Program-made: the position numbers and the translations under genes
Shown here: in pieces, positions 1 to 64,000 of the stretch
Layout: each line of letters opens with the position of its first letter
How positions within the stretch are numbered: the stretch's first letter is position 1
Assembly: GCA_964458565.1 (NCBI GenBank)
Contig: CAYWJO010000003.1
Location: 64,001 to 128,000, forward strand
Source: an uncultured archaeon
GTDB lineage: Archaea > Asgardarchaeota > Thorarchaeia > Thorarchaeales > Thorarchaeaceae
Length of the DNA stretch: 64,000 bases
Direction of reading: 5' to 3'
Notes under the pieces: model-generated
What the model was told of the DNA's origin: nothing
The model's database searches: none
The model's input: the letters and a program-made list of their open reading frames with translations, nothing else

Positions 1-333
1 TTTAGCCTCAGCCCAATCTACAAGATCAGGAAATTCTTGAATCATCCCACCCCAAATGAGATGATAGACACGCTTCAGAATTGTTCGAGGGTCGGATTCT
101 TTGCCAACGTATTCGAAGAAACATTTGATTGAAGCGGGAGACTGATCAGTCATCTGTTCTGGGATTTCTGTTCCAAATCCAGCAAATGCTACTTCTAATT
201 CTTTAAGAACGTCCATGCGTTCACGTATACCTGATGCTATGACAGGCAAATCAATATCATACGCAGAGAAACTCATTACGAGCTTCTTGTCAGTGATTTT
301 TCCAAAAGGTAGAGTAAGTTCTCCTGTGCTCAT
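1..333 (-). CDS. Hypothetical protein, runs off the window edge (MSTGELTLPFGKITDKKLVMSFSAYDIDLPVIASGIRERMDVLKELEV...)
   Basis: Not in the ORF track. ATG at 333 with upstream GAGG; 111 open codons to the window edge. Divergent from the radical SAM gene. Confidence 0.7.
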   Translation of the reverse strand, partial: MSTGELTLPFGKITDKKLVMSFSAYDIDLPVIASGIRERMDVLKELEVAFAGFGTEIPEQMTDQSPASIKCFFEYVGKESDPRTILKRVYHLIWGGMIQEFPDLVDWAEAK

Positions 334-445
334 GTTATCTCGCCTCAAGATTATGCTATCAATTTCTTCTCCTGTTGATTGATAAGCCTTTCAGGTGGTG
401 TAATAACAAATACTAATCCTTAAGACATCAGGTCGAAAACACAGA

Positions 446-1873
446 ATGACGATGTATCCTCTAAATTACGACTATACATTAGACGATCTTAAGTGGATAC
501 CAAAATTTATTGAAGAAGTCAAAGACTACTTCTTTGCTCGACCTGAAGACAACCTTCTCATTTTACGTCCGAACAAAGTCATGCATCTTAATGAAACCGG
601 AATGAGGATGCTAAAGTTATTACTGGATGGTAATTCTCTAGAGGCTGTTGTCGATTATTTCATCAAAAACCACCGAGCCGACCAGCAAACTGTTCTCAAT
701 GACATTGCTGCGTTTGTTAATGATTTGAGAAACATGGTTTCAGGAAATCAAAATATCTATTCATATCAAACAGCCAAAATTATGCCCTTTGGTGAGAAAC
801 CAATAAATTACCCAGTTTTGAGTGAAATCGCTTTGACTTATCGATGCAACAACAAATGCCGATTTTGCTATGCATACTCACCATATCGGGAATCCAATGA
901 GATGAGTACTGAACAGGTCAAGAGAATCATCGATATCATTGTTGATGATGCGCATGTTCCTAGTCTCTCGTTTACCGGAGGTGAGCCCACTCTCAGGCAT
1001 GATCTTTTTGAACTGATAGAATATGGTCGTTCCAAGGGATTGCGAGTCAACCTGATAACCAATGGACGTAAATGTAGTGATTCGAATTATATACAGCGTT
1101 TGGTCGATGCAGGGTTGAACAGTGCCCAAGTCTCAATTGAAGGGCCTGATGCTCTTACACATGATGCAATAGTAGAGATACCTGGTGCATTTGACCAAAC
1201 GGTTCAAGGTATTAGGAATCTTCGACAAACCGACATCTATACGCATTGTAACACTACAATTTGTAAACCAAATGTCGATAAACTTGAAGAACTAGTTGAT
1301 TTTCACGCAGATGAGCTTGGATTATCATACTTCAGTATGAACATGGTCATCTACACAGGAACTGCTGCTAAGCTGCGAGATGAAATGGAAATAACCTTCT
1401 CGGAAATTGGAAGCATTGTAAGACGAGTAAAGAAACGAGCTAATAAGAAGGGGATCCAATTTGTATGGTACGCCCCAACACCAACATGTCTATTCAATCC
1501 CATAGCACATGGACTTGGAGCAAAACAGTGTGCAGCCTGTGATGGACTCTTATCTGTTGATGCAGAAGGCGGTCTCCTCCCGTGTTCTTCATTTAGCGAA
1601 CCCGTAGGAAATCTACTAGAAGAAGGATTTGAAAAAGTTTGGAACAACAGAGCTGCTAAATTCTGGAGAAGTAAATCATATGCACCAGAAGGATGCCAGC
1701 AGTGCAAAGAATTCGATTACTGCTACGGAGCTTGTCCGTTATACTGGGATGTTCATGGATTTGATGAGATTAAAAGTTACTGGCCTGAAAAGAGTCGAGT
1801 TGTATCAAAAATTGATCAAATGCGGCTAAATCTTCGAAGAAGAATCAAAGGTGATCAACACGGGATTACTTAG
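446..1873 (+). CDS. Radical SAM/SPASM protein with N-terminal PqqD-like (RRE) domain
   Basis: CNNKCRFC (CxxxCxxC), FTGGEP and ITNG motifs; SPASM cysteines CAAC...PC...CQQC...C...C; N-terminal LNETG...LLDG...VVDYF...DIAAFVNDL pattern is PqqD-like. Confidence 0.85.
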   Translation: MTMYPLNYDYTLDDLKWIPKFIEEVKDYFFARPEDNLLILRPNKVMHLNETGMRMLKLLLDGNSLEAVVDYFIKNHRADQQTVLNDIAAFVNDLRNMVSGNQNIYSYQTAKIMPFGEKPINYPVLSEIALTYRCNNKCRFCYAYSPYRESNEMSTEQVKRIIDIIVDDAHVPSLSFTGGEPTLRHDLFELIEYGRSKGLRVNLITNGRKCSDSNYIQRLVDAGLNSAQVSIEGPDALTHDAIVEIPGAFDQTVQGIRNLRQTDIYTHCNTTICKPNVDKLEELVDFHADELGLSYFSMNMVIYTGTAAKLRDEMEITFSEIGSIVRRVKKRANKKGIQFVWYAPTPTCLFNPIAHGLGAKQCAACDGLLSVDAEGGLLPCSSFSEPVGNLLEEGFEKVWNNRAAKFWRSKSYAPEGCQQCKEFDYCYGACPLYWDVHGFDEIKSYWPEKSRVVSKIDQMRLNLRRRIKGDQHGIT

Positions 1874-1918
1874 TAGCATCATGTGAAACTTAATATCACA
1901 AACCAATATTCCAACTCT

Positions 1919-3058
1919 ATGCAATTTTCTGACCTTATCACTCCTACTGCTGTTATTGACTTTTCAAGACTTCTAACTAACATTGAAAGAATGGCAGCAC
2001 GAGCAGAATCCTTTGGAGTTGGGTTAAGACCTCACATAAAAACTCACAAATGTCCAAGAATTGCGACTCTACAAACAGGCAAAGGCACGAACGGAATATT
2101 AACGTCAACCATCGGAGAAACAATTGCATTTGTAGGTAGCGGTTTCAGGGATATTATTTATGCAACTCCAATAACACCTGATAAGGTACCTGCAGCAGTG
2201 GAACTCAGCACTAAATCTAAACTGAGAGTCCTGGTTGACAATGAGATGATTTTACATCATCTTGAGAGAGAGTGCAAATCGAAGAAGCAAGAGATTGAGG
2301 TCCTGATTAAGATTGACTGTAATTATCATCGATCTGGAGTAAATCCCAATCATCCATCATCTTTGGAACTAGCAAAATCAATTCGGGATTGCAATCACAT
2401 TGCATATGCAGGAGTATTAACACACGCGGGTCATGCATACAATGCGAGGTCTGCTGAAGAAGTAGGTGCGATAGCTGAAGAGGAACAAGATGCAGTCCTT
2501 CAATTTGTAGAAAAGTTGGAGGGAAATGATATTGAGAGCGAAATTGTGAGCATAGGCTCTACTCCGACAGTTATGAACACAAATGGATTCAAAAAAGGGA
2601 TAACTGAGATTGGACCCGGCAACTATGTCTTCTTTGATTACACACAAGTAGCACTCGAGTCTTGTTCAGTTAATGATTGCGCGCTCTCGGTTTTTGCAAA
2701 GGTTGTAAGCTCATATTCTGATAGAATCATAGTTGATGCCGGAGCAACAGCTCTATCAAAAGACAACGGACCAACGCACATAGATCTGGATTGTGGATAC
2801 GGAAAAGTCTTCTCGGATTACCAAATGGGCGAACTTGCTGAGGACACCAAGATTACATCACTCTCCCAAGAACTTGGAAAAATTGAGATTGGACCTGATT
2901 CACCATTAAGGGGAAAAAGACCTGGTGACTACATCAGGATACTACCCAATCACAGTTGTCTGGTGTCGAACTTATTTGACAAGTTCTTCATTTCAAGTGA
3001 TGAAACAATCACTGATCAATGGTCCATCAATTGGGACAGGTTTTCGACAATCCTTTAA
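1919..3058 (+). CDS. PLP-dependent D-threonine aldolase/D-serine dehydratase (DSD1) family enzyme, alanine racemase fold
   Basis: TPxAVID, LRPHIKTHK, HRSGV, HAGHAY, GSTPT, GNYVFFD, LSQE and PNHSC motifs. ATG 1919 preferred to GTG 1883. Confidence 0.85.
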   Translation: MQFSDLITPTAVIDFSRLLTNIERMAARAESFGVGLRPHIKTHKCPRIATLQTGKGTNGILTSTIGETIAFVGSGFRDIIYATPITPDKVPAAVELSTKSKLRVLVDNEMILHHLERECKSKKQEIEVLIKIDCNYHRSGVNPNHPSSLELAKSIRDCNHIAYAGVLTHAGHAYNARSAEEVGAIAEEEQDAVLQFVEKLEGNDIESEIVSIGSTPTVMNTNGFKKGITEIGPGNYVFFDYTQVALESCSVNDCALSVFAKVVSSYSDRIIVDAGATALSKDNGPTHIDLDCGYGKVFSDYQMGELAEDTKITSLSQELGKIEIGPDSPLRGKRPGDYIRILPNHSCLVSNLFDKFFISSDETITDQWSINWDRFSTIL

Positions 3059-3066
3059 TCATTAGA

Positions 3067-3798
3067 TTAAGGGGCTCTCAGACGATTTGTGATGAGATGT
3101 CCACAATAGGGACAAGTCTCTTCTTCACCAGGCAAAACTGGATTATCGAGCTTTCCTCCGCAATTCGGACATGAGGTTACAGCTTTCGTCAGCTGTTCAA
3201 CAGCCTCTTTCGTATAGATGACCTTTGAGTTCTCATCAATTACACCTCTGAATCGTCCTTCTCGAGAAAGCTCCTTCATAGCATCTACAATCTGTTCTTC
3301 ATTCGCTTCGGTGACCTTGCTGATTTGTTCAAAGGTCATGCGTCTCTGTGCTAACAATAGATGCAATAGACTTTCTTTCAATGTCACAGCACGAGGACTA
3401 ACGATTTCATAGGCACTGCGATCTAAGTAAACCAATGGGAATTGACGAGTCGCAAGTTTTTCTGCTGCGTCAGCTACAGACTCTGAATCTACTCCTAGTT
3501 CTCTAGCCGCGTCGTCTACGCTAATTCGTCCCTCCTTTTGCACAAGGGGAATCAAATCACCAGCAATATCACCAACACGCGCTTCCTTACCACCAGAAGA
3601 TATCAACCAAAGTGCAATTGCGATTTCAGGCAATGCTAGAAGACCCCAAGAAATAATTCCAGAAGTGATTAATGTGGTTGTATCACCACCAACATTCATT
3701 GTGGCCTGATACACAATATATGACATTGCTATTCCAACAATGAATAGAAAGACTCCAATTAGCTGCTTCAAACGTCCGCTCAATAGGCTTGACTCCAT
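3067..3798 (-). CDS. Membrane protein with 2 TM helices, tandem winged-helix (PCI/DDRGK-like) domains and a C-terminal Zn ribbon
   Basis: Two N-terminal hydrophobic helices; GRISVDDAARELGVD; EGRFRGVIDENSKVIY; CPNCG...CPYCG. Confidence 0.7.
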   Translation of the reverse strand: MESSLLSGRLKQLIGVFLFIVGIAMSYIVYQATMNVGGDTTTLITSGIISWGLLALPEIAIALWLISSGGKEARVGDIAGDLIPLVQKEGRISVDDAARELGVDSESVADAAEKLATRQFPLVYLDRSAYEIVSPRAVTLKESLLHLLLAQRRMTFEQISKVTEANEEQIVDAMKELSREGRFRGVIDENSKVIYTKEAVEQLTKAVTSCPNCGGKLDNPVLPGEEETCPYCGHLITNRLRAP

Positions 3799-3962
3799 CA
3801 AAATTAGGTACAAAAATCCAATTATAGCTTGTGCAGGAACGAGAAATTCCTAAAATTCATCAAAAAATGGGCTCATTTACTCAAGGGTCTAAACGACAGA
3901 ATGAATTATATATAGAGACGTTCCAAAACGAAATACAGACCCATAAGGACGTGAAAGACTCA

Positions 3963-4379
3963 TTGTCAATAGATCGAGAAGGGGCGACGAGTGCGATAAT
4001 CCTACATTTCGAATCGGGAAAAGCTGTTGAATTTCCAACAGAGTTCGTGACAGACATAGGCGAAAAGGCTGCTCTGACAATATTACACCACAAGGATCGG
4101 GTAGTAAAACTTTTCCCTGTAACGAGTGATGATATATATCTTCTAAGGATAGAGATTAGCGACCTATCACGTAATTTCCTGAAGCAGCTCAACTTCGCGT
4201 TCAATGATGCCAAACTATCTGACATCATCTTCACAACTGGTGTCTGTCTTCGTGGCGAACGCTGTTATTATGAGTGCTACTTCGTACCTGATCAGCTAGT
4301 GATAGCTCTGAAAGAACTAGAAGAGAGTCTGAAGAAAATTAATGGCGTATCGAGAGTTGTCCTCAAGAAAGTTGAGTAA
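3963..4379 (+). CDS. 138-aa protein, probable C-terminal ACT-like domain; paralogue A
   Basis: TTG at 3963 gives exactly the same length and N-terminus (xxDRxGATSA) as the neighbouring paralogue. C-terminal beta-alpha-beta-beta-alpha-beta pattern ends LKKINGVSRVVL. Confidence 0.65.
   Translation: MSIDREGATSAIILHFESGKAVEFPTEFVTDIGEKAALTILHHKDRVVKLFPVTSDDIYLLRIEISDLSRNFLKQLNFAFNDAKLSDIIFTTGVCLRGERCYYECYFVPDQLVIALKELEESLKKINGVSRVVLKKVE
4152..4243 (+). repeat. 92-bp near-identical tract shared with 4673-4764
   Basis: GAGATTAGCGACCTATCACG...CACAAC(T/C)GGTGT with 2 mismatches by eye. Confidence 0.85.
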
Positions 4380-4483
4380 CAACTCTGGTTTCCCTATTTC
4401 GAATGGGCATGTACTCTAGCACAGAAGAGTTTATAGTGCATTTACGAATATTATTGAGATGTATATTTCAGGAAGTGTGATGC

Positions 4484-4900
4484 TTGACAACAGATAGAGA
4501 TGGCGCAACAAGCGCGACAATCATGAATTTTGTACCTGGAAAACCAACTGAATTCCCACCCCAGTTTGTGTCAGAATTTGGAGATAAAGAAGGATTGATG
4601 ATATATCATCACAAGGATAGAGTTGTCAAAATATTTCCGATTCACACAGATGATGTCTATCTTCTTCGTGTTGAGATTAGCGACCTATCACGTAATTTCC
4701 TAAAGCAGCTCAACTTCGCGTTCAATGATGCCAAACTATCTGACATCATCTTCACAACCGGTGTTTGCCTTCGTGGAGAACGTTGTTATTATGAGTGTTA
4801 CTTTGTACCTGATCAATTAGCTGTTTCTCTGAAAGAACTAGAAGGTAGCTTGACAAAGATTAGCGGCGTATCGAGAGTTGTCCTTCGAAAGGTAGAATGA
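4484..4900 (+). CDS. 138-aa protein, probable C-terminal ACT-like domain; paralogue B
   Basis: Colinear with 3963-4379 at offset 521; C-terminal half nearly identical. Confidence 0.7.
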   Translation: MTTDRDGATSATIMNFVPGKPTEFPPQFVSEFGDKEGLMIYHHKDRVVKIFPIHTDDVYLLRVEISDLSRNFLKQLNFAFNDAKLSDIIFTTGVCLRGERCYYECYFVPDQLAVSLKELEGSLTKISGVSRVVLRKVE

Positions 4901-4972
4901 AATCCTCATTCCATAGCAATTTTACCAAAAAATAGGGAAATATTCTAAATAGTGAATCCACTTAATTTTATG

Positions 4973-5011
4973 AAAAAAAGGCCCTCAGAACGATATTGCA
5001 TATTCTGAGGG
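4973..5011 (-). terminator. Hairpin plus T-tract ending the RIO kinase operon
   Basis: CCCTCAGAA(4982-4990)/TTCTGAGGG(5003-5011) stem followed by T7 on the minus strand. Confidence 0.7.
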
Positions 5012-5118
5012 TTAGGAGTATTCACAATGGAAATCCATCCATTGATAGACAATTGATTATATTTCAAATCACATATTCTTTGTAATATTTTCACGCTCCT
5101 TTTGTAGTCAAATGGTGA

Positions 5119-5262
5119 TTAAGCGCCTAATCTGAGACCAAGCGCTTCGTACTCACCATAGAGGAACTCTGTAAGTTCCTTACTGTGTTTCATGTTTCTC
5201 TGCAATTTCTCCTTCTTTATACAACATTTTGTCCTTTCAATCTCTTTAGCTGTTTTTATCAC
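5119..5262 (-). CDS. Unannotated 47-aa protein MIKTAKEIERTKCCIKKEKLQRNMKHSKELTEFLYGEYEALGLRLGA
   Basis: GGAGGTGA RBS; the GTG start overlaps the kinase TGA (GTGA coupling). Confidence 0.6.
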   Translation of the reverse strand: MIKTAKEIERTKCCIKKEKLQRNMKHSKELTEFLYGEYEALGLRLGA

Positions 5263-6095
5263 AGCAGTTCACCTCCTTCCCGCATCATCTCGCGGTAGTG
5301 TTTCTTATTCGCAGGAATGTACTCAGACAGAAACACATCAACGATGTGTTCTGAATCGCGGTACACCCCATATTCTTCAAAATATCCCAAGACATTCTGA
5401 ATATCTCGTCTTAGCAGTGCTTCAACCATAGGCATATCAGAAAATGGGCCAACCTCATATGCTTGAGGGACGTCAATAATCCAAGGTCGCTCCTGCCACC
5501 AGAGGATATTGTATCTACTCAAGTCCCCGTGTACGTAGTGTGCATCTCTGTACATGATGAGGTAATCATCTAGAATCTGATCAAGAACTTTCTCTGGTTC
5601 CTCAAGTTTTACGTCTTTCAACTGAGGAGCTGGTATAGTACCATCACCTATGAACCGCATCGTTAGCATATTTGCAACACGACCAATAGGTGTTGGTGAG
5701 TGCATGCCAACCTTGAAACAATTCATTAGAATGTCATATTCAGCCATTGCTAGGTCCTCCATCATGTTTAGAACACAATAAGTCCGCTTGCTTGATGCTT
5801 GGGTCATGTATCCTTTCTTCTTTGAGAGCTGGTGTGAGGACTGATAGAGTCTATACACTTTCAAGATGATAGGATGATTCCTCCAAGTAGCGAGAAAGAT
5901 TGAAGCTTCTTTTCCTGAACTCATCTGGTATAGTACATCAGTTGCAAGCCCGAATGTTACTGCATCCTCCTTTACGGAATCGAATGTGATTTCTTGAATG
6001 ACAGATCCTTTGGTGGTTGAATCACTCTTTAGTGTCTTGACCTTACGTGACACTGACCCACCTTTCTGTGGTTGGAACTTCTCCACTCTACTCAT
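5259..6095 (-). CDS. RIO1-like serine kinase, copy 2
   Basis: SSGKEASIF, LKVYR, HGDLSRYNIL, IIDVPQA. ATG 6095 with GGGAGG overlaps the stop of copy 1. Confidence 0.9.
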   Translation of the reverse strand: MSRVEKFQPQKGGSVSRKVKTLKSDSTTKGSVIQEITFDSVKEDAVTFGLATDVLYQMSSGKEASIFLATWRNHPIILKVYRLYQSSHQLSKKKGYMTQASSKRTYCVLNMMEDLAMAEYDILMNCFKVGMHSPTPIGRVANMLTMRFIGDGTIPAPQLKDVKLEEPEKVLDQILDDYLIMYRDAHYVHGDLSRYNILWWQERPWIIDVPQAYEVGPFSDMPMVEALLRRDIQNVLGYFEEYGVYRDSEHIVDVFLSEYIPANKKHYREMMREGGELL

Positions 6096-6891
6096 GGACA
6101 AACCCTCCCACTTGCTCATCATAGTGTTCAAGATTGGATGGTGTATATTCAGAGAGGAAAATTTCCACAATCTCATCAAGGTCCCGTCTAATCCCATATG
6201 ATTTGAAATCCATCAATACGTTTCTAATATCACGTCGAAGTAGTTGAGTCACATGCTTCATGTCAGCCCATGCATTCACACGATATGCTTGAGGAACATC
6301 AATAATCCATGGTCGCTCCTGCCACCATAGAATATTGTATCCACTCAGGTCACCGTGAACCCAATGAGCATCCCGATACATGAGGAGATAATCATCTAGA
6401 ATCTGATCAAGTACTGACTCCGGATTCTTGAGATCAACATCTCTAAGCTGAGGAGCAGGTAATCCATTCTCACCAATCAAACGCATCGTTAGATAGTTGC
6501 CAACTCGCCCAATGGGAGTTGGCACATGTACACCTGCTTTGAAGCACTCCATCAGTATGTCAAATTCCCTTGCTGCCAACATTGCCATCTTACCAGGGGC
6601 ATAGAACCCTTTCCCTTTTTGCGCCTGTGCGGTTGTCCAAAACCTGTAGGCTTTCAGTAAGATAGGATGTTCCATCCAGCGAGCAATGAAGATAGACGCT
6701 TCCTTTCCAGCTTTTGCTTGATAGATTACATCTGTAGCAAGCATAAACTCTATTGCATCAGTCTTAACATCCTCAAAGGTGATTTCACTGATATCCACTG
6801 CTTTACCCCAACGATCACCTCTGCTTGCATCTCGCTTATGAGAGAGCGCGGAAGCTTTCCTTGGGTTGAATTTCTCTACAACACCACCCAT
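6088..6891 (-). CDS. RIO1-like serine kinase, copy 1
   Basis: AGKEASIF, LKAYR, HGDLSGYNIL, IIDVPQA. ATG 6891 preceded by GGAGG. Confidence 0.9.
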   Translation of the reverse strand: MGGVVEKFNPRKASALSHKRDASRGDRWGKAVDISEITFEDVKTDAIEFMLATDVIYQAKAGKEASIFIARWMEHPILLKAYRFWTTAQAQKGKGFYAPGKMAMLAAREFDILMECFKAGVHVPTPIGRVGNYLTMRLIGENGLPAPQLRDVDLKNPESVLDQILDDYLLMYRDAHWVHGDLSGYNILWWQERPWIIDVPQAYRVNAWADMKHVTQLLRRDIRNVLMDFKSYGIRRDLDEIVEIFLSEYTPSNLEHYDEQVGGFVHE

Positions 6892-6909
6892 TATGCACAA
6901 CCTCCATGG

Positions 6910-6966
6910 TTATTGGTATGGTGTCGGTATTGGTTTTGTATCTGCAATTTTTTTGTTCACTCTCAT
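6910..6966 (-). CDS. Candidate 18-aa uORF MRVNKKIADTKPIPTPYQ
   Basis: ATG 6966 to TAA 6910, ending just before the kinase RBS; no clear RBS of its own. Confidence 0.3.
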   Translation of the reverse strand: MRVNKKIADTKPIPTPYQ

Positions 6967-7109
6967 TGACCAAGTTGCACATGTCCTACGTTAATAGCTC
7001 AATAAACCAAGTAGAAGCAGATACTACACACGTGTGGAGCGAAATCTACGTTCCTTCAGGCATGACATGCGTGACTGACTGAAGTGCACACAGAATCAGA
7101 AATGGGCAA

Positions 7110-7169
7110 CTAAGCCCATACACCACAGGTGCAGAAATCTACTACAAATTCAAGTTTGTTAACAATCAT
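7110..7169 (-). CDS. Candidate leader peptide MIVNKLEFVVDFCTCGVWA (19 aa)
   Basis: GGAGGTG RBS at 7186-7180; the TAG stop lies in the loop of the ATGGGC/GCCCAT hairpin (7102-7119). Confidence 0.55.
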   Translation of the reverse strand: MIVNKLEFVVDFCTCGVWA

Positions 7170-7225
7170 ATACTATCTACACCTCCAAATGTGGTTCATG
7201 TGATTCTTCAGCCAGATTAACTTGC

Positions 7226-7239
7226 ATATAAAGATTCGC
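7226..7239 (-). promoter_or_regulatory. Putative BRE/TATA box for the leader-RIO transcript
   Basis: Minus strand GCGAATC-TTTATAT about 40 nt upstream of the leader RBS. Confidence 0.5.
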
Positions 7240-7365
7240 CACAGCGCCTGTTCGGTTTTTTGCATTTTTTCAAATTGAACCTATTCAGCATTACAGTGCA
7301 TCCCATATGAAGAGATGGATTTGTGAGTTAGAACAGGCAGAAAAGCCAATTAATCTGAAAGGCAA

Positions 7366-9030
7366 CTAGGCTAACGCAGCTCCACACTCTGGACAGAATT
7401 TCGAGGCTGTACCAATGTCCGCCTTGCATGCAGGGCATCGACCAACAAGGGTCGTGAACATAGGAACTAACGAATCTCTCACTCCTTCAACGAGAAGTTG
7501 GCGTGTCCAAATCACATCTATTCCTTTTTTGAATAGCTTCATTGATTCAGGATTCTGGAAAGAATTACCAGCGAGAAGCACTTTTTCATACGATGTTTTG
7601 AACGCTGGATTATCCTTCAATAATTTCTTGACAGTTTTTTGTAACATAGAATCAAGCTCAGCATCGAGCGGCTGATATTCATATGGTAAAGACAAACGAT
7701 CTTCTGGTATTATGATAGGAGGTATAATTAGAGGGGGTCCTTTGTTGTAGGTAACAACATATGTCTTAATGTTTAACTGAGTCAGAGGTGCTAGACCCTT
7801 TATCGCATCATTTTCCAAAGTCAGATAACGAATGCGTTCGAGTTCCTTTCTTAGATCATCAACTCTGACACCTACTACTTTTTCCATCTTTGTTACGGAT
7901 TCTGTAACAGCTTTCTTCAATTTCTCAAACTCGATCTTCCTCTGCGTGATTTCTTCATTCAAATCAGAGAGGGCAGTAAGATGTTCAGCTATTTGCTCTT
8001 CGGTAGATACTTCTTCTTGACGAATATTATCGTCAAGATCATTATCAAGATCTATTGCTTGTTGGAGAGAGTTCTCTGCCAAATCATCCATACTATTGGT
8101 GACATCATCAAAACGAGACTGAATATCTCGAAGGTCCTCCACAAGTAATCTGTATCGCTCAACTGCGGTTTGGATGTCCATTTCGCCTTCTGCGAGATCA
8201 GTTCTTAGAATTTTGGTCTGTTCGATAGCTTCAGAGAAGAAACGCTCGATATCAACAAGCTCCCTACCGAATTTGGTTACAATGGTTTTTTCATCTTTCC
8301 TTCTTCGGTCTCGTAGTCTGTATGTCTTATCTGAAAGGCGATCCTTTAATCGGTCAACTTTTGCATCGGTATTTGTTTGCTGGACTTGATATCGTTTCTC
8401 AAGTCGACTGATTTCAGATGAAATCACGTTATCTAAGATACGTAGTTGGTCAGTTAGACGGTCATGCGCTATTGTTTGCAATTCCTCTATGTTACTTAGT
8501 CGGTTTTGCGCATCTTCTACAATGCATTGAAACTCCTCACTTGTGGATAAGGAACTTTGAGAATCTATCTTCATCTCAGGTATATTCAATTCTATGTTAG
8601 GTTCTATTTGCGTATAGCAGCTCGCAAGGCGAACGAAAATCTCAGGCTCTCTGAGATTATGAATGTGATGCTCCTTCTGCTCAATATCATTTACCAGAGG
8701 AAGCGCCTTAGCAACAGCATCAGGAATGTCCTCAGAATTCATGATTTCCTTGGTGAGAATGCGCCTTATTGGACCAAGCGCTTTGCTTTCACTGACTGAT
8801 ATTTTGGTGGAGTCATCTCCAATACTGGAGAGTACAATGGATCTTGAATCTGACACTTGAATAATCCAGAAGGGAAATGAAACGGCCGTAAGATGCGTGA
8901 TTTTTGCTTTCCCCTTTCTATTGGACTCAGCTAGAATGAAGGCCATCGCAAGTCCTATTTCATCAGACTCAAGTTCAAACTCTTTACCTTTCTGTCGATA
9001 GACAAATTCGAGAGCGATGCGTCGGACCAT
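7366..9030 (-). CDS. Long coiled-coil protein with C-terminal Zn ribbon, function unknown
   Basis: About 280 aa of heptad-rich helix between beta-rich N- and C-terminal segments; CPAC...CPEC at the end; no Walker motifs. Confidence 0.7.
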   Translation of the reverse strand: MVRRIALEFVYRQKGKEFELESDEIGLAMAFILAESNRKGKAKITHLTAVSFPFWIIQVSDSRSIVLSSIGDDSTKISVSESKALGPIRRILTKEIMNSEDIPDAVAKALPLVNDIEQKEHHIHNLREPEIFVRLASCYTQIEPNIELNIPEMKIDSQSSLSTSEEFQCIVEDAQNRLSNIEELQTIAHDRLTDQLRILDNVISSEISRLEKRYQVQQTNTDAKVDRLKDRLSDKTYRLRDRRRKDEKTIVTKFGRELVDIERFFSEAIEQTKILRTDLAEGEMDIQTAVERYRLLVEDLRDIQSRFDDVTNSMDDLAENSLQQAIDLDNDLDDNIRQEEVSTEEQIAEHLTALSDLNEEITQRKIEFEKLKKAVTESVTKMEKVVGVRVDDLRKELERIRYLTLENDAIKGLAPLTQLNIKTYVVTYNKGPPLIIPPIIIPEDRLSLPYEYQPLDAELDSMLQKTVKKLLKDNPAFKTSYEKVLLAGNSFQNPESMKLFKKGIDVIWTRQLLVEGVRDSLVPMFTTLVGRCPACKADIGTASKFCPECGAALA

Positions 9031-9230
9031 TATGAAATCACCTTAGAATGAAAACATCGAGATTCTAGGGTTAATTACGTTTGTTGTGCTATCCTCCCAA
9101 GGAGAACAAGATTCCTGCAGACAGGGAAGGATTTATCTTATCATTTCTGAGCGGTGTTACGATTTCTATTTGAGATTTAGAATGAAACTCATACACGAAA
9201 TTGAATCAATTACACCAGAGGAGGACGCAA

Positions 9231-10934
9231 ATGGCAAATCCAATGAACCCACTCATAGTACAATCAGATAAATCAGTCCTATTGGAAGTTGACAACCCAA
9301 GGTATGAAGAAGCGCGAGATTCTCTAGCAAGATTTGCTGAGCTCGTAAAGAGCCCAGAGTACGTCCATACCTATCGTGTTACTCCACTCAGTCTCTGGAA
9401 TGCAGCAGCTCTTGGAATTACAGCTAGAGAAGTTATTGATTCATTGGAAGAATTTGCCAAATATCCAATCCCTAGTAATATCTCAAGAGAGATTATTGAT
9501 TATATGACTAGGTTCGGTCAGATCACTCTGCTCAAGGAAGGATCTGATTTGATACTTGAATGCGACAATGAAGACCTAGCCTCTGAAATTTGGCAAAGCA
9601 AGAAAGTAAGAGAGCATCTTCAAGAACGAATTGATGAGAGGACATTCCTCGTTGAACCAGGTGAGAGGGGTTTTCTGAAACATGCATTAATAGAGATTGG
9701 ACACCCAGTCGAAGACCTTGCGGGTTACGTCGAGGGAGAACACTTACCCTTTGAGCTACGTGAAACAACTCTTGAAGGAAGACCATTCGCTCTGAGGAAA
9801 TATCAGGATGAGTCAGTCGCAACATTTCATGCAGGAGGCGGTGTGAAAGGTGGGTCGGGGGTTGTTGTTTTACCCTGCGGCGCAGGAAAGACGATGGTCG
9901 GAATTGGAGTGATGTACAAACTACAGACATCCACTGTCATCCTCTGTCCTAACACAGTTGCAGTGCGACAGTGGATTCATGAGATTCTTGATAAGACAAC
10001 GATTACTCCCGATCAAATTGGGGAGTATACTGGAGATTCAAAGAATGTCAGACCAATCACCGTTGCTACGTATCAAATTCTGACCTGGCGAAGATCAAAA
10101 GACGATCAGTTTGAGCATTTTGGTATCTTTGAAGAGAGAAACTGGGGATTGATTATTTACGATGAAGTGCATCTTCTACCAGCACCAGTGTTCAGAGCTA
10201 CAGCGAATATACAAGCTACAAGAAGACTAGGTCTGACGGCTACACTTGTTCGAGAGGATGAAAGGGAAGAGGATGTCTTCAGCCTTATAGGTCCCAAAAG
10301 ATTCGATATGCCTTGGAAGTTACTTGAGGATAAAGGGTGGATTGCCACAGCTATATGTTATGAGATTCGTGTAGAACTACCCGATAATATGAGAAGAAAA
10401 TATGCTCTTGCAGAAGATCGGAAGAAGTACAGAATTGCAGCTGAAAATCCAAAGAAGCTAGAGATAATCGAAACTCTTCTGAATTATCATGAAGCGGATA
10501 ATATTCTGGTAATTGGCATGTATATAGATCAGTTGCAGATAATCGCTGAGAAAATCAATGTACCTCTAATTACTGGCAAGACCAATAATGCTGAACGTCA
10601 ACGGCTCTATGAAGAGTTCCGAGAAGGCAGGATAAAGGTCCTCGTTGTATCCAAGGTTGCCAACTTTGCTCTAGACCTTCCTGATGCAAATGTAGCGATT
10701 CAAGTATCGGGTACATTTGGTTCACGTCAAGAAGAAGCACAACGACTTGGTAGAATTCTAAGACCGAAAACCGATGGAAGTTTTGCTAGATTCTATTCAG
10801 TGATCACAAAAGACACTAGAGATATGGATTTTGCAGCTAAACGACAGCTCTTCCTCACTGAACAAGGGTATCAGTATGTAATAGCTTCTGATGAGGAATA
10901 CATCTGGGAACGGGCACCTGAGAGTTTCTTCTAG
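9231..10934 (+). CDS. xpb: XPB/Ssl2/Rad25 SF2 DNA translocase with N-terminal XPB (Helicase_C_3-type) domain
   Basis: PLIVQSDKSVLLEV...SPEYVHTYRVTPLSLWNA N-terminal domain; LPCGAGKT; DEVH; GLTATLVRED (RED motif); GSRQEEAQRLGRILRPK. ATG 9231 after GAGGAGG. Confidence 0.95.
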   Translation: MANPMNPLIVQSDKSVLLEVDNPRYEEARDSLARFAELVKSPEYVHTYRVTPLSLWNAAALGITAREVIDSLEEFAKYPIPSNISREIIDYMTRFGQITLLKEGSDLILECDNEDLASEIWQSKKVREHLQERIDERTFLVEPGERGFLKHALIEIGHPVEDLAGYVEGEHLPFELRETTLEGRPFALRKYQDESVATFHAGGGVKGGSGVVVLPCGAGKTMVGIGVMYKLQTSTVILCPNTVAVRQWIHEILDKTTITPDQIGEYTGDSKNVRPITVATYQILTWRRSKDDQFEHFGIFEERNWGLIIYDEVHLLPAPVFRATANIQATRRLGLTATLVREDEREEDVFSLIGPKRFDMPWKLLEDKGWIATAICYEIRVELPDNMRRKYALAEDRKKYRIAAENPKKLEIIETLLNYHEADNILVIGMYIDQLQIIAEKINVPLITGKTNNAERQRLYEEFREGRIKVLVVSKVANFALDLPDANVAIQVSGTFGSRQEEAQRLGRILRPKTDGSFARFYSVITKDTRDMDFAAKRQLFLTEQGYQYVIASDEEYIWERAPESFF

Positions 10935-11956
10935 ATATTATGCAGTGGTTGATTTAGAAGATGAATCTTAGAATTTAGATATTCATTCATTTGACTAACC
11001 ACTTGCTTACTTGATAAGAATGATTCTACAATATTATGTTCTATCTGTATTAGACGCTCAACAGTCCAAGTAATGATAAAGAAGAGAGCAAGATTGCACA
11101 TATTCGAAAAATCAGATTCATCAATACCCAAAAGCATTGACTTCAAAACAGAAATTTGTTTTGATGTTTGTTCTGATTCCATCAAAATGTAAGCAAGGTC
11201 ATAGAGGGAATTTCCGAGTGCACACTCTTCGAAATCAAGAAATGTTATTTTATTACCTGAGAAAACGATGTTTCCCAGTTGAAAATCCCCATGCATCAAA
11301 TTCAAAGGCCAAGGGTTGGATACCTCTAGTAATGGATGCAATTTACAAGCAGCTGCATCCAATTTTTGTATTGCAGATTTAAGGACATCTGATATTGGAG
11401 GAAACTCAGATGTTGTAATGCCTAAGAAATCAATAACTGAGTCTAGAAATGTGGATGCCGAATAGAAAGAACGTATATTCATCGGTCGAATTTTAGATAA
11501 CTGTGTTCTACTACTGATTAGAACATCAAGCTCTGCTTTAGATAGTTCGGAAAGATTGGAATATTGATGTCCTTGGGCATATTTGTAAATTGCAAATGGA
11601 GTTTCCAGGTTATCACATATACGACCAAAGAAAATCGGTTCTGTAGAGAAACCAAAACGGAAAACTTCGTCTGCAATTGAGAAAGCATACTCATAGGGAT
11701 TTGTAGAAAATTCCCGCATTACAGCAGGGAGTTTCACAACAAAATCGGAGGAATCATTTGATGCAAGGAGATTGATACTTGTCCAACCTCCAATGGAAAT
11801 TGGTTGTATCTTGATTTCTGCTATTTTACCACGTATGGATTCGTTAATCAATTCGTTGTATTTTTCGATAGGTTTGTTTCGAATGCTATCAATTTTATTG
11901 TAATTCAAGGTAGTCTTCCAAAGATTCCAAAGCACTTTAAGGATAATGCAAGTCAC
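10931..11956 (-). CDS. Aminoglycoside/choline kinase-like phosphotransferase
   Basis: FVVKLP, HGDFQLGNI, FLDFEEC...YDLA motifs; start uncertain. Confidence 0.75.
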   Translation of the reverse strand: MTCIILKVLWNLWKTTLNYNKIDSIRNKPIEKYNELINESIRGKIAEIKIQPISIGGWTSINLLASNDSSDFVVKLPAVMREFSTNPYEYAFSIADEVFRFGFSTEPIFFGRICDNLETPFAIYKYAQGHQYSNLSELSKAELDVLISSRTQLSKIRPMNIRSFYSASTFLDSVIDFLGITTSEFPPISDVLKSAIQKLDAAACKLHPLLEVSNPWPLNLMHGDFQLGNIVFSGNKITFLDFEECALGNSLYDLAYILMESEQTSKQISVLKSMLLGIDESDFSNMCNLALFFIITWTVERLIQIEHNIVESFLSSKQVVSQMNEYLNSKIHLLNQPLHNI

Positions 11957-11964
11957 AATATCTT

Positions 11965-12252
11965 ATGAATGGAAAACATGTCTTGCTGATTCTTGCACAT
12001 CTATTTAGAAAAAAGGGAGGGAGTATAGCAATTGATAATGCCGTAGAGTATCTCTCTTTTCGGTGCAGGTATGGAACACCCAGCAATATACGGAGACTCT
12101 TATTTTTAGGACTTCAGAATGAAATGATCTCAAAAGATAATGATTTGATAAACGCGGAATTTCTGTATGATAAACAAGAGATATCGCCAAACATCATACA
12201 AATACTGCATGAGAAAGTCTTTCTCGATAAGAATGTGGAAGAGTTACTTTAA
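11965..12252 (+). CDS. Small winged-helix protein, DUF2240-like
   Basis: LFRKKG...LSF...P....L......I......I.AEF pattern resembles archaeal DUF2240. Confidence 0.55.
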   Translation: MNGKHVLLILAHLFRKKGGSIAIDNAVEYLSFRCRYGTPSNIRRLLFLGLQNEMISKDNDLINAEFLYDKQEISPNIIQILHEKVFLDKNVEELL

Positions 12253-13376
12253 TTCTTGTCTATGGATACAATATTTCCTATTGATGCCAACAAGGCACTC
12301 AGTTGTATGAAAGGATTTCTTGTCTGGGTGATTCTAAAATCAATCTCTGCGATGCGATCCAGCAGTTGCTGTGTTTTTTCAGATGACAACGGTCTCAAAA
12401 GAATATCCTGTTGAATTGCCACAATCAGTTCATCAGAGGAGTGTCCACCAATAGTCAATAATGTTCTCATATCATCACGCGCTTTCAAGTACGCCCCCTT
12501 GATAGCAGCTGAAACGATGTTTCTTACACTCTCTTTGAAACTATCTCTTGTACTTTCATAGACAATGTCTTCAGTTATAACCTTCTTTCTAGCTGCGGAT
12601 ATCTGTAGAAGACCTAATGCATATCTCGCATCCCCAGAAGATTCTCTGGATAGAGCTTGGAGAGCTGCAACCTCAACCTCAACACTCTCTTTTTTCGCAA
12701 CTTCGATTATCAAGTTCTGAATTGCTTGATCATCCAAAGCAGGAAATCGTAAGACTAGGCTTCTTGAAATCACGGCTGGACTCCAGCCAGATACAGAATT
12801 TGTAATTAAGATAAAACGGCATGATTGGTTGTACAGTTCCATTGTTCTACGAAGTGCTTGCTGCATGTTGTTATCAAGTGCATCGGCTTCATCAAGAACA
12901 AGTAATTTCACACTTTCATCAGCTACAGTAATTGTAGATGCAAACAGTCTGATAGCAGTCTGCAAAAGCTGACTCTTATTCGGGTCTCTGCTGTGACCTT
13001 TGGCCTTCAATTCCGACTTTGCTTCATTATATACAACTGACATATATTCGTCTAGTTCGTCTCTTTCAGAACGAGAGAGTTTTGCAAGCTGTTGAACTGT
13101 ACGCTTTGCATCAGATATTGAGATATCACGAAGATCACATATATTTAGTAACTTGAAATTTGAATTATATGCAGAACCAAGGAACTCTCGTGAAAAGAGC
13201 TTAGCAGCTGCAGTCTTTCCTGTTCCTGGAGGTCCATAGAGAATCATATTAGGGCAAGTTTTTGATTTGACAAAGTTGGACAATTGGGAGATTGCTTTTT
13301 CTTGACCCTTGAAATCTGACCATTTTGTTGGGCGGTATTTCACACTCCAGAGAGCAGGTTCCACTATATTCACCAT
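12249..13376 (-). CDS. rfcS: Replication factor C small subunit paralogue with an insertion
   Basis: WSVKYRP, GPPGTGKT, LVLDEADAL...QQALRRTME, GDAR..L, C-terminal collar (AEIDFRI...IQLSALLA). Confidence 0.85.
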   Translation of the reverse strand: MVNIVEPALWSVKYRPTKWSDFKGQEKAISQLSNFVKSKTCPNMILYGPPGTGKTAAAKLFSREFLGSAYNSNFKLLNICDLRDISISDAKRTVQQLAKLSRSERDELDEYMSVVYNEAKSELKAKGHSRDPNKSQLLQTAIRLFASTITVADESVKLLVLDEADALDNNMQQALRRTMELYNQSCRFILITNSVSGWSPAVISRSLVLRFPALDDQAIQNLIIEVAKKESVEVEVAALQALSRESSGDARYALGLLQISAARKKVITEDIVYESTRDSFKESVRNIVSAAIKGAYLKARDDMRTLLTIGGHSSDELIVAIQQDILLRPLSSEKTQQLLDRIAEIDFRITQTRNPFIQLSALLASIGNIVSIDKN

Positions 13377-13518
13377 CTCTAAAATTAATTAATAGCTCAG
13401 GCTGATAAGCTTGTTCCTAAATTATACGACATACCTTGTGGTACACTACCGCAATTGTCTTATACGATGAATCTAGCGACGCTTGTTTATTGAAGGCGTT
13501 TCTTGGAGCAGGATAGAG

Positions 13519-15237
13519 ATGTCAACCGATACTCTTGATAAAGAACTTGAGCACATGTTTAGAGAAGACCTGTTGGTTGCCTGTCAATATTGGGACATAG
13601 ATGTTAGCACAAGCAAATCAGGAACGCAGCTCACAGAGCTTCTATCAAAGAGGATGAAAGATAAAAAAGCTCGCGAAACCATTTTTGCTACTTTTACACC
13701 GGGAGAGAAGGATCTTCTAGGTATGCTGACCTTGAATGGTGGTGCTTTATCATATGATAGACTTAAACCATACAGGAAGATATACAGCTATGGACAATTG
13801 AATCAGACAGAACGAGATTTGAGAAAGAAAGGACTGATCATAAGACGAATGCAGTCAAGGTTGACTGAATTTGGAAGAGAAGTTGCTGAATTCAAAATTA
13901 TTGATTTTTTCGTACCACATCTTCGTGAATATTTCACAAGAAAACCTGAACCGAATCCAGAACCTCCAAGAAAAATCAGAAAATATGTGAATGAGCGAGA
14001 TTCACTACTTGTTGACATGCTTTTGCTAGTTTCATATCTTGCTAAGAATGAAGTAAATATGACAAGTAGTTGGGAGTTTCCAAAAAGAGAGATTGATCAT
14101 ATCAAGGAAGCAATGTCAGAACCAAGTGAGGAAAGATTCGAACTCGTTCAGAAATTCGCTAGAAAAGCTGGAGTCTACACAATTGTCGAAGAAGACAGAG
14201 TCGTTCCATCAAAGATTGATAATCTATTTGCCGGAAAGCGAGATCAAGTGGTCAAGCGAATCCTTCTTACTCAATTGGGACGAACCCGTGCAATATGGGC
14301 GACACCAGACCAACCAACTGAATACACACTCAATTTGTCAATCTGTCGTCTAAGAGAAAGTAATCAAGAAGAGTGGATAGATATTGAACAGATGAGAGAC
14401 TGGATTAGAACCGAACTCTTCATTGAAAATGAGCCATTGAAATGGATTCAAGTTGATGATGAACGGGTAAGAATGGCATTAGAAACCCCATTACTTCTAG
14501 GACTTATTGAAGGTGCATTCAAGGGTAAGAAGTTGTTAGCAGTTAAACTTACAGATATTGGGGAGGTAGTCCTAGCCAAATCGGAGTTATCAGGTGTTTC
14601 GCATCAAGACACCTTCTTTGTACAACCTAATTTCGAATTAACAGTATTTACGAGTGAGATGGACTATTCTAAACTCTACAAATTGATGCTTTTCACAAGC
14701 CCAGTCAAGACTGATGTCGTTAGTACATTTCGAATAACAGACAAATCCATCTTTCAAGCAATAGAGATTGGACTCAGAGAAAGTGATATACTCACCTTCC
14801 TAGAAAAAGAAAGTAGCAAACCTGTACCCGCCAATGTTGTGAGGTCCATTAATGATTGGACATCACAGACTACCTTCGCCACATTATCGAATGTTCAATT
14901 ATTTGAAACCGAAACCGAAAAAGACATGGAAAATCTCCTGTTGATACCAGACTTCTGTAAATATGTTGAGAGACGAATAGGACCGACAGCTGTCGTTTTG
15001 TCGGGAGAGCCTGAAGCAATAACTGAAAATTTGAGAGATCACAAGATCAATATCAAAGAAGTTGGGCAGAAGGCATTAGAGAGTGAATCTCCCCCTAGTA
15101 CGGTAATAACAGATCAGGTTTTACTCGTAGGTGAGGATATCGGAGATATTCCTGAAGCATGTGTTGGTTGTCCCGCAGTCCATTCGTGTAACAGGGTAGT
15201 ACGAAGAAAGGCTGAAGCGAAAAGAGGAACTGCATAA
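13519..15237 (+). CDS. Helicase-associated (Helicase_C_3-type) protein, p52/Tfb2-like XPB partner
   Basis: FFVQPNFELTVF...FRITDKSIFQAIEIGLRESDILTFLEKESSKPVPANVVRSINDW resembles the XPB N-terminal/p52 domain; N-terminal winged helices; C-terminal CVGCPAVHSC. Confidence 0.8.
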   Translation: MSTDTLDKELEHMFREDLLVACQYWDIDVSTSKSGTQLTELLSKRMKDKKARETIFATFTPGEKDLLGMLTLNGGALSYDRLKPYRKIYSYGQLNQTERDLRKKGLIIRRMQSRLTEFGREVAEFKIIDFFVPHLREYFTRKPEPNPEPPRKIRKYVNERDSLLVDMLLLVSYLAKNEVNMTSSWEFPKREIDHIKEAMSEPSEERFELVQKFARKAGVYTIVEEDRVVPSKIDNLFAGKRDQVVKRILLTQLGRTRAIWATPDQPTEYTLNLSICRLRESNQEEWIDIEQMRDWIRTELFIENEPLKWIQVDDERVRMALETPLLLGLIEGAFKGKKLLAVKLTDIGEVVLAKSELSGVSHQDTFFVQPNFELTVFTSEMDYSKLYKLMLFTSPVKTDVVSTFRITDKSIFQAIEIGLRESDILTFLEKESSKPVPANVVRSINDWTSQTTFATLSNVQLFETETEKDMENLLLIPDFCKYVERRIGPTAVVLSGEPEAITENLRDHKINIKEVGQKALESESPPSTVITDQVLLVGEDIGDIPEACVGCPAVHSCNRVVRRKAEAKRGTA

Positions 15238-16277
15238 TGTCAAATTCTCTACTTCCTGAGAGATTAGTAGGTCAGTTTTTTGGTGTGGGAAGTCTTGGGG
15301 AAAAAGACCCAGAAACACCAATAGAATACATCAAAAAACTTCCAATTCCGTATGCATTTCAAGTGACATATCTTCATGAAGAAGATATGATTAGGCAATT
15401 CGGATATCTGATTGATGGATTCGAAGAGGAAGGAGATTTTCTGATAGACATCGATCTTCACGAGTATAGATCGATAACGGAATCAAGCGATGGTTTCTTG
15501 CCAGATATGAATCATGCGCACAGCTTCTATTTGCTAATAGACGGAACAGCATATCAATATTTCAAGACTCAACAGACGGCACCAATTACGATGTGTTATA
15601 GTACAAGAGCTAGGGATGGAAAACAGCATCTGACTCGAACTATGTTCCATCTGTATGTGAGTCTGATGAAACGAATCGCCAAGGGGCAAATAGAGCATAT
15701 GCAGAGTTCCTGTGAAAATATTATTCTTTGTCAGGATGACCCTGCACTTGGTCTAGTATTAGAGAAAATGGGACGAGATGAAGTTCCTGATTTGACTCTC
15801 AAAGACATCGTTAAAACAACTGATACAATTTATCCTAAGGAAGTGATTCCCGCATATCATTACTGTGATGATTGGCGGAAACTGGATATTGATGGAGTAC
15901 ATACACTTTGGGACGCCCCAGCCAAAATCGCTCATATCGATCTTGTTAATTATCCACCAATAATAGAGATAGAGCAAGCTGAAAAACTTAATCGATTTCT
16001 TGAAACAGGAGGAGCATTAGCTCTGGGAGTTCTACCAAATGTAGATGATAGTTACTCTGAATCAGTTGCATCAACTTTAGAAAGAAATCTCATGAATGCA
16101 ATCAATTCATTCCAGCAAAGTGGAGTTAGTATCGAACTTCTGAATCGTAACTCCTTGGTATCAACACAATGCGGTCTTTCACGTGCAAGTATAAAACTAA
16201 CACGAGAAATTCACGAAACGCTTCTTGGGTCCCGAAAAATCTTCGAACGTGTAATGGAGAATGCAGGTGCGTCCTAA
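15237..16277 (+). CDS. Cobalamin-independent methionine synthase (MetE C-terminal)/UROD-like barrel protein
   Basis: GVGSL start, QDDPAL, HYC, LGVLP and STQCGL (compare MetE PDCGL). TAATG overlap with the upstream gene. Confidence 0.6.
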   Translation: MSNSLLPERLVGQFFGVGSLGEKDPETPIEYIKKLPIPYAFQVTYLHEEDMIRQFGYLIDGFEEEGDFLIDIDLHEYRSITESSDGFLPDMNHAHSFYLLIDGTAYQYFKTQQTAPITMCYSTRARDGKQHLTRTMFHLYVSLMKRIAKGQIEHMQSSCENIILCQDDPALGLVLEKMGRDEVPDLTLKDIVKTTDTIYPKEVIPAYHYCDDWRKLDIDGVHTLWDAPAKIAHIDLVNYPPIIEIEQAEKLNRFLETGGALALGVLPNVDDSYSESVASTLERNLMNAINSFQQSGVSIELLNRNSLVSTQCGLSRASIKLTREIHETLLGSRKIFERVMENAGAS

Positions 16278-16357
16278 ACGATAATTATCTATTCCAAGAA
16301 GATATGCTTAAGTGCGTGTTACTTTGAGATGCGTTCAGTTTCAACAAGGTGTTTACC

Positions 16358-17209
16358 ATGGGAGAAGCCGAATCAGAACCCGGTGCTGTAATGGAATTCA
16401 TCCAAGACTATCGCTTCAAGATGCTCATTCCTGAGCTACTTGTTGTATTTGCCCTGTGGTATCTAGTTCCAGAATCATTAACTCAAAATGTCTATGATTT
16501 AGTGCTTGGAGATCTACTTGGACCATTAACATTCATACTTCAGCCACTATTTTTCTTGCCGAGTGGTGTGCTTGCGTTTATTACTGCATTCGTTTTACAT
16601 GGCATCTATCCTTTAGATAACTATCACGAAGGGAAGATACCAGATTTACCAAAAGCTGCAGTAATAATGATTGCAATTTCATTCATCCTACTTCCTCTTC
16701 TTGTTCTTATGCAAATGATTGGTTACTATATGACGGAAGCTACTGAATACATTAGTAGAAATCCATTATGGGAGAGAGTGGAAAGTGTTGGAGATCTATT
16801 CTTCTATGCAGGAGCGGTTTTCTTTGTGGGTCTGCAATGGTGGCTCCTAATACCGGTATTCTTCCTTAGCCAAGCAGTTGATGGAATTCATAAAATAGCT
16901 CATCATGAAACAGCACACGAAGGAATTACGGCATTTTTCTATTTCCTTTGGCCAATAACAATGCCCCTTTTCTTCGATCCAATTGAGATCATGGCGATGG
17001 CAGCTCTCTCAATACCTGCATTTGCATTTTATAGTTACATCAGGCCATACTATACATATGTGACAGCAGTGCACACATTATCATTCGCGTTGCTTGTTCT
17101 TGGCACTATGATAATTGCAATGGCAGGTATATCCATGCCTTTACTAAAATATTGGGTACCTGGAGCAATTCCTGGAGGAAGACCTCCTGTTCCGGCTCCT
17201 AGGTGGTGA
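16358..17209 (+). CDS. Polytopic membrane protein, function unknown
   Basis: About 7-8 hydrophobic segments; ATG 16358 after AAGGTG. Confidence 0.7.
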   Translation: MGEAESEPGAVMEFIQDYRFKMLIPELLVVFALWYLVPESLTQNVYDLVLGDLLGPLTFILQPLFFLPSGVLAFITAFVLHGIYPLDNYHEGKIPDLPKAAVIMIAISFILLPLLVLMQMIGYYMTEATEYISRNPLWERVESVGDLFFYAGAVFFVGLQWWLLIPVFFLSQAVDGIHKIAHHETAHEGITAFFYFLWPITMPLFFDPIEIMAMAALSIPAFAFYSYIRPYYTYVTAVHTLSFALLVLGTMIIAMAGISMPLLKYWVPGAIPGGRPPVPAPRW

Positions 17210-17219
17210 GGTGGTTAAA

Positions 17220-17546
17220 ATGAGTAATTGGACAAATAAATGGGTCATAATGCTTTTGTTGGGAATTATAATTCAGACTGTTATCTATCCGGCAATTTTC
17301 ATCATGGGCACTTTTGTAGGTTCACCTTCATACGATTACATGTTTAGTGTGTTCCTAATTGGAATGGTATCCATCATAATACAAATCATCGGCTTTGCAG
17401 TAATTATGAATCAGACAAAGGATACAGATCCAGCTCTATATAGCCAGGGTCGACCATTCCGCCATAAACTTCGTGAGGAAGACGAAGTCCCAGCCACAAG
17501 AAAACCAACCTTTGACGGCACCGACCAGTCAGTTTACGAGGAATAG
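17220..17546 (+). CDS. Small 2-TM membrane protein
   Basis: Two TM helices and a charged tail; GAGGTG RBS. Confidence 0.65.
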   Translation: MSNWTNKWVIMLLLGIIIQTVIYPAIFIMGTFVGSPSYDYMFSVFLIGMVSIIIQIIGFAVIMNQTKDTDPALYSQGRPFRHKLREEDEVPATRKPTFDGTDQSVYEE

Positions 17547-17558
17547 CAGTAGATTTTC

Positions 17559-17584
17559 AGAGGAGGTTTCAATTGATCTCCTCT
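17559..17584. terminator. Hairpin between convergent genes
   Basis: AGAGGAG...CTCCTCT inverted repeat. Confidence 0.5.
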
Positions 17585-17604
17585 AAATCACTCAAGTGAT
17601 ATTA

Positions 17605-18576
17605 CTATGTTGCCTTTTCATAATAAGATGTGAGCTTTCCAGCAATCATAGCTCCCAATTTTTGAAAATCAGTAGTAGAAATACTTGGAACGCTACTTGT
17701 CCTTGATGGAATTTTGAATCTGGCTACCATAACTGTTACATCGTCATCCATGGAATATTCTATTATTGCAGGATATCTTGTACCAATTTTGAGAGTTTCT
17801 TCTCTCTTTTCAACTACAGGACCTTTATAGATTGTACCAACCAAGTATGGATAGGCAAAACCTGAGTGAGAAACCTGAACCTGAACTGCAACAGCTTCAG
17901 GCAAATCTTTGACAAATATCTTCCATTCTGCATTAAGCAGTGTTAACATACCTTTTCGTTCGCCTAGTTCAACATTCACACCAGCTCGAAGATAGGGAAT
18001 GTTTGAGAGTGCGCGAGCATATTCATAGTTATCACCCATTTCGGGGGCTTTGAAGAATTCATCGGAATCGATGGTCACAGATCTGAATCCAATTAAAAAT
18101 CCTGCAAAACCTATGAGCCCATGAAACAAAGGTACTGTAAGTATTGTGTCAAGAGTATATCCAAACATAGGTCCAACAATTTCTTGATAGAAGACTGAGA
18201 AGAGTGCTAAAATCATCAGTATAGGAAGATAGCAAAAACAACATGCACTTTGGTCGCCTGGTTTAGCGAATAGGCCGCCATAAGCTTTTTTGTACTTTTC
18301 AAGAATTGTATCGTATTCCCCAAAGGTGACCCATCTCTTTGATGAGGCCCATTTCCCAGGAATGTAATTAATTGATTTCTTTGATCCGATTCCGAAGATA
18401 ATCGAAAGAATAGCGATGATAAATGAATTACGTGCATATACATCGATTATCACGCTGGGATTTCCAGGATCTGTAATCATAATGTAGAGCCCGTATCCAA
18501 TCAATGAAAGAAGAACTGCCCCGAATAATGCACCAATAGTCCGGCTATGACCATAATCGATAATCTCATCGTCCAT
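17605..18576 (-). CDS. 4-TM membrane protein with C-terminal soluble domain (paralogue 3)
   Basis: 2TM-W...YxxxYxxL-2TM-soluble domain layout, shared with the next two genes. Confidence 0.7.
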   Translation of the reverse strand: MDDEIIDYGHSRTIGALFGAVLLSLIGYGLYIMITDPGNPSVIIDVYARNSFIIAILSIIFGIGSKKSINYIPGKWASSKRWVTFGEYDTILEKYKKAYGGLFAKPGDQSACCFCYLPILMILALFSVFYQEIVGPMFGYTLDTILTVPLFHGLIGFAGFLIGFRSVTIDSDEFFKAPEMGDNYEYARALSNIPYLRAGVNVELGERKGMLTLLNAEWKIFVKDLPEAVAVQVQVSHSGFAYPYLVGTIYKGPVVEKREETLKIGTRYPAIIEYSMDDDVTVMVARFKIPSRTSSVPSISTTDFQKLGAMIAGKLTSYYEKAT

Positions 18577-18627
18577 ATCTCATCCTCACTCTCTGATGAA
18601 CTTTATCTAAAATAAGCGCATCGCCTC

Positions 18628-19554
18628 TCATTCATCGCGGATATCAATCCCAAGTTCATTTAGCAGATCAATAAGTAGTGGATCTGAACCCTTGATTTCA
18701 ATGTATTTTTGGTATGTCGAAATCATGAGATTCCGAATTGCTTGGTCTAATTCTAGTGGATCCGTGGATAATATATTAACATCTATCTTCTCATGTGTCA
18801 TTGACAGTTCTGATATCAGAGATGTGAGTCGAAATGAACCATCAAGCACAAATTGTATCTTCGCAACCCCTTCAATTCCTTCAAGTCGTATCGTTGGCCG
18901 TATTTTTGTAAGCGTGTAATACCCACTAGCTTCTTTGATTTGCATCCCTACACCCGCGTATGCGATGCCATCAATGTCCAAACTCAAAGAGATGAATTTG
19001 CGCATCTTTCTTGGTGGAACAAGCTCTGAATGAATACTCGATGTGCTGTGAAATAGTTTGAATGAGAATCTAGAGAGAAGCAAACCGTATAGAATAACTA
19101 GAAAACCATATACATATGGAGCAGAACCAATTGTGAATATTGATTGTGCCATGAGTAAGGGAATCAGGTTTGTTGAAGTAAGAATAACTGTGAATAATAT
19201 GAAATCGCTGAAATCAAACCATGATATTAGATGTGAATAATTCTTTAGATAATCTTCGTATATTCGTTCATATTCTTCGATACTAATCTCTTGCTCTTTG
19301 AGATTCCAGTGAACTTCATGAATAACAACCTGTTGCTTCATATACCAAGATATGACCAGTAAGGGTAAGGAGAGGATTCCAAGAACTGTTACCGAGGTCG
19401 CGATCCACCCAATTGGGTCAGAGTGCGCACTTGCTAGATGTTCCCAACCTGTAGAAAATGCAATGAGAGACCACAAGAGAATGATAACAAACTGAAGGAT
19501 ATTGAAGGGAATCATCGATTTTACTGTGATCGGCTCATCAGTCATCAGTTTCAC
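18628..19554 (-). CDS. 4-TM membrane protein with C-terminal soluble domain (paralogue 2)
   Basis: Same layout; GTGA overlap with the upstream gene. Confidence 0.7.
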   Translation of the reverse strand: MKLMTDEPITVKSMIPFNILQFVIILLWSLIAFSTGWEHLASAHSDPIGWIATSVTVLGILSLPLLVISWYMKQQVVIHEVHWNLKEQEISIEEYERIYEDYLKNYSHLISWFDFSDFILFTVILTSTNLIPLLMAQSIFTIGSAPYVYGFLVILYGLLLSRFSFKLFHSTSSIHSELVPPRKMRKFISLSLDIDGIAYAGVGMQIKEASGYYTLTKIRPTIRLEGIEGVAKIQFVLDGSFRLTSLISELSMTHEKIDVNILSTDPLELDQAIRNLMISTYQKYIEIKGSDPLLIDLLNELGIDIRDE

Positions 19555-20555
19555 TCTAGCTTTGCATTAAGCTGGTTCAATATATCAGCAATTGCACTAT
19601 CTCGTTCATGCGTCTTAAACCATTCACGATAAAGGATGGCGACAGCATTCTTGGTTAATAGATCGATATCTCTTACTCCATATTCCTCTATATTTGATTG
19701 GACCGGGAATTTTACATAGTAACCCTCATTATCGTCCCCCACATACTTTCGAAACATTCGATCTCTAGCTACCCACCACCATACTATTTGCGGGGTCTCA
19801 TCAAATGAATGTAGTCGACACAGAATGCTATCAATAGCTCGCAGTTCATGGGTCCATGTTTCAATATACGCACTTTCACTAAGTCCACTTAATCGAAGGA
19901 AGATTCGTGGATTATCATACACTCTGTACGCTCCAATCTCAGCCTTATCAAGGATGACTCGAGCAGTTTCTACACCAGGAATTTTTGATTGTTTTCTACA
20001 TAACCAAACAGCTTCTCGGATCAGAGGGACTTTGAAATCATCAGATGCTGCGTTTGATGTAGCTAACATCCCTAGAAGCGTTGAAAGGATGAAGAGTAAG
20101 GAAAGTGAGAATGCGAAGATGGGAGTAACGAGGGGAATAAATTGAGTGTCAATTTGTATCGCATAGAGTGGCAAGGTAATCTGACCAAGAAGGATAAGCA
20201 GCGGAGCATAAAAGAGCCAAAAATAACCATTCGGAGCTAATCTCACATATTCACGAAGGTACCTGCGTTCCAGTTTTGAAACTTCTTCGATATCCATCTG
20301 AAACGGTTTGTATTCCCAATCGGGTGCGTGATAGATAATCTGGCCCTTTGCGTGGCTACCGATTATAATTCCAACAAAAGCGATGATTAATGGGAGTCCC
20401 AAGTATATTGTCAAAATCAGAAAGATGTTATCGGAATTACTTGGAAAAATCCAATCTGACATCAAATATCCAATGGGTATCAGAGTAGCGGTAAGTATGA
20501 AACTAAGAATCTTGTGAATTTTAATGGATTTGTATATTACTGGCTCCACCATCAT
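19551..20555 (-). CDS. 4-TM membrane protein with C-terminal soluble domain (paralogue 1)
   Basis: Same layout; ATG 20555 avoids overlap with the divergent peroxiredoxin. Confidence 0.7.
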   Translation of the reverse strand: MMVEPVIYKSIKIHKILSFILTATLIPIGYLMSDWIFPSNSDNIFLILTIYLGLPLIIAFVGIIIGSHAKGQIIYHAPDWEYKPFQMDIEEVSKLERRYLREYVRLAPNGYFWLFYAPLLILLGQITLPLYAIQIDTQFIPLVTPIFAFSLSLLFILSTLLGMLATSNAASDDFKVPLIREAVWLCRKQSKIPGVETARVILDKAEIGAYRVYDNPRIFLRLSGLSESAYIETWTHELRAIDSILCRLHSFDETPQIVWWWVARDRMFRKYVGDDNEGYYVKFPVQSNIEEYGVRDIDLLTKNAVAILYREWFKTHERDSAIADILNQLNAKLE

Positions 20556-20694
20556 CTTGTATCGCTCACATTTCTGGATTGGCACACGCTCTTTAAGGAT
20601 TGCTGAGAGAACTAAGATTGAAACGACCCCAATCTTTATTAACAAATTTTCCAATATTAAATTCACAATTGTTAATAATTTTGGAGAGATATTA

Positions 20695-21180
20695 GTGATA
20701 AAAATTGGAGATAAAGCACCAGATTTCAAGACAATTACAGAGAATGGAGAGAAATTCAAACTCAGTGACTATCGAGGCAAGAAAGTCCTCCTTTATTGGT
20801 ATGTGAAAGATAACACAACCGGATGCCAAGCTCAGTCATGTTCACTCCGTGATAACTACAAAGTTTTTGTTGACAATGATACTGTGGTTTTTGGTATTGC
20901 ACCAGGAACTCAGAAAACACATCAATCATTCAAAGAAAAGAATAATCTTCCCTTCCCTCTTTTGATGGATGAAAACAATGAGATTGCTAAACTCTATGAT
21001 ATATGGCAGAAAAAGAAGATGTATGGCAAGGAATACATGGGAATTGAGAGAACGACATTTCTGATCGACGAAAAGGGAAAAATAGCGAAAATCATTGGCA
21101 ATCATCCAGATGGTGAAGAGAAGGTCCAGACCAAGGAACATGCTGAACAAGTCATCAGGGTCTGGGGTTTGAAACTATAG
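20695..21180 (+). CDS. bcp: Peroxiredoxin BCP/PrxQ, variant active site
   Basis: IGDKAPDF, YWYVKDNTTGCQAQSC, ERTTFLIDEKG; GTG start at 20695. Confidence 0.85.
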   Translation: MIKIGDKAPDFKTITENGEKFKLSDYRGKKVLLYWYVKDNTTGCQAQSCSLRDNYKVFVDNDTVVFGIAPGTQKTHQSFKEKNNLPFPLLMDENNEIAKLYDIWQKKKMYGKEYMGIERTTFLIDEKGKIAKIIGNHPDGEEKVQTKEHAEQVIRVWGLKL

Positions 21181-21190
21181 AGGGATTTTT

Positions 21191-21664
21191 ATGCTGAAGA
21201 TAGGAGATGTAGCACCGGACTTCGAAACATCCGATGAGTCTGGTACTACCTTCAAGCTGAGCAATCACAAGGGATCGAAAATTGTTTTGTATTTCTATCC
21301 CAAGGATTTTACACCCGGGTGCACTGCAGAAGCATGTTCGATAAGAGATAGTTATCATCTCTTCGAGGGGTCAGGGATTCCAATCTATGGCATCTCTGGA
21401 GGGTCTGCTGAAACACACATGAAGTTTCGAAAGAAATACAATCTTCCATTTCCAATTCTAATGGATGAGGATCTAGAAATAGCCAAATTATATGACGCCT
21501 ACAGTAAACTTGACCTCATTGGAATGGGAGTCAAACGTGTTACTTACCTTATCGACGAAACCGGAAAAATCGAAGCCATCTTTGGTGGTTCAGAAGGTTT
21601 AGATAAGGTTCGTTCGAGTGAGCACGCAGATCAAATCTTGGGTCATTGGGGCTTACAAATCTGA
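21191..21664 (+). CDS. bcp: Peroxiredoxin BCP/PrxQ
   Basis: Canonical YFYPKDFTPGCTAEAC. Confidence 0.92.
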   Translation: MLKIGDVAPDFETSDESGTTFKLSNHKGSKIVLYFYPKDFTPGCTAEACSIRDSYHLFEGSGIPIYGISGGSAETHMKFRKKYNLPFPILMDEDLEIAKLYDAYSKLDLIGMGVKRVTYLIDETGKIEAIFGGSEGLDKVRSSEHADQILGHWGLQI

Positions 21665-22393
21665 TTGGCGTATAGATTTTCCAACACTACTGAGGTAAAT
21701 CACACTCTCATTGACTCCATCGAGATCAAGTAGCTGATTGAGTTCATCATCATATATGGCTCCAATCTGACAGCTTCCTAGACCAAGTGCTTCTGATGCT
21801 AATGCAAGATTTTGAGCTATATGTCCTGCATCTAGGAAAACATATCGATAAGCTCGTTGGAGGTATTTCCATTTCGACCGTGGGAATAGAGCACTCCATA
21901 TGAAAACAACAGCAGCTCGCTGAGCAATAGATTGATCGAGAGCACCTGCTTTCACTTCTAATGAATAATCACCTTCTTTCAACAATTCAAGTTCATGTCT
22001 TTTAACTGGATAGTGGTACAGACCTGCATCGATTCCAGAAACGCGATTGACAAGTAGATAGGTTTCAATAGGATACAAAGCTCCAGCTGAGGGTGCAGCA
22101 CGAAGCTGATAGTCTGATATGACTCCTGTTACGCCCTGTGTTGCCCATATGAGTTGAGAGAGTTCATTCTTCGAGATCTCATCAGTGCTATAGGCACGTA
22201 CACTCCTTCTCTGGGCTATCATATCCCACAGTCGAGGTCCAGAATCAGTTGTAGGTGGAGGAAGAGTTACTTTTAGTGATGAAGGATATTCCTTATAGAC
22301 AGGAGGTTTCGTATCCCAATCTAGCTGATGAGCAGGAAGTTTTCCACGTACATATTTGGTCCCAAGAAAGAAGTCATCACCGAGTTTCGACAT
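21653..22393 (-). CDS. SagB/ThcOx-family nitroreductase-like dehydrogenase
   Basis: RRSVR, RAAPSAGALYPIE, KY..RAYRY..LDAGHIAQNL. Confidence 0.9.
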   Translation of the reverse strand: MSKLGDDFFLGTKYVRGKLPAHQLDWDTKPPVYKEYPSSLKVTLPPPTTDSGPRLWDMIAQRRSVRAYSTDEISKNELSQLIWATQGVTGVISDYQLRAAPSAGALYPIETYLLVNRVSGIDAGLYHYPVKRHELELLKEGDYSLEVKAGALDQSIAQRAAVVFIWSALFPRSKWKYLQRAYRYVFLDAGHIAQNLALASEALGLGSCQIGAIYDDELNQLLDLDGVNESVIYLSSVGKSIRQSDL

Positions 22394-22562
22394 AACTGAA
22401 CGTATTCGGGAATTCCTTTATGAATACAAGGACATAGGAGATTTATTGGAAACATACAACCTTTGACCACAAGGCATACACTTTAATCATAGCACATTCC
22501 GACCGATGCATGCGTGACGGGGATATATCCCGTCCTTCTATTAGATGTAGGGGCTCATAATA

Positions 22563-23924
22563 ATGCCTGAAGAGAAACTCTCTGTTGAAGAACTCAAGAA
22601 GAAGGCTGAGAAGCCTGGAAAAGATGCAATGATTTTACACCCATTCTATAAGGGAAAAATCATGAGCATAGGAAAGGCTCCTGTCCGTAGTTTTGATGAT
22701 TTTGCAATCTGGTATACACCTGGTGTTGCCAAACCATGTCTTGCAATAAAGGATGATGAAGAAGCTGCTTACGAATACACAAACAAAGGAAACATGGTAG
22801 CAGTAGTAAGCGACGGAACTCGTGTATTGGGACTTGGTGACATCGGACCATATGGAGCAGGACCGGTGATGGAGGGGAAAGCGATCCTCTTCAAATACCT
22901 GGGTGGTGTTGATGCATGGCCTATCTGTCTTGAAACGAAAGACGCTGAGAAGATTATTGAAACAGTGAAGCTCATTCAACCAAGCTTTGGAGGAATAAAT
23001 CTCGAAGATATCTCGAAGCCAAAGTGTTACGAGGTACTTGAAAGACTGAGGAAAGACCCAGAGGTTAAAATTCCTGTTTGGCACGATGACGCTCAAGGTA
23101 CAGCTACAGTTGTTTTAGCTGGTGTGCTTGGAGGATTGAATGTTGTCAAGAAGGACATTGAGAACATCAGAGTGGCCTTACTTGGGGTAGGTTCAGCAAA
23201 CACACGAACTGCATACCTTCTCTTTGCAGCAGGTGTTAATCCAAAGAACGTAGTAATGGTTGATAGCAAGGGAGCTATCTATGCCGATCGCGAAGATATC
23301 GTTAAGGACAAGGATTATGACACCTTCAAGTACGATCTCGCTCAAAAGACAAACCCTGATAGAATGAATGGAGACCTCGGCGAAGTTATCGATGGCATGG
23401 ATGTCCTGATTTCAGCTTCTCGACCAGTTCCAGGTGCAATTAAGAAAGAATGGGTTGCCAAAATGGCCACTGATTCAATCGTTTATGCGTGTGCCAATCC
23501 ACTTCCTGAGATCTGGCCTTGGGATGCTATAGAAGCAGGTGCCAGAATTGTGGGAACCGGTAGAAGTGATTTTGATAACCAAATCAACAATTCACTTGGT
23601 TTCCCAGGTATCTTTAGAGGTACACTTGATGTGAGAGCCAGAACAATCACTGATGAGATGTGTGTCGCAGCTGCCCAAGCTCTGGCAGATCTTGGCGCTA
23701 GAGAGGCAAGCGACAAGAAGGTAATTCCAACTATGGATCAGTGGGAGCTCTATCCGCTTGAAGCTACAGCTGTGGGTATGAAAGCTATGGAGCAAGGTAT
23801 CGCGCGAGTGCAATGGGAAGAAAAGGAGCTGTATAAGCATGCAGAAGACGTTATTCGTACAGCAAGAGCTGCTTCTGAAATGCTGTACAGAGAAGGTCAC
23901 ATCCCGAAAGCACCTCCGACCTGA
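22563..23924 (+). CDS. mae: NAD(P)-dependent malic enzyme
   Basis: YTPGVA, DGTRVLGLGDIG, PVMEGKAILFK, INLEDI, WHDDAQGTA, ANPLPEI, TGRSDFDNQINNSLGFPGIFRG. Confidence 0.95.
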   Translation: MPEEKLSVEELKKKAEKPGKDAMILHPFYKGKIMSIGKAPVRSFDDFAIWYTPGVAKPCLAIKDDEEAAYEYTNKGNMVAVVSDGTRVLGLGDIGPYGAGPVMEGKAILFKYLGGVDAWPICLETKDAEKIIETVKLIQPSFGGINLEDISKPKCYEVLERLRKDPEVKIPVWHDDAQGTATVVLAGVLGGLNVVKKDIENIRVALLGVGSANTRTAYLLFAAGVNPKNVVMVDSKGAIYADREDIVKDKDYDTFKYDLAQKTNPDRMNGDLGEVIDGMDVLISASRPVPGAIKKEWVAKMATDSIVYACANPLPEIWPWDAIEAGARIVGTGRSDFDNQINNSLGFPGIFRGTLDVRARTITDEMCVAAAQALADLGAREASDKKVIPTMDQWELYPLEATAVGMKAMEQGIARVQWEEKELYKHAEDVIRTARAASEMLYREGHIPKAPPT

Positions 23925-23935
23925 TTGAAAACGAA

Positions 23936-23964
23936 TGGGCCTAACCAGCCCAATCTCTCTTTTT
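23936..23964 (+). terminator. Hairpin plus pyrimidine/T-tract after the malic enzyme gene
   Basis: TGGGC...GCCCA followed by TCTCTCTTTTT. Confidence 0.5.
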
Positions 23965-24163
23965 AGTGTTGACTTCAAAATTAAATAGTCTGAAGATTAT
24001 TTTGTCGCAATAGATCTCAGATAGTTTTAGTTACAGATTCCATTTCTGAACCAATCGTTTCTGGGAATGAGTCTTTGGTTTTGATAGCTGTGAATATCGG
24101 AATCAGATTCAAACTATCATCTATTGGATTGAAGATTCTTTGAAGGGGTGTTGACCTTGAGGT

Positions 24164-26146
24164 TCAGTGAAGTCTACGCCAGAAGTAAAGGGTCCCGAGC
24201 CCTACAGGAATGAGTGTAAATAAGATTAACATTATAATAGTGTTGATCTTCGGATTGTGGTCAGGTCCATCGGGTTCTAGATCTATATCATTGTCTGGAA
24301 CCAACGGATCCAAACCCTCTTGGAGCTCTAGCAGGTCTCGTAGTCCATCTTGATCCGTATCATCGTTCAACGCATTCATTCCGAGCTGGTACTCCATAAA
24401 ATCTGGCACACCATCATAATCTCCATCAACAGACCGTGGATCCGAACCATACAGATATTCCTGGATGTTTGTCAGATTGTCACCATCAAGATCAAGTGCT
24501 GAATCATTCAGTAGAGGATTTGTCTGGAATACCACTTCCCACTCATCTAGCATAGAATCCATATCTGTATCATTCAATCCTGGGTGAGTTCCAATCCGAA
24601 TCTCTCGCTGGTTCAGGAGACCATCTGCATCTTTGTCCTCTCGAGCATCACGACGAAGGGGTTCAAGCCCATAGAGGACTTCATTGTTATCGCTCATACC
24701 ATCTCGATCGGTGTCAGGATGAAACATGTCAGTATCATAAGCGAGTTCATCCATATCGCTCAAACCGTCATGATCCCAGTCAAGAGGAGGGTCAGGATCG
24801 GGCCAATGGTATTGTTGAGAGTCGAGTATACCGTTTCCATCTGTATCAGAATTATAGAAGAGGTCCAATTCTAGTTTCACAGTCTCATTCCCTGAGTTTC
24901 TTGCATAGATTGCAATTTCTCCAATTCCGGTTGCATTCTCTGCAGTCAATGAAAAGTTATCGTCCTCAATAAGAGTCAGGGGAATCACTGGCGAGCTGGA
25001 ATGTGTTATTCTAACAAGAATGCTTTCGTTTTTCGATACTGTACCATTTATTGTAAGTGTTTGTGAAATTGATAACACTGCGCGAAGGTAATCAAACTCA
25101 TTGGGTTGAAGAGTGACATACATTTTCTGATGTGTCGGTTCACCGTTACCCTGCATTGCGAGATATACAGCTGTAGCTGCCCCAGCTTTTGCAGCAATTA
25201 GAGCTTGGGTGTAATTATAATCAGCACTGCCAAGTGCATCTTGAGGTGGAAATTCAGGATCAGGTACCTGACCTTGATGAACATGAACAGCAGGAATTCC
25301 TGCAGCCCAATACTTCCAGTGGTCAGATTGAGTGTAAGCCTCATAAACAGAAGTAGCGATATTTAGTCCACTCTTCTTCATGAAGCTGACAAAGATGTCA
25401 CCAAGATACTTGGACCGTTGGTAATTTAGACCTTCATCTATTTTATAGTCTACGTGTATCCTATCGGACTCGTCTTGGTTGGAGTCATAGAATAGAAGGT
25501 CAGCGAAATTATAATTAGCAATAACATCAATGCCTTGCGAATCAAAATAATCAACAATCTCCACAGATCCCCACATTGCCCGTAGACCTGTCAGAGCATC
25601 AAGTATCACCCAACTCCCTTGGTAAAAGCAATAGTAAATGTCAATCGGTAACCTGAACTGCGATACAGCTTCAGCAATTGTTGTCACAACTCCACATCCT
25701 ATTGAATTAGAGTTAATTTGAGGACCTATGCTTTCTCTAGTATCTAAATTTGCTCCGAAGACAATTGCTCTGCTGTCGTTTCCATATCCTGGCTGATATG
25801 CAACTATAGATTCATGGTTACCAAAATATGCTGCAGTTAGACCCATTCCTTCAAGCTGTTCAATAAGATAATCTCCAGCCGCATAATAATCTGAGCTTGG
25901 ACCATACCGATTAGGGAAGGAAGCCACCATGCTGAACGGAGTAAGCAAATCTCCAATGTCAATTGAATCCCATGCGATATCCCACCAGTTGAGATTGTTC
26001 AACGATGAATAATTGATATTTGTTCCACCAGTTCCCCCACCATTGTCATCAGTATCAGGGGGAAAAATTGATGGATATAGCAACCAGAGTGCTCCTGATG
26101 CGACAACAATAATTAAAGCAATTGCAGCTAACCTTCGTCGATTCAT
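24164..26146 (-). CDS. Surface protein: degenerate M28 peptidase-like domain plus Ca-binding DxDxDG (TSP3-like) repeats; N- and C-terminal TM
   Basis: AIVFGANLD, QSDHW, GIPAV; repeated D(T/S)DxDG.D..E...GT.P; C-terminal TM with RR. Confidence 0.75.
   Translation of the reverse strand: MNRRRLAAIALIIVVASGALWLLYPSIFPPDTDDNGGGTGGTNINYSSLNNLNWWDIAWDSIDIGDLLTPFSMVASFPNRYGPSSDYYAAGDYLIEQLEGMGLTAAYFGNHESIVAYQPGYGNDSRAIVFGANLDTRESIGPQINSNSIGCGVVTTIAEAVSQFRLPIDIYYCFYQGSWVILDALTGLRAMWGSVEIVDYFDSQGIDVIANYNFADLLFYDSNQDESDRIHVDYKIDEGLNYQRSKYLGDIFVSFMKKSGLNIATSVYEAYTQSDHWKYWAAGIPAVHVHQGQVPDPEFPPQDALGSADYNYTQALIAAKAGAATAVYLAMQGNGEPTHQKMYVTLQPNEFDYLRAVLSISQTLTINGTVSKNESILVRITHSSSPVIPLTLIEDDNFSLTAENATGIGEIAIYARNSGNETVKLELDLFYNSDTDGNGILDSQQYHWPDPDPPLDWDHDGLSDMDELAYDTDMFHPDTDRDGMSDNNEVLYGLEPLRRDAREDKDADGLLNQREIRIGTHPGLNDTDMDSMLDEWEVVFQTNPLLNDSALDLDGDNLTNIQEYLYGSDPRSVDGDYDGVPDFMEYQLGMNALNDDTDQDGLRDLLELQEGLDPLVPDNDIDLEPDGPDHNPKINTIIMLILFTLIPVGLGTLYFWRRLH
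24344..24799. repeat. 456-bp direct repeat, copy 1 (matches 26451-26906)
   Basis: No mismatch seen by eye at offset 2107; the antisense ORF translations are also identical over this stretch. Confidence 0.9.
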
Positions 26147-26267
26147 TTGAAAGAGTCCTCAATGGTGGTTTTCGCTAAGAATGTCCGATAGTGACTCACA
26201 TAAATATGCGCCGAAAGGAGCACAAGTTTCATTGATAATACTTCCTTTTTTCCAAGCAAAAATTCTT

Positions 26268-28277
26268 CTATTGTCGAACACGGCGCCAGAAAATAAAGGT
26301 GCCAATACTCACAGGTACTAACGAAACCAGAACCAGAACTAGTAGTGTATTGACTCTTGGATTATGATCAAATCCATCGATTTCGAAATCAATGTCAGAA
26401 TCCGCAACTAGAGGGTCTAACCCTTCCTGTAATTCGATAAGGTCTCTTAATCCATCTTGATCCGTATCATCGTTCAACGCATTCATTCCGAGCTGGTACT
26501 CCATAAAATCTGGCACACCATCATAATCTCCATCAACAGACCGTGGATCCGAACCATACAGATATTCCTGGATGTTTGTCAGATTGTCACCATCAAGATC
26601 AAGTGCTGAATCATTCAGTAGAGGATTTGTCTGGAATACCACTTCCCACTCATCTAGCATAGAATCCATATCTGTATCATTCAATCCTGGGTGAGTTCCA
26701 ATCCGAATCTCTCGCTGGTTCAGGAGACCATCTGCATCTTTGTCCTCTCGAGCATCACGACGAAGGGGTTCAAGCCCATAGAGGACTTCATTGTTATCGC
26801 TCATACCATCTCGATCGGTGTCAGGATGAAACATGTCAGTATCATAAGCGAGTTCATCCATATCGCTCAAACCGTCATGATCCCAGTCAAGAGGAGGGTC
26901 AGGATCAGGCCAATGATATTGCTCAGAGTCGGATATTCCATTTCCATCAAGATCAGATTCGTAGAAGACATTAAGTCTAAGTTGTACAGCATCATTACCC
27001 TGATTGATCACTTTAATCAGAAGAGGACCTAGTGTTACGTTGATTGAGCTACCAAGTGTGAAGTTTATGTCCGTGATCAATGTTGAGTTAAGAATCATGG
27101 TTCCGGATTGGGAAATCTGTACATACACACTCTGGTTATCTGAAACAATTCCCTCTAATCTCAACCGCTGGGGAATCGATGTTACCATACGGAGAATCTC
27201 AACATCTCCAGCGTCCATATCATAATACATCTTTTGTCGAGAGATTTCACCATTACCTTTCATACCCAGATAAACTGCAGTTGCAGCAGCTGCCTTTGCA
27301 GCGATGATAGCTTGAGTATAGTTATAGTTGGGGGTACCAAATGAATCTACGACCGTGAAATCTTCATCACGTATCTGTCCCTCATGTATATACAACGCAG
27401 GATATCCAGAGTCCCAGAACTTCCAATGATCAGATTGTGAGAACTCGTTTTGAACTGCAGTAGCTATATTCAGACCGGATTTTTTCATAAAAGATACAAA
27501 GATGTCAGCGATGTATTTTGTCTCATAGTAACCATGTGTGGCAAGGTTTCGATAATCTACATGAATTCTATCCTCTTCGTTCTGTAGCGGATCTCTAAAC
27601 AACATCTCAGCAAAATTAAAGGACGCAATAACGTCTATCTGCTCCTCCTGAAAATAAGTCGTGATTTCTTCTGCACCCCATAATCCTCGGATGATATTAT
27701 TGAAGTCGGCACCTTCTATAACCCAGCTACCTTGATAGAAACAATAGTAGACATCAACAGGTAATCTGAATTGTGAGATTGAAGATGCTATTGCTGTCAC
27801 AACACTGCATCCAATCGCATTCCGATTGATTTGAGGACCACCTGACTGCTGTGTATCTATATGAGCTCCAAAGACAATGGCTCTGCTATCATTAGCATAA
27901 CCAGGTTGAAATGCAACAACAGATTCGTAATTACCAAAGTAAGATACTATCAGACCCATTCCTTGTAAGCGGTCAATAAGATATTCACTAGATTCATAAA
28001 AATCAGAAGATAGACCATAACGATTAGGATAGGCTGCAACTGCCACAAGGGGATCAAATATATCACCATATTCGATGAAGTCCCAAGCCATATCCCACCA
28101 ATTGAGATTATTAAGATCAGAATAGTTCACAGTTCGCTCATTTTCATTTTCACTGTCTTTATCGAGGTCATCAGATAGTAGATTTGGATAGAATACCCAG
28201 AATGTTGCTGTAGACACTATAACAACGATTGCGACGATGGAAAACAATCTTCGACGGTTCAATATACTAGACCTCAA
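26268..28277 (-). CDS. Paralogous surface protein: degenerate M28-like domain plus TSP3-like repeats
   Basis: AIVFGAHID, QSDHW; colinear with 24164-26146. Confidence 0.75.
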   Translation of the reverse strand: MRSSILNRRRLFSIVAIVVIVSTATFWVFYPNLLSDDLDKDSENENERTVNYSDLNNLNWWDMAWDFIEYGDIFDPLVAVAAYPNRYGLSSDFYESSEYLIDRLQGMGLIVSYFGNYESVVAFQPGYANDSRAIVFGAHIDTQQSGGPQINRNAIGCSVVTAIASSISQFRLPVDVYYCFYQGSWVIEGADFNNIIRGLWGAEEITTYFQEEQIDVIASFNFAEMLFRDPLQNEEDRIHVDYRNLATHGYYETKYIADIFVSFMKKSGLNIATAVQNEFSQSDHWKFWDSGYPALYIHEGQIRDEDFTVVDSFGTPNYNYTQAIIAAKAAAATAVYLGMKGNGEISRQKMYYDMDAGDVEILRMVTSIPQRLRLEGIVSDNQSVYVQISQSGTMILNSTLITDINFTLGSSINVTLGPLLIKVINQGNDAVQLRLNVFYESDLDGNGISDSEQYHWPDPDPPLDWDHDGLSDMDELAYDTDMFHPDTDRDGMSDNNEVLYGLEPLRRDAREDKDADGLLNQREIRIGTHPGLNDTDMDSMLDEWEVVFQTNPLLNDSALDLDGDNLTNIQEYLYGSDPRSVDGDYDGVPDFMEYQLGMNALNDDTDQDGLRDLIELQEGLDPLVADSDIDFEIDGFDHNPRVNTLLVLVLVSLVPVSIGTFIFWRRVRQ
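26451..26906. repeat. 456-bp direct repeat, copy 2
   Basis: Matches 24344-24799. Confidence 0.9.
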
Positions 28278-28457
28278 CTTTCAGTGGAAATGAATCAGAT
28301 TGGTCAGGAATTGCATAAATATGAGCTGAACAGCGTAACATTACAAAATCACTAATTCTAGGAATGTGAAAAAAAGTGCGACTTGGCCAAGTTAATAAAG
28401 AATAATGCAAGTTGAATAATATTCTACGACAATGCACCTGAACACGGAGTGAAACCA

Positions 28458-29570
28458 ATGCTAGAAGACAAATGTGTACGATGTGGATCTTGTGTGAAAT
28501 TTTGCCCGATGTTCGATGCGATCGGAGAGGAGCAATATTCGCCGAGAGGAAAAATATACCTTCTTCAAGTGATGGATTTAATTGAGGACGACGAGGAATT
28601 GGCTAAGGAATTCAGGAAAGTTCTCTTTGAATGTACCATGTGTGGTCGATGCTCAGAGATTTGCGCATCTGATGTGGATTTATTGAGGATTTGGCATGAA
28701 CAGAGATTGAAGGCATTTGAAACCGCTCCGGATGAATTTGAATACCTTGAATCATTAAGAAATTCTATTGCCAATGTTAGAAACATCTATGGACTTCCTA
28801 TGGATGATAGGGCAATATATTGGGCGGATGAGATCGAGCAGGATATTCCAGAAATTGAAGATAAAATATACGAGAGAGGGAAGACCGCAGATGTTGCAGT
28901 CTTTCTCGGTTGCTTAATGTCTTTCAGAAGCACTCAGATTGATGTAGTAAGGACAATGATTCAGGGATTAGAGAGGGCAGGAATCAATTATCTTGTCATG
29001 GGAGCTGAAGAATTCTGCTGTGGGCATCCATTAGATCTTATGGGAGATGAGAAAGGGGCTGAGGAACTTAGAGAACATAACAAGGGAATCCTGAAGGATA
29101 TGGGTGCGAAGAAGGTTGTTACGGCATGCCCGGGATGTCTATATCAATTGAAGAACAATCACAAAGTTGAAGGCATTGAAGCCCTCCATCATACTCAACT
29201 ATTTGATCGTCATTATGAGAGCCTACCTACTCTTACATTATCAGATGATTTCGTGTATCATGATCCGTGCGAACTTCATCGATTATGTGACGTCAAAGTC
29301 GAACCTCGTTCTCTACTAGCAAAAATGGGAGTTAATTATAGAGACCTAGAAGTTAGTTGTTGTGGAGGTGGTGGACTTCTTCGAATGACAGACCCAGAAG
29401 TCAGTGACAAGATAATTGAACTTCGCAAACAAAAGGAAAGGCTTGCAAATACAACTGTGATAACTGCATGTCCAGCTTGCAGAGAACAACTCCTCAATGC
29501 AGAGATTGCCACTGTCGACATCTCAGAACTCCTAGAGTACAATCTTCGAACTGAGGAGGAAAATACATGA
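28458..29570 (+). CDS. Fe-S oxidoreductase, GlpC/GlcF/HdrD-like, with two ferredoxin motifs and CCG domains
   Basis: CVRCGSCVKFCP, CTMCGRCSEIC, CCG, TACPGC, YHDPC, CCGGGG. Confidence 0.9.
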   Translation: MLEDKCVRCGSCVKFCPMFDAIGEEQYSPRGKIYLLQVMDLIEDDEELAKEFRKVLFECTMCGRCSEICASDVDLLRIWHEQRLKAFETAPDEFEYLESLRNSIANVRNIYGLPMDDRAIYWADEIEQDIPEIEDKIYERGKTADVAVFLGCLMSFRSTQIDVVRTMIQGLERAGINYLVMGAEEFCCGHPLDLMGDEKGAEELREHNKGILKDMGAKKVVTACPGCLYQLKNNHKVEGIEALHHTQLFDRHYESLPTLTLSDDFVYHDPCELHRLCDVKVEPRSLLAKMGVNYRDLEVSCCGGGGLLRMTDPEVSDKIIELRKQKERLANTTVITACPACREQLLNAEIATVDISELLEYNLRTEEENT

Positions 29571-30907
29571 AACTGAAAGACATAGCAGCAGCTGCTAATG
29601 CCTCGATGTATCATAGACCGGACTTCAAGAAAATTAAGGGAGCATTTTATCCTCGAAATGAAGATGAACTAGCTGAGGCTGTAAAAAGAGCTAGAGAGGG
29701 GGGGTATGAAATCACACCAAAGGGTGGAGGCTCAGGACTAAGCGCAGGATGTACTGGAGGCAATGCAGAACGGGTAATTGTGAGTAGTCTAAAAATGGAC
29801 AAAGTATTATCAATCTCATTGGAAGAAGGTCATGCTGATGTCCAAGCGGGAATTACACCAGTTCAGTTAAACGATATACTCGCAACCATGAGTATGAAAT
29901 TTCTAGTAACACCAAGTAGCAGAGATATCGCTACTATCGGTGGACTTATGGGAACTGATGGAGGTGGGAACGATACATGGGCAAATGGGACAATGCGGGA
30001 TAATACCCTTCATGCAAAGGTAATTCTATACGATGGTACAAAGTTGAAAGTCGGATGGGATGGAGTCGAGTGTGAAAATGAAGTCCTTGAAGCGGCATTG
30101 AACAAGAAGGGGATGAACCTTAATGACTTAGCAAGTTCGCATGGAACAATAGGTTTTGTTTCAGAGCTCAGGGTCAAGATTAAGCCACTTCCAAGGAAGA
30201 GACTCTTGGGGGGATTAGCAGAATATGAGAATGCTAATGTCCTTGGAGAGGTATTGACTACGATGATAGAAGAGAAATGTCCTATCACTTATGGTGAGGC
30301 GATTGTCGAAGCACATCCTGATGTGAGGGGTGATCTCAAACCACCACTACTAATTCTGGAATTTCCGTTCGACTATTCGTGTGATTTGAGAGAAATCACT
30401 CATTTTGAACCATTGACAAAGACAGAACTTAATCGAATGAAGGAGATACGACTCAAACTTCCAAAGCGGAATCCGAAGGATGGAGTTCAAGTGGCTCTCT
30501 TTGAAGGGTATGGATTCCATGGAGAAAATTTATTGAATATGCAAGAAGGGATCTCAGAGATAAATTCACTATTGCAGCAACATGATTTTGTACCCTTCGC
30601 AAAGTCAGGTCATGCCCCTAGCAAATGGTACTTGGGAGATAATCATCCTGCATATGGAATAGTCATGCACTCCAGAGAGATCCGTCCGCAGAACAAATCG
30701 GGAGTGGAAATTTACAAAACTGTTGAAGCATTAGTCGCAAAATGTCAAGAGCTCGGTATCACTCCTAAACCTGAACACAAATGGCCTTTTGCGGATGAGG
30801 TCAAGAAGGCAAGGCTACAAGAACTTCGTATGATTCTAGGTGAAAGAATGAACTCATTTATTTTTGAACCCAATTGTGCTTCGGAAACCCTTGCATCCAT
30901 GGTTTAG
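29567..30907 (+). CDS. FAD-binding oxidoreductase, GlcD/D-lactate dehydrogenase-like
   Basis: PKGGGSGLSAG, VQAGI, ATIGG, SHGTIGFVSE, PEH; ATGA overlap with the Fe-S subunit. Confidence 0.8.
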   Translation: MKLKDIAAAANASMYHRPDFKKIKGAFYPRNEDELAEAVKRAREGGYEITPKGGGSGLSAGCTGGNAERVIVSSLKMDKVLSISLEEGHADVQAGITPVQLNDILATMSMKFLVTPSSRDIATIGGLMGTDGGGNDTWANGTMRDNTLHAKVILYDGTKLKVGWDGVECENEVLEAALNKKGMNLNDLASSHGTIGFVSELRVKIKPLPRKRLLGGLAEYENANVLGEVLTTMIEEKCPITYGEAIVEAHPDVRGDLKPPLLILEFPFDYSCDLREITHFEPLTKTELNRMKEIRLKLPKRNPKDGVQVALFEGYGFHGENLLNMQEGISEINSLLQQHDFVPFAKSGHAPSKWYLGDNHPAYGIVMHSREIRPQNKSGVEIYKTVEALVAKCQELGITPKPEHKWPFADEVKKARLQELRMILGERMNSFIFEPNCASETLASMV

Positions 30908-30927
30908 TGTGCAAGCATGGTTGTGTT

Positions 30928-31482
30928 TCAATAATAAGTCCGTTTTGGCTTGGATAAGTTATGTTTCCGGACCTTTCTCCCAAAGATAAGTCCTGCAGTA
31001 GTAGCAATCAAGCCTCCCAATACGCCAGGGATAATTATTGGTAGAGTATCTGGACCGACACCACCCGCCATACTTGCACCAACAAACGCAATAACAATCG
31101 CAAGCGGACCTAGAAGGCCGCAATAGCAAGCAGCTTCATATTCCCCGGTTTTTTGAGAATATATGTCATGCCCATATGCATCCTTTGCATAGATTGGAAC
31201 CATGGTTCCTCTGTAAGCAAATATCGCTGCAGCTATAAAGAAGACTCCGAATACACCACCAATTAAAGCGAGAATGCTGTTTTGATAGAACATGAGAGAT
31301 ATGCCAACTTCAGCGAAGCCAATTATTCCCGCTATCCCAAATAAATTTCCAGCAGTTCGAGATGTTACACCCAATACTAATGCCTCCTTAATTACGAATA
31401 GCAATTGTGTCAGTAGCAGAGCCTTGATATCTACTTTATCATTTTTATTTTGTGTGAAGATTGGAAGAATACTTTCAGTCAT
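30928..31482 (-). CDS. Membrane protein, function unknown
   Basis: About 5 hydrophobic segments. Confidence 0.6.
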   Translation of the reverse strand: MTESILPIFTQNKNDKVDIKALLLTQLLFVIKEALVLGVTSRTAGNLFGIAGIIGFAEVGISLMFYQNSILALIGGVFGVFFIAAAIFAYRGTMVPIYAKDAYGHDIYSQKTGEYEAACYCGLLGPLAIVIAFVGASMAGGVGPDTLPIIIPGVLGGLIATTAGLIFGRKVRKHNLSKPKRTYY

Positions 31483-31524
31483 CCCTCTCTGTAGGTGCTT
31501 AAATACCCTTTACGAGACAAAAAG

Positions 31525-32670
31525 ATGATAGAAATGGTTAAGCCGCACCGCAGTCCGAAAGGACTCTTTGACCCTTACTATGTACCAGAGAATATCCTAC
31601 ACAGGGATAGAGAACTCGATCAGATTGAAGGAGTCTATTCTGACTCTTATGAGAGCGAATACGGTGTGAACTGTCTTGTTCACGGAATATCTGGAGTGGG
31701 GGCTACTGTGTTTTCAAGGTATTTTCTGACAAAGATAGTACCTCAGCAATTTGAAGCTCATACAATCTATGTGGACGCAAAGAGAAAAAGTCCTACTGAG
31801 ATTGTGAGCGAGCTGAATGATAAGATTCACAGGTTGGCAAACAGACCTATTACCGTAGCATTCGATCTTGATGTTCTTTGGATGCAATTCAAGAGAACCG
31901 CCAGTGATACTTCCAAGAGGACTGTATTTGTTCTTGATAATGTTAATGAGAACAACGAGGAAATCTACACGAAGGTAGCACAACTCTCTAAGGAGATCAA
32001 AGCCAGCACAATCGGTGTGCTGAATAGTCACGATTACAGAATGCTGACGAAGGGCATGGCTACACAGATGGCATATGACTTTGAAATTCCACTTGACACA
32101 TACACTCAATCCCAGCTTTATGAGATTATTAGAATGCGCGTAGAAGATACCTTTCCTTTGGGACTTACTGATGAGGTCATACGATACATCACAGATATCG
32201 TGCTTGAGTTTGATGCAGGAAAACCAAAGACCTCAATTGAAGCATTGAAAGCTCTCTGGCCTTTAGCACAGAAAGGAAAAGAGATTGACTCGGATATTGT
32301 AAGAGGTGCTACATCCAAGATTACATCATTCATTCAAGATCAGGATTACATGGATATTGTTGAAACCATAAGCATGAACGACTTCATGACTCTGCTGGTT
32401 CTAGAAGCAATGAGCGAACATCTCATGCGATACAAGACAGAAACCTACATTGATAGGCAGACGTTGAATGAGCTCGTGATTATCAAGTTTGAAGAGCTTC
32501 AGGTCCGCTATTCCAATGAAGATATCGAGAGAAGCCTGCAGACTCTTATTTTTCAAAGCATTATCTTTGAATCAGGGTATTCGAGGAATCTCCTTTATGT
32601 TTTGGTACCACCTGAAATTCTTCACGATACCTCGCTCAGTTTAAGACGTGAATTAGCTCGCAGGAAGTGA
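31525..32670 (+). CDS. Cdc6/Orc1-family protein with degenerate Walker motifs
   Basis: FDPYYVPENILHRDREL; HGISGVGAT in place of GxxGTGKT; FVLDNV; YTQSQLYEIIRMRV; C-terminal winged helix. Confidence 0.8.
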   Translation: MIEMVKPHRSPKGLFDPYYVPENILHRDRELDQIEGVYSDSYESEYGVNCLVHGISGVGATVFSRYFLTKIVPQQFEAHTIYVDAKRKSPTEIVSELNDKIHRLANRPITVAFDLDVLWMQFKRTASDTSKRTVFVLDNVNENNEEIYTKVAQLSKEIKASTIGVLNSHDYRMLTKGMATQMAYDFEIPLDTYTQSQLYEIIRMRVEDTFPLGLTDEVIRYITDIVLEFDAGKPKTSIEALKALWPLAQKGKEIDSDIVRGATSKITSFIQDQDYMDIVETISMNDFMTLLVLEAMSEHLMRYKTETYIDRQTLNELVIIKFEELQVRYSNEDIERSLQTLIFQSIIFESGYSRNLLYVLVPPEILHDTSLSLRRELARRK

Positions 32671-32714
32671 TCCACTCTTTTGCGGTACAAGAATAGGGTT
32701 TTGTGTCCCCTATT

Positions 32715-35700
32715 CTATGTATCAGTTATATCTGTGTCTTCGATACCCATACTTTTCAGGAGTTCTTGAACAAGGTCTCTTGGGAGTTCACGAGCCTGCT
32801 CCATGATAGTTTCAATCTCATGTGCTGGAACTCCTCGACGAACAAGATCCATTCTGAGTTCTTCAAGCTCAAACACGCTCAATTGGTCAGAGTCAGATGG
32901 GTGTTCTAATTCCTCACGTAGTTTAACTCTTGGATCAACAGCATCTTTGGGTTTGATCATAGGAGGAGGTGTTTCATCAGCGTCGAAGACTCCGGGTTCG
33001 GATGGTTCATCGATGACAAATTCCTCGCCCTCTTCAATTGTGCGAAGTCTGCCCTGAGCTTGTTCCTCGACTTCCTTGAGGATTGTATCTAAGCCTTTTC
33101 CTTCACGTCGGGCAGCTCTTATTGCTTCCTGCTGTATAACCTCCTTAACGAAGGCAGCCTGTTCACTAATCTTCATCTTGGAGATGTCAGCCTTGAATTC
33201 ATCAAGCTCTTCTTGACTTAGATTGGTCAGTATCGATAATTGAATCAGAAGCTCACCAATCTCAGGAACCTCAACTAAAATGGATTCCCCAGGGAGTTGG
33301 TCAGGTTTTCTTGTTATTTCCAGACTTGCCATGGTATCATTGAACAAGTCAGCTACTAGCTGTTGGCGTGTCTTGGCTTCAGAAATTGGGGCTGGAACTT
33401 TACCCTTCCTCATTGTCTTAATCTGACCATTGATCTGCCGAAGACGCTTGGGAATGCTGTAAACACGCGTCCATAGTCCTACTACTACAATTAGGATGAG
33501 AAGTACAGGGAATGCAATTGGTACATATGTAGAAATCATAACATCAATCTGTGTGGGATTGGCAAAAACCTGAACTGATGGAATGGGATCAATATAATAA
33601 TTCTCAATGCTTAGAATCAGAGTCAATGACGAAGTCTGCTGACGCTTAAATATCTCCAAGAGTGGTGCTTGAGCAGTAAAGGTAACTCGATATCGTCCAG
33701 GAATTGAGAGCTCTTCAATTTCTTTAATGGCAACATACTCATTATTGCTGCTGGTAACAGTGAAGTTAGCTCCTGTAACGCCATTTCCATTATGTGTGGG
33801 CCAAGAATCAGTAAGTTGGAGGATAATGTATCCGTCCTGTCCATATTCCAATATTGCATATGAATCCACGATATCTACTGTGGTAGGAATCTTGACTATT
33901 TGAAGGTCAAATCGTATATGAGATAGACTCCGGTTCTCTAGCTTAATTGAAACATCAAGAGTGAATGTTGCATCATTCTGTGGAACCCCACCAGTACTAT
34001 TGAACAACCATGCATCTAGAGTGTTGAAAACAAATCGATAGTAGCCATCACCCACATCTACCAAAGTTATGTAAGTAATTCCAAGATAAGATCCAAAGAT
34101 GTACGTTGAATTCGTCTGAGCATCAGAAATTCCTCCGATAAATCCATCAGAGTCATCAATATCATTGTAGAAGAAGAGTATCTCAGCGGAATCGCCAATT
34201 GGTACTTCTAAGTTTAGTGGATCTCCCACATATGTTGTCGAAACATTGAGATCTGTTGGAGTTTCTTGAATTATGAGATCAATAAGTGCACTACCATCTT
34301 GGAAGTTTTCTTTCTCAAATTTTATTTCAATTGAGTATCGCCCTGGACGGAGTAGAGTTGTGTCAACATATACAAGATATGTCCCACTACCCAAATCAAG
34401 AGCCTCTGTAGCTGGTAAATTAGTGATTGTGATTGTAACCAAGGTGTTGGATTCATTGACTCCTCTATTGAAGGGAATGTCCCAATATGTGAAGTTGAAA
34501 TACCCTTTCCATCCCCAGAATTTCTCCTGGCCACTTGGACGTCTGACAGTTGTCAGAATACGCTTGACTGTAAGAGTAAGCGATGTAGCGGAGTTTCCAT
34601 AGACATCATCATCAGGATTGGCGCGTATACTTATGCTCCATATGCCAGTTCCAATTCTTGTTGTGTTGAATAGAACCGAGTAGGTTCCATTTCCAATATG
34701 AGTGAAATTACCACTATCACCAGTTTCCGACAAGTACCAATATACCCAGGCTTCTGTTATGTTTTCAGATATATCAGGAGCTGTGAGTAAAACAGTGAAG
34801 TTTACAAATTCACTGTAAACCGCACTCACATCTTGACTTGTATCACCAATAAAGGAAAGACGAGTCCTGGTTTCCTCGATGAGCACCTTAAGGAGGCTTG
34901 TTGCGGGATTATAATTTGTGAAAGTTGCTAGTATTCTAACATCATACGTATCTGGATTCTGCACTGTTGAGGACCCAGAAGGAATAGTGACATTGTATCG
35001 ACCAGGAATTCCAGTGTAGAACATATAATAGATATCGTCACCATCAAATCCAACGAATGTTACCCTCACATTTGTGACATATTCATCAAGTATAGGTATA
35101 GCATTGTCAAGGTCAATCAAGTCGATGCTAATATTCAACCCAGCACCGCGACTAATAGTTACTAGTACATCAGGAGGATCAACAAGTTCAATATCAGACG
35201 CAATAGGTTGTATAATTAATGTGATAAAAGCAATTGCAACTTGATAGCGATCCCGTCTAGCTTCGATTCTTATTAGGTATGTTCCTGAATCACCAAAACT
35301 CGCATCAATACTTGTTGAATATATACCTGTACTGAGAGGATCTGTAAGATTTCCAGATGCAAACCCAGGTACAACCCAGACTACTGTTGCGCCAGATGTT
35401 TCATTCCCATAGAGATAGCTCCAATAGGTGACCGAAAAGGATCTGGATTCCTTCCATGGAATTATGATTGTATCGATTGATGTAGTGAGGTAGGTTAAGA
35501 TTTCACGAATTGTACCGGTGAGAACCACTCGCGATAGGTTCCCATAAAATGGTTGTAATGACGGATTCCATCGAATATTCAAATCAAAGAGGTAGTCACC
35601 AGGATTCGTTAATGAGAGCGAGCTGACATTGATTGTATATCTACCCAAATCTGCACCAGATCCTTCAGTTATCCAGAAGTCACTGTTCTCTGCCAGACCA

Positions 35701-38700
35701 ACGCTTTGTGCATCAAATCCAATCAATGCCCCGGAGATAGAAGCTCCAGTATCAGCATCCTGTAGTTTGAAGACAAAAGTTAGATTCTCACCAAGTGCTC
35801 CACTCTCAATCAATTCTATCGAGTACGCCATGGACCTATAGGTGGTTGTAATTCTGATTATTGTTGAGTCATCCGTATAATATGGAGCTACTGCTTCATT
35901 CCAATCCACACTAATTGTAAGATTATATCCACTTACGAGCGATGGACTAAGTTCTGTTGAATTTATAGATAAACTATAACGACCACCTGTTAAGGGTATG
36001 AGAGTGAATGCACTACCTCCAAGAAGTGAACCATCACCCCAGACTTCAATATTTGAGGTTGTTATTGCTGTGATATATTCACCACTTCCCAAATCGGTAT
36101 AGGTAAAGATGAAAGTCACATTGTTAAGATACTTGGTTAATGATGGGGGTTCAACGACCTCAACATTAGTATCACGTGATGTAGTGATAATAGATACTTG
36201 TCTTGAAGCATCATCATGATACGGTGAGCCAAGAGTCCAATCTGCTTGAATTAATGCTGAATGTTGCCCTAAGCCACCAAGTTCCGTTGTGTTGATTGAG
36301 ACCATATAATATCCAAAACCTAGGTCGTATACAATATAATCACTTATGGCAGGTATTGTAATATCGCTTGTATCAATAGTTATCCCAGTTCCACTATCTG
36401 TATCACGGAACAAAATCGTCACGTTAGCATAGTCAAGATATCGAGTTGATTCTGGAGGTTCGATTAAGTCAAGCGAGGAAGCTCTGGTTCTGAACTCAAA
36501 TTCCACAAAAACCGCATCAGAGTCATAGAACGGTGACTGATCGGTATATACCATCCTAAGGGTAAAGCCATATACTACACCCACAGAGAATGGTTGATTA
36601 TAGGTTTCAAAATCAAAGACATAATCATTGAATGGATCTCCACGCCAATTTATTGTATAGAGGTAAGGCGCTGGACTCCATGTCGCACCGGTGATTGAGA
36701 ATTCTACATCTCCACTCACATTCCCAATTGTTGTTAGACTGAATAGGTCTCGGAAATTGAGGGTGAACTCAAGTGTTGAATTGAAAGGCGTTATCTCAAT
36801 CGGAATTGCAGATAACAAAGTCACACGATATCTCACATTGAACGATCGAGTCACAGACCGATTAAGAATGAAGAATGACCCATTCGAGAACTTGATTGTG
36901 AGATCATATATCCCAGGTTGAGAGTAGAATCTCGTATCTAGCGTAACTGTGTAATTTCCATCCATCTCATTGACAACATCGTAGAATCCAATCATGGGTG
37001 TTGAACCATTGAAGAGCTCGATTGTTGTATCCAAATAGATACCAAGAGCAGGAAGGGTGGTTACATCACTCCATGCAACTGTGAATTCCACAGTATCATT
37101 GTATTGAGTGGGATCAGGTGATAGATATTCTACACTTGTTAAACGCGCAGTGATTGTAAACAGAATTACTCGACCTGTACGATTCTTGTAAAAGGGTTCA
37201 CCAATCCAGACAATGTCAAGTGTAAATGATTTAGCTCCAAGTGGAGCACCAAACTGAGCTGTGTTAAATGAGATTGTAAATGAGCGATCAATCGTGCTGA
37301 ATATGATTTGAGGTGTTTCAGAGAGTGACGTCGTTATTGATAATGAGGAGGAATCCGAAATTGGAGTGCTGGTTCCACCAGTGACGTCTTCGAAGTAGAA
37401 TAATAAAGTAGCATTTTCACCATAGGCTGTGGGAGTTACAGGTTCAATAGAAACAAGTGTATCGCGAGCCAGCACTCTTACTGAGATGATATCAGATCTA
37501 TCTGTATAGAATGGTGCGACTCCTTCCTTCCAATTTATTGAAACATTCATGTAGATTAGCCCAACGCGACCAAATAGTGAGCTGTTGAATCCTATCGAAT
37601 AATTACCAGGTTGCCCCAAAACCTCCAGAATGTCAACTTCGGACATATCAACTACCTCACCTTGGAAAGTCACGGTAATGTATACATTCCCTCCACCACC
37701 AGCAGTAACATTATCGATACCAATATTGGATAGATCACTGTAGAAGAAAGTATAATTCATCATCTCACCAAAGGGAGTGGGTTCTGAAGATATCATAAGC
37801 GTGAGCTTGGAATCTACTCCGATGATATTGACAGAAGTCTGAAGCTGTCTGTTTTCGAATTTTTGAACAGGGCCCGTCCAATTGAAATAAACAGTAAAGG
37901 ATTGCAATCCTTGTGGAAATTGGGAGGCATCTATTTGAATCGTATAATACCCGTTGTTGTTATTGATTAATGTTGATGGAACCCAATGCGTCGTGTTCCA
38001 AATATATTGTTGAATATTGGAGTCATCTGTTATTCCGACCTTATTGTCAAAGTCATAATACCTAACTGAAATATTGACAATCCCATTGTATGGAGTGGGA
38101 GCAGGAGCGCTTTGAGAAGAAAAGATTGTGATGTGGGTTCGTATTGTCACCTCCACTTCACAGTATCCTGGTTGATATTCTGCGCCTTTGGTGAAGTTAA
38201 ACCAAATGAGGTAGGTACCCAAAGGATCAGAATCACTCGTTGTGATATTAACAAGGTAGTAAGGACTAATCCAAGTGATTTGAACTGGTAAGTTGAAAGG
38301 AGCAGGTGTTGTCCAGTTGGTATTAGTAACTGCTCCGATAATTGGTATTCCATTATCCAAATCATTGAACTCTATTTCGAAAAGGATAGTATTTCCAACA
38401 GGTATGTCAACTGATATCAACTCTGGTTCAAGGTCAGTATGGATTCTAGTCACAATTATTGCGATAGTCACAGTTCGAGCATCGTAGCCGTCAGCATCAG
38501 CTGTCAAATCTATTTGATGTATTCCAATTGTAAAGTCTACGACACCAATCTCAACTATGTAATCACCATCACTTATGTGACTATAATCAATCCACTGGTC
38601 AATAGGAGTAGGTGATATGGTGGCTGTTGTAATCCCAACGCTTCTATCAAGGTCCTGATAATGTAGTGTAATCGTCACGTTTGTTCCCGAGGGGGTGGAA

Positions 38701-41700
38701 ACTGTGTAGAGGTTTGATGTTAGGTCACTCCTTGCTGGTCGATAATCAAATGTCACCACAAGAAACGTGGGAGCGTAAAGAGAACTAGAAGGAGTGATTT
38801 CGATAGTAATAGTGTATTTACCTTCAGGGAAATGAAATGAATCAATCGTTACATTATAACGTCCATTATTCCATCCAACAATGGTGACATTTTCGATGGG
38901 GTATCCTTGAATAGTTATATCACCAGCAAATCCATCAATATAGTCCCCATAATATTGTCCTTGTTCACTCACATTGTATTGTAAAACAATCTTGAAGTCG
39001 TCACCATTGGGGAAGATAAGATCACTAGGAGCGTGATAGAGGAGTGTAGTCATACTCCGTATTGTTACTACAAAACCATGTGGCAAGGGTGCTTGGTAGA
39101 AGGTTGAGTTAACAGTAATAGTCAATGTTACTGAGGTCGTTCCTACAGCCCATGTATTAGTATTAAGAAGGACATTGAAATCAGATGCACCATCAGGTTG
39201 AGTTCCATAAGATGATGTAAATGAGAATCCTGTGACATTCTCTACTGACACAAGCAATCCCGTGTCCAAGTCGGTTACGACAACAGTGACTAGTGTGTCA
39301 TTGCCATATGGTTGTGTTAGAATACCTACAACACTCGCTGAAGTATAGTGCGCCCGGATCTGGATATTGAAGTTATAATCCACAGGTGCGATAAAATTAG
39401 AATTTGCCATGACAACTGAAACTGTCACAGCTGTAGTAGATATCGGCCAAGCTGAAGTGTCAAGTGTAAGGGAATAGCCACTTGGAGAGTTTTCAATCTG
39501 TGTACCCTGAATTGAATCAAATGTTATTGAAAAGACATTGCTAGCATCCGCAGGTAATCCAGTATCAAGGTCTATCAATACAACTGTCAGCGGAGTATCA
39601 TCACCGATGGGAACAAGAAAATCTCCTGAAACTGACACTGCAGTATAGTGAGCTCGGAGTGTAAATGTCACATTGACGCTTGCCATATTGTATAATGCAC
39701 CAGGTTTAGTTGCATTGAATATGTACCAATGATTACCTTTTGACAGGTAAGTAGTTGGAATCGATATATTGTACCAACCATTGCCTTCTGCAACTACTGA
39801 AACAGATGTGCCGTTGGCAAATATTACATCCGCTCCCGATATGGGTGACCCAGTATAGGTATCGCGGTAAATGAGTGTAGCAGTGAAGTCATTTCCTATT
39901 GGAGTGGTAGATACAGATGTGTATGTCAATTCAGTAGGGTGATACAGGTCGAGATCAAAAAATGTTGAACTCGATTCGTAATAGGGATGACTAGCTTGAA
40001 TATCGATTCGCCATCGTGTCTCTGAAGAGAGGTCAGAAGTGTTCAATGCAAGTGTGTAGTGGCCGTTTCCTGAATCCTCAAAGTATCGTGTCGTAGATGA
40101 ACCACTAACAGTCCAATTCATTGAGATTGTTGCACCTTCAACTCTCACTGAATCAACGGTATCTGTCATATTCACAGCTACGTAGAGGAGGTCCCCAACA
40201 ACTCTTGCTGAGAGACCATCTCCGGTAGCATCCCCGGGTGAATCAAGTGTAAGGTCTGTTGCATGTCTAACAATGAACTGACGTTCATAAAGACCTGTAC
40301 GATATCCCACAGAACTTCCAGAGTCATTATAGTGAAGACTTGCAGTCCACAATCCAGCAGGAGCACTGGCATCAAGTGATTTCGAGAAGATGGGTTCATA
40401 GGTATCTCGGTTTAACTCACTTCCTACAGAATAGAATGTATTGGGAGATGCAAGGTTGTAGTATTCGGTAAGAATCCAGTTAGATGTACGAATTCCAGTT
40501 GATACTCTTACTTCATCAATATCCCCATCGAAGAAACCAAGATTCCCAGGAATTTGTCCATCTGCAGCTCCTCCACCAATACCCCACTCAGCAACATAAT
40601 TCAGATCAGCAAGAGAAGGTGCTCCTCCATTACCACCCACATCGTTTACACCATTAATGTAAATCTGATTATTAGTAGGATTATTGGCATCCATCGTGCA
40701 TGTAAAGGAATACCATGCACCAGCACTCCAACTGGTAGTTGATGTCCAGACATAGCTATATCCACCTCCACTGGCAAGACTCTCAACCTTGAGAACAAGC
40801 ATTCCACGTGCTGAACCACCTCCGACGGTGCCACTAACATAGTCAGCGCCTGCAAGGGCGATATGCATGTTGTAGTTACCATTTAGATACTTCTCCATAA
40901 CCAATAATGTGTTGGATGTGGAATCAAATGCATTGTCCAATTTGAACCAGCCTGAGATTGTCACATCCGCTGGAGGTGTGAGGTCCCGATTAGAAGATAT
41001 ACTCACCATATCGTTAGCGCCATCAAATGATTGACCAAAACCAAATTTTGCTAGAATTTCATCATTCCCATCTTGATTGCCATAATAGCCGTTCCCAGTT
41101 GCATCCAGATGGGTACCACTTGTTTGTTCATTAGTGACTACTTCATCGAGGTGCCAAACTGCAGCATAGTTGTTAGTCCATACAGCTTGAGGGTTCTCAT
41201 ATGGACCAAGAAGATCACTACCATAATACATTGATATCACTGTATCTACTGTGTTTGATAGATTTGCCTTCACCCAAGAAATTAGATGAGCGGTCATACC
41301 GTTATAGGCGAAAAGCTCAATGTCATGGTCAAGAATCACTCCATCTTGAACGAATACCAAATCTGAGGCATCACTCTTGACATCATATCTAAGATCAGCA
41401 TCGATAATATCAACAAGAACAGGATAGTTGGTTAGGTCAGCAAATACCTGACCATTGTCAATTGTGATGTTTTTTCTGTATTTGAAAGCAGGAAGAAGAT
41501 GGCTGGATGGACTCGAAGTCGTGTTTGATGCCGTATACCATATTGAGCCAGAAGGATCTGTGAGTATTAATTGGGATGTCCCTCCATTCATGGAGGTTGT
41601 GAGGCCTTGGAATAACATGCTATCAGGAATGTCAAATACATCAGTAGAAGATAGCGAACCGAGTGAATCTCCTAATTCTAAATTGAAAATTTGGTTAGAT

Positions 41701-42197
41701 GAAGTGAAGGTTAGTTTCCAGAGCCCAAATGTATCGACTGCGCTACTTTTGACTATAATGACGCCACCAAAATTAGTCCAATCAGAAGGATTTGATTTGG
41801 CAACACCAAGGGGATTGGACACACTCACCGGCAACCATTCGGAGAGGAAATAGTCTACGGAGAAGTTAATATCAACAATTTCAGCAGGTGGTGAGACCGA
41901 TACATACGTTGTCCAAGTCACTGTTGTCGCATTGTTTACTGTGAATGATGAACCTATTGTAATATCCTCAGAGTAGGTCTGCCCAGAAGCAATGTATGTG
42001 GAACCATTAGCAAATTGACCATTGAGTGTGACATTCAGAGGAGAGCCAGTGCCTGAGTATAAGCCGGTCTCTGCCAAGTCAAAGAGATTATGATTTGGTG
42101 CAGTACTCAATGTTGTGGATATGTTAGGTGTCTGGACAGCTGGCAAAATAAGTAGCGTGACAAATACAGCTAGTCCTAGGAATATGCTTCTCCTCAT
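32715..42197 (-). CDS. Giant type I membrane surface protein (about 3,160 aa): signal peptide, DUF2341-like plus LamG head, many Ig-like repeats, TM, conserved cytoplasmic tail
   Basis: MRRSIFLG signal (the ORF stays open to 42293); YRKNITID..LTNYPVLV..D..WVKA..MYYG; VWHLDE..FDG..DEVRVS; TM PIAFPVLLILIVVVGLW. Confidence 0.85.
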   Translation of the reverse strand: MRRSIFLGLAVFVTLLILPAVQTPNISTTLSTAPNHNLFDLAETGLYSGTGSPLNVTLNGQFANGSTYIASGQTYSEDITIGSSFTVNNATTVTWTTYVSVSPPAEIVDINFSVDYFLSEWLPVSVSNPLGVAKSNPSDWTNFGGVIIVKSSAVDTFGLWKLTFTSSNQIFNLELGDSLGSLSSTDVFDIPDSMLFQGLTTSMNGGTSQLILTDPSGSIWYTASNTTSSPSSHLLPAFKYRKNITIDNGQVFADLTNYPVLVDIIDADLRYDVKSDASDLVFVQDGVILDHDIELFAYNGMTAHLISWVKANLSNTVDTVISMYYGSDLLGPYENPQAVWTNNYAAVWHLDEVVTNEQTSGTHLDATGNGYYGNQDGNDEILAKFGFGQSFDGANDMVSISSNRDLTPPADVTISGWFKLDNAFDSTSNTLLVMEKYLNGNYNMHIALAGADYVSGTVGGGSARGMLVLKVESLASGGGYSYVWTSTTSWSAGAWYSFTCTMDANNPTNNQIYINGVNDVGGNGGAPSLADLNYVAEWGIGGGAADGQIPGNLGFFDGDIDEVRVSTGIRTSNWILTEYYNLASPNTFYSVGSELNRDTYEPIFSKSLDASAPAGLWTASLHYNDSGSSVGYRTGLYERQFIVRHATDLTLDSPGDATGDGLSARVVGDLLYVAVNMTDTVDSVRVEGATISMNWTVSGSSTTRYFEDSGNGHYTLALNTSDLSSETRWRIDIQASHPYYESSSTFFDLDLYHPTELTYTSVSTTPIGNDFTATLIYRDTYTGSPISGADVIFANGTSVSVVAEGNGWYNISIPTTYLSKGNHWYIFNATKPGALYNMASVNVTFTLRAHYTAVSVSGDFLVPIGDDTPLTVVLIDLDTGLPADASNVFSITFDSIQGTQIENSPSGYSLTLDTSAWPISTTAVTVSVVMANSNFIAPVDYNFNIQIRAHYTSASVVGILTQPYGNDTLVTVVVTDLDTGLLVSVENVTGFSFTSSYGTQPDGASDFNVLLNTNTWAVGTTSVTLTITVNSTFYQAPLPHGFVVTIRSMTTLLYHAPSDLIFPNGDDFKIVLQYNVSEQGQYYGDYIDGFAGDITIQGYPIENVTIVGWNNGRYNVTIDSFHFPEGKYTITIEITPSSSLYAPTFLVVTFDYRPARSDLTSNLYTVSTPSGTNVTITLHYQDLDRSVGITTATISPTPIDQWIDYSHISDGDYIVEIGVVDFTIGIHQIDLTADADGYDARTVTIAIIVTRIHTDLEPELISVDIPVGNTILFEIEFNDLDNGIPIIGAVTNTNWTTPAPFNLPVQITWISPYYLVNITTSDSDPLGTYLIWFNFTKGAEYQPGYCEVEVTIRTHITIFSSQSAPAPTPYNGIVNISVRYYDFDNKVGITDDSNIQQYIWNTTHWVPSTLINNNNGYYTIQIDASQFPQGLQSFTVYFNWTGPVQKFENRQLQTSVNIIGVDSKLTLMISSEPTPFGEMMNYTFFYSDLSNIGIDNVTAGGGGNVYITVTFQGEVVDMSEVDILEVLGQPGNYSIGFNSSLFGRVGLIYMNVSINWKEGVAPFYTDRSDIISVRVLARDTLVSIEPVTPTAYGENATLLFYFEDVTGGTSTPISDSSSLSITTSLSETPQIIFSTIDRSFTISFNTAQFGAPLGAKSFTLDIVWIGEPFYKNRTGRVILFTITARLTSVEYLSPDPTQYNDTVEFTVAWSDVTTLPALGIYLDTTIELFNGSTPMIGFYDVVNEMDGNYTVTLDTRFYSQPGIYDLTIKFSNGSFFILNRSVTRSFNVRYRVTLLSAIPIEITPFNSTLEFTLNFRDLFSLTTIGNVSGDVEFSITGATWSPAPYLYTINWRGDPFNDYVFDFETYNQPFSVGVVYGFTLRMVYTDQSPFYDSDAVFVEFEFRTRASSLDLIEPPESTRYLDYANVTILFRDTDSGTGITIDTSDITIPAISDYIVYDLGFGYYMVSINTTELGGLGQHSALIQADWTLGSPYHDDASRQVSIITTSRDTNVEVVEPPSLTKYLNNVTFIFTYTDLGSGEYITAITTSNIEVWGDGSLLGGSAFTLIPLTGGRYSLSINSTELSPSLVSGYNLTISVDWNEAVAPYYTDDSTIIRITTTYRSMAYSIELIESGALGENLTFVFKLQDADTGASISGALIGFDAQSVGLAENSDFWITEGSGADLGRYTINVSSLSLTNPGDYLFDLNIRWNPSLQPFYGNLSRVVLTGTIREILTYLTTSIDTIIIPWKESRSFSVTYWSYLYGNETSGATVVWVVPGFASGNLTDPLSTGIYSTSIDASFGDSGTYLIRIEARRDRYQVAIAFITLIIQPIASDIELVDPPDVLVTISRGAGLNISIDLIDLDNAIPILDEYVTNVRVTFVGFDGDDIYYMFYTGIPGRYNVTIPSGSSTVQNPDTYDVRILATFTNYNPATSLLKVLIEETRTRLSFIGDTSQDVSAVYSEFVNFTVLLTAPDISENITEAWVYWYLSETGDSGNFTHIGNGTYSVLFNTTRIGTGIWSISIRANPDDDVYGNSATSLTLTVKRILTTVRRPSGQEKFWGWKGYFNFTYWDIPFNRGVNESNTLVTITITNLPATEALDLGSGTYLVYVDTTLLRPGRYSIEIKFEKENFQDGSALIDLIIQETPTDLNVSTTYVGDPLNLEVPIGDSAEILFFYNDIDDSDGFIGGISDAQTNSTYIFGSYLGITYITLVDVGDGYYRFVFNTLDAWLFNSTGGVPQNDATFTLDVSIKLENRSLSHIRFDLQIVKIPTTVDIVDSYAILEYGQDGYIILQLTDSWPTHNGNGVTGANFTVTSSNNEYVAIKEIEELSIPGRYRVTFTAQAPLLEIFKRQQTSSLTLILSIENYYIDPIPSVQVFANPTQIDVMISTYVPIAFPVLLILIVVVGLWTRVYSIPKRLRQINGQIKTMRKGKVPAPISEAKTRQQLVADLFNDTMASLEITRKPDQLPGESILVEVPEIGELLIQLSILTNLSQEELDEFKADISKMKISEQAAFVKEVIQQEAIRAARREGKGLDTILKEVEEQAQGRLRTIEEGEEFVIDEPSEPGVFDADETPPPMIKPKDAVDPRVKLREELEHPSDSDQLSVFELEELRMDLVRRGVPAHEIETIMEQARELPRDLVQELLKSMGIEDTDITDT

Positions 42198-42396
42198 TTT
42201 TGATGACCTTCTGGAAGATGTAGCGGGATTCATAGTTGGGGGTAATATATGTGTGGGCAGAAATGACTCGTACATCTTGGAGGATAGTCCCATCTATATA
42301 AGAACAAATCTCTTGTTTCCTCTATCCGTAGTGTGGAATAGTTGCCGAAAAATAGAATGCTAGCTCATAGCATAAAATTAAAAATAAAGAGATAAT

Positions 42397-42413
42397 GGCC
42401 GGAGAATCCGGCC
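42397..42413 (-). terminator. Hairpin downstream of gcvH
   Basis: GGCCGGA-GAA-TCCGGCC followed by a T-rich tract on the minus strand. Confidence 0.6.
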
Positions 42414-42423
42414 TTTCAAAGGG

Positions 42424-42867
42424 TTAATCACCCTTCATTGCTTTCTTTTCAGCGACCTCTTTCGTAGCCCATTCAGCTAGACCATTAGGTCCCTGTAAGG
42501 TTGCTAGATCAGCCTCAAGGTTTTCAGCCTCAATGACTGCAATCCAACCTGCACCATATGGATCATTATTAAGAAGTGCAGGATCATCTTTCAGTTTTTC
42601 ATTTACTTCTACGATAGTACCTGAAATTGGAGCTTTTACTGCACCGGTCCATTTTCCGGACTCAAGTGTACCAATGCTACGACCAGCTTTTACATCTTTG
42701 CCAGCAGGTCTGAGTCTAATGAACTTGATCTTGCCTGCTGCGTAGGTGCCTAACGTGGTAAGTCCTATTCGCACTTTGTTACCTTCTACCTTAATCCAGT
42801 TTGAATCTGTGGAGCCGGCGAAGTAGTACATATCGTCTGGGAAATTGAAGCCATCCACTTCTACCAT
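42424..42867 (-). CDS. gcvH: Glycine cleavage system H (lipoyl carrier) protein
   Basis: RIGLT, GTLESGKWTGAVKAPISG (lipoyl Lys), VNEKL..DP.LLN.DPYG.GWI. Confidence 0.9.
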   Translation of the reverse strand: MVEVDGFNFPDDMYYFAGSTDSNWIKVEGNKVRIGLTTLGTYAAGKIKFIRLRPAGKDVKAGRSIGTLESGKWTGAVKAPISGTIVEVNEKLKDDPALLNNDPYGAGWIAVIEAENLEADLATLQGPNGLAEWATKEVAEKKAMKGD

Positions 42868-42937
42868 GGTTTTATCACCCATTATCTTTGAAAATTCTGA
42901 GTTCAATCCTCACTTAAGTACCTTATTCTTATGGGAT

Positions 42938-43138
42938 TTACTTACTCTTACCATTTATGGCATCTCTGAGTGTATCAAGTTCATCGGGCTCAATTTCAAC
43001 ATAGACAGGACCCGAATAACCACACTCCTCAACCGTACAATAATAGGTAGCAGGCACAAGCCAACCACTCACAGAACTCGGTGCTTCCCTGATAGTGGGT
43101 TCACCACATTTTGGGCACACACGTATCTTTGCAGTCAT
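42938..43138 (-). CDS. Small archaeal Zn-ribbon protein
   Basis: CPKCG...GWL.P..Y.C...CGYSG. Confidence 0.7.
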   Translation of the reverse strand: MTAKIRVCPKCGEPTIREAPSSVSGWLVPATYYCTVEECGYSGPVYVEIEPDELDTLRDAINGKSK

Positions 43139-43261
43139 AATGAATTCTCCCGGCTAAGCTACTACTAACATCTCAATGGTTTTTAAATTAGCGGTAATTC
43201 ATAGACATTCGTCTAAGAAAAACACGGGGGTGGTTATATTCATTGATACGGCAGTGTATTA

Positions 43262-44029
43262 GTGATGAGGTTGCCGCACTCTGACATGAAACTAGGCTTT
43301 CAGACAGCCGACAAGGCCATCCGGAGAACAGTGAGCACCGGAATAAAGGCATTAGACACTCTTCTAGATGGCGGTCTCGAACTTGGAATCATGCATCTCT
43401 TCTATGGCGACCGTAGTCTCTACAGGGACATCCTGAAGATGGCAGTACACATTCAATTACCAGAAGAACGTCGAGGTTTATCTAGTCCAACCATCGTCAT
43501 CGATAGCGCCAATATGTTGAAGATTGAGGCACTCACTGAGTACGCCTTTGAATTTGACCTTGAACCGGAGTATGTGATGGATAGGGTCTATATCTCACGG
43601 GCATTCAATAGCTCACAGACTTACGACCTCGTGATGAATCAGCTCGAGTCGTTCCTAGAAAGAATCCCTGCAAAGTTACTGATAGTCTCAGGACTGCCGG
43701 ACCTCTACCTCAGTGAAGGAATCGATGGAGAGGGGTTGCAGCAGATAACGCATATGGCAACCAAGGTGAAGAATCTGGCTCTTCAGAGAAACATTGCTAC
43801 CTTGGTCACCACACAACCTTCACCCAAGAATCCACGGTTTCCTGCCGGAGGAAAAGCACTGTCCAGCAGTGCACAGATTCATGTTCATGTTGAGGAGTCA
43901 AAGTCCTATACACACTACACTCTTGCAAAGCATCCGCAGTTTCCGGTACGCAGAACCTCACGGGCAAAGACCATAGATTTTGGTAGCACTCTTCCTCTAT
44001 CCTACTTCCTCAATCAAGAGGAAGAATAG
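43262..44029 (+). CDS. RadA/Rad51 paralogue lacking canonical Walker motifs
   Basis: STGIKALDTLLDGGLELG, ISRAFNSSQ, PAGGKAL; the P-loop reads YGDRSL with no GKT. Confidence 0.8.
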   Translation: MMRLPHSDMKLGFQTADKAIRRTVSTGIKALDTLLDGGLELGIMHLFYGDRSLYRDILKMAVHIQLPEERRGLSSPTIVIDSANMLKIEALTEYAFEFDLEPEYVMDRVYISRAFNSSQTYDLVMNQLESFLERIPAKLLIVSGLPDLYLSEGIDGEGLQQITHMATKVKNLALQRNIATLVTTQPSPKNPRFPAGGKALSSSAQIHVHVEESKSYTHYTLAKHPQFPVRRTSRAKTIDFGSTLPLSYFLNQEEE

Positions 44030-44047
44030 AGGGGGTGCGTGTACCCT

Positions 44048-47000
44048 CTACTTCTTGCCTGTGAGACTCTTCACAAATTCATCAACCAGCTCACGTGAGA
44101 GATGCTCGGCTTGCTCCATGATAGTATCGATCTCGTGAGGTGGCACACCCTTCTCCTCGAGTTCTTTTCTCAACTCTGCTAGTTCAAAGGGACTGAGTTT
44201 CTCATCAGGGCTAGCAGGTCGTTCTGGTAAGTAGTCCTCAGGTCGTTTATCAGCCATCCGTTTTGCTTCGGGTTCAGCTTTCATGATAGTGGATTCCATC
44301 TCTTCGTCCACATCGATCGGCTCATCGAAGTCGATTGGTGGTTTCTTAGGTCGGTCCTCATCAACAAGGAAGATTGAGTCTTCTTCAGGACCTCGATAGT
44401 CGACTCTTGGGACCTCACCCTCTTCAACTCCTGCAACCGTTCTTGAGGCCTGATCTGCAACCTCCTCGAGTACCTTCTCAACACTCTTACCATCACGTCG
44501 TGCTGCTCTGATTGCTTCCTGATAGATGACTTCTTTCACGAAAGCAGCCTGCTCACTCAACCTCATCTTGGAGATGTCAGCCTTGAACTCGTCAAGCTCA
44601 TCAGGGCTCAGATGAGTAAGAATAGAGAGCTGTACGAGTAACTCACCCATCTCTGGCACTGCAACTATAACAGATTCTGATGGCAGCTGGTCTGGTCTTC
44701 GAGTGATTTTGACCTGTTCAAAGGTATCATTGAATAGCTCAGCAATCAGTTGATCTCGCCTTTTAGCCTCATCAATAGGCTTTGGAACCTTACCTTTGCC
44801 TAGAGCTTTAATCTGTCCATTGATCTGACGAAGTCTCTTTGGTACGCTTAGCACTCTCACGTACAAAGCACCAAGCAATAGTAGAATGAATACTATTGGA
44901 GTTCCATATGATGTGACAGTGGTCAGTGTGTCTTGAAATTCTGTGGGAGTTATTCCAACCAATAATTCGATATCACCATCAACATGGTTAACGCGATAGA
45001 TTCTAATATCAATAACAGAAGACACATCAGGAAGACCAATCGGAAAAAGAACAGGAGCTTCAATTGTTAGTCTGTAAATTCCATTTCCAATTTCTTCCCA
45101 AGATGTGACATTTACAACTTCGGGATTTGATGATATGACCTTAATATAAGCCCCAGTTATTCCATCGCCAACATGACCGGGCCATGCATCATAGAATCTT
45201 AGCTCTACCGTAGTCGGTACAGCATAATTAATATTGATTCTATCCTCACTGTCCACATTGTTTGATGTAAAGGCAGTATCTGTGGGGACATCTATAATCG
45301 TGATGAATATGGTGATAATAGATTGAGTTCTGTTCGCAGTTCTGAGAGGGATTGTAAATCGATATCTAGCATCATCAACTCTGAAAAGACTCGTATCAAA
45401 GGTGAAACTGTAGTTACCATTTCCGAGCTCAATAATGTCAAGAGGACTTGTATCATATACAGGATGATAGTATCTAGCATAATCAACCTCATCCAAGGTC
45501 CAATTGGCTCCTTCAACCCCTCCAATAAATGGTGTGTCCCATGGAGCAACTGTGGCATTATAAAATAATATCACTGTGATAGAATCACCAAATGGCACCA
45601 CAAGCTGAGTGGCATCCATACTGGAGTTACTGTACTTTGGCGGATAAACAACAATCTCCGTTGGAATGGATCTTACCCTCACCCGAACTGTTCTAGGAAT
45701 ATAATCATAATTATCCTTTCTAAAGTCTACAGTTAGGGAATACTCTTCAGTACTTGGTTCGACAAGAGTGCTGTCAATGAAAATACCATATGTTCCATTC
45801 CCAAATGGCGTCGCATTGAATTTCCTATTCGCCCACTGGTATGTAACAGTTGCATTGATAACAAGTGATTCATGATCCTCATCAACAAAATTGAAACCAT
45901 AAGTTCCATTTCCACCCCAAAATATTGCGGGTATTTCTGGTGCTTCAACCAAGGTATGAATTGCTCTGATACTAAGGGTTGTTGTTGTGCTATTCGATGT
46001 GTATTCCTTGTTGAGTGGAACAGCAGATATTCTCAATGTATAGGTCTGTGCTGGATATTGACTGGTATCGATAGAGACATTGTAGTATCCCCAATAATTT
46101 GCTCCAAAAACTGACCGATTTAAGAGATATAGCGGATATGGTGTTCCTTCACCGATCAGGCTCATTGTTACAGTTGCATCATTTCTCCAATGTTCGTCAG
46201 GATTCTCTGTTTCATTGATATAAGGTGCATATACCCACACACCCACCTCAACAATCTGAGACCAATAGAAGTTCTCATCAGCAATGCTTTGTGAATTAAT
46301 ATCAAGCTGAACAACAGTCATAGTCTGTTTTACAACGAGAGTCATGATGATTGGTGAGATGAGATAGTTGTTCTTTGATGCTTCAATGACCAGAGTATAC
46401 GTTCTAGAAGCCTCTGCATCATCAGTATCGAGGATAAAGGAATAGTTGCCTCCGGTTTCCTGCGTGAAGTATTCAGATTGCTCGCTACCAAAATCCCAAG
46501 TAATTAGTACATTTGCATCAATTACTCCTTCACCAGCATAGGGAGAGTCACTCACTTCTAGATTCACTCGGATAGTCACTTCAGAACCCCTAGTTGTATC
46601 AAGAGTGAAATCATCACCTGATGGATTAATACTCACAGGAATTTGGAGTATTGTCAATGTGACTGATTTTGTCTGAGTTATGTGATTCTCATAACTAGCA
46701 ATTATCTGGATGGCATAGGTTCCGTGAGGTACTAGTTGTGTATCTAAGGAGAATGTGAAATTACCAGGAACTCCTGTAGCTATGAGGGGGATGTCTGAAC
46801 CTAGAATCCAGCTATAGGTCAAATCACCAGCTAGGACTGGTCTACTGTGTACAGTATCATAATAGACAGCTGTAATCGTCACTTCGTCTCTCCAGTAAAC
46901 AGAAATACTAGAATCTGAAAGAGTAAGGTCGGTCTCTACTTGTTTAATTTCTATGTCGAAGTATACAGCAGAGATTGAATAGCTGGACAGAGATAACACA

Positions 47001-50000
47001 ATTTTGAGTATCTTTACACCATAGGGAATCGAAGTTGTCTGGAATGTAATGTTATAGAAACCACCAGAAATAGGTGTAACGTCAGATACACTCAACCATG
47101 TAACTGTACTACTTGCACCATCCACGAGAACATTCGCATCTGTGTCATTCAACCAAACCAGAATATAACCTTCATCTCCAGCAAACCTGGATTTTGTTGA
47201 TGATACTTCTTGAATACTCGCTTGACGCAAACGGACTTGGAAGGATACCTGTGATTCTGCCTCGTCATATGGATATAGGTTGAATGTAATTACAAGACTT
47301 TTGAGACCTGCAGCTCCCGCATCTAAAGTGTTCACAGTAATAAGATACTGACCATCAAACAGAAATTCAATATCCCATATGGCAGGTTCAGAGCCACTAC
47401 TGTAGACAACAGTAATTGATGATGAAACGTCGTTAATATAATGACGAGGATCAGGCAAAGTGTGATCTATATCGTTTAGAGTAATCGTTATAGACACGTT
47501 ATCCTTTAGAGGAACTGTAGAAGGTACCGGTGAGTCAGGAGTTATGGATGTGCGAATTCCTCTTACAGATCCAACCATTGGTACTCCGGAGATGTCTCTA
47601 TAGAAGGGTCTCGATGAATCAATCCAATCAAGGTTAAGACGGAAAGTGAAAATACCAAAACTTCCCAAGAATGTTGTACTTACATCGATGTAATATTCAC
47701 CAGGCAATGCTCCAGAATATACCCAGTAATTAGCGCCCCATGTTAGAGTAACTTGGTCACAAGCTAAAGTGATTTGGGTTAATGGAATGACAATACCGTT
47801 CCCGGTTGTATCGTCAGTATAATTGAAAGTGAGCCTCATGAGATCTTGCATTGGAGTGTCAGGAGAAAGACCAATCGTGATTCTAGCCACTCGTTTAGTT
47901 ATTGTAACACTGACAGGGGTGCTGTCACTCGCATAATATGGTGCACCTCCAGACCATGTGACCGTGATCGTTAAAATACGAGTCAGAGTCGCATTGGCGA
48001 TCTTTGTTGTATTAATTACTATTCTGAAATAATTGATTTCAGGTGTAATTATATAATTAGACGGACTGAGTAATGTACCTCCATTGTATATGATTACATC
48101 ACCAGAATCAATGATAATATCATTCCCAGTTCCTACATCAGTAAATGCTAATGTGAAGTTGAACAAATCAAGATATTTCGTCTGCTGAGGAGGATCCTTC
48201 ACATCTACATTAGTAGGTCTTGTCGTTACGGTGATTCGAACACTGATGACAGCTTCGTTGTAGTAGTATGGTGCACCGATTTTGTTAGCGAAGACGAAGA
48301 TCGTATATTGTGCTGGAGCACCTAAAGCAGAAGTATTCAGATTGATCTGATATTCACCTGCCGTTAGAGCATCCCAAGTATAATACATCAATGCGATAGG
48401 TGAACCATTACTGTATTCAAGGCTGATTGATGCACCATCAATTCCAATACTTGCATCAGTGTCAAGGTACAGTACAACGAATGGATTGAGAGGTGATTCT
48501 GTAATATCATTGTAAGCGGTAGGTTGAGGAGATTCTTCAAGATCTATTGAAGCAATCCTTCCTCTGATTGAGAATGCAATGTAAAGTTCATCAGCAGCAT
48601 AGAATGGCTCAAGATTAACATAAGACATACGAACGTGCAAGGTGTAATTTATTCCACTTCCAAATCCACGTCCTGCAGTTTCAACCTGCAGTTCATATTT
48701 CTGTGAATCCGAATCCCAAGTAATTGAATAAACATAATCAGGTCCGGTGGTGTTGAGGATTTCGAAAGATGTGTAAAACGTTGTGCCATTCACTATGGTC
48801 TGAAGAGTGAGAATATCTTGATAGTCTAATATCACATTCATTATGGTATCAATACCAATCCGCCCAACAGGCTCATTCGAAAGTATTGTTGATCGATATC
48901 TAACACTAAACTGGCGGATAGACCATGCATCTTCGACATATTCTGAACCCGTATATGTGAAACTAGCATTAAGGGTAAATAATCCAGGAGTAGCAAAATA
49001 GGATGAGTCCAAGTCTATTTCGAATACACCTGAACCCAAGTAATTCACGGAGTAAAATCCTGTTAATGGATAATTACCAGAGATGTTAGAGTAGAATAAT
49101 GCAAAATCACAATCAGAATCTAGAATACCAGTAGTAGTAAGCCCTGCAATGTCTTGATACTCTACTGTGAACACTACACTATCACCAAATGGTGTTGGGT
49201 CAGGAGATTGAAACTCGACTATCGATGCTCGTAGTGTGACGGTGATTCTGATTGTAATTAATGTTCTATTTGAGTAGTAAGGCGCACCAGCCCAAGTCAC
49301 ACTCAAAGTGAATGTCTTTTGACCTATCCCACCAAATTGTGCAGTATCGAATTCAATTGTAAATTCTGTCACACCAAAGATTTCAGGTGTTTCGAACAAG
49401 CTGGTTGAGATATCCATGTGAGTGGGATCGAAGGATATAGCACTCTCTCCACCACCTGACACATCAAGGAATGAGAAGGTGAATGTAGCGTTTTCGCCAT
49501 ATGCAGTATTGATTGGTGGTGATACTGAAACAAGTGTGTCGCGGGGTATGATGCTAACCTTTGTAGTAGACGAATCATCACGATAATAAGGAACAGACCC
49601 ATCCCAAATGACTTCAACGGTGATTTGTAAGTTGTTTATCAATACTGTACTTAGGGTTACTGAATTGATTGTAACCTCAAATGATGTACCTGTTGTACCA
49701 TTCAAAGTATAATCTACAACCTGAGTAAGCAGAACACCTTGGTCGTAGATTTTGATGTCAGAATCACTAATTTGCACCTTCTGACCGGTTACTGCATCAG
49801 TGAAAGCAAAAATGAATGTCACATCCTCGAGATAATTGGTAGCTGATGGAGCAACAAGTATCTCAACGTTTGATGTTCGTTTCACAACTTGTGCTGTTAC
49901 TGTTAGGTTTGCCATTGCATGATATGGAATACCTGAGTAACTAGCACTTACTTTCAGACTTGTTGCACCCAATCCATCCAATGCAGTGGATAATACTGAT

Positions 50001-53000
50001 ACGTCGTAGTAACCGGGAGAGCCAGGGGTGACCAAATAGTCAACATCTTGAACCAAGGTCGTTAAGCCTTTATAGATCGAGACTGTACCGCCAGAGATAG
50101 TGGCATCAAGATCCACATCGTAGTAGCGAATCGTGAAATTAACATATTCAAGGTAAGGTGTATCGCTTGGAGAGACTGAAAGGTCAAGAGTCGAGTATCG
50201 CGCTCTAGTTTCAATATCCGCAACAGTAGTTCGACTACTATAGAATGGTGCAGCATTTTGGTATGATAATTGAATTATCAGACTGGTTACATTACCAGGA
50301 ACCATTGCTGGATGATTATAAGTCTGAACTGTTAGTAAGTAATAATTGTAGGGTGCTCCAAGCCAAGACATGCTGGAATACCAGGTACCCGGACTCAATA
50401 TCTGCACTGAAACATCGTGGTCAATGTTGTCTAGAGTCAGGAAGTCCTGATAATAGAGTATAATGTCAACTGAGGTGTTGTATGCATTTCTTGGAACCGG
50501 GTCAGCAGTCAGAAAAGTTGTTCGATACCTAATCTCCAAAAATCTTGATGCTGTAACATCAGGCATGAAGAATGTATAATTTGTTAGATATACTCGAAGA
50601 CCAAATGTTCCAGGAGTTGTATAATATGATGCATTGAAATCGACAGAATATTCACCATCTCCAAGAGGTGTGACTGAATAGTAGGAGAATGGTATATAGA
50701 TGGACCCAAGAACATCATAGAGAGTTAGATTCACATTATTATCGATAGGACCACCAGTGCCCGTAACATCTGTCCAAATCACTGAAAACACAACATTATC
50801 ACCAAATGGAGTGGGAGAAGGAGTCTGATATTCCACTACAGTTTGCCGCAATGTCAACGTGACTGAGATTTGCCGCCCATATCGATCAGCGTAGAATGGT
50901 GCTCCATCCCAAGTCACACTGAGTGTGAAGGATTTCTTCTCAATAGGTGCAGTGAATTGATTAGTATCAAATGATACTGTGAATGTCTTGTCAGTATCAT
51001 TATAGAACAATGAGAAATCTGCGAGACTGAGTATAATCTCCATTGTTGTTGAATTATAAGCAATCGGAACACTTCCTGCGCCAGTGACATCATCGTATGT
51101 GAATATGAAAGTAGCATTCTCACCATAGGGAGTAGGAGTAGGTGGTGTAACAGAGAGTATTGTGTCTCTTGGATTCACACGTACTGCAATCACATCAGTT
51201 CTATTAGTGTAATATGGATCTACTCCAGGATTCCAACCAATGTAGACATTCATCAAGATGACGCCTGTGGTTCCAAATATGGTGTTGTTAAATGAGATAG
51301 AGTAATTTCCAGGTTGACCAATAACCTCTGTTATAGTCACCTTTGACAAATCTACCGTATAACTTTGGAATTCTATAGATATGAAAACGTTACCACCTGG
51401 TGGATTCCCAGATGTTGTATTATCAATCCCAATACCTGTGAAGAAGTCACTGTAAAAGAACGTGTAAGTCATATTCTCAAGATAGGGTGTCGGTTCAGCA
51501 GTGATTAGTAGAGCATATGCAGATTCTGTACCACCAATATTGACCTGGGTGTTGATAGTCTTATTTTGATAGGTATAAACAGGACCAGTCCAGTTGAAGA
51601 ATATCTTCAGACCAAAGAGACCTGGACCAAATTGATTTGCAGGTACTTTGATTACGTAGTAACCAGGTAGAGTTCCATTGAATAGGTATGACGTAACTGG
51701 TAGTCCATTGATATCTTCTACTCGATGGAGCACATACTTTGATTTGATGCCAACTTGATCATCAAGGTCACCGTAGAACACATCAATCGTGATATTAGCA
51801 TTGAAGTAAGTAGGCTCGGGTGCATTAACTGTTCTAAAGTCCGTGTTATGTGTTCTGAGAGAGATTGTAAGATTGAATAGACCAAATTGATAGTTTGAGC
51901 CCTTTGAGAAATTAAAGAGAACAACGACGTTCTGTTGTAGGGGATCATCCACCTCAGTTGGGAGTGTGATTCGATATCTACCTTCACCCAAGAGGTATTG
52001 CATAATAACAGGACGCCCAAACAGAGTATCCCATCCAGTGTTCAATTCGAAAAGTCCACTATCATCAATAGGCAAATTATTGTCAATATCCCAATATTCT
52101 ACATAGAATACAGGATCATTCCCAACAGGGATATCTAATGCACCAACAGTTGGAATTGCATAGGTATACACAATTCGGACTAGAATCCGGAAGTTACTCA
52201 ATGTTCTTGCAGCATGAATAGTTGATTCTGCAGTGAGGTCAAAGTAGTGAATACCCCTATCAAGACCACCAACAAGAAGTGTTACATTATAGAGTCCGGG
52301 GGTACCTGGAAATTCGTAATAAGATATGGAAATACCTGTAGCAGTTATTGTAGCACCAGATATTCCAGCATTTCGGTCGATATCAGTATAGTTCAGAGTA
52401 ATCCAGACATCGCTTCCATATGGAGTAATGACTTGCGGATAATTGTCTGAAGATAGGAAGCTCAGAGCCTCACGATATTCAAAAATTATTATCAGACTTG
52501 TTGAACCGTAGCGAGAGTCTGAAGGAATAACACGAATAGTAATAGAATAAGATCCTTTCTTTTGGAAGAAAGTAGCAGAGATACTCAAATTATATCTTCC
52601 ATCAGATAAGAATGAAATTGATGCAGGAAATGTGTATCCTGTCCCGTTTGTTACTGTGAATTCGCCCTGAGTAATTCCGTTGATAGGTGCACCATTATAT
52701 TGGTTCCCGTCCTCACTTACATTGAAACGGATGATTATTTGGAAATCATCATCAATTGGGTAAATCAGATCTGTTGGCTCGTTGTAAAGATAGGTTTTCA
52801 GACTGTGAATGACAATATCAAAAACATAGTTCCCTGGATGGCCATATATTCCACTCATCGTCATTGATAGTGTTACAGTTTCAGTCCCTACATTCCAGAT
52901 GTTTGTTGGAAGTACTAAGTCTAGTTGAGTATTTGAGGGAGAGTAAGGTGCATACCCAGAACTAAACGTGAATCCAGCAACAGAGCTATTATCGAGTTGA

Positions 53001-56000
53001 GCACCTGTATCTAAATCAGTTATTACAATTGTGAGTGGTGTATCATTACCATATGGACTCACTAAATCACCAATCACAGTAATTGCAGTGTAATGAGTTC
53101 GTATTATGATTGAGAAGCTATAATCATCTGGACTCTCATAGATTCCTGTCATATCCAATCCAAGTGTAACGGGATGAGATGCAACAGACCATGTGTCTGT
53201 AGCGAGTAGTACATCAAGATCAAAGATTCCAGGGGAGGTTTCATTATGGTTCCCCGTAGCCCAAACAAATCCAAATGATCCAACATCCGAATAATCTAAG
53301 ATAGATACAGTATCAAGATCTGTTAGTAGGATAGTAACTGCAGTTGTATAGCCATATGCTGTGACAAAGTCACCTTGAACAGTCATAGCAGTGTGATGCT
53401 TTCGAATAGTGATCGTGAAATCATAATCAGTAGGATCATAATACTCGCTACTGCCAACCATTGTGACACTGAGAGTGACTATTTCATCTCCAATACTCCA
53501 GAGATTTGTGGGCAAGTTAACATCAAGATCACTTGGCGTTACCTCACTATATGGTGAAGGAATAGATGTGAAGTTGAAATAATAGACTGAGGTATGAGTT
53601 AATTCGGATGCTGTATCCAAGTCAACAATGACAATTATTAATGGAGTGTTGAAACCAAATGGAGTGAGAAGGTCTCCATCAACGCTGAGAGACGTGTAGT
53701 GCTTTCGTATAGTCACAGCGAAATCATAATCATCAGGACTACTGTAGATATTATTCATAGTCAAGGTCAAGGTCACTGTATCAGAACCAATTACCCAATC
53801 ATCTGTTGTAAGAGTGTAATTGAGATTTGTTATACCTGAGCTTTTTCCTTCAAATTCCGAAGACGATGTAAATGTGAACGAACTGACGAATGTATGATCA
53901 AGATTAGTACCTGTATCGAGATCAACAAGGACTATGGTAACATGAGTGACTTCCCCATAAGGTGTAATAAAATCACCCTGTACTGACATAGCTGTGTGAT
54001 GTTTTCTGACTAAAATCTCAAAACTGTAGTCAGTTGGATTGAAATAGTCACTATCCATGATAACGCTAAGCACCACAGTTTCAGGTCCCAGGGTCCAATC
54101 ATCAGTTGTTAATGTAAAATCAAGACTGCTGATTCCGGGTTGATTATCACCCTCAACTTCCCAGGAAGTGAAAGTGAATGATTCGATCTCATTTTGAGTG
54201 AGTAACAAGCCTGTATCAACATCCGTAAGGACGATTGTTACATCTGTGGTAAACCCGTAAGGTACCAGGAAATCAGCCTGGACTCCAACAACAGTGTAGT
54301 GTTTTCTTATTGTAACCACGAAATCATAATCGGAAGGACTTTCATAGTCACCAGACATAGACAGACTTAGTGTAACCGACACCTGACTAACGGACCAACT
54401 ATCAGTGTCAAGTGAGTGATTGAGAGTTGATGGAGAACCTGGATCTGAACCATAACTTGACAGGAATGAATAACTACTCACGAAGGTATCATCCAACTGA
54501 GTACCAGTATCAGTATCAGTCAAAACAATAGTTAGATTTGTATCATAACCAAACGGTGTGACCAAATCCCCTTGTATGTTTGTTGATGTGTAGTGTTTCC
54601 GAATCTCAACATTGAATTGATAGATATCTGGAGCAGCGAATATTGGATTAGACATTTTAATTGTAAGATTGACAATCCGTGTCATCACTGGCCAACTACT
54701 AGTATCTAAAGTCACATCCCAACTTGTTGCTTGCTCAAACTGAGAGCCACCACTCCAATTGAATGTATAATTACCGACATTACCAAGTGCTACAGATGCT
54801 CCGGTATCCAAATCTATGATGCTGATTGTGAGAGGTGATGTACTACCAAACGGTTGAATGAAATCTCCAGAAACCGAAGCAGACGTGTAATGACCTCTAA
54901 TTGTGACATTAAATACAAAATTATCAGGTGAGTCATATGATGAGCTATCCACAACAGCGAATGTGGTGACCGTTCTAAGCCCCACAGGCCATGGACTTGT
55001 ATCTAAAACAAAATCAAATGTTGAAGTAGCACTTGGATTCGCATCCTGATAACCCCCTGTCCATTGGAAACGTACTAATGTAACATCGTCAGTTGCAAGC
55101 TCAGTACCTGTATCAGTGTCTAAAACAATGATCCTGACATCTGTGTCAAGTCCATGTGCAGTTGTGAAATCCCCTGTAATCATAAGGGCTGTGTAGTGCA
55201 CACGAATCTGGACATCAAATTGATAATCATCTGGAATAGCATAATTTGGATTTGAAAAGCTGACTGAAAGGGTGACAGTTTCAGCGCCAACAAGCCAACT
55301 ACTGGTGATAAGGGTGACATAATTATTTCCAGGTGTCGTAACATCCTGAGTGCCATAGGAAGATGTGAAACTCAATTGACTAACATTGAGTATTCCAATA
55401 TCATCACCCGTATCAAGATCAATTATCTTTACATTGATGGGAGTATTAACTCCGAAAGGTGTTGTCAATCCTCCACTTACAGACACTGCAGTATAATGAG
55501 TCCGAATAGTTACATCAAATGAATAATCAGTTGGATTAGAGTAGTTAACATGACTCATTAAAAGTGACAATGTGACTACTCTGGTACTAACACTCCAGTC
55601 AGATGTGTCCAATAAAACATTCAACGAACTACCATCAAATGGTTGTGAATCACCAAACCATGAAAGTATGAAGGAATCAACATAGGTTTCATCCAACTCT
55701 ATACCGAGATCAGTATCAATTACTACAACAGTGAGATTAGTTTCTAATCCATATGGTGTTATGGTATTACCAACAATTGATGCTGTGGTGTAATGTTTTC
55801 TGAGAATGAAAGTGATTTCTGTGTAACCTTGCTCCAAGAAGAAACCAGATTTGGTGGCATTGAACGCAAATATGTGTTCGCCAAGATTGAGACCTGAAGT
55901 GGATACTGAGATATTATATTTTCCACCGCCCTGTGCTTCAACGGTAACAGGACTACCATCTGAGAGCGTTATTGTCGCACCCGTTATGGGTAGGCCTGTA

Positions 56001-59000
56001 TATGCATTGGTAAAGACCAGAGTAGCCTTGAAGTCAAATCCAACTGGTGTAGTGGAAACATTGAGGTAGGTCAATGAAGTATGATGATAGAGTTGTAGGT
56101 CAAAATGAGTAGTGGCATCATTATAGTATGGGTGTGATGATTGTATATCTATCCTCCAAGAAGTTGCAGTTCCTAGATCAGAAGTATTGACTGCAATTCC
56201 GTAATATCCTGTGCCATAATCGTTGAACGTTTTCGCTGTTGGTGAACCTGAAACCGTCCAATTCATTGAAACAGTCGCACCAGTGATACTCTGGGAGTTC
56301 ACATCGTCATCGAGATAGACCTCTACGTAGAGCAAGTCTCCAGCAAATCTGAGTGAGACCTGATCGCTGACAGCATCACCAGGAGAAACAAGAGTTAGAG
56401 ATGAATCATGTTTCACTAGAAACTCACGTTCATAGAGGCCTGTCTTATCACTAACAGATGCGCCCGTATCATTATAGTATACTGAAACAGTCCAAATCCC
56501 AGCTGGTGCTGTTGAATCAATTGTCTTGGTGACTGAGTGTTCTGGAGAAGTACGTGTTTGTTGAGATCCTCTCTGAACAAATGTGGTCGGTGCAAACATA
56601 TTCTTGTATTCGGTGGAAATCCATCCACTTACACGTTGGACACCTGCTATTCGGACCTCATCTATTTTTCCTGTGTGATAAGCCTCACCTGCTGAAACCT
56701 CTGAGGGGTCTAAATACCCACCACCAATACCCCAATCAGTTGTGAAAGCTAGATTTAGAGAGCTTGCACCAGTATGGACTGTTGTGCTCGTGTCATCAAC
56801 TCCGTTTATGAAAATCTTATTATTTGAAGGAGCGTCAGCATCCATATAGCATGTATAGTAATACCATCCAGATGACCAAGATGTAGTAGTTGTGTATTTA
56901 GTGTATTCTGAGCCACCAACCTCAAATCCAAATGCCAGACTACCAGGAGAGTTTGTGGATTCGGAATAGTCAGCGCCTATCAGCATGATATGGAAGTTGT
57001 CATCACCATCCAAGTACTTCGACATCAGGAGTCTTGAGGGACTAGAAGTTGAACCCCACGAATCTGCTATGTAAAACCATCCAGAAAGTGTTAGATCACC
57101 ACTTAGGTCTAGACCTTCTGAAGCAGCGATAGATATCCAGTCATTACCATCAAAGTCCTGACCATAACTATGACCATCTCTCATCCCTACTGTCCTGTCT
57201 GTACCATTTCCAGTTCCAGTATAATTGCCAATTGTTGAGTCATAGAAGGCATTACCAAATGTTTCGTCTGTATAATCTTCTGAGAGATGCCATACTGCAT
57301 CATAATTATTAGTCCAGACCTCCGTGGGCTGCTCAGTTGGACCAATCACAGGATTCCCGTAGTACATATACAGGGTGTTGCTAAGTGTACTGGTTAGATT
57401 CGCTTTCACCCAAGCTACAAGTGCACCAGAATCATATCGCTCAATTTCGTGAGACAATACTTTGCCAATACTGTCTGTGAAGACAATATCATCACCATCA
57501 GACTGGGCACGAGTTCCTAAATCCGTATCAGAGAAACTCACCATAACTGGGAAGTTTGTCACATCTGCATCAACCTGAGATGCGAGGATAGTTAGGACTT
57601 TTCGATATTGAAACGATGGGACATGCCATGTTGTACCGGGGGTACCAGATGTTGCGGAGGTTTCATACCAGACTGTATCAGTAGGATCTGATAGTACGAA
57701 ACCAACCTTTGCATTTTCAATCCATGGAGTTGTTGCTCTGAACTGAGCCACATCATTGATATCAAATATAGCAGTATCTGACAGGCTCTGCCCATTGATT
57801 CCTAATTGGACGTTTTGAACATAATTCCAGCTCTGGAACTTAATCTCCCAAACGCCCCAAATGTCAACCGCAGATGAGAATATAGTGAGCTTTCCACCAG
57901 TATAATCCCAATCTGTACCTTCAATCTTTGCTTGACCAATAGGATTAGTCACCGAGGTGGGAATCCACTCAGTAATTGGATAGTTAACGACAAAGTCCAT
58001 TGAATCAGTTAAAGCAGGAGGAGAAACAAGGATATTAGCTGTCCAATCAACCAAACTCGAATTGGTCACGAAGAAGGAAGTTCCTTCTTGCATATTCTCA
58101 TCAAGAGACGAACCAGTTCCTATGAAGTCCATGCTGAGTGTGATACCAACATCAATCGGGCTAGTCGAGCTTGTTGAAATCAGGAATTGCACCTGTTCGT
58201 CAGCGGACCAACCTACGGTGTTTGTATTCTCGGAACCAACAGAGTAGAATGTATCAGGACTATATTGATTATTGAATTCGGTTTCTATCCAACTTGTTGA
58301 TAGAAACATTGTCGTCATTCTGAGCTCATCAATTGTCCCATTAAAGAATCGATCCAATACCGGATTATTTTCATCAATCATTTGCCAATTTCCAATAGTA
58401 AAGTTCAATGTAGAATCTTCAGGAGTGACTCCATTCTTTGTATCTGTTTGAATAAGACTTCCATCAACATATATATTCGATTCAGCAGTGGCAGCACTCC
58501 ATGTCCACACTAAATGATGCCAGTTCTGTACGGTCACGCCGCCTGCATCAACTGAAGTAGCTGTACTATAATCTGTGCTGTATCTTATTCTGAAGTTGGT
58601 TCCTTGAACAGCAAAGTGAATTATCGCATCAACTGGATTAGTATTAGGGGCTTTTGAGAAGATTCGATCGTCATCTGTGTCATTATGAAATATCCATGCA
58701 CTGATGGAGAAACTTGACCAATCGTCTGTAGCAATTTGTCCAACACTTAATACATCATCATCACCATCGAAATTGAGACCATAACCCACCTGCCCAGCAA
58801 CAACATCATTAGAAGACATTGAACCATTCGAAAATCCATCATGGTTGTTCCATGTACTATCAAAGATTGTGCCACTGGGATTATCGTCCATATGTTGAAC
58901 CATCTCGTAATTATTCCATATATTGGTGGAATCCAAATCAACTGAAGATCCACAATAATGCATTCTGATTACAGTATCAACAGAGCTCGATAAAGCAGGC

Positions 59001-60847
59001 ACATTTACCCAGGCGACAAGATGAGCATGAGTTGAGTTTTCATATTCGAATAATTCGATCTCATGATAAACAGGATTTCCATCAACTGTAAACATGATAT
59101 CTGAGCCATCTGGTTGAGCATCTGTTCGCAAATCACTATCAAAAATATCAATCATTACAGGAAAATCATTTAGAACTGCTGTAACCTGAGATGAATGAAT
59201 GGTTATATCCTTGTAATAGGGCAGATTGTAATGCTGGTTCTGAATAATATCAGTTTCTAGAGGTACTAGATATTCAACAACCAATCGAGGCATATCATAA
59301 CTACGATATGCGTTAGCTGAATCAAAACCAGTGGTTCCTTTGAAATCGTTATACGAAATATCGTCTACACCATTCATGATATCCAACATGAATGTGACAT
59401 AGTTACCAGGTTCCCACCCTGATCGAGCAATCACACTCTGAAGGAGTGAACTTACATCAGGTGTACTATACCTCGTATTAGTAGTCCAGCTTGTTATATC
59501 CCATACAATACTTGCACCAAGCCAGGTGTATCTGTCTTCAAGGGTAGGTATACCTGTCGTAAATGCACTAGTATCATCGTCATCTGCTAGATATATCCTC
59601 ATATCCGCAATACCATCAGGACTTCCTGATGATTCCAATTCGAAGTATGCAGATGTTATTGCGGCACCCCGAGGAATGTTAACAGGGAATTGCACACCGC
59701 CTTGAAATGGATTTGAAGCCCAATTACCAGACCCATCATAAATTCCAATGTTTAAATCTCCATCCCCACTACCCCATGGATAACCATCAAGGTCAATCCC
59801 ATTACCACCACTATCATCATAGCAGTCACGACCACTTCCATATGGTACATATTGTGAGATTGAACCAGGTATTGAACCGACCACGCTGGTTTCATTCAAT
59901 TTGAGATCAATTTGCTCTGGGAATGGACGTACATCCATCTCCATAACAACTTCATCGATATACACTCTGCTAGTTCTTGCTGCTGATTGTACGCCATTTT
60001 GGTCGGTTCCAAGACCAATCTCAAAGAGGAGCGAATTTGGGAAAGAGAGGGTGTTGATAAATGAAGAAGAGATTGTTACTGAAGCTTGCAACCATGTGCC
60101 TGTTGAGTCCCCACTTTCAAAGACTCTGAATTTTGTTTCATCGCCACCTACTCGTATAAACAAATAACATTGATCATTCAAATTAGAAGCTGCTTCAACA
60201 TAATAGTAGAAACTAACATGAATTGATGTCACATCTCGATATGAAGCAGCCACCATTTGACTCATATAAAGTTCATCAGAGGAGTATACTGTCCAACCGG
60301 TCTGCCAATCTGCACGGAACGAGAAACCCCGTGAACCACCATAACCAGTACCAGCATAATCGATATTTCGGAACAGACCGTCTAATGGATGATCACTACC
60401 AGAAGATTCAGCGTCTATCATTGTCCAAAAATTAGGAACTGCTACATTCTGGTCGTCATAACCACTTACACCCCCAGTTAGAAACTTTTCCTGAGTGTAA
60501 GTGTCCCATGTTGGATTTGCAAGTGCATTGGCAATATTCAATGAGAGAGAGTCCAAGACTGCATCCAGGTTTGATCCAGAAAAACCTGAATCTATTCCAA
60601 CAACACCATATTCAGATGTTGTCGAGTCTATGGTTAGAGTAGTACCGTTCTTGGCAGTCCCACTGATCTCATAATAGATAGGATCTCCAGTTCCCGAGTA
60701 CGCTTCGGAGTCCTGAGACCATACACTATTCGTTGATTCATCATTCTTTTGATTTAGTTTACTATTTGCATCTAAATAAGGTCCACCGGTCATCGGGATT
60801 AGAAATAGTGCTACAAAGATAAATGCAACCAGACTTGCTCTCTTCAT
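44048..60847 (-). CDS. Giant type I membrane surface protein (5,599 aa): two DUF2341-like/LamG heads, extra N-terminal beta domains, dozens of Ig-like repeats, TM, conserved cytoplasmic tail
   Basis: MKRASLVAF signal with GGAGG RBS; paralogous to 32715-42197 throughout; TM PIVFILLLLGALYV. Confidence 0.88.
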   Translation of the reverse strand: MKRASLVAFIFVALFLIPMTGGPYLDANSKLNQKNDESTNSVWSQDSEAYSGTGDPIYYEISGTAKNGTTLTIDSTTSEYGVVGIDSGFSGSNLDAVLDSLSLNIANALANPTWDTYTQEKFLTGGVSGYDDQNVAVPNFWTMIDAESSGSDHPLDGLFRNIDYAGTGYGGSRGFSFRADWQTGWTVYSSDELYMSQMVAASYRDVTSIHVSFYYYVEAASNLNDQCYLFIRVGGDETKFRVFESGDSTGTWLQASVTISSSFINTLSFPNSLLFEIGLGTDQNGVQSAARTSRVYIDEVVMEMDVRPFPEQIDLKLNETSVVGSIPGSISQYVPYGSGRDCYDDSGGNGIDLDGYPWGSGDGDLNIGIYDGSGNWASNPFQGGVQFPVNIPRGAAITSAYFELESSGSPDGIADMRIYLADDDDTSAFTTGIPTLEDRYTWLGASIVWDITSWTTNTRYSTPDVSSLLQSVIARSGWEPGNYVTFMLDIMNGVDDISYNDFKGTTGFDSANAYRSYDMPRLVVEYLVPLETDIIQNQHYNLPYYKDITIHSSQVTAVLNDFPVMIDIFDSDLRTDAQPDGSDIMFTVDGNPVYHEIELFEYENSTHAHLVAWVNVPALSSSVDTVIRMHYCGSSVDLDSTNIWNNYEMVQHMDDNPSGTIFDSTWNNHDGFSNGSMSSNDVVAGQVGYGLNFDGDDDVLSVGQIATDDWSSFSISAWIFHNDTDDDRIFSKAPNTNPVDAIIHFAVQGTNFRIRYSTDYSTATSVDAGGVTVQNWHHLVWTWSAATAESNIYVDGSLIQTDTKNGVTPEDSTLNFTIGNWQMIDENNPVLDRFFNGTIDELRMTTMFLSTSWIETEFNNQYSPDTFYSVGSENTNTVGWSADEQVQFLISTSSTSPIDVGITLSMDFIGTGSSLDENMQEGTSFFVTNSSLVDWTANILVSPPALTDSMDFVVNYPITEWIPTSVTNPIGQAKIEGTDWDYTGGKLTIFSSAVDIWGVWEIKFQSWNYVQNVQLGINGQSLSDTAIFDINDVAQFRATTPWIENAKVGFVLSDPTDTVWYETSATSGTPGTTWHVPSFQYRKVLTILASQVDADVTNFPVMVSFSDTDLGTRAQSDGDDIVFTDSIGKVLSHEIERYDSGALVAWVKANLTSTLSNTLYMYYGNPVIGPTEQPTEVWTNNYDAVWHLSEDYTDETFGNAFYDSTIGNYTGTGNGTDRTVGMRDGHSYGQDFDGNDWISIAASEGLDLSGDLTLSGWFYIADSWGSTSSPSRLLMSKYLDGDDNFHIMLIGADYSESTNSPGSLAFGFEVGGSEYTKYTTTTSWSSGWYYYTCYMDADAPSNNKIFINGVDDTSTTVHTGASSLNLAFTTDWGIGGGYLDPSEVSAGEAYHTGKIDEVRIAGVQRVSGWISTEYKNMFAPTTFVQRGSQQTRTSPEHSVTKTIDSTAPAGIWTVSVYYNDTGASVSDKTGLYEREFLVKHDSSLTLVSPGDAVSDQVSLRFAGDLLYVEVYLDDDVNSQSITGATVSMNWTVSGSPTAKTFNDYGTGYYGIAVNTSDLGTATSWRIDIQSSHPYYNDATTHFDLQLYHHTSLTYLNVSTTPVGFDFKATLVFTNAYTGLPITGATITLSDGSPVTVEAQGGGKYNISVSTSGLNLGEHIFAFNATKSGFFLEQGYTEITFILRKHYTTASIVGNTITPYGLETNLTVVVIDTDLGIELDETYVDSFILSWFGDSQPFDGSSLNVLLDTSDWSVSTRVVTLSLLMSHVNYSNPTDYSFDVTIRTHYTAVSVSGGLTTPFGVNTPINVKIIDLDTGDDIGILNVSQLSFTSSYGTQDVTTPGNNYVTLITSSWLVGAETVTLSVSFSNPNYAIPDDYQFDVQIRVHYTALMITGDFTTAHGLDTDVRIIVLDTDTGTELATDDVTLVRFQWTGGYQDANPSATSTFDFVLDTSPWPVGLRTVTTFAVVDSSSYDSPDNFVFNVTIRGHYTSASVSGDFIQPFGSTSPLTISIIDLDTGASVALGNVGNYTFNWSGGSQFEQATSWDVTLDTSSWPVMTRIVNLTIKMSNPIFAAPDIYQFNVEIRKHYTSTNIQGDLVTPFGYDTNLTIVLTDTDTGTQLDDTFVSSYSFLSSYGSDPGSPSTLNHSLDTDSWSVSQVSVTLSLSMSGDYESPSDYDFVVTIRKHYTVVGVQADFLVPYGFTTDVTIVLTDVDTGLLLTQNEIESFTFTSWEVEGDNQPGISSLDFTLTTDDWTLGPETVVLSVIMDSDYFNPTDYSFEILVRKHHTAMSVQGDFITPYGEVTHVTIVLVDLDTGTNLDHTFVSSFTFTSSSEFEGKSSGITNLNYTLTTDDWVIGSDTVTLTLTMNNIYSSPDDYDFAVTIRKHYTSLSVDGDLLTPFGFNTPLIIVIVDLDTASELTHTSVYYFNFTSIPSPYSEVTPSDLDVNLPTNLWSIGDEIVTLSVTMVGSSEYYDPTDYDFTITIRKHHTAMTVQGDFVTAYGYTTAVTILLTDLDTVSILDYSDVGSFGFVWATGNHNETSPGIFDLDVLLATDTWSVASHPVTLGLDMTGIYESPDDYSFSIIIRTHYTAITVIGDLVSPYGNDTPLTIVITDLDTGAQLDNSSVAGFTFSSGYAPYSPSNTQLDLVLPTNIWNVGTETVTLSMTMSGIYGHPGNYVFDIVIHSLKTYLYNEPTDLIYPIDDDFQIIIRFNVSEDGNQYNGAPINGITQGEFTVTNGTGYTFPASISFLSDGRYNLSISATFFQKKGSYSITIRVIPSDSRYGSTSLIIIFEYREALSFLSSDNYPQVITPYGSDVWITLNYTDIDRNAGISGATITATGISISYYEFPGTPGLYNVTLLVGGLDRGIHYFDLTAESTIHAARTLSNFRILVRIVYTYAIPTVGALDIPVGNDPVFYVEYWDIDNNLPIDDSGLFELNTGWDTLFGRPVIMQYLLGEGRYRITLPTEVDDPLQQNVVVLFNFSKGSNYQFGLFNLTISLRTHNTDFRTVNAPEPTYFNANITIDVFYGDLDDQVGIKSKYVLHRVEDINGLPVTSYLFNGTLPGYYVIKVPANQFGPGLFGLKIFFNWTGPVYTYQNKTINTQVNIGGTESAYALLITAEPTPYLENMTYTFFYSDFFTGIGIDNTTSGNPPGGNVFISIEFQSYTVDLSKVTITEVIGQPGNYSISFNNTIFGTTGVILMNVYIGWNPGVDPYYTNRTDVIAVRVNPRDTILSVTPPTPTPYGENATFIFTYDDVTGAGSVPIAYNSTTMEIILSLADFSLFYNDTDKTFTVSFDTNQFTAPIEKKSFTLSVTWDGAPFYADRYGRQISVTLTLRQTVVEYQTPSPTPFGDNVVFSVIWTDVTGTGGPIDNNVNLTLYDVLGSIYIPFSYYSVTPLGDGEYSVDFNASYYTTPGTFGLRVYLTNYTFFMPDVTASRFLEIRYRTTFLTADPVPRNAYNTSVDIILYYQDFLTLDNIDHDVSVQILSPGTWYSSMSWLGAPYNYYLLTVQTYNHPAMVPGNVTSLIIQLSYQNAAPFYSSRTTVADIETRARYSTLDLSVSPSDTPYLEYVNFTIRYYDVDLDATISGGTVSIYKGLTTLVQDVDYLVTPGSPGYYDVSVLSTALDGLGATSLKVSASYSGIPYHAMANLTVTAQVVKRTSNVEILVAPSATNYLEDVTFIFAFTDAVTGQKVQISDSDIKIYDQGVLLTQVVDYTLNGTTGTSFEVTINSVTLSTVLINNLQITVEVIWDGSVPYYRDDSSTTKVSIIPRDTLVSVSPPINTAYGENATFTFSFLDVSGGGESAISFDPTHMDISTSLFETPEIFGVTEFTIEFDTAQFGGIGQKTFTLSVTWAGAPYYSNRTLITIRITVTLRASIVEFQSPDPTPFGDSVVFTVEYQDIAGLTTTGILDSDCDFALFYSNISGNYPLTGFYSVNYLGSGVFEIDLDSSYFATPGLFTLNASFTYTGSEYVEDAWSIRQFSVRYRSTILSNEPVGRIGIDTIMNVILDYQDILTLQTIVNGTTFYTSFEILNTTGPDYVYSITWDSDSQKYELQVETAGRGFGSGINYTLHVRMSYVNLEPFYAADELYIAFSIRGRIASIDLEESPQPTAYNDITESPLNPFVVLYLDTDASIGIDGASISLEYSNGSPIALMYYTWDALTAGEYQINLNTSALGAPAQYTIFVFANKIGAPYYYNEAVISVRITVTTRPTNVDVKDPPQQTKYLDLFNFTLAFTDVGTGNDIIIDSGDVIIYNGGTLLSPSNYIITPEINYFRIVINTTKIANATLTRILTITVTWSGGAPYYASDSTPVSVTITKRVARITIGLSPDTPMQDLMRLTFNYTDDTTGNGIVIPLTQITLACDQVTLTWGANYWVYSGALPGEYYIDVSTTFLGSFGIFTFRLNLDWIDSSRPFYRDISGVPMVGSVRGIRTSITPDSPVPSTVPLKDNVSITITLNDIDHTLPDPRHYINDVSSSITVVYSSGSEPAIWDIEFLFDGQYLITVNTLDAGAAGLKSLVITFNLYPYDEAESQVSFQVRLRQASIQEVSSTKSRFAGDEGYILVWLNDTDANVLVDGASSTVTWLSVSDVTPISGGFYNITFQTTSIPYGVKILKIVLSLSSYSISAVYFDIEIKQVETDLTLSDSSISVYWRDEVTITAVYYDTVHSRPVLAGDLTYSWILGSDIPLIATGVPGNFTFSLDTQLVPHGTYAIQIIASYENHITQTKSVTLTILQIPVSINPSGDDFTLDTTRGSEVTIRVNLEVSDSPYAGEGVIDANVLITWDFGSEQSEYFTQETGGNYSFILDTDDAEASRTYTLVIEASKNNYLISPIIMTLVVKQTMTVVQLDINSQSIADENFYWSQIVEVGVWVYAPYINETENPDEHWRNDATVTMSLIGEGTPYPLYLLNRSVFGANYWGYYNVSIDTSQYPAQTYTLRISAVPLNKEYTSNSTTTTLSIRAIHTLVEAPEIPAIFWGGNGTYGFNFVDEDHESLVINATVTYQWANRKFNATPFGNGTYGIFIDSTLVEPSTEEYSLTVDFRKDNYDYIPRTVRVRVRSIPTEIVVYPPKYSNSSMDATQLVVPFGDSITVILFYNATVAPWDTPFIGGVEGANWTLDEVDYARYYHPVYDTSPLDIIELGNGNYSFTFDTSLFRVDDARYRFTIPLRTANRTQSIITIFITIIDVPTDTAFTSNNVDSEDRININYAVPTTVELRFYDAWPGHVGDGITGAYIKVISSNPEVVNVTSWEEIGNGIYRLTIEAPVLFPIGLPDVSSVIDIRIYRVNHVDGDIELLVGITPTEFQDTLTTVTSYGTPIVFILLLLGALYVRVLSVPKRLRQINGQIKALGKGKVPKPIDEAKRRDQLIAELFNDTFEQVKITRRPDQLPSESVIVAVPEMGELLVQLSILTHLSPDELDEFKADISKMRLSEQAAFVKEVIYQEAIRAARRDGKSVEKVLEEVADQASRTVAGVEEGEVPRVDYRGPEEDSIFLVDEDRPKKPPIDFDEPIDVDEEMESTIMKAEPEAKRMADKRPEDYLPERPASPDEKLSPFELAELRKELEEKGVPPHEIDTIMEQAEHLSRELVDEFVKSLTGKK
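52810..55805 (-). repeat. Ten tandem ~100-aa repeats starting RxH(Y/H)T...G...G...D(L/T/V)DTG
   Basis: Ten copies counted in the translation; diverged at DNA level; boundaries approximate. Confidence 0.85.
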
Positions 60848-61186
60848 TCATTTGAACCTCCTGGGTCATAAAGGTCCGTTTTGTTTTGGTTATGAAACGG
60901 TTAGGTCAGAAAGACCTAGTGTACACTCCTCATTTGGTTCATTTACAGACATAAGAAGGAATTGTATGTCTGACCAATTCCGTGATTAGACGGTTATGCC
61001 AATTTTTCGAAATCCCAATCAAAGATACATGCGATCACACATTCATTCATTTTGATTTCTTTATCCATCTATTACCTATGCCCAACGAACCAAATAGAAT
61101 TCAAACGTATCTACTCATATATTTACGCTGTTTGAATTCGCGGAGAGAAATTCTAGGAATACTTGTCACAAATCAGGTCAAAATAG

Positions 61187-61879
61187 CTAATTGGGTGCAT
61201 TAAGATAATCTCTATAGCTTACAAAAGAATAACCAAGCCGATCTTTCATATCTGCAATCAAATTGAACACAGAGTTAGACCTACAATCCGCAGGATGAAT
61301 GGCAAGTTGCATCGCGCCTCCAATCTCTAGCTCTAGCAAAGAATCTACAATCTCTAATTTCCCATCGCCATTGCTCACAAAGTGATCGGCTGTAGATAAG
61401 ACAGATTTTTTCTTGAGCAGGTGAATTTCGTTTCCAACCACACAATAATCCAATTTCATGTCTTCAACAATCTTGAGGATTCTTGGAGGAGCTAACCATT
61501 TTGGAGGAATAAATCCGACAGGGCGAGAACCAAACACCTTCCGAACGGAAGTCACTCCTCGCTGAACTCTTGAAGTCATCTGCTCGCTGTTCAAATTCTT
61601 GAATTCACTCGCACCTCCAGATTTGGCTAGAAATGAATATCCATGAAGGGATATCTCCTGATCGAGAGATTTTAGATATTTCACAAAGATTTCATGTTTC
61701 TCAAAATTAGCTGACCCCTTCATTTCATACATGGGAGTGATGAGTAACGTATAGCTATCAATACCTATCTCATCCATTCGGTCGATAGTTGTAATAATAT
61801 CATTTTCAAATGCAGGAGAAATAACAGAGATAGAAACCAAACAGGTTTGCTCTTTGACTTGTTCAGACTTCCGTCTCAA
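61187..61879 (-). CDS. Polysaccharide deacetylase-like (CE4/DUF2334) protein, probably degenerate
   Basis: EISLHGY, GFIPPKW and AIHPAD motifs; the usual HDV motif reads SVI. Confidence 0.65.
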   Translation of the reverse strand: MRRKSEQVKEQTCLVSISVISPAFENDIITTIDRMDEIGIDSYTLLITPMYEMKGSANFEKHEIFVKYLKSLDQEISLHGYSFLAKSGGASEFKNLNSEQMTSRVQRGVTSVRKVFGSRPVGFIPPKWLAPPRILKIVEDMKLDYCVVGNEIHLLKKKSVLSTADHFVSNGDGKLEIVDSLLELEIGGAMQLAIHPADCRSNSVFNLIADMKDRLGYSFVSYRDYLNAPN

Positions 61880-61941
61880 CTCTATATCCCCATTATACTA
61901 TACAATGCGGTAATATATGCACACCACTAAAGAAATAGTGT

Positions 61942-62178
61942 TCATATTGATTTGTTCCATTGTTTATAGGCTAAGTCAATGTCCTTGTCTGTGATGGTCT
62001 TTCTTCGTGTGTGCTCTGTAATTTCGAATGCTCTGCGAGCTATGTATATTCCTACATCTTCCAGTATTTTTGCAAGTCGTTCAGCACCCTTATCGCTGAC
62101 TCGTCCAGCACCAGCTTTTCTAATCAAGCGGTCAATAGGTGCAACGGGTATGATTCTGTCATCTCGTGATCTTGGCAA
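61942..62178 (-). CDS. Archaeal histone with a short basic N-terminal extension
   Basis: IPVAPIDRLIRKAGAGRVS...HTRRKTITDKDIDLA; TTG start after AAGGAG. Confidence 0.95.
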   Translation of the reverse strand: MPRSRDDRIIPVAPIDRLIRKAGAGRVSDKGAERLAKILEDVGIYIARRAFEITEHTRRKTITDKDIDLAYKQWNKSI

Positions 62179-62307
62179 AAGTTATCGCTCCTTTTTTTGG
62201 CATTTTTGGCCTTTTCAGCCTGTTATCTCTTGGATGGCCTATTAAAGGCTTGTTATATTGGAAAAACAACCATTTGAAGTGAGTACGTTTGGCGCGTAGG
62301 TTTTACC

Positions 62308-63504
62308 TCATCGACCCTCTTTCCCTGTACGAAGAATTACTACCTTGGACATGTTCAGTTCGTTATCCAAGACTGATAGATCCATCTGTGCCTCTAGTTG
62401 ACGCACCTTTTCGAGATCCGCACCAATTGAAGGATATTTTGGAGCAAGTGTGCAGCAGGATGGTGCATCTGTTGCATAATCATATGTACCGACCTCTCGA
62501 GCAAGAGCAGTGATATCCACTTTGTCATCGCCAGCAAGAGGTCGTAGAATTGGCAGGTCTCGAACAGCATCATCGATTACTCGAAGATTACGTGTCGTCT
62601 GCGAGGCTTGTTCTCCGATTATCTCCCCAGTTACAATAGCTTCTGCATCCTCCTTCTCTGCAACACCTCGAGCAAGACGCATCATGTTTCTCTTACAGAA
62701 CACACATGTCAATTTGGTTTCGCCCTGAGCCATGGCTTCATCGAGATCTGGACCGTGAGGTACCAAGTACAACTTGACCTTGTAATTATGTATGTAATCA
62801 GCAAGAGTCTGTGCCTGCTTCTTGACCAACTCGATGCATGATTCATCACTATGAGGAAGATTGTCAAAATAGACGAAGGTAGGGATACACCCTCGTTTCA
62901 TTATTTTGTATGCAGCCATTGGAGAATCAAGTCCTGTCGAGAGGGTGCAGACAACTTTGCCTTGGGTGCCTGTAGGCATTCCTCCAACACCTTTGATGGT
63001 CTTTGCAAAAAGATATGCAGCTTCTTTGCGAACCTCGACGTAAATCTCTTGCTCAGGATTTGAGAGATCTACCTCTAGATTGTATTCTGAGAGGTCATCA
63101 AAAATTGCGCCACCTAATTGTGCCCCTACGTCTTGGCTTGAGTACTGATGGTTACCAAATCGACGCGCATGTACAGCAAATGTCAATCCTTTCTTAAATT
63201 CAGACCTAGCAAGTTTTATACCCGCTGAGGTTATTGAGTCCAGTTCCGAGGTTGTGACTACAACAGGCGAAGTGGATACTACTCCAAAGACTCTTGATGC
63301 AACCAAAGAAGCTTTTTCGACATCTGGGGTTTCGATAAAGATTCTACCCCATTCCTGTCGTATGCTATCAAATGAAACCTTATTCTCTCTAAGTGTTGAG
63401 CGAATGTGCTTCACAAGCATTGCAGTCATTCGTTTACGAGTTTGGTTTGACTTAATACCAATCTCACCAAATCGTAATAATACTGTAGAATACTCAGGTT
63501 CCAT
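62308..63504 (-). CDS. thiI: tRNA 4-thiouridine synthase (THUMP plus PP-loop, no rhodanese domain)
   Basis: RFGEIGIKS, GVGGMPTGTQG, STGLDSP, CVFCKR, TGEIIGEQASQT, RPL..DK. Confidence 0.93.
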   Translation of the reverse strand: MEPEYSTVLLRFGEIGIKSNQTRKRMTAMLVKHIRSTLRENKVSFDSIRQEWGRIFIETPDVEKASLVASRVFGVVSTSPVVVTTSELDSITSAGIKLARSEFKKGLTFAVHARRFGNHQYSSQDVGAQLGGAIFDDLSEYNLEVDLSNPEQEIYVEVRKEAAYLFAKTIKGVGGMPTGTQGKVVCTLSTGLDSPMAAYKIMKRGCIPTFVYFDNLPHSDESCIELVKKQAQTLADYIHNYKVKLYLVPHGPDLDEAMAQGETKLTCVFCKRNMMRLARGVAEKEDAEAIVTGEIIGEQASQTTRNLRVIDDAVRDLPILRPLAGDDKVDITALAREVGTYDYATDAPSCCTLAPKYPSIGADLEKVRQLEAQMDLSVLDNELNMSKVVILRTGKEGR

Positions 63505-63611
63505 AAAGATTCCTCAATAAATGATAGTCTACTGATATCCCAATTAACAGTTGTGAAATGACGACTATAGTAAGAAACCTTATCCAGCGCCGTTGGTGAT
63601 GGTTTTGTAGA

Positions 63612-64000
63612 ATGCCAGAACTCATTGTCGCTTCATGGGACGAAACTAATATTGAAGAACTTGCTACACTAGCCGTTCAATGCCGACGAGAAATGGGAAT
63701 TAGCAAGCTAGACGAAACCATTGAAGATTTTGTCGAAAAACTGGAAGGGTCATATGAAAGTGCACAGTATGACTGGGTTGTTTTAGCAAGAACGGAAGAC
63801 AAACTCTTAGGTTGGGTAACTCTCTGGAAATGGGATATTGACATCCTAAGAATCAGTAATTGGCAACCCTATGTTATGGATAGTAACAAAGGAATAGCTC
63901 AATGCATCATCGAACAAATCATCAAGATTACAGTACAACAGGAATTGAATCGAATACATGTTGCATTTAGTAGAGTTGATGATAATAGTCTAGATGCATA
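63612..64000 (+). CDS. GNAT-like acetyltransferase, truncated by the window end
   Basis: Not in the ORF track. Open frame MPELIVASWD...VVLARTEDKLLGWV...WQPYV...KGIAQCIIEQI fits a GNAT strand/helix pattern. Confidence 0.55.
   Translation, partial: MPELIVASWDETNIEELATLAVQCRREMGISKLDETIEDFVEKLEGSYESAQYDWVVLARTEDKLLGWVTLWKWDIDILRISNWQPYVMDSNKGIAQCIIEQIIKITVQQELNRIHVAFSRVDDNSLDA

Follow-up and report, generated by a model that had tools for sequence, protein, structure and literature searches.

In bacteria, leaders coupled to translation and structured cis-regulatory RNAs are textbook matter; to our knowledge almost none of either kind is known in archaea, and a literature search on the Asgard archaea, the closest prokaryotic relatives of eukaryotes, found no described example. 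In the erm/cat attenuators (ermCL-ermC, cat86 and cmlA), a short open reading frame (ORF) led by a Shine-Dalgarno (SD) sequence is carried in the same transcript, part of this leader ORF forms one strand of a helix, and the position of the ribosome decides the fold. The trp, his and pyrBI attenuators bring together an ORF, a hairpin at the end of that ORF, a pyrimidine-rich tract and overlapping pairings. Archaeal RNA polymerase terminates without need of hairpins. Atypical B12 riboswitches of Mycobacterium tuberculosis act via translation of an upstream ORF (uORF), with structured RNA and uORF in one leader (PMC11260477).

The leader analysed here precedes a tandem pair of RIO-domain genes and has traits of each of these systems. 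With the erm/cat attenuators it has in common the SD-led ORF and the use of ORF bases as a helix strand. It differs from them in that the helices built from ORF codons are predicted to mask the ORF's own SD and are linked to a downstream pseudoknotted domain, in that no arrest motif is conserved, and in its host, which is an Asgard archaeon; whereas the SD of the regulated gene is hidden in erm/cat, the accessibility of the RIO ribosome-binding site (RBS) showed no consistent effect in a nested thermodynamic model. All four elements listed above for the trp, his and pyrBI attenuators recur in the leader, which nevertheless lacks runs of regulatory codons and a conserved U-run terminator and has a much larger structured domain. 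Compared with the B12 leaders, the order is reversed, the ORF preceding the fold and being threaded into it, and there is no relation in sequence or in Rfam. As in riboswitches, the 5' leader contains a structured domain that is conserved, with covariation in its helices and conservation at its junctions. The leader is closest in its working to erm/cat-type attenuators and to riboswitch-uORF leaders and is assigned here to neither class, since a hidden downstream SD, an arrest peptide, codon runs, a terminator and a ligand are each without support. New here are the "Cys-Thr" codons as a predicted anti-SD arm, a helix termed X, and the crossing of two helices termed A:A' and P4.

The window, by which is meant the whole stretch of 64,000 nt that was analysed (assembly GCA_964458565.1, contig CAYWJO010000003.1, positions 64,001 to 128,000), derives from an uncultured member of the Thorarchaeaceae, and the stretch is contained in ten salt-marsh DNA sequencing runs. 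On the minus strand, the leader lies in the intergenic space that separates a 554-aa gene (7366-9030) from the first RIO-domain gene of the pair. The second RIO gene is a paralogue of the first (61% identity), and its start overlaps the stop of the first by 8 nt. The initial annotation had drawn a series of elements on the minus strand, from a TATA box to a second ORF in front of the kinases, and all of them were recovered at the same coordinates. The features of the leader and of the two genes, in the order of the minus strand, are as follows.

7226-7232, minus strand: TATA box TTTATAT, aligned across relatives.
7180-7186, minus strand: SD of the mini-ORF, GGAGGUG, invariant in 55/55 loci.
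7110-7169, minus strand: mini-ORF (uORF1) of 19 codons plus TAG, MIVNKLEFVVDFCTCGVWA, with its ATG at 7169 and its TAG at 7112-7110.
7128-7183, minus strand: helix P1, SD arm GGUGUAG (7183-7177) with anti-SD arm CUGCACC (7134-7128; ORF codons 12-14).
7033-7127, minus strand: helix X, UGUGG (7127-7123) plus G7121 with CCACA (7037-7033) plus C7039.
7102-7119, minus strand: stop-codon hairpin, AUGGGC (7119-7114) with GCCCAU (7107-7102), TAG in the loop.
7085-7101, minus strand: pyrimidine-rich single strand, consensus CGCUGCUUCUGUGUGC, with a near-invariant UUCU..UG.
7054-7084, minus strand: hairpin A:A', CUUCAG (7084-7079) with CUGAAG (7059-7054), its loop holding the 5' arm of P4.
6978-7071, minus strand: long-range helix P4 (7 bp), CGCAUGUC (7071-7064) with GACAUGUG (6985-6978).
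6997-7040, minus strand: weak inner helix, GCUC (7040-7037) with GAGC (7000-6997), GCACA/UGUGC in relatives.
7035-7026, minus strand: palindrome CACACGTGTG.
Two copies in the leader, minus strand: repeated 9-mer GTAGATTTC.
6959-6975, minus strand: 3' hairpin ACUU/GAGU (GCUC/GAGU in relatives), with the conserved loop GUCAAUGA.
6892-6932, minus strand: linker of 41 nt carrying the RIO SD GGAGGU (6905-6900).
Ending just ahead of the RIO SD (6905-6900), minus strand: second uORF of 18 codons, MRVNKKIADTKPIPTPYQ.
6088-6891, minus strand: RIO-like kinase 1 (RIO#1), 267 aa, Pfam RIO1 at 2.9e-34.
5259-6095, minus strand: RIO-like kinase 2 (RIO#2), 278 aa, matching Pfam RIO1.

The assignment of the two kinases was assessed against family models and against other RIO proteins. 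In Haloferax, archaeal Rio1 and Rio2 function in the 3'-end maturation of 16S rRNA, and RioB-type proteins are uncharacterised (PMC5815136). The best solved relative of RIO#1 is Rio1 of A. fulgidus, in the catalytic half only, and with the NCBIfam Rio1 model the tandem pair scores 83-91 bits against a cut-off of 480, which is not at equivalog level. A higher-scoring RIO gene is present in the same genome on contig C46; the pair resembles the RIO proteins of three other loci (L096, L098 and L099) and of bacteria (88-150 bits) more than the C46 gene (85 bits), homologues from Asgard archaea, Bathyarchaeia and bacteria being nearer to it than the canonical RIO of its own genome. By these scores the pair is best placed in a separate RIO subfamily; as a tandem it is specific to Thorarchaeota. 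Since the pair falls in a separate subfamily, the role in small-subunit maturation that had been carried over to it from known RIO kinases is an assumption and is not established by scores so far below the Rio1 cut-off.

Conservation of the leader was assessed by DNA, profile and covariance-model searches. The whole 321-nt leader folds no better than its shuffles (z -0.02), with its 5' module (first 98 nt) doing so modestly (z -2.35), and the case for the leader accordingly rests on conservation. By DNA search, three other genera have sequence of 67-73% identity in front of their RIO pairs, and the blocks of identity start at the TATA box and reach to about 40 nt ahead of the kinase. Profile searches found the element in 30/30 family loci fetched through the kinase and, when widened, in every Thorarchaeota locus with upstream DNA; it lies upstream of the first RIO gene even where the order of the paralogues is reversed. 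The related loci belong to one GTDB family; they carry the label Candidatus Thorarchaeota, apart from a few recorded as Hermod- or Promethearchaeota. A covariance model, R1, was built from 50 distinct copies and matches 55 distinct loci at 50-257 bits. Scans of genomes with R1 gave exactly one copy in the source genome and the element in 23 of the 26 sampled genomes of the family, always beside the RIO pair and never apart from it, and gave no match in 125 genomes across 26 other Asgard families; none of 15 RIO loci from outside Thorarchaeota was matched either. The initial annotation had named conservation of the RBS, ORF and hairpin in relatives as the test of its proposal, and all three are kept in the Thorarchaeota relatives (55 distinct loci), so that its central claim, an SD-led mini-ORF interlocked with RNA structure upstream of the tandem RIO pair, is borne out as a conserved leader. 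Its remark that such control of a RIO pair was not known to be described in archaea also agrees with the searches made here: Rfam 15 contained no matching family at E up to 1 (positions 4000-10000 of the window, both strands), and the papers searched gave no description of such a leader for RIO kinases, Thorarchaeota, Asgard archaea or among riboswitches. The comparisons thus point to a real, conserved archaeal leader RNA that is apparently undescribed.

The mini-ORF opens behind an SD that is the perfect complement of the 16S rRNA 3' end, ...GGAUCACCUCCU, of a family member (G009). The anti-SD was read from G009 and not from the source genome, as the assembly's own 16S rRNA gene is truncated by the end of contig C69 (about 12292 of 12356). 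In another genome of the family (G019), the 16S rRNA locus L119 diverges about 20 nt past GTCGTAACAAGGTA, where the expected ...GCGGCTGGATCACCTCC tail, present in G009 (L120), is replaced by repeated hairpins containing CACATTTCGTG; an insertion or an intron close to helix 45 may account for this departure. Across the 55 loci the AUG of the mini-ORF is invariant and lies 9-11 nt after the SD, and an open frame of 18-26 codons follows in every case, the other two frames closing early and irregularly. The distance from the AUG to the hairpin is 47, 50, 53 or 68 nt in 53/55 loci, each of these values being 2 mod 3, and 64 nt in the two most divergent copies, in which a 21-codon ORF stops just ahead of the hairpin. 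The stop codon lies within the hairpin loop in 51/55 and may be TAA (22), TAG (21) or TGA (12). Entropy climbs weakly over codon positions 1, 2 and 3 (1.29, 1.46 and 1.64 bits). Translation of the mini-ORF is very probable, since indels inside it come in multiples of three and each of the three stop codons occurs.

The encoded peptide frequently begins Met-Ile-Val and is rich in Val, Thr and Ile, and is poorly conserved outside the codons constrained by RNA pairing; no conserved peptide or arrest motif beyond those codons, and no run of any regulatory codon, was found among the 55 peptides. The check on peptide conservation proposed in the initial annotation thus came out in two parts, the ORF and its AUG being kept in 55/55 and the residues only where the RNA constrains them. 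A RiPP or micropeptide reading was rejected on the same ground, the conserved codons being solely the RNA-constrained ones. There is one Cys in 44/55 peptides and none in 9/55, and Trp occurs in 3/55. The suggestion that the peptide senses Cys/Trp supply is not supported, as the single Cys codon is part of the anti-SD arm: the "Cys-Thr" bases GCACC are kept where the residue turns to Ser, Arg or Gly.

The helices were scored on a model-based alignment of the 55 sequences (A4), X and A:A' lying outside the model that made the alignment. P1 is paired in 90.6% of cells, is mostly invariant, occurs in the minimum free energy folds, and is predicted to mask the mini-ORF's own SD. X joins ORF codons of about 14-17 to a partner about 90 nt downstream, where its 3' arm overlaps the palindrome; it is 89.6% paired, has 6/6 pairs changed on both sides, and holds the top covarying column pair of the alignment. 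The stop hairpin (82.6% paired) has 7/7 pairs changed on both sides and P4 (99.5% paired) 6/7. A:A' is 69% paired with 5/7 pairs changed on both sides, its compensated variants including CAUUCA/UGAAUG, AUCCA/UGGAU, AAGUCA/UGACUU and AGCAUU/AAUGCU; the CTTCAG/CTGAAG stem first noticed in the window recurs in the 55 loci. The 3' hairpin (92.7% paired, 2/4 pairs changed on both sides) is followed by GAA and an A-rich ..AAGUUGCA tail up to 6933. Overall, 84-86% of cells are paired, as compared with 28-50% when the partners are slid by 1-3 columns. A swap of helix arms between genomes, which is a register-free test, weakened all four helices tested: cognate and swapped arms gave -12.3 vs -9.3 kcal/mol for P4, -8.5 vs -4.6 for the stop hairpin, -7.5 vs -4.9 for X and -5.7 vs -3.8 for A:A', each with 0/2000 permutations, although the 55 sequences share kinship and shuffle statistics of this kind overstate significance. 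The RNA covariation that the initial annotation had asked to be checked is thus present as compensatory changes in P4, X, the stop hairpin and A:A'. The helices contain 122 G-U cells, which would be A-C on the opposite strand, and this places the structure on the RIO-sense strand.

X and A:A' each cross P4, and the position of the P4 5' arm in the A:A' loop gives an H-type pseudoknot geometry. Because A:A' and P4 both covary and cross, they would form either a pseudoknot or a two-state fold. The inner helix shares bases with the 3' arm of X; it is 82% paired, has 2/5 pairs changed on both sides, and was marginal in the cognate-arm test (32/2000), and with covariation this weak the data fit one static, doubly knotted structure as well as they fit a switch between two states. 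The pyrimidine-rich strand at 7085-7101 has no supported pairing partner. Two further pairings were tried and rejected. A long-range helix UUCU (7094-7091)/AGAG showed no two-sided changes and failed the cognate-arm test (1991/2000), and where its 3' base changes the compensation lies in the local 3' hairpin; for UCAUUGA/UCAAUGA, the changes in three loci (L010, L074 and L002) are uncompensated.

Three helix strands, namely the anti-SD side of P1 and the 5' sides of X and of the stop hairpin, fall within codons of the 3' third of the ORF. As these strands are ORF codons, a translating ribosome and the fold would be mutually exclusive, and since the SD is transcribed 55 nt before its mask, kinetic competition is the simplest reading. 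We therefore favour, with a probability of about 0.55, a structured cis-regulatory RNA built around a translated mini-ORF in which ribosome and fold compete, and to judge from its sequence the leader looks like an undescribed archaeal switch that ties kinase synthesis to translation. Prompt loading of a 30S subunit on the SD, before the anti-SD is transcribed, would let the ribosome keep P1, X and the stop hairpin open, and in such an occupied leader the downstream domain would fold another way. If no ribosome were loaded, P1, X and the pseudoknot would lock the leader with the ORF shut. The leader would then gauge the speed at which active ribosomes engage the RNA as it is being made, and would determine from this what becomes of the kinase message; candidate outputs are RIO translation (dependent on the pseudoknot), mRNA stability, and factor-dependent termination of untranslated RNA. 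When the ORF was masked in a nested thermodynamic model, the accessibility of the RIO SD/AUG showed no consistent shift (mean -0.004; 2 up, 5 down, n=25). Such a leader is a handle on the coupling of transcription, translation and RNA folding in Asgard cells and offers a first hint of function, namely a link to translation status, for a subfamily of RIO kinases whose role is unknown; the element is defined enough for direct experiments, since 55 sequences of it, a covariance model and covariation in four helices are at hand.

A more specific form of this competition, which we put forward only tentatively, is that the leader senses kinetically how well the cell is supplied with SD-competent (3'-matured) 30S subunits and is an archaeal case of a cross-domain leader-ORF control of RioB-like kinases, of which the Heimdall-group and bacterial loci described below would be further cases. 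A perfect, invariant SD set against an internal copy of the anti-SD would here decide the expression of extra RIO-type ATPases. If true, a cross-domain rule would mark the uncharacterised RioB-like kinases as responders to stress in translation or ribosome assembly.

The same anatomy may be read as that of a riboswitch-like or protein-binding leader, in which the knotted domain would bind a ligand or a protein (e.g. the RIO-like kinases), binding would set the formation of P1 and X, and the mini-ORF would be only the expression platform. Covarying helices that flank the conserved unpaired segments CGCUGCUUCUGUGUGC, UCAUUGA and GUCAAUGAGAGUGAA, together with a pseudoknot, are typical of aptamers, the element is strictly associated with a single gene, and Rio ATPases are regulated by RNA (PMC5815136); we nevertheless hold this arrangement to be rather unlikely, given that no Rfam family is matched, that there is no 16S rRNA similarity to hint at mimicry of a Rio binding site, and that the ORF is transcribed ahead of the domain, an order that fits kinetic competition better than aptamer-first control. 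The comparison with rRNA was performed with blastn-short between the 55 leaders and two 16S loci of the family and returned scattered 12-13-mers only; the functions of the genes gave no pointer to a metabolite either.

The promoter and linker bear on whether leader and kinases form one transcriptional unit. The TATA box, which in relatives is preceded by a conserved BRE-like block of consensus GACCGnAAnGCC, is the leader's own predicted promoter, for which we infer the position of the transcription start site; searched with a simple pattern, 45/55 loci have a TATA-like hexamer at a distance of 36-56 nt ahead of the SD. A sigma-70 promoter scan was set aside as irrelevant for an archaeon, and its sole terminator-like match was the stop hairpin. 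The linker to the kinase is 37-41 nt or 144-178 nt long in relatives and is without oligo-T in 24/25 cases, a T run of at least five occurring in 1/25. Because nearly all linkers lack oligo-T and a 41-nt linker is too short for a promoter, leader and RIO pair are inferred to share one transcript. An independent small gene, either a dual-function sRNA or a micropeptide mRNA, with the RIO pair driven by another promoter that lies within the A-rich tail or beyond it, is in our estimation improbable. It would account for a conserved TATA box of the element's own, for the variable distance to the RIO start (37-41 vs 144-178 nt), for the conserved A-rich ..AAAAGUUGCAUAC tail, which otherwise has no explanation, and for the A/T-rich hexamers that the long-linker clade has about 45-50 nt ahead of the RIO AUG; it is made less likely by the missing oligo-T terminator after the element, by the 41 nt that would have to hold a TATA box and an SD-bearing untranslated region unless a tail unlike a TATA box is itself the promoter, and by the failure to find the element away from the RIO pair, and the peptide is too poorly conserved outside the RNA-constrained codons for a gene of this kind. 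Terminator-type attenuation that senses amino-acid supply (Cys/Trp in the version of the initial annotation), with the stop hairpin and a U/C-rich tail ending transcription unless a ribosome stalls at Cys/Trp, is highly improbable. A simple scan does call the hairpin plus TTCTGATTCT terminator-like, and the geometry would let a ribosome at the stop codon melt the hairpin. The sequence after the hairpin, however, is CGCUGCUUCUGUGUGC and has five or more consecutive U in just 3/55 loci, the lone Cys codon is owed to the anti-SD and is swapped for Ser, Arg or Gly with its bases kept, Trp is found in 3/55, runs of regulatory codons are absent, and this reading offers no explanation for the 170 nt of conserved domain further downstream.

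Leaders of RIO genes outside the Thorarchaeota were compared with the element. The nearest non-Thorarchaeota RIO homologues have leaders at L098:966-1085 (plus strand; a Heimdallarchaeota MAG) and L096:647-775 (plus strand; another Asgard MAG). Both carry GGAGGUGC (GGAGGTGC) and an ORF of 21-24 codons whose 3' part pairs with the SD; the stop lies at a hairpin, after which comes a tract rich in pyrimidines, and the fold z-scores are -3.6 and -3.2. They share the 5' module with the element; R1 misses both, and the domain of X, A:A' and P4 has so far been seen only in the Thorarchaeota family. An SD-led ORF of 16 or 19 codons lies about 100-150 nt upstream of the gene at 6/9 bacterial RIO loci (L103:1241-1304, L104:33-96, L106:1355-1419, L109:1049-1123, L110:1014-1088 and L111:1041-1115, all plus strand), the hosts being Atribacteria, Bipolaricaulota, Thermotogae and three Actinomycetota. 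The bacterial peptides are alike across phyla, those of 16 codons being of the type MSVKRTV..ASL..S and those of 19 codons of the type MT....PG..ALL. That similar mini-ORF leaders also precede RIO homologues of a second Asgard class and of several bacterial phyla suggests a general, unrecognised regulatory logic for these kinases.

Other features pointed out in the initial annotation belong to the window itself. The palindrome CACACGTGTG and the repeated GTAGATTTC are present there as described and are not conserved in relatives. The Pro-rich second uORF is likewise real in the window and was rejected as a feature of the family, its AUG being present in 36/55 loci, its length varying from 1 to 62 codons, and an SD being absent. 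In one genus (L089, L051, L090, L021, L018, L025, L065, L026, L007 and L011) the linker measures 144-161 nt and is filled by an ORF of 58-62 codons (MRVKQK...KRKAPLL...), which starts at a conserved AUGAGAGUGAA, with its AUG in the loop of the element's 3' hairpin, and ends beside the RIO SD. Other clades lack this AUG (19/55) or have only 1-25 codons open behind it. Downstream of the kinases, a basic 47-codon ORF (window 5119-5262, minus strand) begins with a GTG that overlaps the stop of RIO#2 (GTGA) and has a GGAGGTG 8 nt upstream of its start, within the end of RIO#2; it looks like a third gene of the operon, translationally coupled to the pair.

Follow-up and report, generated by a model that had tools for sequence, protein, structure and literature searches.

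A conserved cytoplasmic tail of giant Asgard surface proteins as a predicted docking platform for an NPRL2/3-like adaptor

The closest described counterparts of the adaptor discussed here are NPRL2 and NPRL3 of GATOR1 (Npr2 and Npr3 of yeast SEACIT), to which FLCN-FNIP and C9orf72-SMCR8 are related. NPRL2 and NPRL3 are characterized by a GP motif and a catalytic Arg finger (PMC12290439). The Asgard adaptor shares their order of a longin domain followed by winged helices, as well as the gene link to a GTPase, but the identity is about 10-14% and neither the GP motif nor the Arg finger is conserved across the family. Its neighbours are Arf/Roc-type fusions instead of Rag, and its predicted recruiter is a single-pass surface protein, whereas NPRL2 and NPRL3 are recruited by Ragulator or KICSTOR. 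NPRL2-like organised proteins have been recorded in most Thor and a few Loki genomes, and the available text mentions neither a surface-protein partner nor a tail motif (Liu et al., bioRxiv 10.1101/2020.10.19.343400). The adaptor family may differ from theirs, because it occurs in nearly all Loki genomes.

On the receptor side, the integrin beta tail with talin, cadherin with catenins and apicomplexan TRAP offer an analogy: each combines a large ectodomain, one transmembrane (TM) helix and a conserved adaptor-docking tail. No sequence or fold relationship to them is found, and the adaptor here is a predicted longin/winged-helix protein. Loki-CTERM (NF033507), one of the C-terminal sorting signals, likewise marks the C-terminus of many Asgard surface proteins with a conserved signature tied to a TM segment, but it spans 27 positions and matches other loci elsewhere, whereas the present motif is followed by about 40-400 cytoplasmic residues; no match to it exceeds the curated cut-off in this genome or in ten tails. 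Archaeal S-layer and surface glycoproteins share the signal peptide, the sequon-rich ectodomain and the C-terminal TM anchor, to which the proteins described below add a folded tail of ~250 aa. Cultured Asgard archaea have no S-layer, carry unidentified surface proteins and crawl with regulated adhesion, and the available portions of these reports neither name an adhesion protein nor describe a link between the surface and a GTPase (PMC13716822, PMC12993045). A search of the literature outside subscription journals finds no description of the tail or of its pairing with the adaptor.

Giant surface proteins A and B

The window, the whole stretch of 64,000 nucleotides analysed here, encodes two giant paralogues, A and B; homologues of A carry Thorarchaeota names.

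32715..42293, minus strand: giant surface protein A, 3192 aa, with signal peptide, ectodomain, one TM helix and 250-aa tail
40473..41024, minus strand: LamG/concanavalin-like domain of A's head, spanning residues 424-607 (Pfam PF13385, E 6.9e-11)
33468..33524, minus strand: TM helix of A, residues 2924-2942, from hydropathy, a helix in the AF2 model
44048..60847, minus strand: giant surface protein B, a 5599-aa paralogue of A whose head and stalk are longer, with a tail of 264 aa
57317..57499, minus strand: residues 1117-1177 of B, in its head, matching DUF2341 (Pfam PF10102, E 1e-7)
44843..44899, minus strand: TM helix of B, where hydropathy peaks over residues 5317-5335
42424..42906, minus strand: glycine-cleavage H-like gene in the interval between A and B, recognised by reading the sequence, a conserved Thorarchaeia neighbour
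43262..44029, plus strand: RadA/RadB-like gene between the giants (Pfam Rad51, E 1.2e-16), a conserved neighbour

Gene-order comparison gives no sign that either of the intervening genes belongs to the tail system. Both giants possess a hydrophobic N-terminal signal and a single C-terminal TM segment. A stretch of 15 residues taken ectodomain-side of the TM segment contains 0 Lys or Arg, a stretch of 20 residues after it 5-6, while N-x-S/T sequons fall from 1.7-2.3 per 100 aa in the ectodomains to 0.4-0.8 in the tails. Hydropathy, charge bias and sequon bias, which stand here in place of a dedicated predictor, are signs that the tails are located inside the cell and not outside, the alternative that the earlier note had considered. 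A and B are read as single-pass surface glycoproteins, probably sugar-coated. Among 32 large signal-plus-TM proteins of this genome, 17 have tails of at most 10 residues, in line with the statement of the earlier note that few cytoplasmic residues are typical, and 7 have tails of at least 125. The description of the pair as putative lectin-tipped adhesins is backed by one LamG-like and one DUF2341 match, the only ones above cut-off in Pfam scans of both whole proteins. Integrin and cadherin domains are absent from these scans, and the proposed likeness to such receptors is an analogy.

The conserved blocks quoted earlier are present in both tails, and the likeness is strong, but the tails are not nearly identical: TM plus tail share 52% of residues (E 9e-94), with 70-81% in the first of the quoted blocks and 60% in the second, and the first 118 tail residues agree at 90 positions (76%). 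The ectodomains, described as diverged, are in fact homologous throughout, with blocks of 45%, 38% and 28% identity, and only the membrane-proximal stalk falls to 22-26%. Because only 10 of 26 four-fold sites are shared between the two tails, recent gene conversion is ruled out and the likeness reflects selection at the protein level. Across the family the tail is better conserved than the ectodomain (tail blocks 64-83% vs ectodomain 31-49% in 30 relatives of A's length). Further tail paralogues are located on two other contigs of this genome, two on C29 and a divergent one on C17.

A tail of two layers and its spread in Asgard archaea

The tail consists of two layers, a juxtamembrane motif and three-helix units, and the identity between A and B varies by part, as given on the following lines.

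33309..33476, minus strand: juxtamembrane motif of A, residues 2940-2995, common to most Asgard classes and predicted to bind the NPRL2-like adaptor
44699..44866, minus strand: juxtamembrane motif of B, sharing 66-70% of its residues with the A motif
33096..33272, minus strand: helical unit 1 of A together with the long helix, residues 3008-3066, from identity comparison and the AF2 model
44486..44662, minus strand: helical unit 1 of B (81% identity with its counterpart in A)
32889..33023, minus strand: acidic, Pro-rich linker of A, unconserved (18% identity), pLDDT about 50
32748..32888, minus strand: terminal three-helix unit 2 of A, from the AF2 model and identity comparison
44060..44200, minus strand: terminal three-helix unit 2 of B (60% identity with its counterpart in A)

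The motif is composed of an invariant Pro, an amphipathic P-xxx-R helix, a GKxP loop, a distal Arg and a second helix. Unit 2 is weakly related to unit 1 (hhalign probability 69%, 20 columns). Scans of the tail with Pfam and NCBIfam give no match over cut-off, and a sequence search of the PDB finds neither a match for the tail nor a solved relative of the motif. The fold model, which the earlier note had proposed building and searching, has no match in the PDB, ESM Atlas or viral libraries (best VIA Z 5.9); these searches covered no singly folded domains, so the lack of a match does not make the fold new. A Fas death-domain hit (Z 5.5) lies within noise, and a viral search with P0220 found nothing.

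A survey of the tail's range shows conservation far beyond the pair. Matches to the tail occur in 82 of 85 genomes of the same family, and the motif is found in 300 of 400 Asgard genomes, positioned at the C-terminus of proteins of 500-7000 aa and conserved across Asgard classes; against reversed ORFs of this genome the motif profile reaches a best E of 0.1. With this breadth and no domain match, the tail does not correspond to an unrelated known domain confined to A and B. The three-helix units are strongest in Thorarchaeia and wholly missing from Loki-type tails. The motif is nearly absent from Heimdallarchaeia-type families, where two positive genomes (G039 and G084) are probably mis-binned, the matches lying on contigs of 2.5-2.8 kb with Loki-like genes. 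Absence outside Asgard archaea is read solely from named matches, all of which are Asgard bar one with a Bathyarchaeota label.

An NPRL2/3-like adaptor as candidate partner

In other genomes, motif genes and adaptor genes are neighbours and co-duplicated, often together with a longin-Arf GTPase. Of 43 non-Thor motif loci, 20 have an adaptor gene directly next to the motif gene or separated from it by a single gene. All five strong adaptor copies of P. syntrophicum MK-D1 adjoin motif genes, four of them outside the training alignment, and the same holds for 5/5 copies in L. ossiferum, which has three tandem giant-plus-adaptor units, and for 2/2 in Odinarchaeum. A Thor genome (G313) exhibits its own adaptor-giant-adaptor-giant duplication. 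Over the 400 genomes, motif and adaptor have the same family-level presence pattern. The matching absences come down to about a single loss in Heimdallarchaeia and some small families besides, rather than to hundreds of events. No fusion of motif and adaptor in one protein occurs among 352 proteins and the loci examined; two long frames (G228 and G226), cut out and checked, proved to be separate genes.

The earlier note had also suggested a link to the cytoskeleton; in a direct form of it, the tail would bind Lokiactin or an actin regulator in the manner of integrins or cadherins. Asgard cells do crawl with actin-filled protrusions and carry unexplained surface proteins, according to the available part of PMC13716822, and unit 1 has a vacancy for a partner. 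However, no actin, gelsolin or profilin gene is among the recurring neighbours of motif loci, the tail model matches no known actin-binding fold, and Loki-type tails have no helical units at all. No evidence for such a link is found, the indicated partner being NPRL2/3-like and not actin, gelsolin, profilin or ESCRT, and direct actin binding is extremely improbable.

The adaptor is a soluble protein of ~375 aa with a longin domain followed by two winged helices. In the model of the C17 paralogue (pLDDT 88.7), this longin-then-tandem-winged-helix order is that of NPRL2/NPRL3, and the five best Foldseek matches are GATOR1 chains (E 5e-4 to 9e-4), with 8fw5_B of the GATOR1 complex giving Z 11.9 over 177 aligned residues at rmsd 11.9. 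The NPR2/NPR3 family is not among the Pfam matches listed for the adaptor, and no GATOR1 chain is among the PDB sequence matches. A GP motif is present in 11 of 53 adaptors and an Arg in the presumed loop, whose position is inferred and not superposed, also in 11 of 53. This genome has three adaptor paralogues, on contigs C2, C3 and C17. The adaptor encoded on contig C2 (G000:C2:134178-135311) belongs to the same family as the modelled paralogue (E 6e-115), and its clade has the loop Arg and no GP motif. This gene is single-copy, unlinked to A and B, and 81-88% identical in 23/23 high-quality family genomes.

The partner could also be a transcription regulator of winged-helix type, kept at the membrane by the tail and freed upon a surface cue, much as the E. 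coli glucose transporter sequesters Mlc at the membrane and then releases it. For the C17 paralogue there are matches to Pfam HTH_20 (E 5.7e-8) and to ArsR-type structures, and in Loki-type genomes the cassette has a TrmB-like gene next to it. Such HTH families are matched by only 2 of 21 family members, however; the GTPase neighbourhood fits the longin domain, and the winged helices of NPRL2/3 and ESCRT-II are protein-binding. A regulator of transcription is given a low probability.

Complex prediction from custom alignments, in which unit 1 lies outside the modelled segment, places the motif of tail A on the C2 adaptor with an ipSAE of 0.84, against 0.01 for the best of 3 controls; the mark used is reached by 58 of 80 solved pairs and 2 of 110 mismatched pairs. 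The runs agree in at least 97% of contacts, and the partner pLDDT is at least 79. The most confident contacts join conserved residues of both sides (Arg 86%, Asp 84%, Pro 98%), with the distal Arg of the motif predicted to lie against Asp215 and the FPEY motif of the adaptor. In favour of the interface, adaptors that have lost the Asp adjoin tails without Arg at that position in about 3 independent cases; against it, several Asp-bearing adaptors flank tails without Arg, and conservation over the whole adaptor interface exceeds the average only a little (p 0.07). The test does not single out the C2 copy, because close cousins of the true partner can pass. The motif is likely to bind the NPRL2/3-like adaptor family, as the model predicts, and the C2 copy is predicted, with slender preference, to be the partner of A and B.

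A passive role would need no such partner: the basic helix would lie on the inner membrane face, the units would self-associate and so cluster the stalks, and the adaptor link would apply only to linked genes in other lineages. A basic, amphipathic helix is in keeping with the positive-inside rule, the best-conserved part of the tail in Thorarchaeia is unit 1 (83% vs 67% for the motif), unit 2 reaches four copies in 6 of 190 relatives, and no adaptor gene is located near A and B in the window or at 14 further Thor loci of the same type. Yet a lipid-binding helix needs no invariant Pro and conserved distal Arg across Asgard classes, and tail A of the window itself passed the controlled complex test, so that a mere anchor is very improbable. 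The common intracellular docking module of the earlier note finds support in this predicted folding of the A motif onto an unlinked paralogue, together with the inside position of the tail, its wide conservation and the partner family indicated by gene order.

GTPase neighbours and proposed mechanism

The adaptor is followed or flanked by genes for Arf-family GTPases at loci of Thor, Hermod, Jord/Freya, Hel and family f6, and the C2 adaptor copy, too, has such a neighbour. These neighbours score best as Arf or Roc-type. A relay from adaptor to GTPase is a tentative proposal, with chances a little short of even.

The same binding might serve another purpose, with the adaptor sorting or holding the giants as a cargo adaptor, like the longin subunits of AP, COPI and TRAPP, at patches, protrusions or vesicles, and the Arf-like GTPase acting as a switch that sends no signal inward. 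The longin fold matches VAMP7, COPI, AP-3 and sedlin chains (Z 8.6-10.2), the class of the GTPase neighbours suits this role, and Hermod and Jord genomes, with one full adaptor copy and 3-6 motif genes, would have a single adaptor serving several unlinked giants. Against this, the full-length architecture best matches GATOR1 subunits, and where giant and adaptor are duplicated together one to one, dedicated pairs are a better fit than a general sorter; cargo sorting is considered improbable. Taken as a whole, the tail as a docking platform for an NPRL2/3-like adaptor tied to an Arf-like GTPase is moderately favoured.

In the proposed mechanism, an ectodomain of about 2,900-5,300 aa stands on one TM helix with the folded tail inside, as the sequence shows. 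The first ~55 cytoplasmic residues, forming the two-helix motif, would bind the C-terminal half of the adaptor, as complex prediction and gene order suggest, and for A and B the likely partner would be the C2 paralogue acting in trans. The free longin domain of the adaptor may then pair with the N-terminal domain of the adjacently encoded, fused Arf-like GTPase, bringing a GTPase switch beneath the surface protein that could report contact or position the protein on the cell body and protrusions. More speculatively, the extra three-helix units might bind a second partner or cluster receptors.

This arrangement would connect the surface of Asgard cells with their eukaryote-like signalling proteins in a way open to testing, through an interface predicted at residue level, and suggests a pre-lysosome role for NPRL2/3-like proteins, namely recruitment to the plasma membrane by surface proteins. 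A broader and doubtful extension is that most Asgard classes have an ancestral three-part outside-in signalling system, in which a variable giant receptor docks, by the one conserved tail motif, an NPRL2/3-like protein regulating an Arf-like GTPase, and in which a single core adaptor of Thorarchaeia works in trans for several unlinked receptors. If true, the longin GAP platforms of eukaryotes would have a cell-surface ancestor here, and the system would be a candidate for the missing control of adhesion in Asgard cells that crawl. The apparent absence from Heimdallarchaeia bears on how the link between surface proteins and NPRL2/3-like proteins was rewired when eukaryotes arose or shortly before or after. 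Among cultured strains, the named candidates are NEF87_001534 with NEF87_001533 in L. ossiferum and DSAG12_03149 with DSAG12_03152 in P. syntrophicum. A point against the mechanism is that the Arf that co-purifies with Lokiactin (UYP48373) is far in accession order from two named cassettes (UYP45248-9 and UYP44569).

Intracellular tails of the two giant surface proteins

The window, G000:C3:64001-128000 in the source genome (G000), encodes two giant surface proteins, each with a signal segment, a single C-terminal TM helix and a segment beyond it, the tail.

32715-42293, ORF A: 3192 aa, tail of 250 residues
44048-60847, ORF B: 5599 aa, tail of 264 residues

Charge and sequon bias indicate that both tails probably lie inside the cell, in line with the earlier note. 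The near-identity of the tail blocks that it described is an overstatement: identity is 70% in the juxtamembrane segment, 81% in helical unit 1, 60% in unit 2 and 18% in the linker, and 52% across the TM helix and tail. The ectodomains, in which Pfam detects a LamG-like domain (A) and DUF2341 (B), are paralogous over their full length (45%, 38% and 28% identity), pointing to an old duplication with the tail held by selection. Four-fold sites in the tails are near saturation. No Pfam match above cut-off falls on either tail.

The AF2 model, built from 136 tails (pLDDT 85, pTM 0.50), places two juxtamembrane helices after the TM helix, then a helical unit that bears a long helix (unit 1) and, beyond a disordered linker, three helices at the C-terminus (unit 2). 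By hhalign the relationship between the two units is weak (probability 69%, 20 columns). Unit 1 is the best-conserved part of the tail in Thorarchaeia, and unit 2 occurs in four copies in six relatives. A fold search with the tail model, domains taken in the context of the whole tail, gave no match. A passive, clustered anchor is one rival reading of the tail. The first ~55 residues form a juxtamembrane, putative docking motif. Its marks are a Pro that never varies, a basic amphipathic helix carrying P-xxx-R, a loop with GKxP and an Arg further on (the distal Arg). Identity of this motif with Loki-CTERM was rejected, as the Loki-CTERM profile had no hit in this genome or in ten tails.

Named homologues of the tail are from Thorarchaeota. 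A profile of the whole tail hits 82 of 85 same-family genomes, in nearly all cases with strong scores, and gives weak matches in other Asgard families; these weak matches are judged real, since they come from large ORFs whose C-terminal end carries a TM helix and then the same motif. The motif profile is positive in 300 of 400 Asgard genomes, including L. ossiferum, P. syntrophicum MK-D1, Odinarchaeum, Atabeyarchaeia, Helarchaeota and Hermodarchaeota, bearing out conservation beyond the pair. It is nearly missing from families f7-f13, taken as Heimdallarchaeia from names in three families and from list order in the others. In Loki-type tails the motif is followed by nothing more than a short basic stretch; tails of the Hermod, Odin and Jord types have, in addition, helical units of related appearance.

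Several Loki-type proteins (P0233-P0254, P0274) carry two ectodomain-TM-motif blocks per chain, apparently fused tandem genes. The sole motif-positive contigs of Heimdall-type families, L136 (G084:C43) and L137 (G039:C317), are tiny and Loki-like, and are probably binning contamination. P0207, P0220 and P0227 (L012:44-1069, L013:792-1349, L014:88-663), on short metagenome contigs, have a unit-1-like C-terminal end without a giant ectodomain; the genes of L013 are small and closely packed, and a viral search with P0220 found no viral relatives.

An adaptor family linked by gene order

When the genes around motif genes are clustered, one family dominates: soluble proteins of 360-420 aa, the adaptors, adjacent or one gene off in 20 of 43 non-Thor loci. 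In the reverse direction, all five strong adaptor copies of MK-D1 (four outside the profile-building set), all five of L. ossiferum, including three tandem giant-adaptor units, and both of Odinarchaeum lie beside motif genes. The Thor genome G313 shows an independent duplication that leaves the adaptor-giant pair present twice. Adaptors occur in 308 of 400 genomes with the same family-level pattern as the motif, a match that reflects few independent losses. Arf/Roc-type GTPase genes flank the adaptor gene in several classes.

A TrmB-like helix-turn-helix and long helical protein (630-900 aa) is a regular cassette member in Loki and Hel genomes (L059, L062, L063, L069, L082, L083, L098, L100).

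The adaptor model (pLDDT 88.7, pTM 0.82) predicts a longin domain and two winged helices. Its top five Foldseek matches are all GATOR1 chains, and VIA aligns it to 8fw5_B (Z 11.9, residues 3-325, rmsd 11.9); the likeness to NPRL2/3 lies in the architecture and does not extend to sequence. The family as a whole does not share the GP motif and Arg finger that PMC12290439 describes, and GAP activity is therefore not supported. The available part of Liu et al. (10.1101/2020.10.19.343400) reports NPRL2-like proteins in Asgard archaea and gives them no surface partner.

Predicted tail-adaptor complex and its possible role

The source genome holds three adaptor paralogues, on contigs C2, C3 and C17. 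The C2 adaptor (G000:C2:134178-135311) was picked for complex prediction because it has stayed with the consensus of its family, occurs as a single copy with 81-88% identity across the family, and lies ahead of an Arf-like gene, whereas the C17 adaptor has a divergent giant of its own linked to it and the C3 adaptor is fast-evolving. With tail A residues 2940-2995 it reaches an ipSAE of 0.84 (runs 0.84, 0.85, 0.83; best control 0.01); 58 of 80 solved complexes pass the mark, as do 2 of 110 mismatched pairs, counts that are approximate with custom alignments. Contacts agree by at least 97% between runs, with partner pLDDT of at least 79. The prediction supports binding of the motif to the C2 adaptor, and a memorised complex is unlikely, as a sequence search turned up no solved structure related to the motif. 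Since cousins of the true partner may also pass, C2 is not singled out.

The predicted interface covers adaptor residues 160, 215-255 and 336-375 and leaves the longin domain free. Its best contacts, all between conserved elements, bring the distal Arg together with Asp215 and the FPEY motif; as a whole, its conservation is only marginally above average (p 0.07). About three times independently, an adaptor without the Asp stands beside a tail without the Arg at that position; the reverse fails. For the docking module of the earlier note, gene order and the predicted complex point to a specific adaptor family.

The analysis establishes the topology signs, the conservation, the range, the gene linkage and the adaptor's predicted fold. 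The motif is predicted to bind the C-terminal half of the adaptor. The free longin domain would engage an Arf-like GTPase, and the surface protein would thereby position or control the GTPase switch. This would be receptor-adaptor-GTPase logic assembled from Asgard parts. Cargo sorting is a rival use of the same components, as is sequestration of a transcription regulator by the tail. Direct linkage of the tail to actin is a further rival. PMC13716822 shows that Asgard cells crawl and adhere and records an Arf in the Lokiactin pull-down; its available part names no adhesion protein. That Arf (UYP48373) is far in accession order from two named cassettes (UYP45248-9, UYP44569). The literature searched contains no description of the tail or its pairing with the adaptor; the tail is real, conserved and undescribed there, and its predicted partner is specific and testable.

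The unlinked pair and its surroundings

The neighbourhood of A and B is housekeeping and kept in Thorarchaeia, with thiI, histone-like and DUF2334 genes upstream, RadB-like and GcvH-like genes between and a Cdc6-like gene downstream; it contains no adaptor gene. What the window adds is unlinked Thor giants with a canonical motif, predicted to use the core adaptor in trans.

Several further features were observed in this genome.

L058:1387-11917, C17 cassette: adaptor, Arf-like GTPase fusion, small helical genes and a 2423-aa giant whose motif has diverged; the Asp/Arg pair is lost from both adaptor and tail
L057:6224-6688(-) (G000:C3:149220-149687): 155-aa protein with a partial motif and no clear TM helix, only a few genes away from that of the C3 adaptor
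G000:C24:2769-9140(+) and C58:5055-9770(-): large single-pass proteins with tails of 359 and 247 aa, longin-like by eye, without the motif
window 61942-62178(-): 78-aa ORF resembling archaeal histones, located upstream of ORF B with the DUF2334 gene and thiI on either side
window 31495-32670(+): Cdc6/Orc1-like gene whose Walker A is altered, in convergent orientation to ORF A
window 24164-28277(-): tandem paralogous membrane proteins of 660 and 669 aa, N-terminal region peptidase-like

The 155-aa protein, which has a similar gene near a G313 adaptor, is possibly a soluble decoy or a broken gene. The Cdc6/Orc1-like gene is kept next to the giants in Thorarchaeia. In the tandem membrane proteins, a stretch of Asp-rich repeats of the calcium-binding type is near-identical between the two, which suggests recent conversion or a collapsed assembly.
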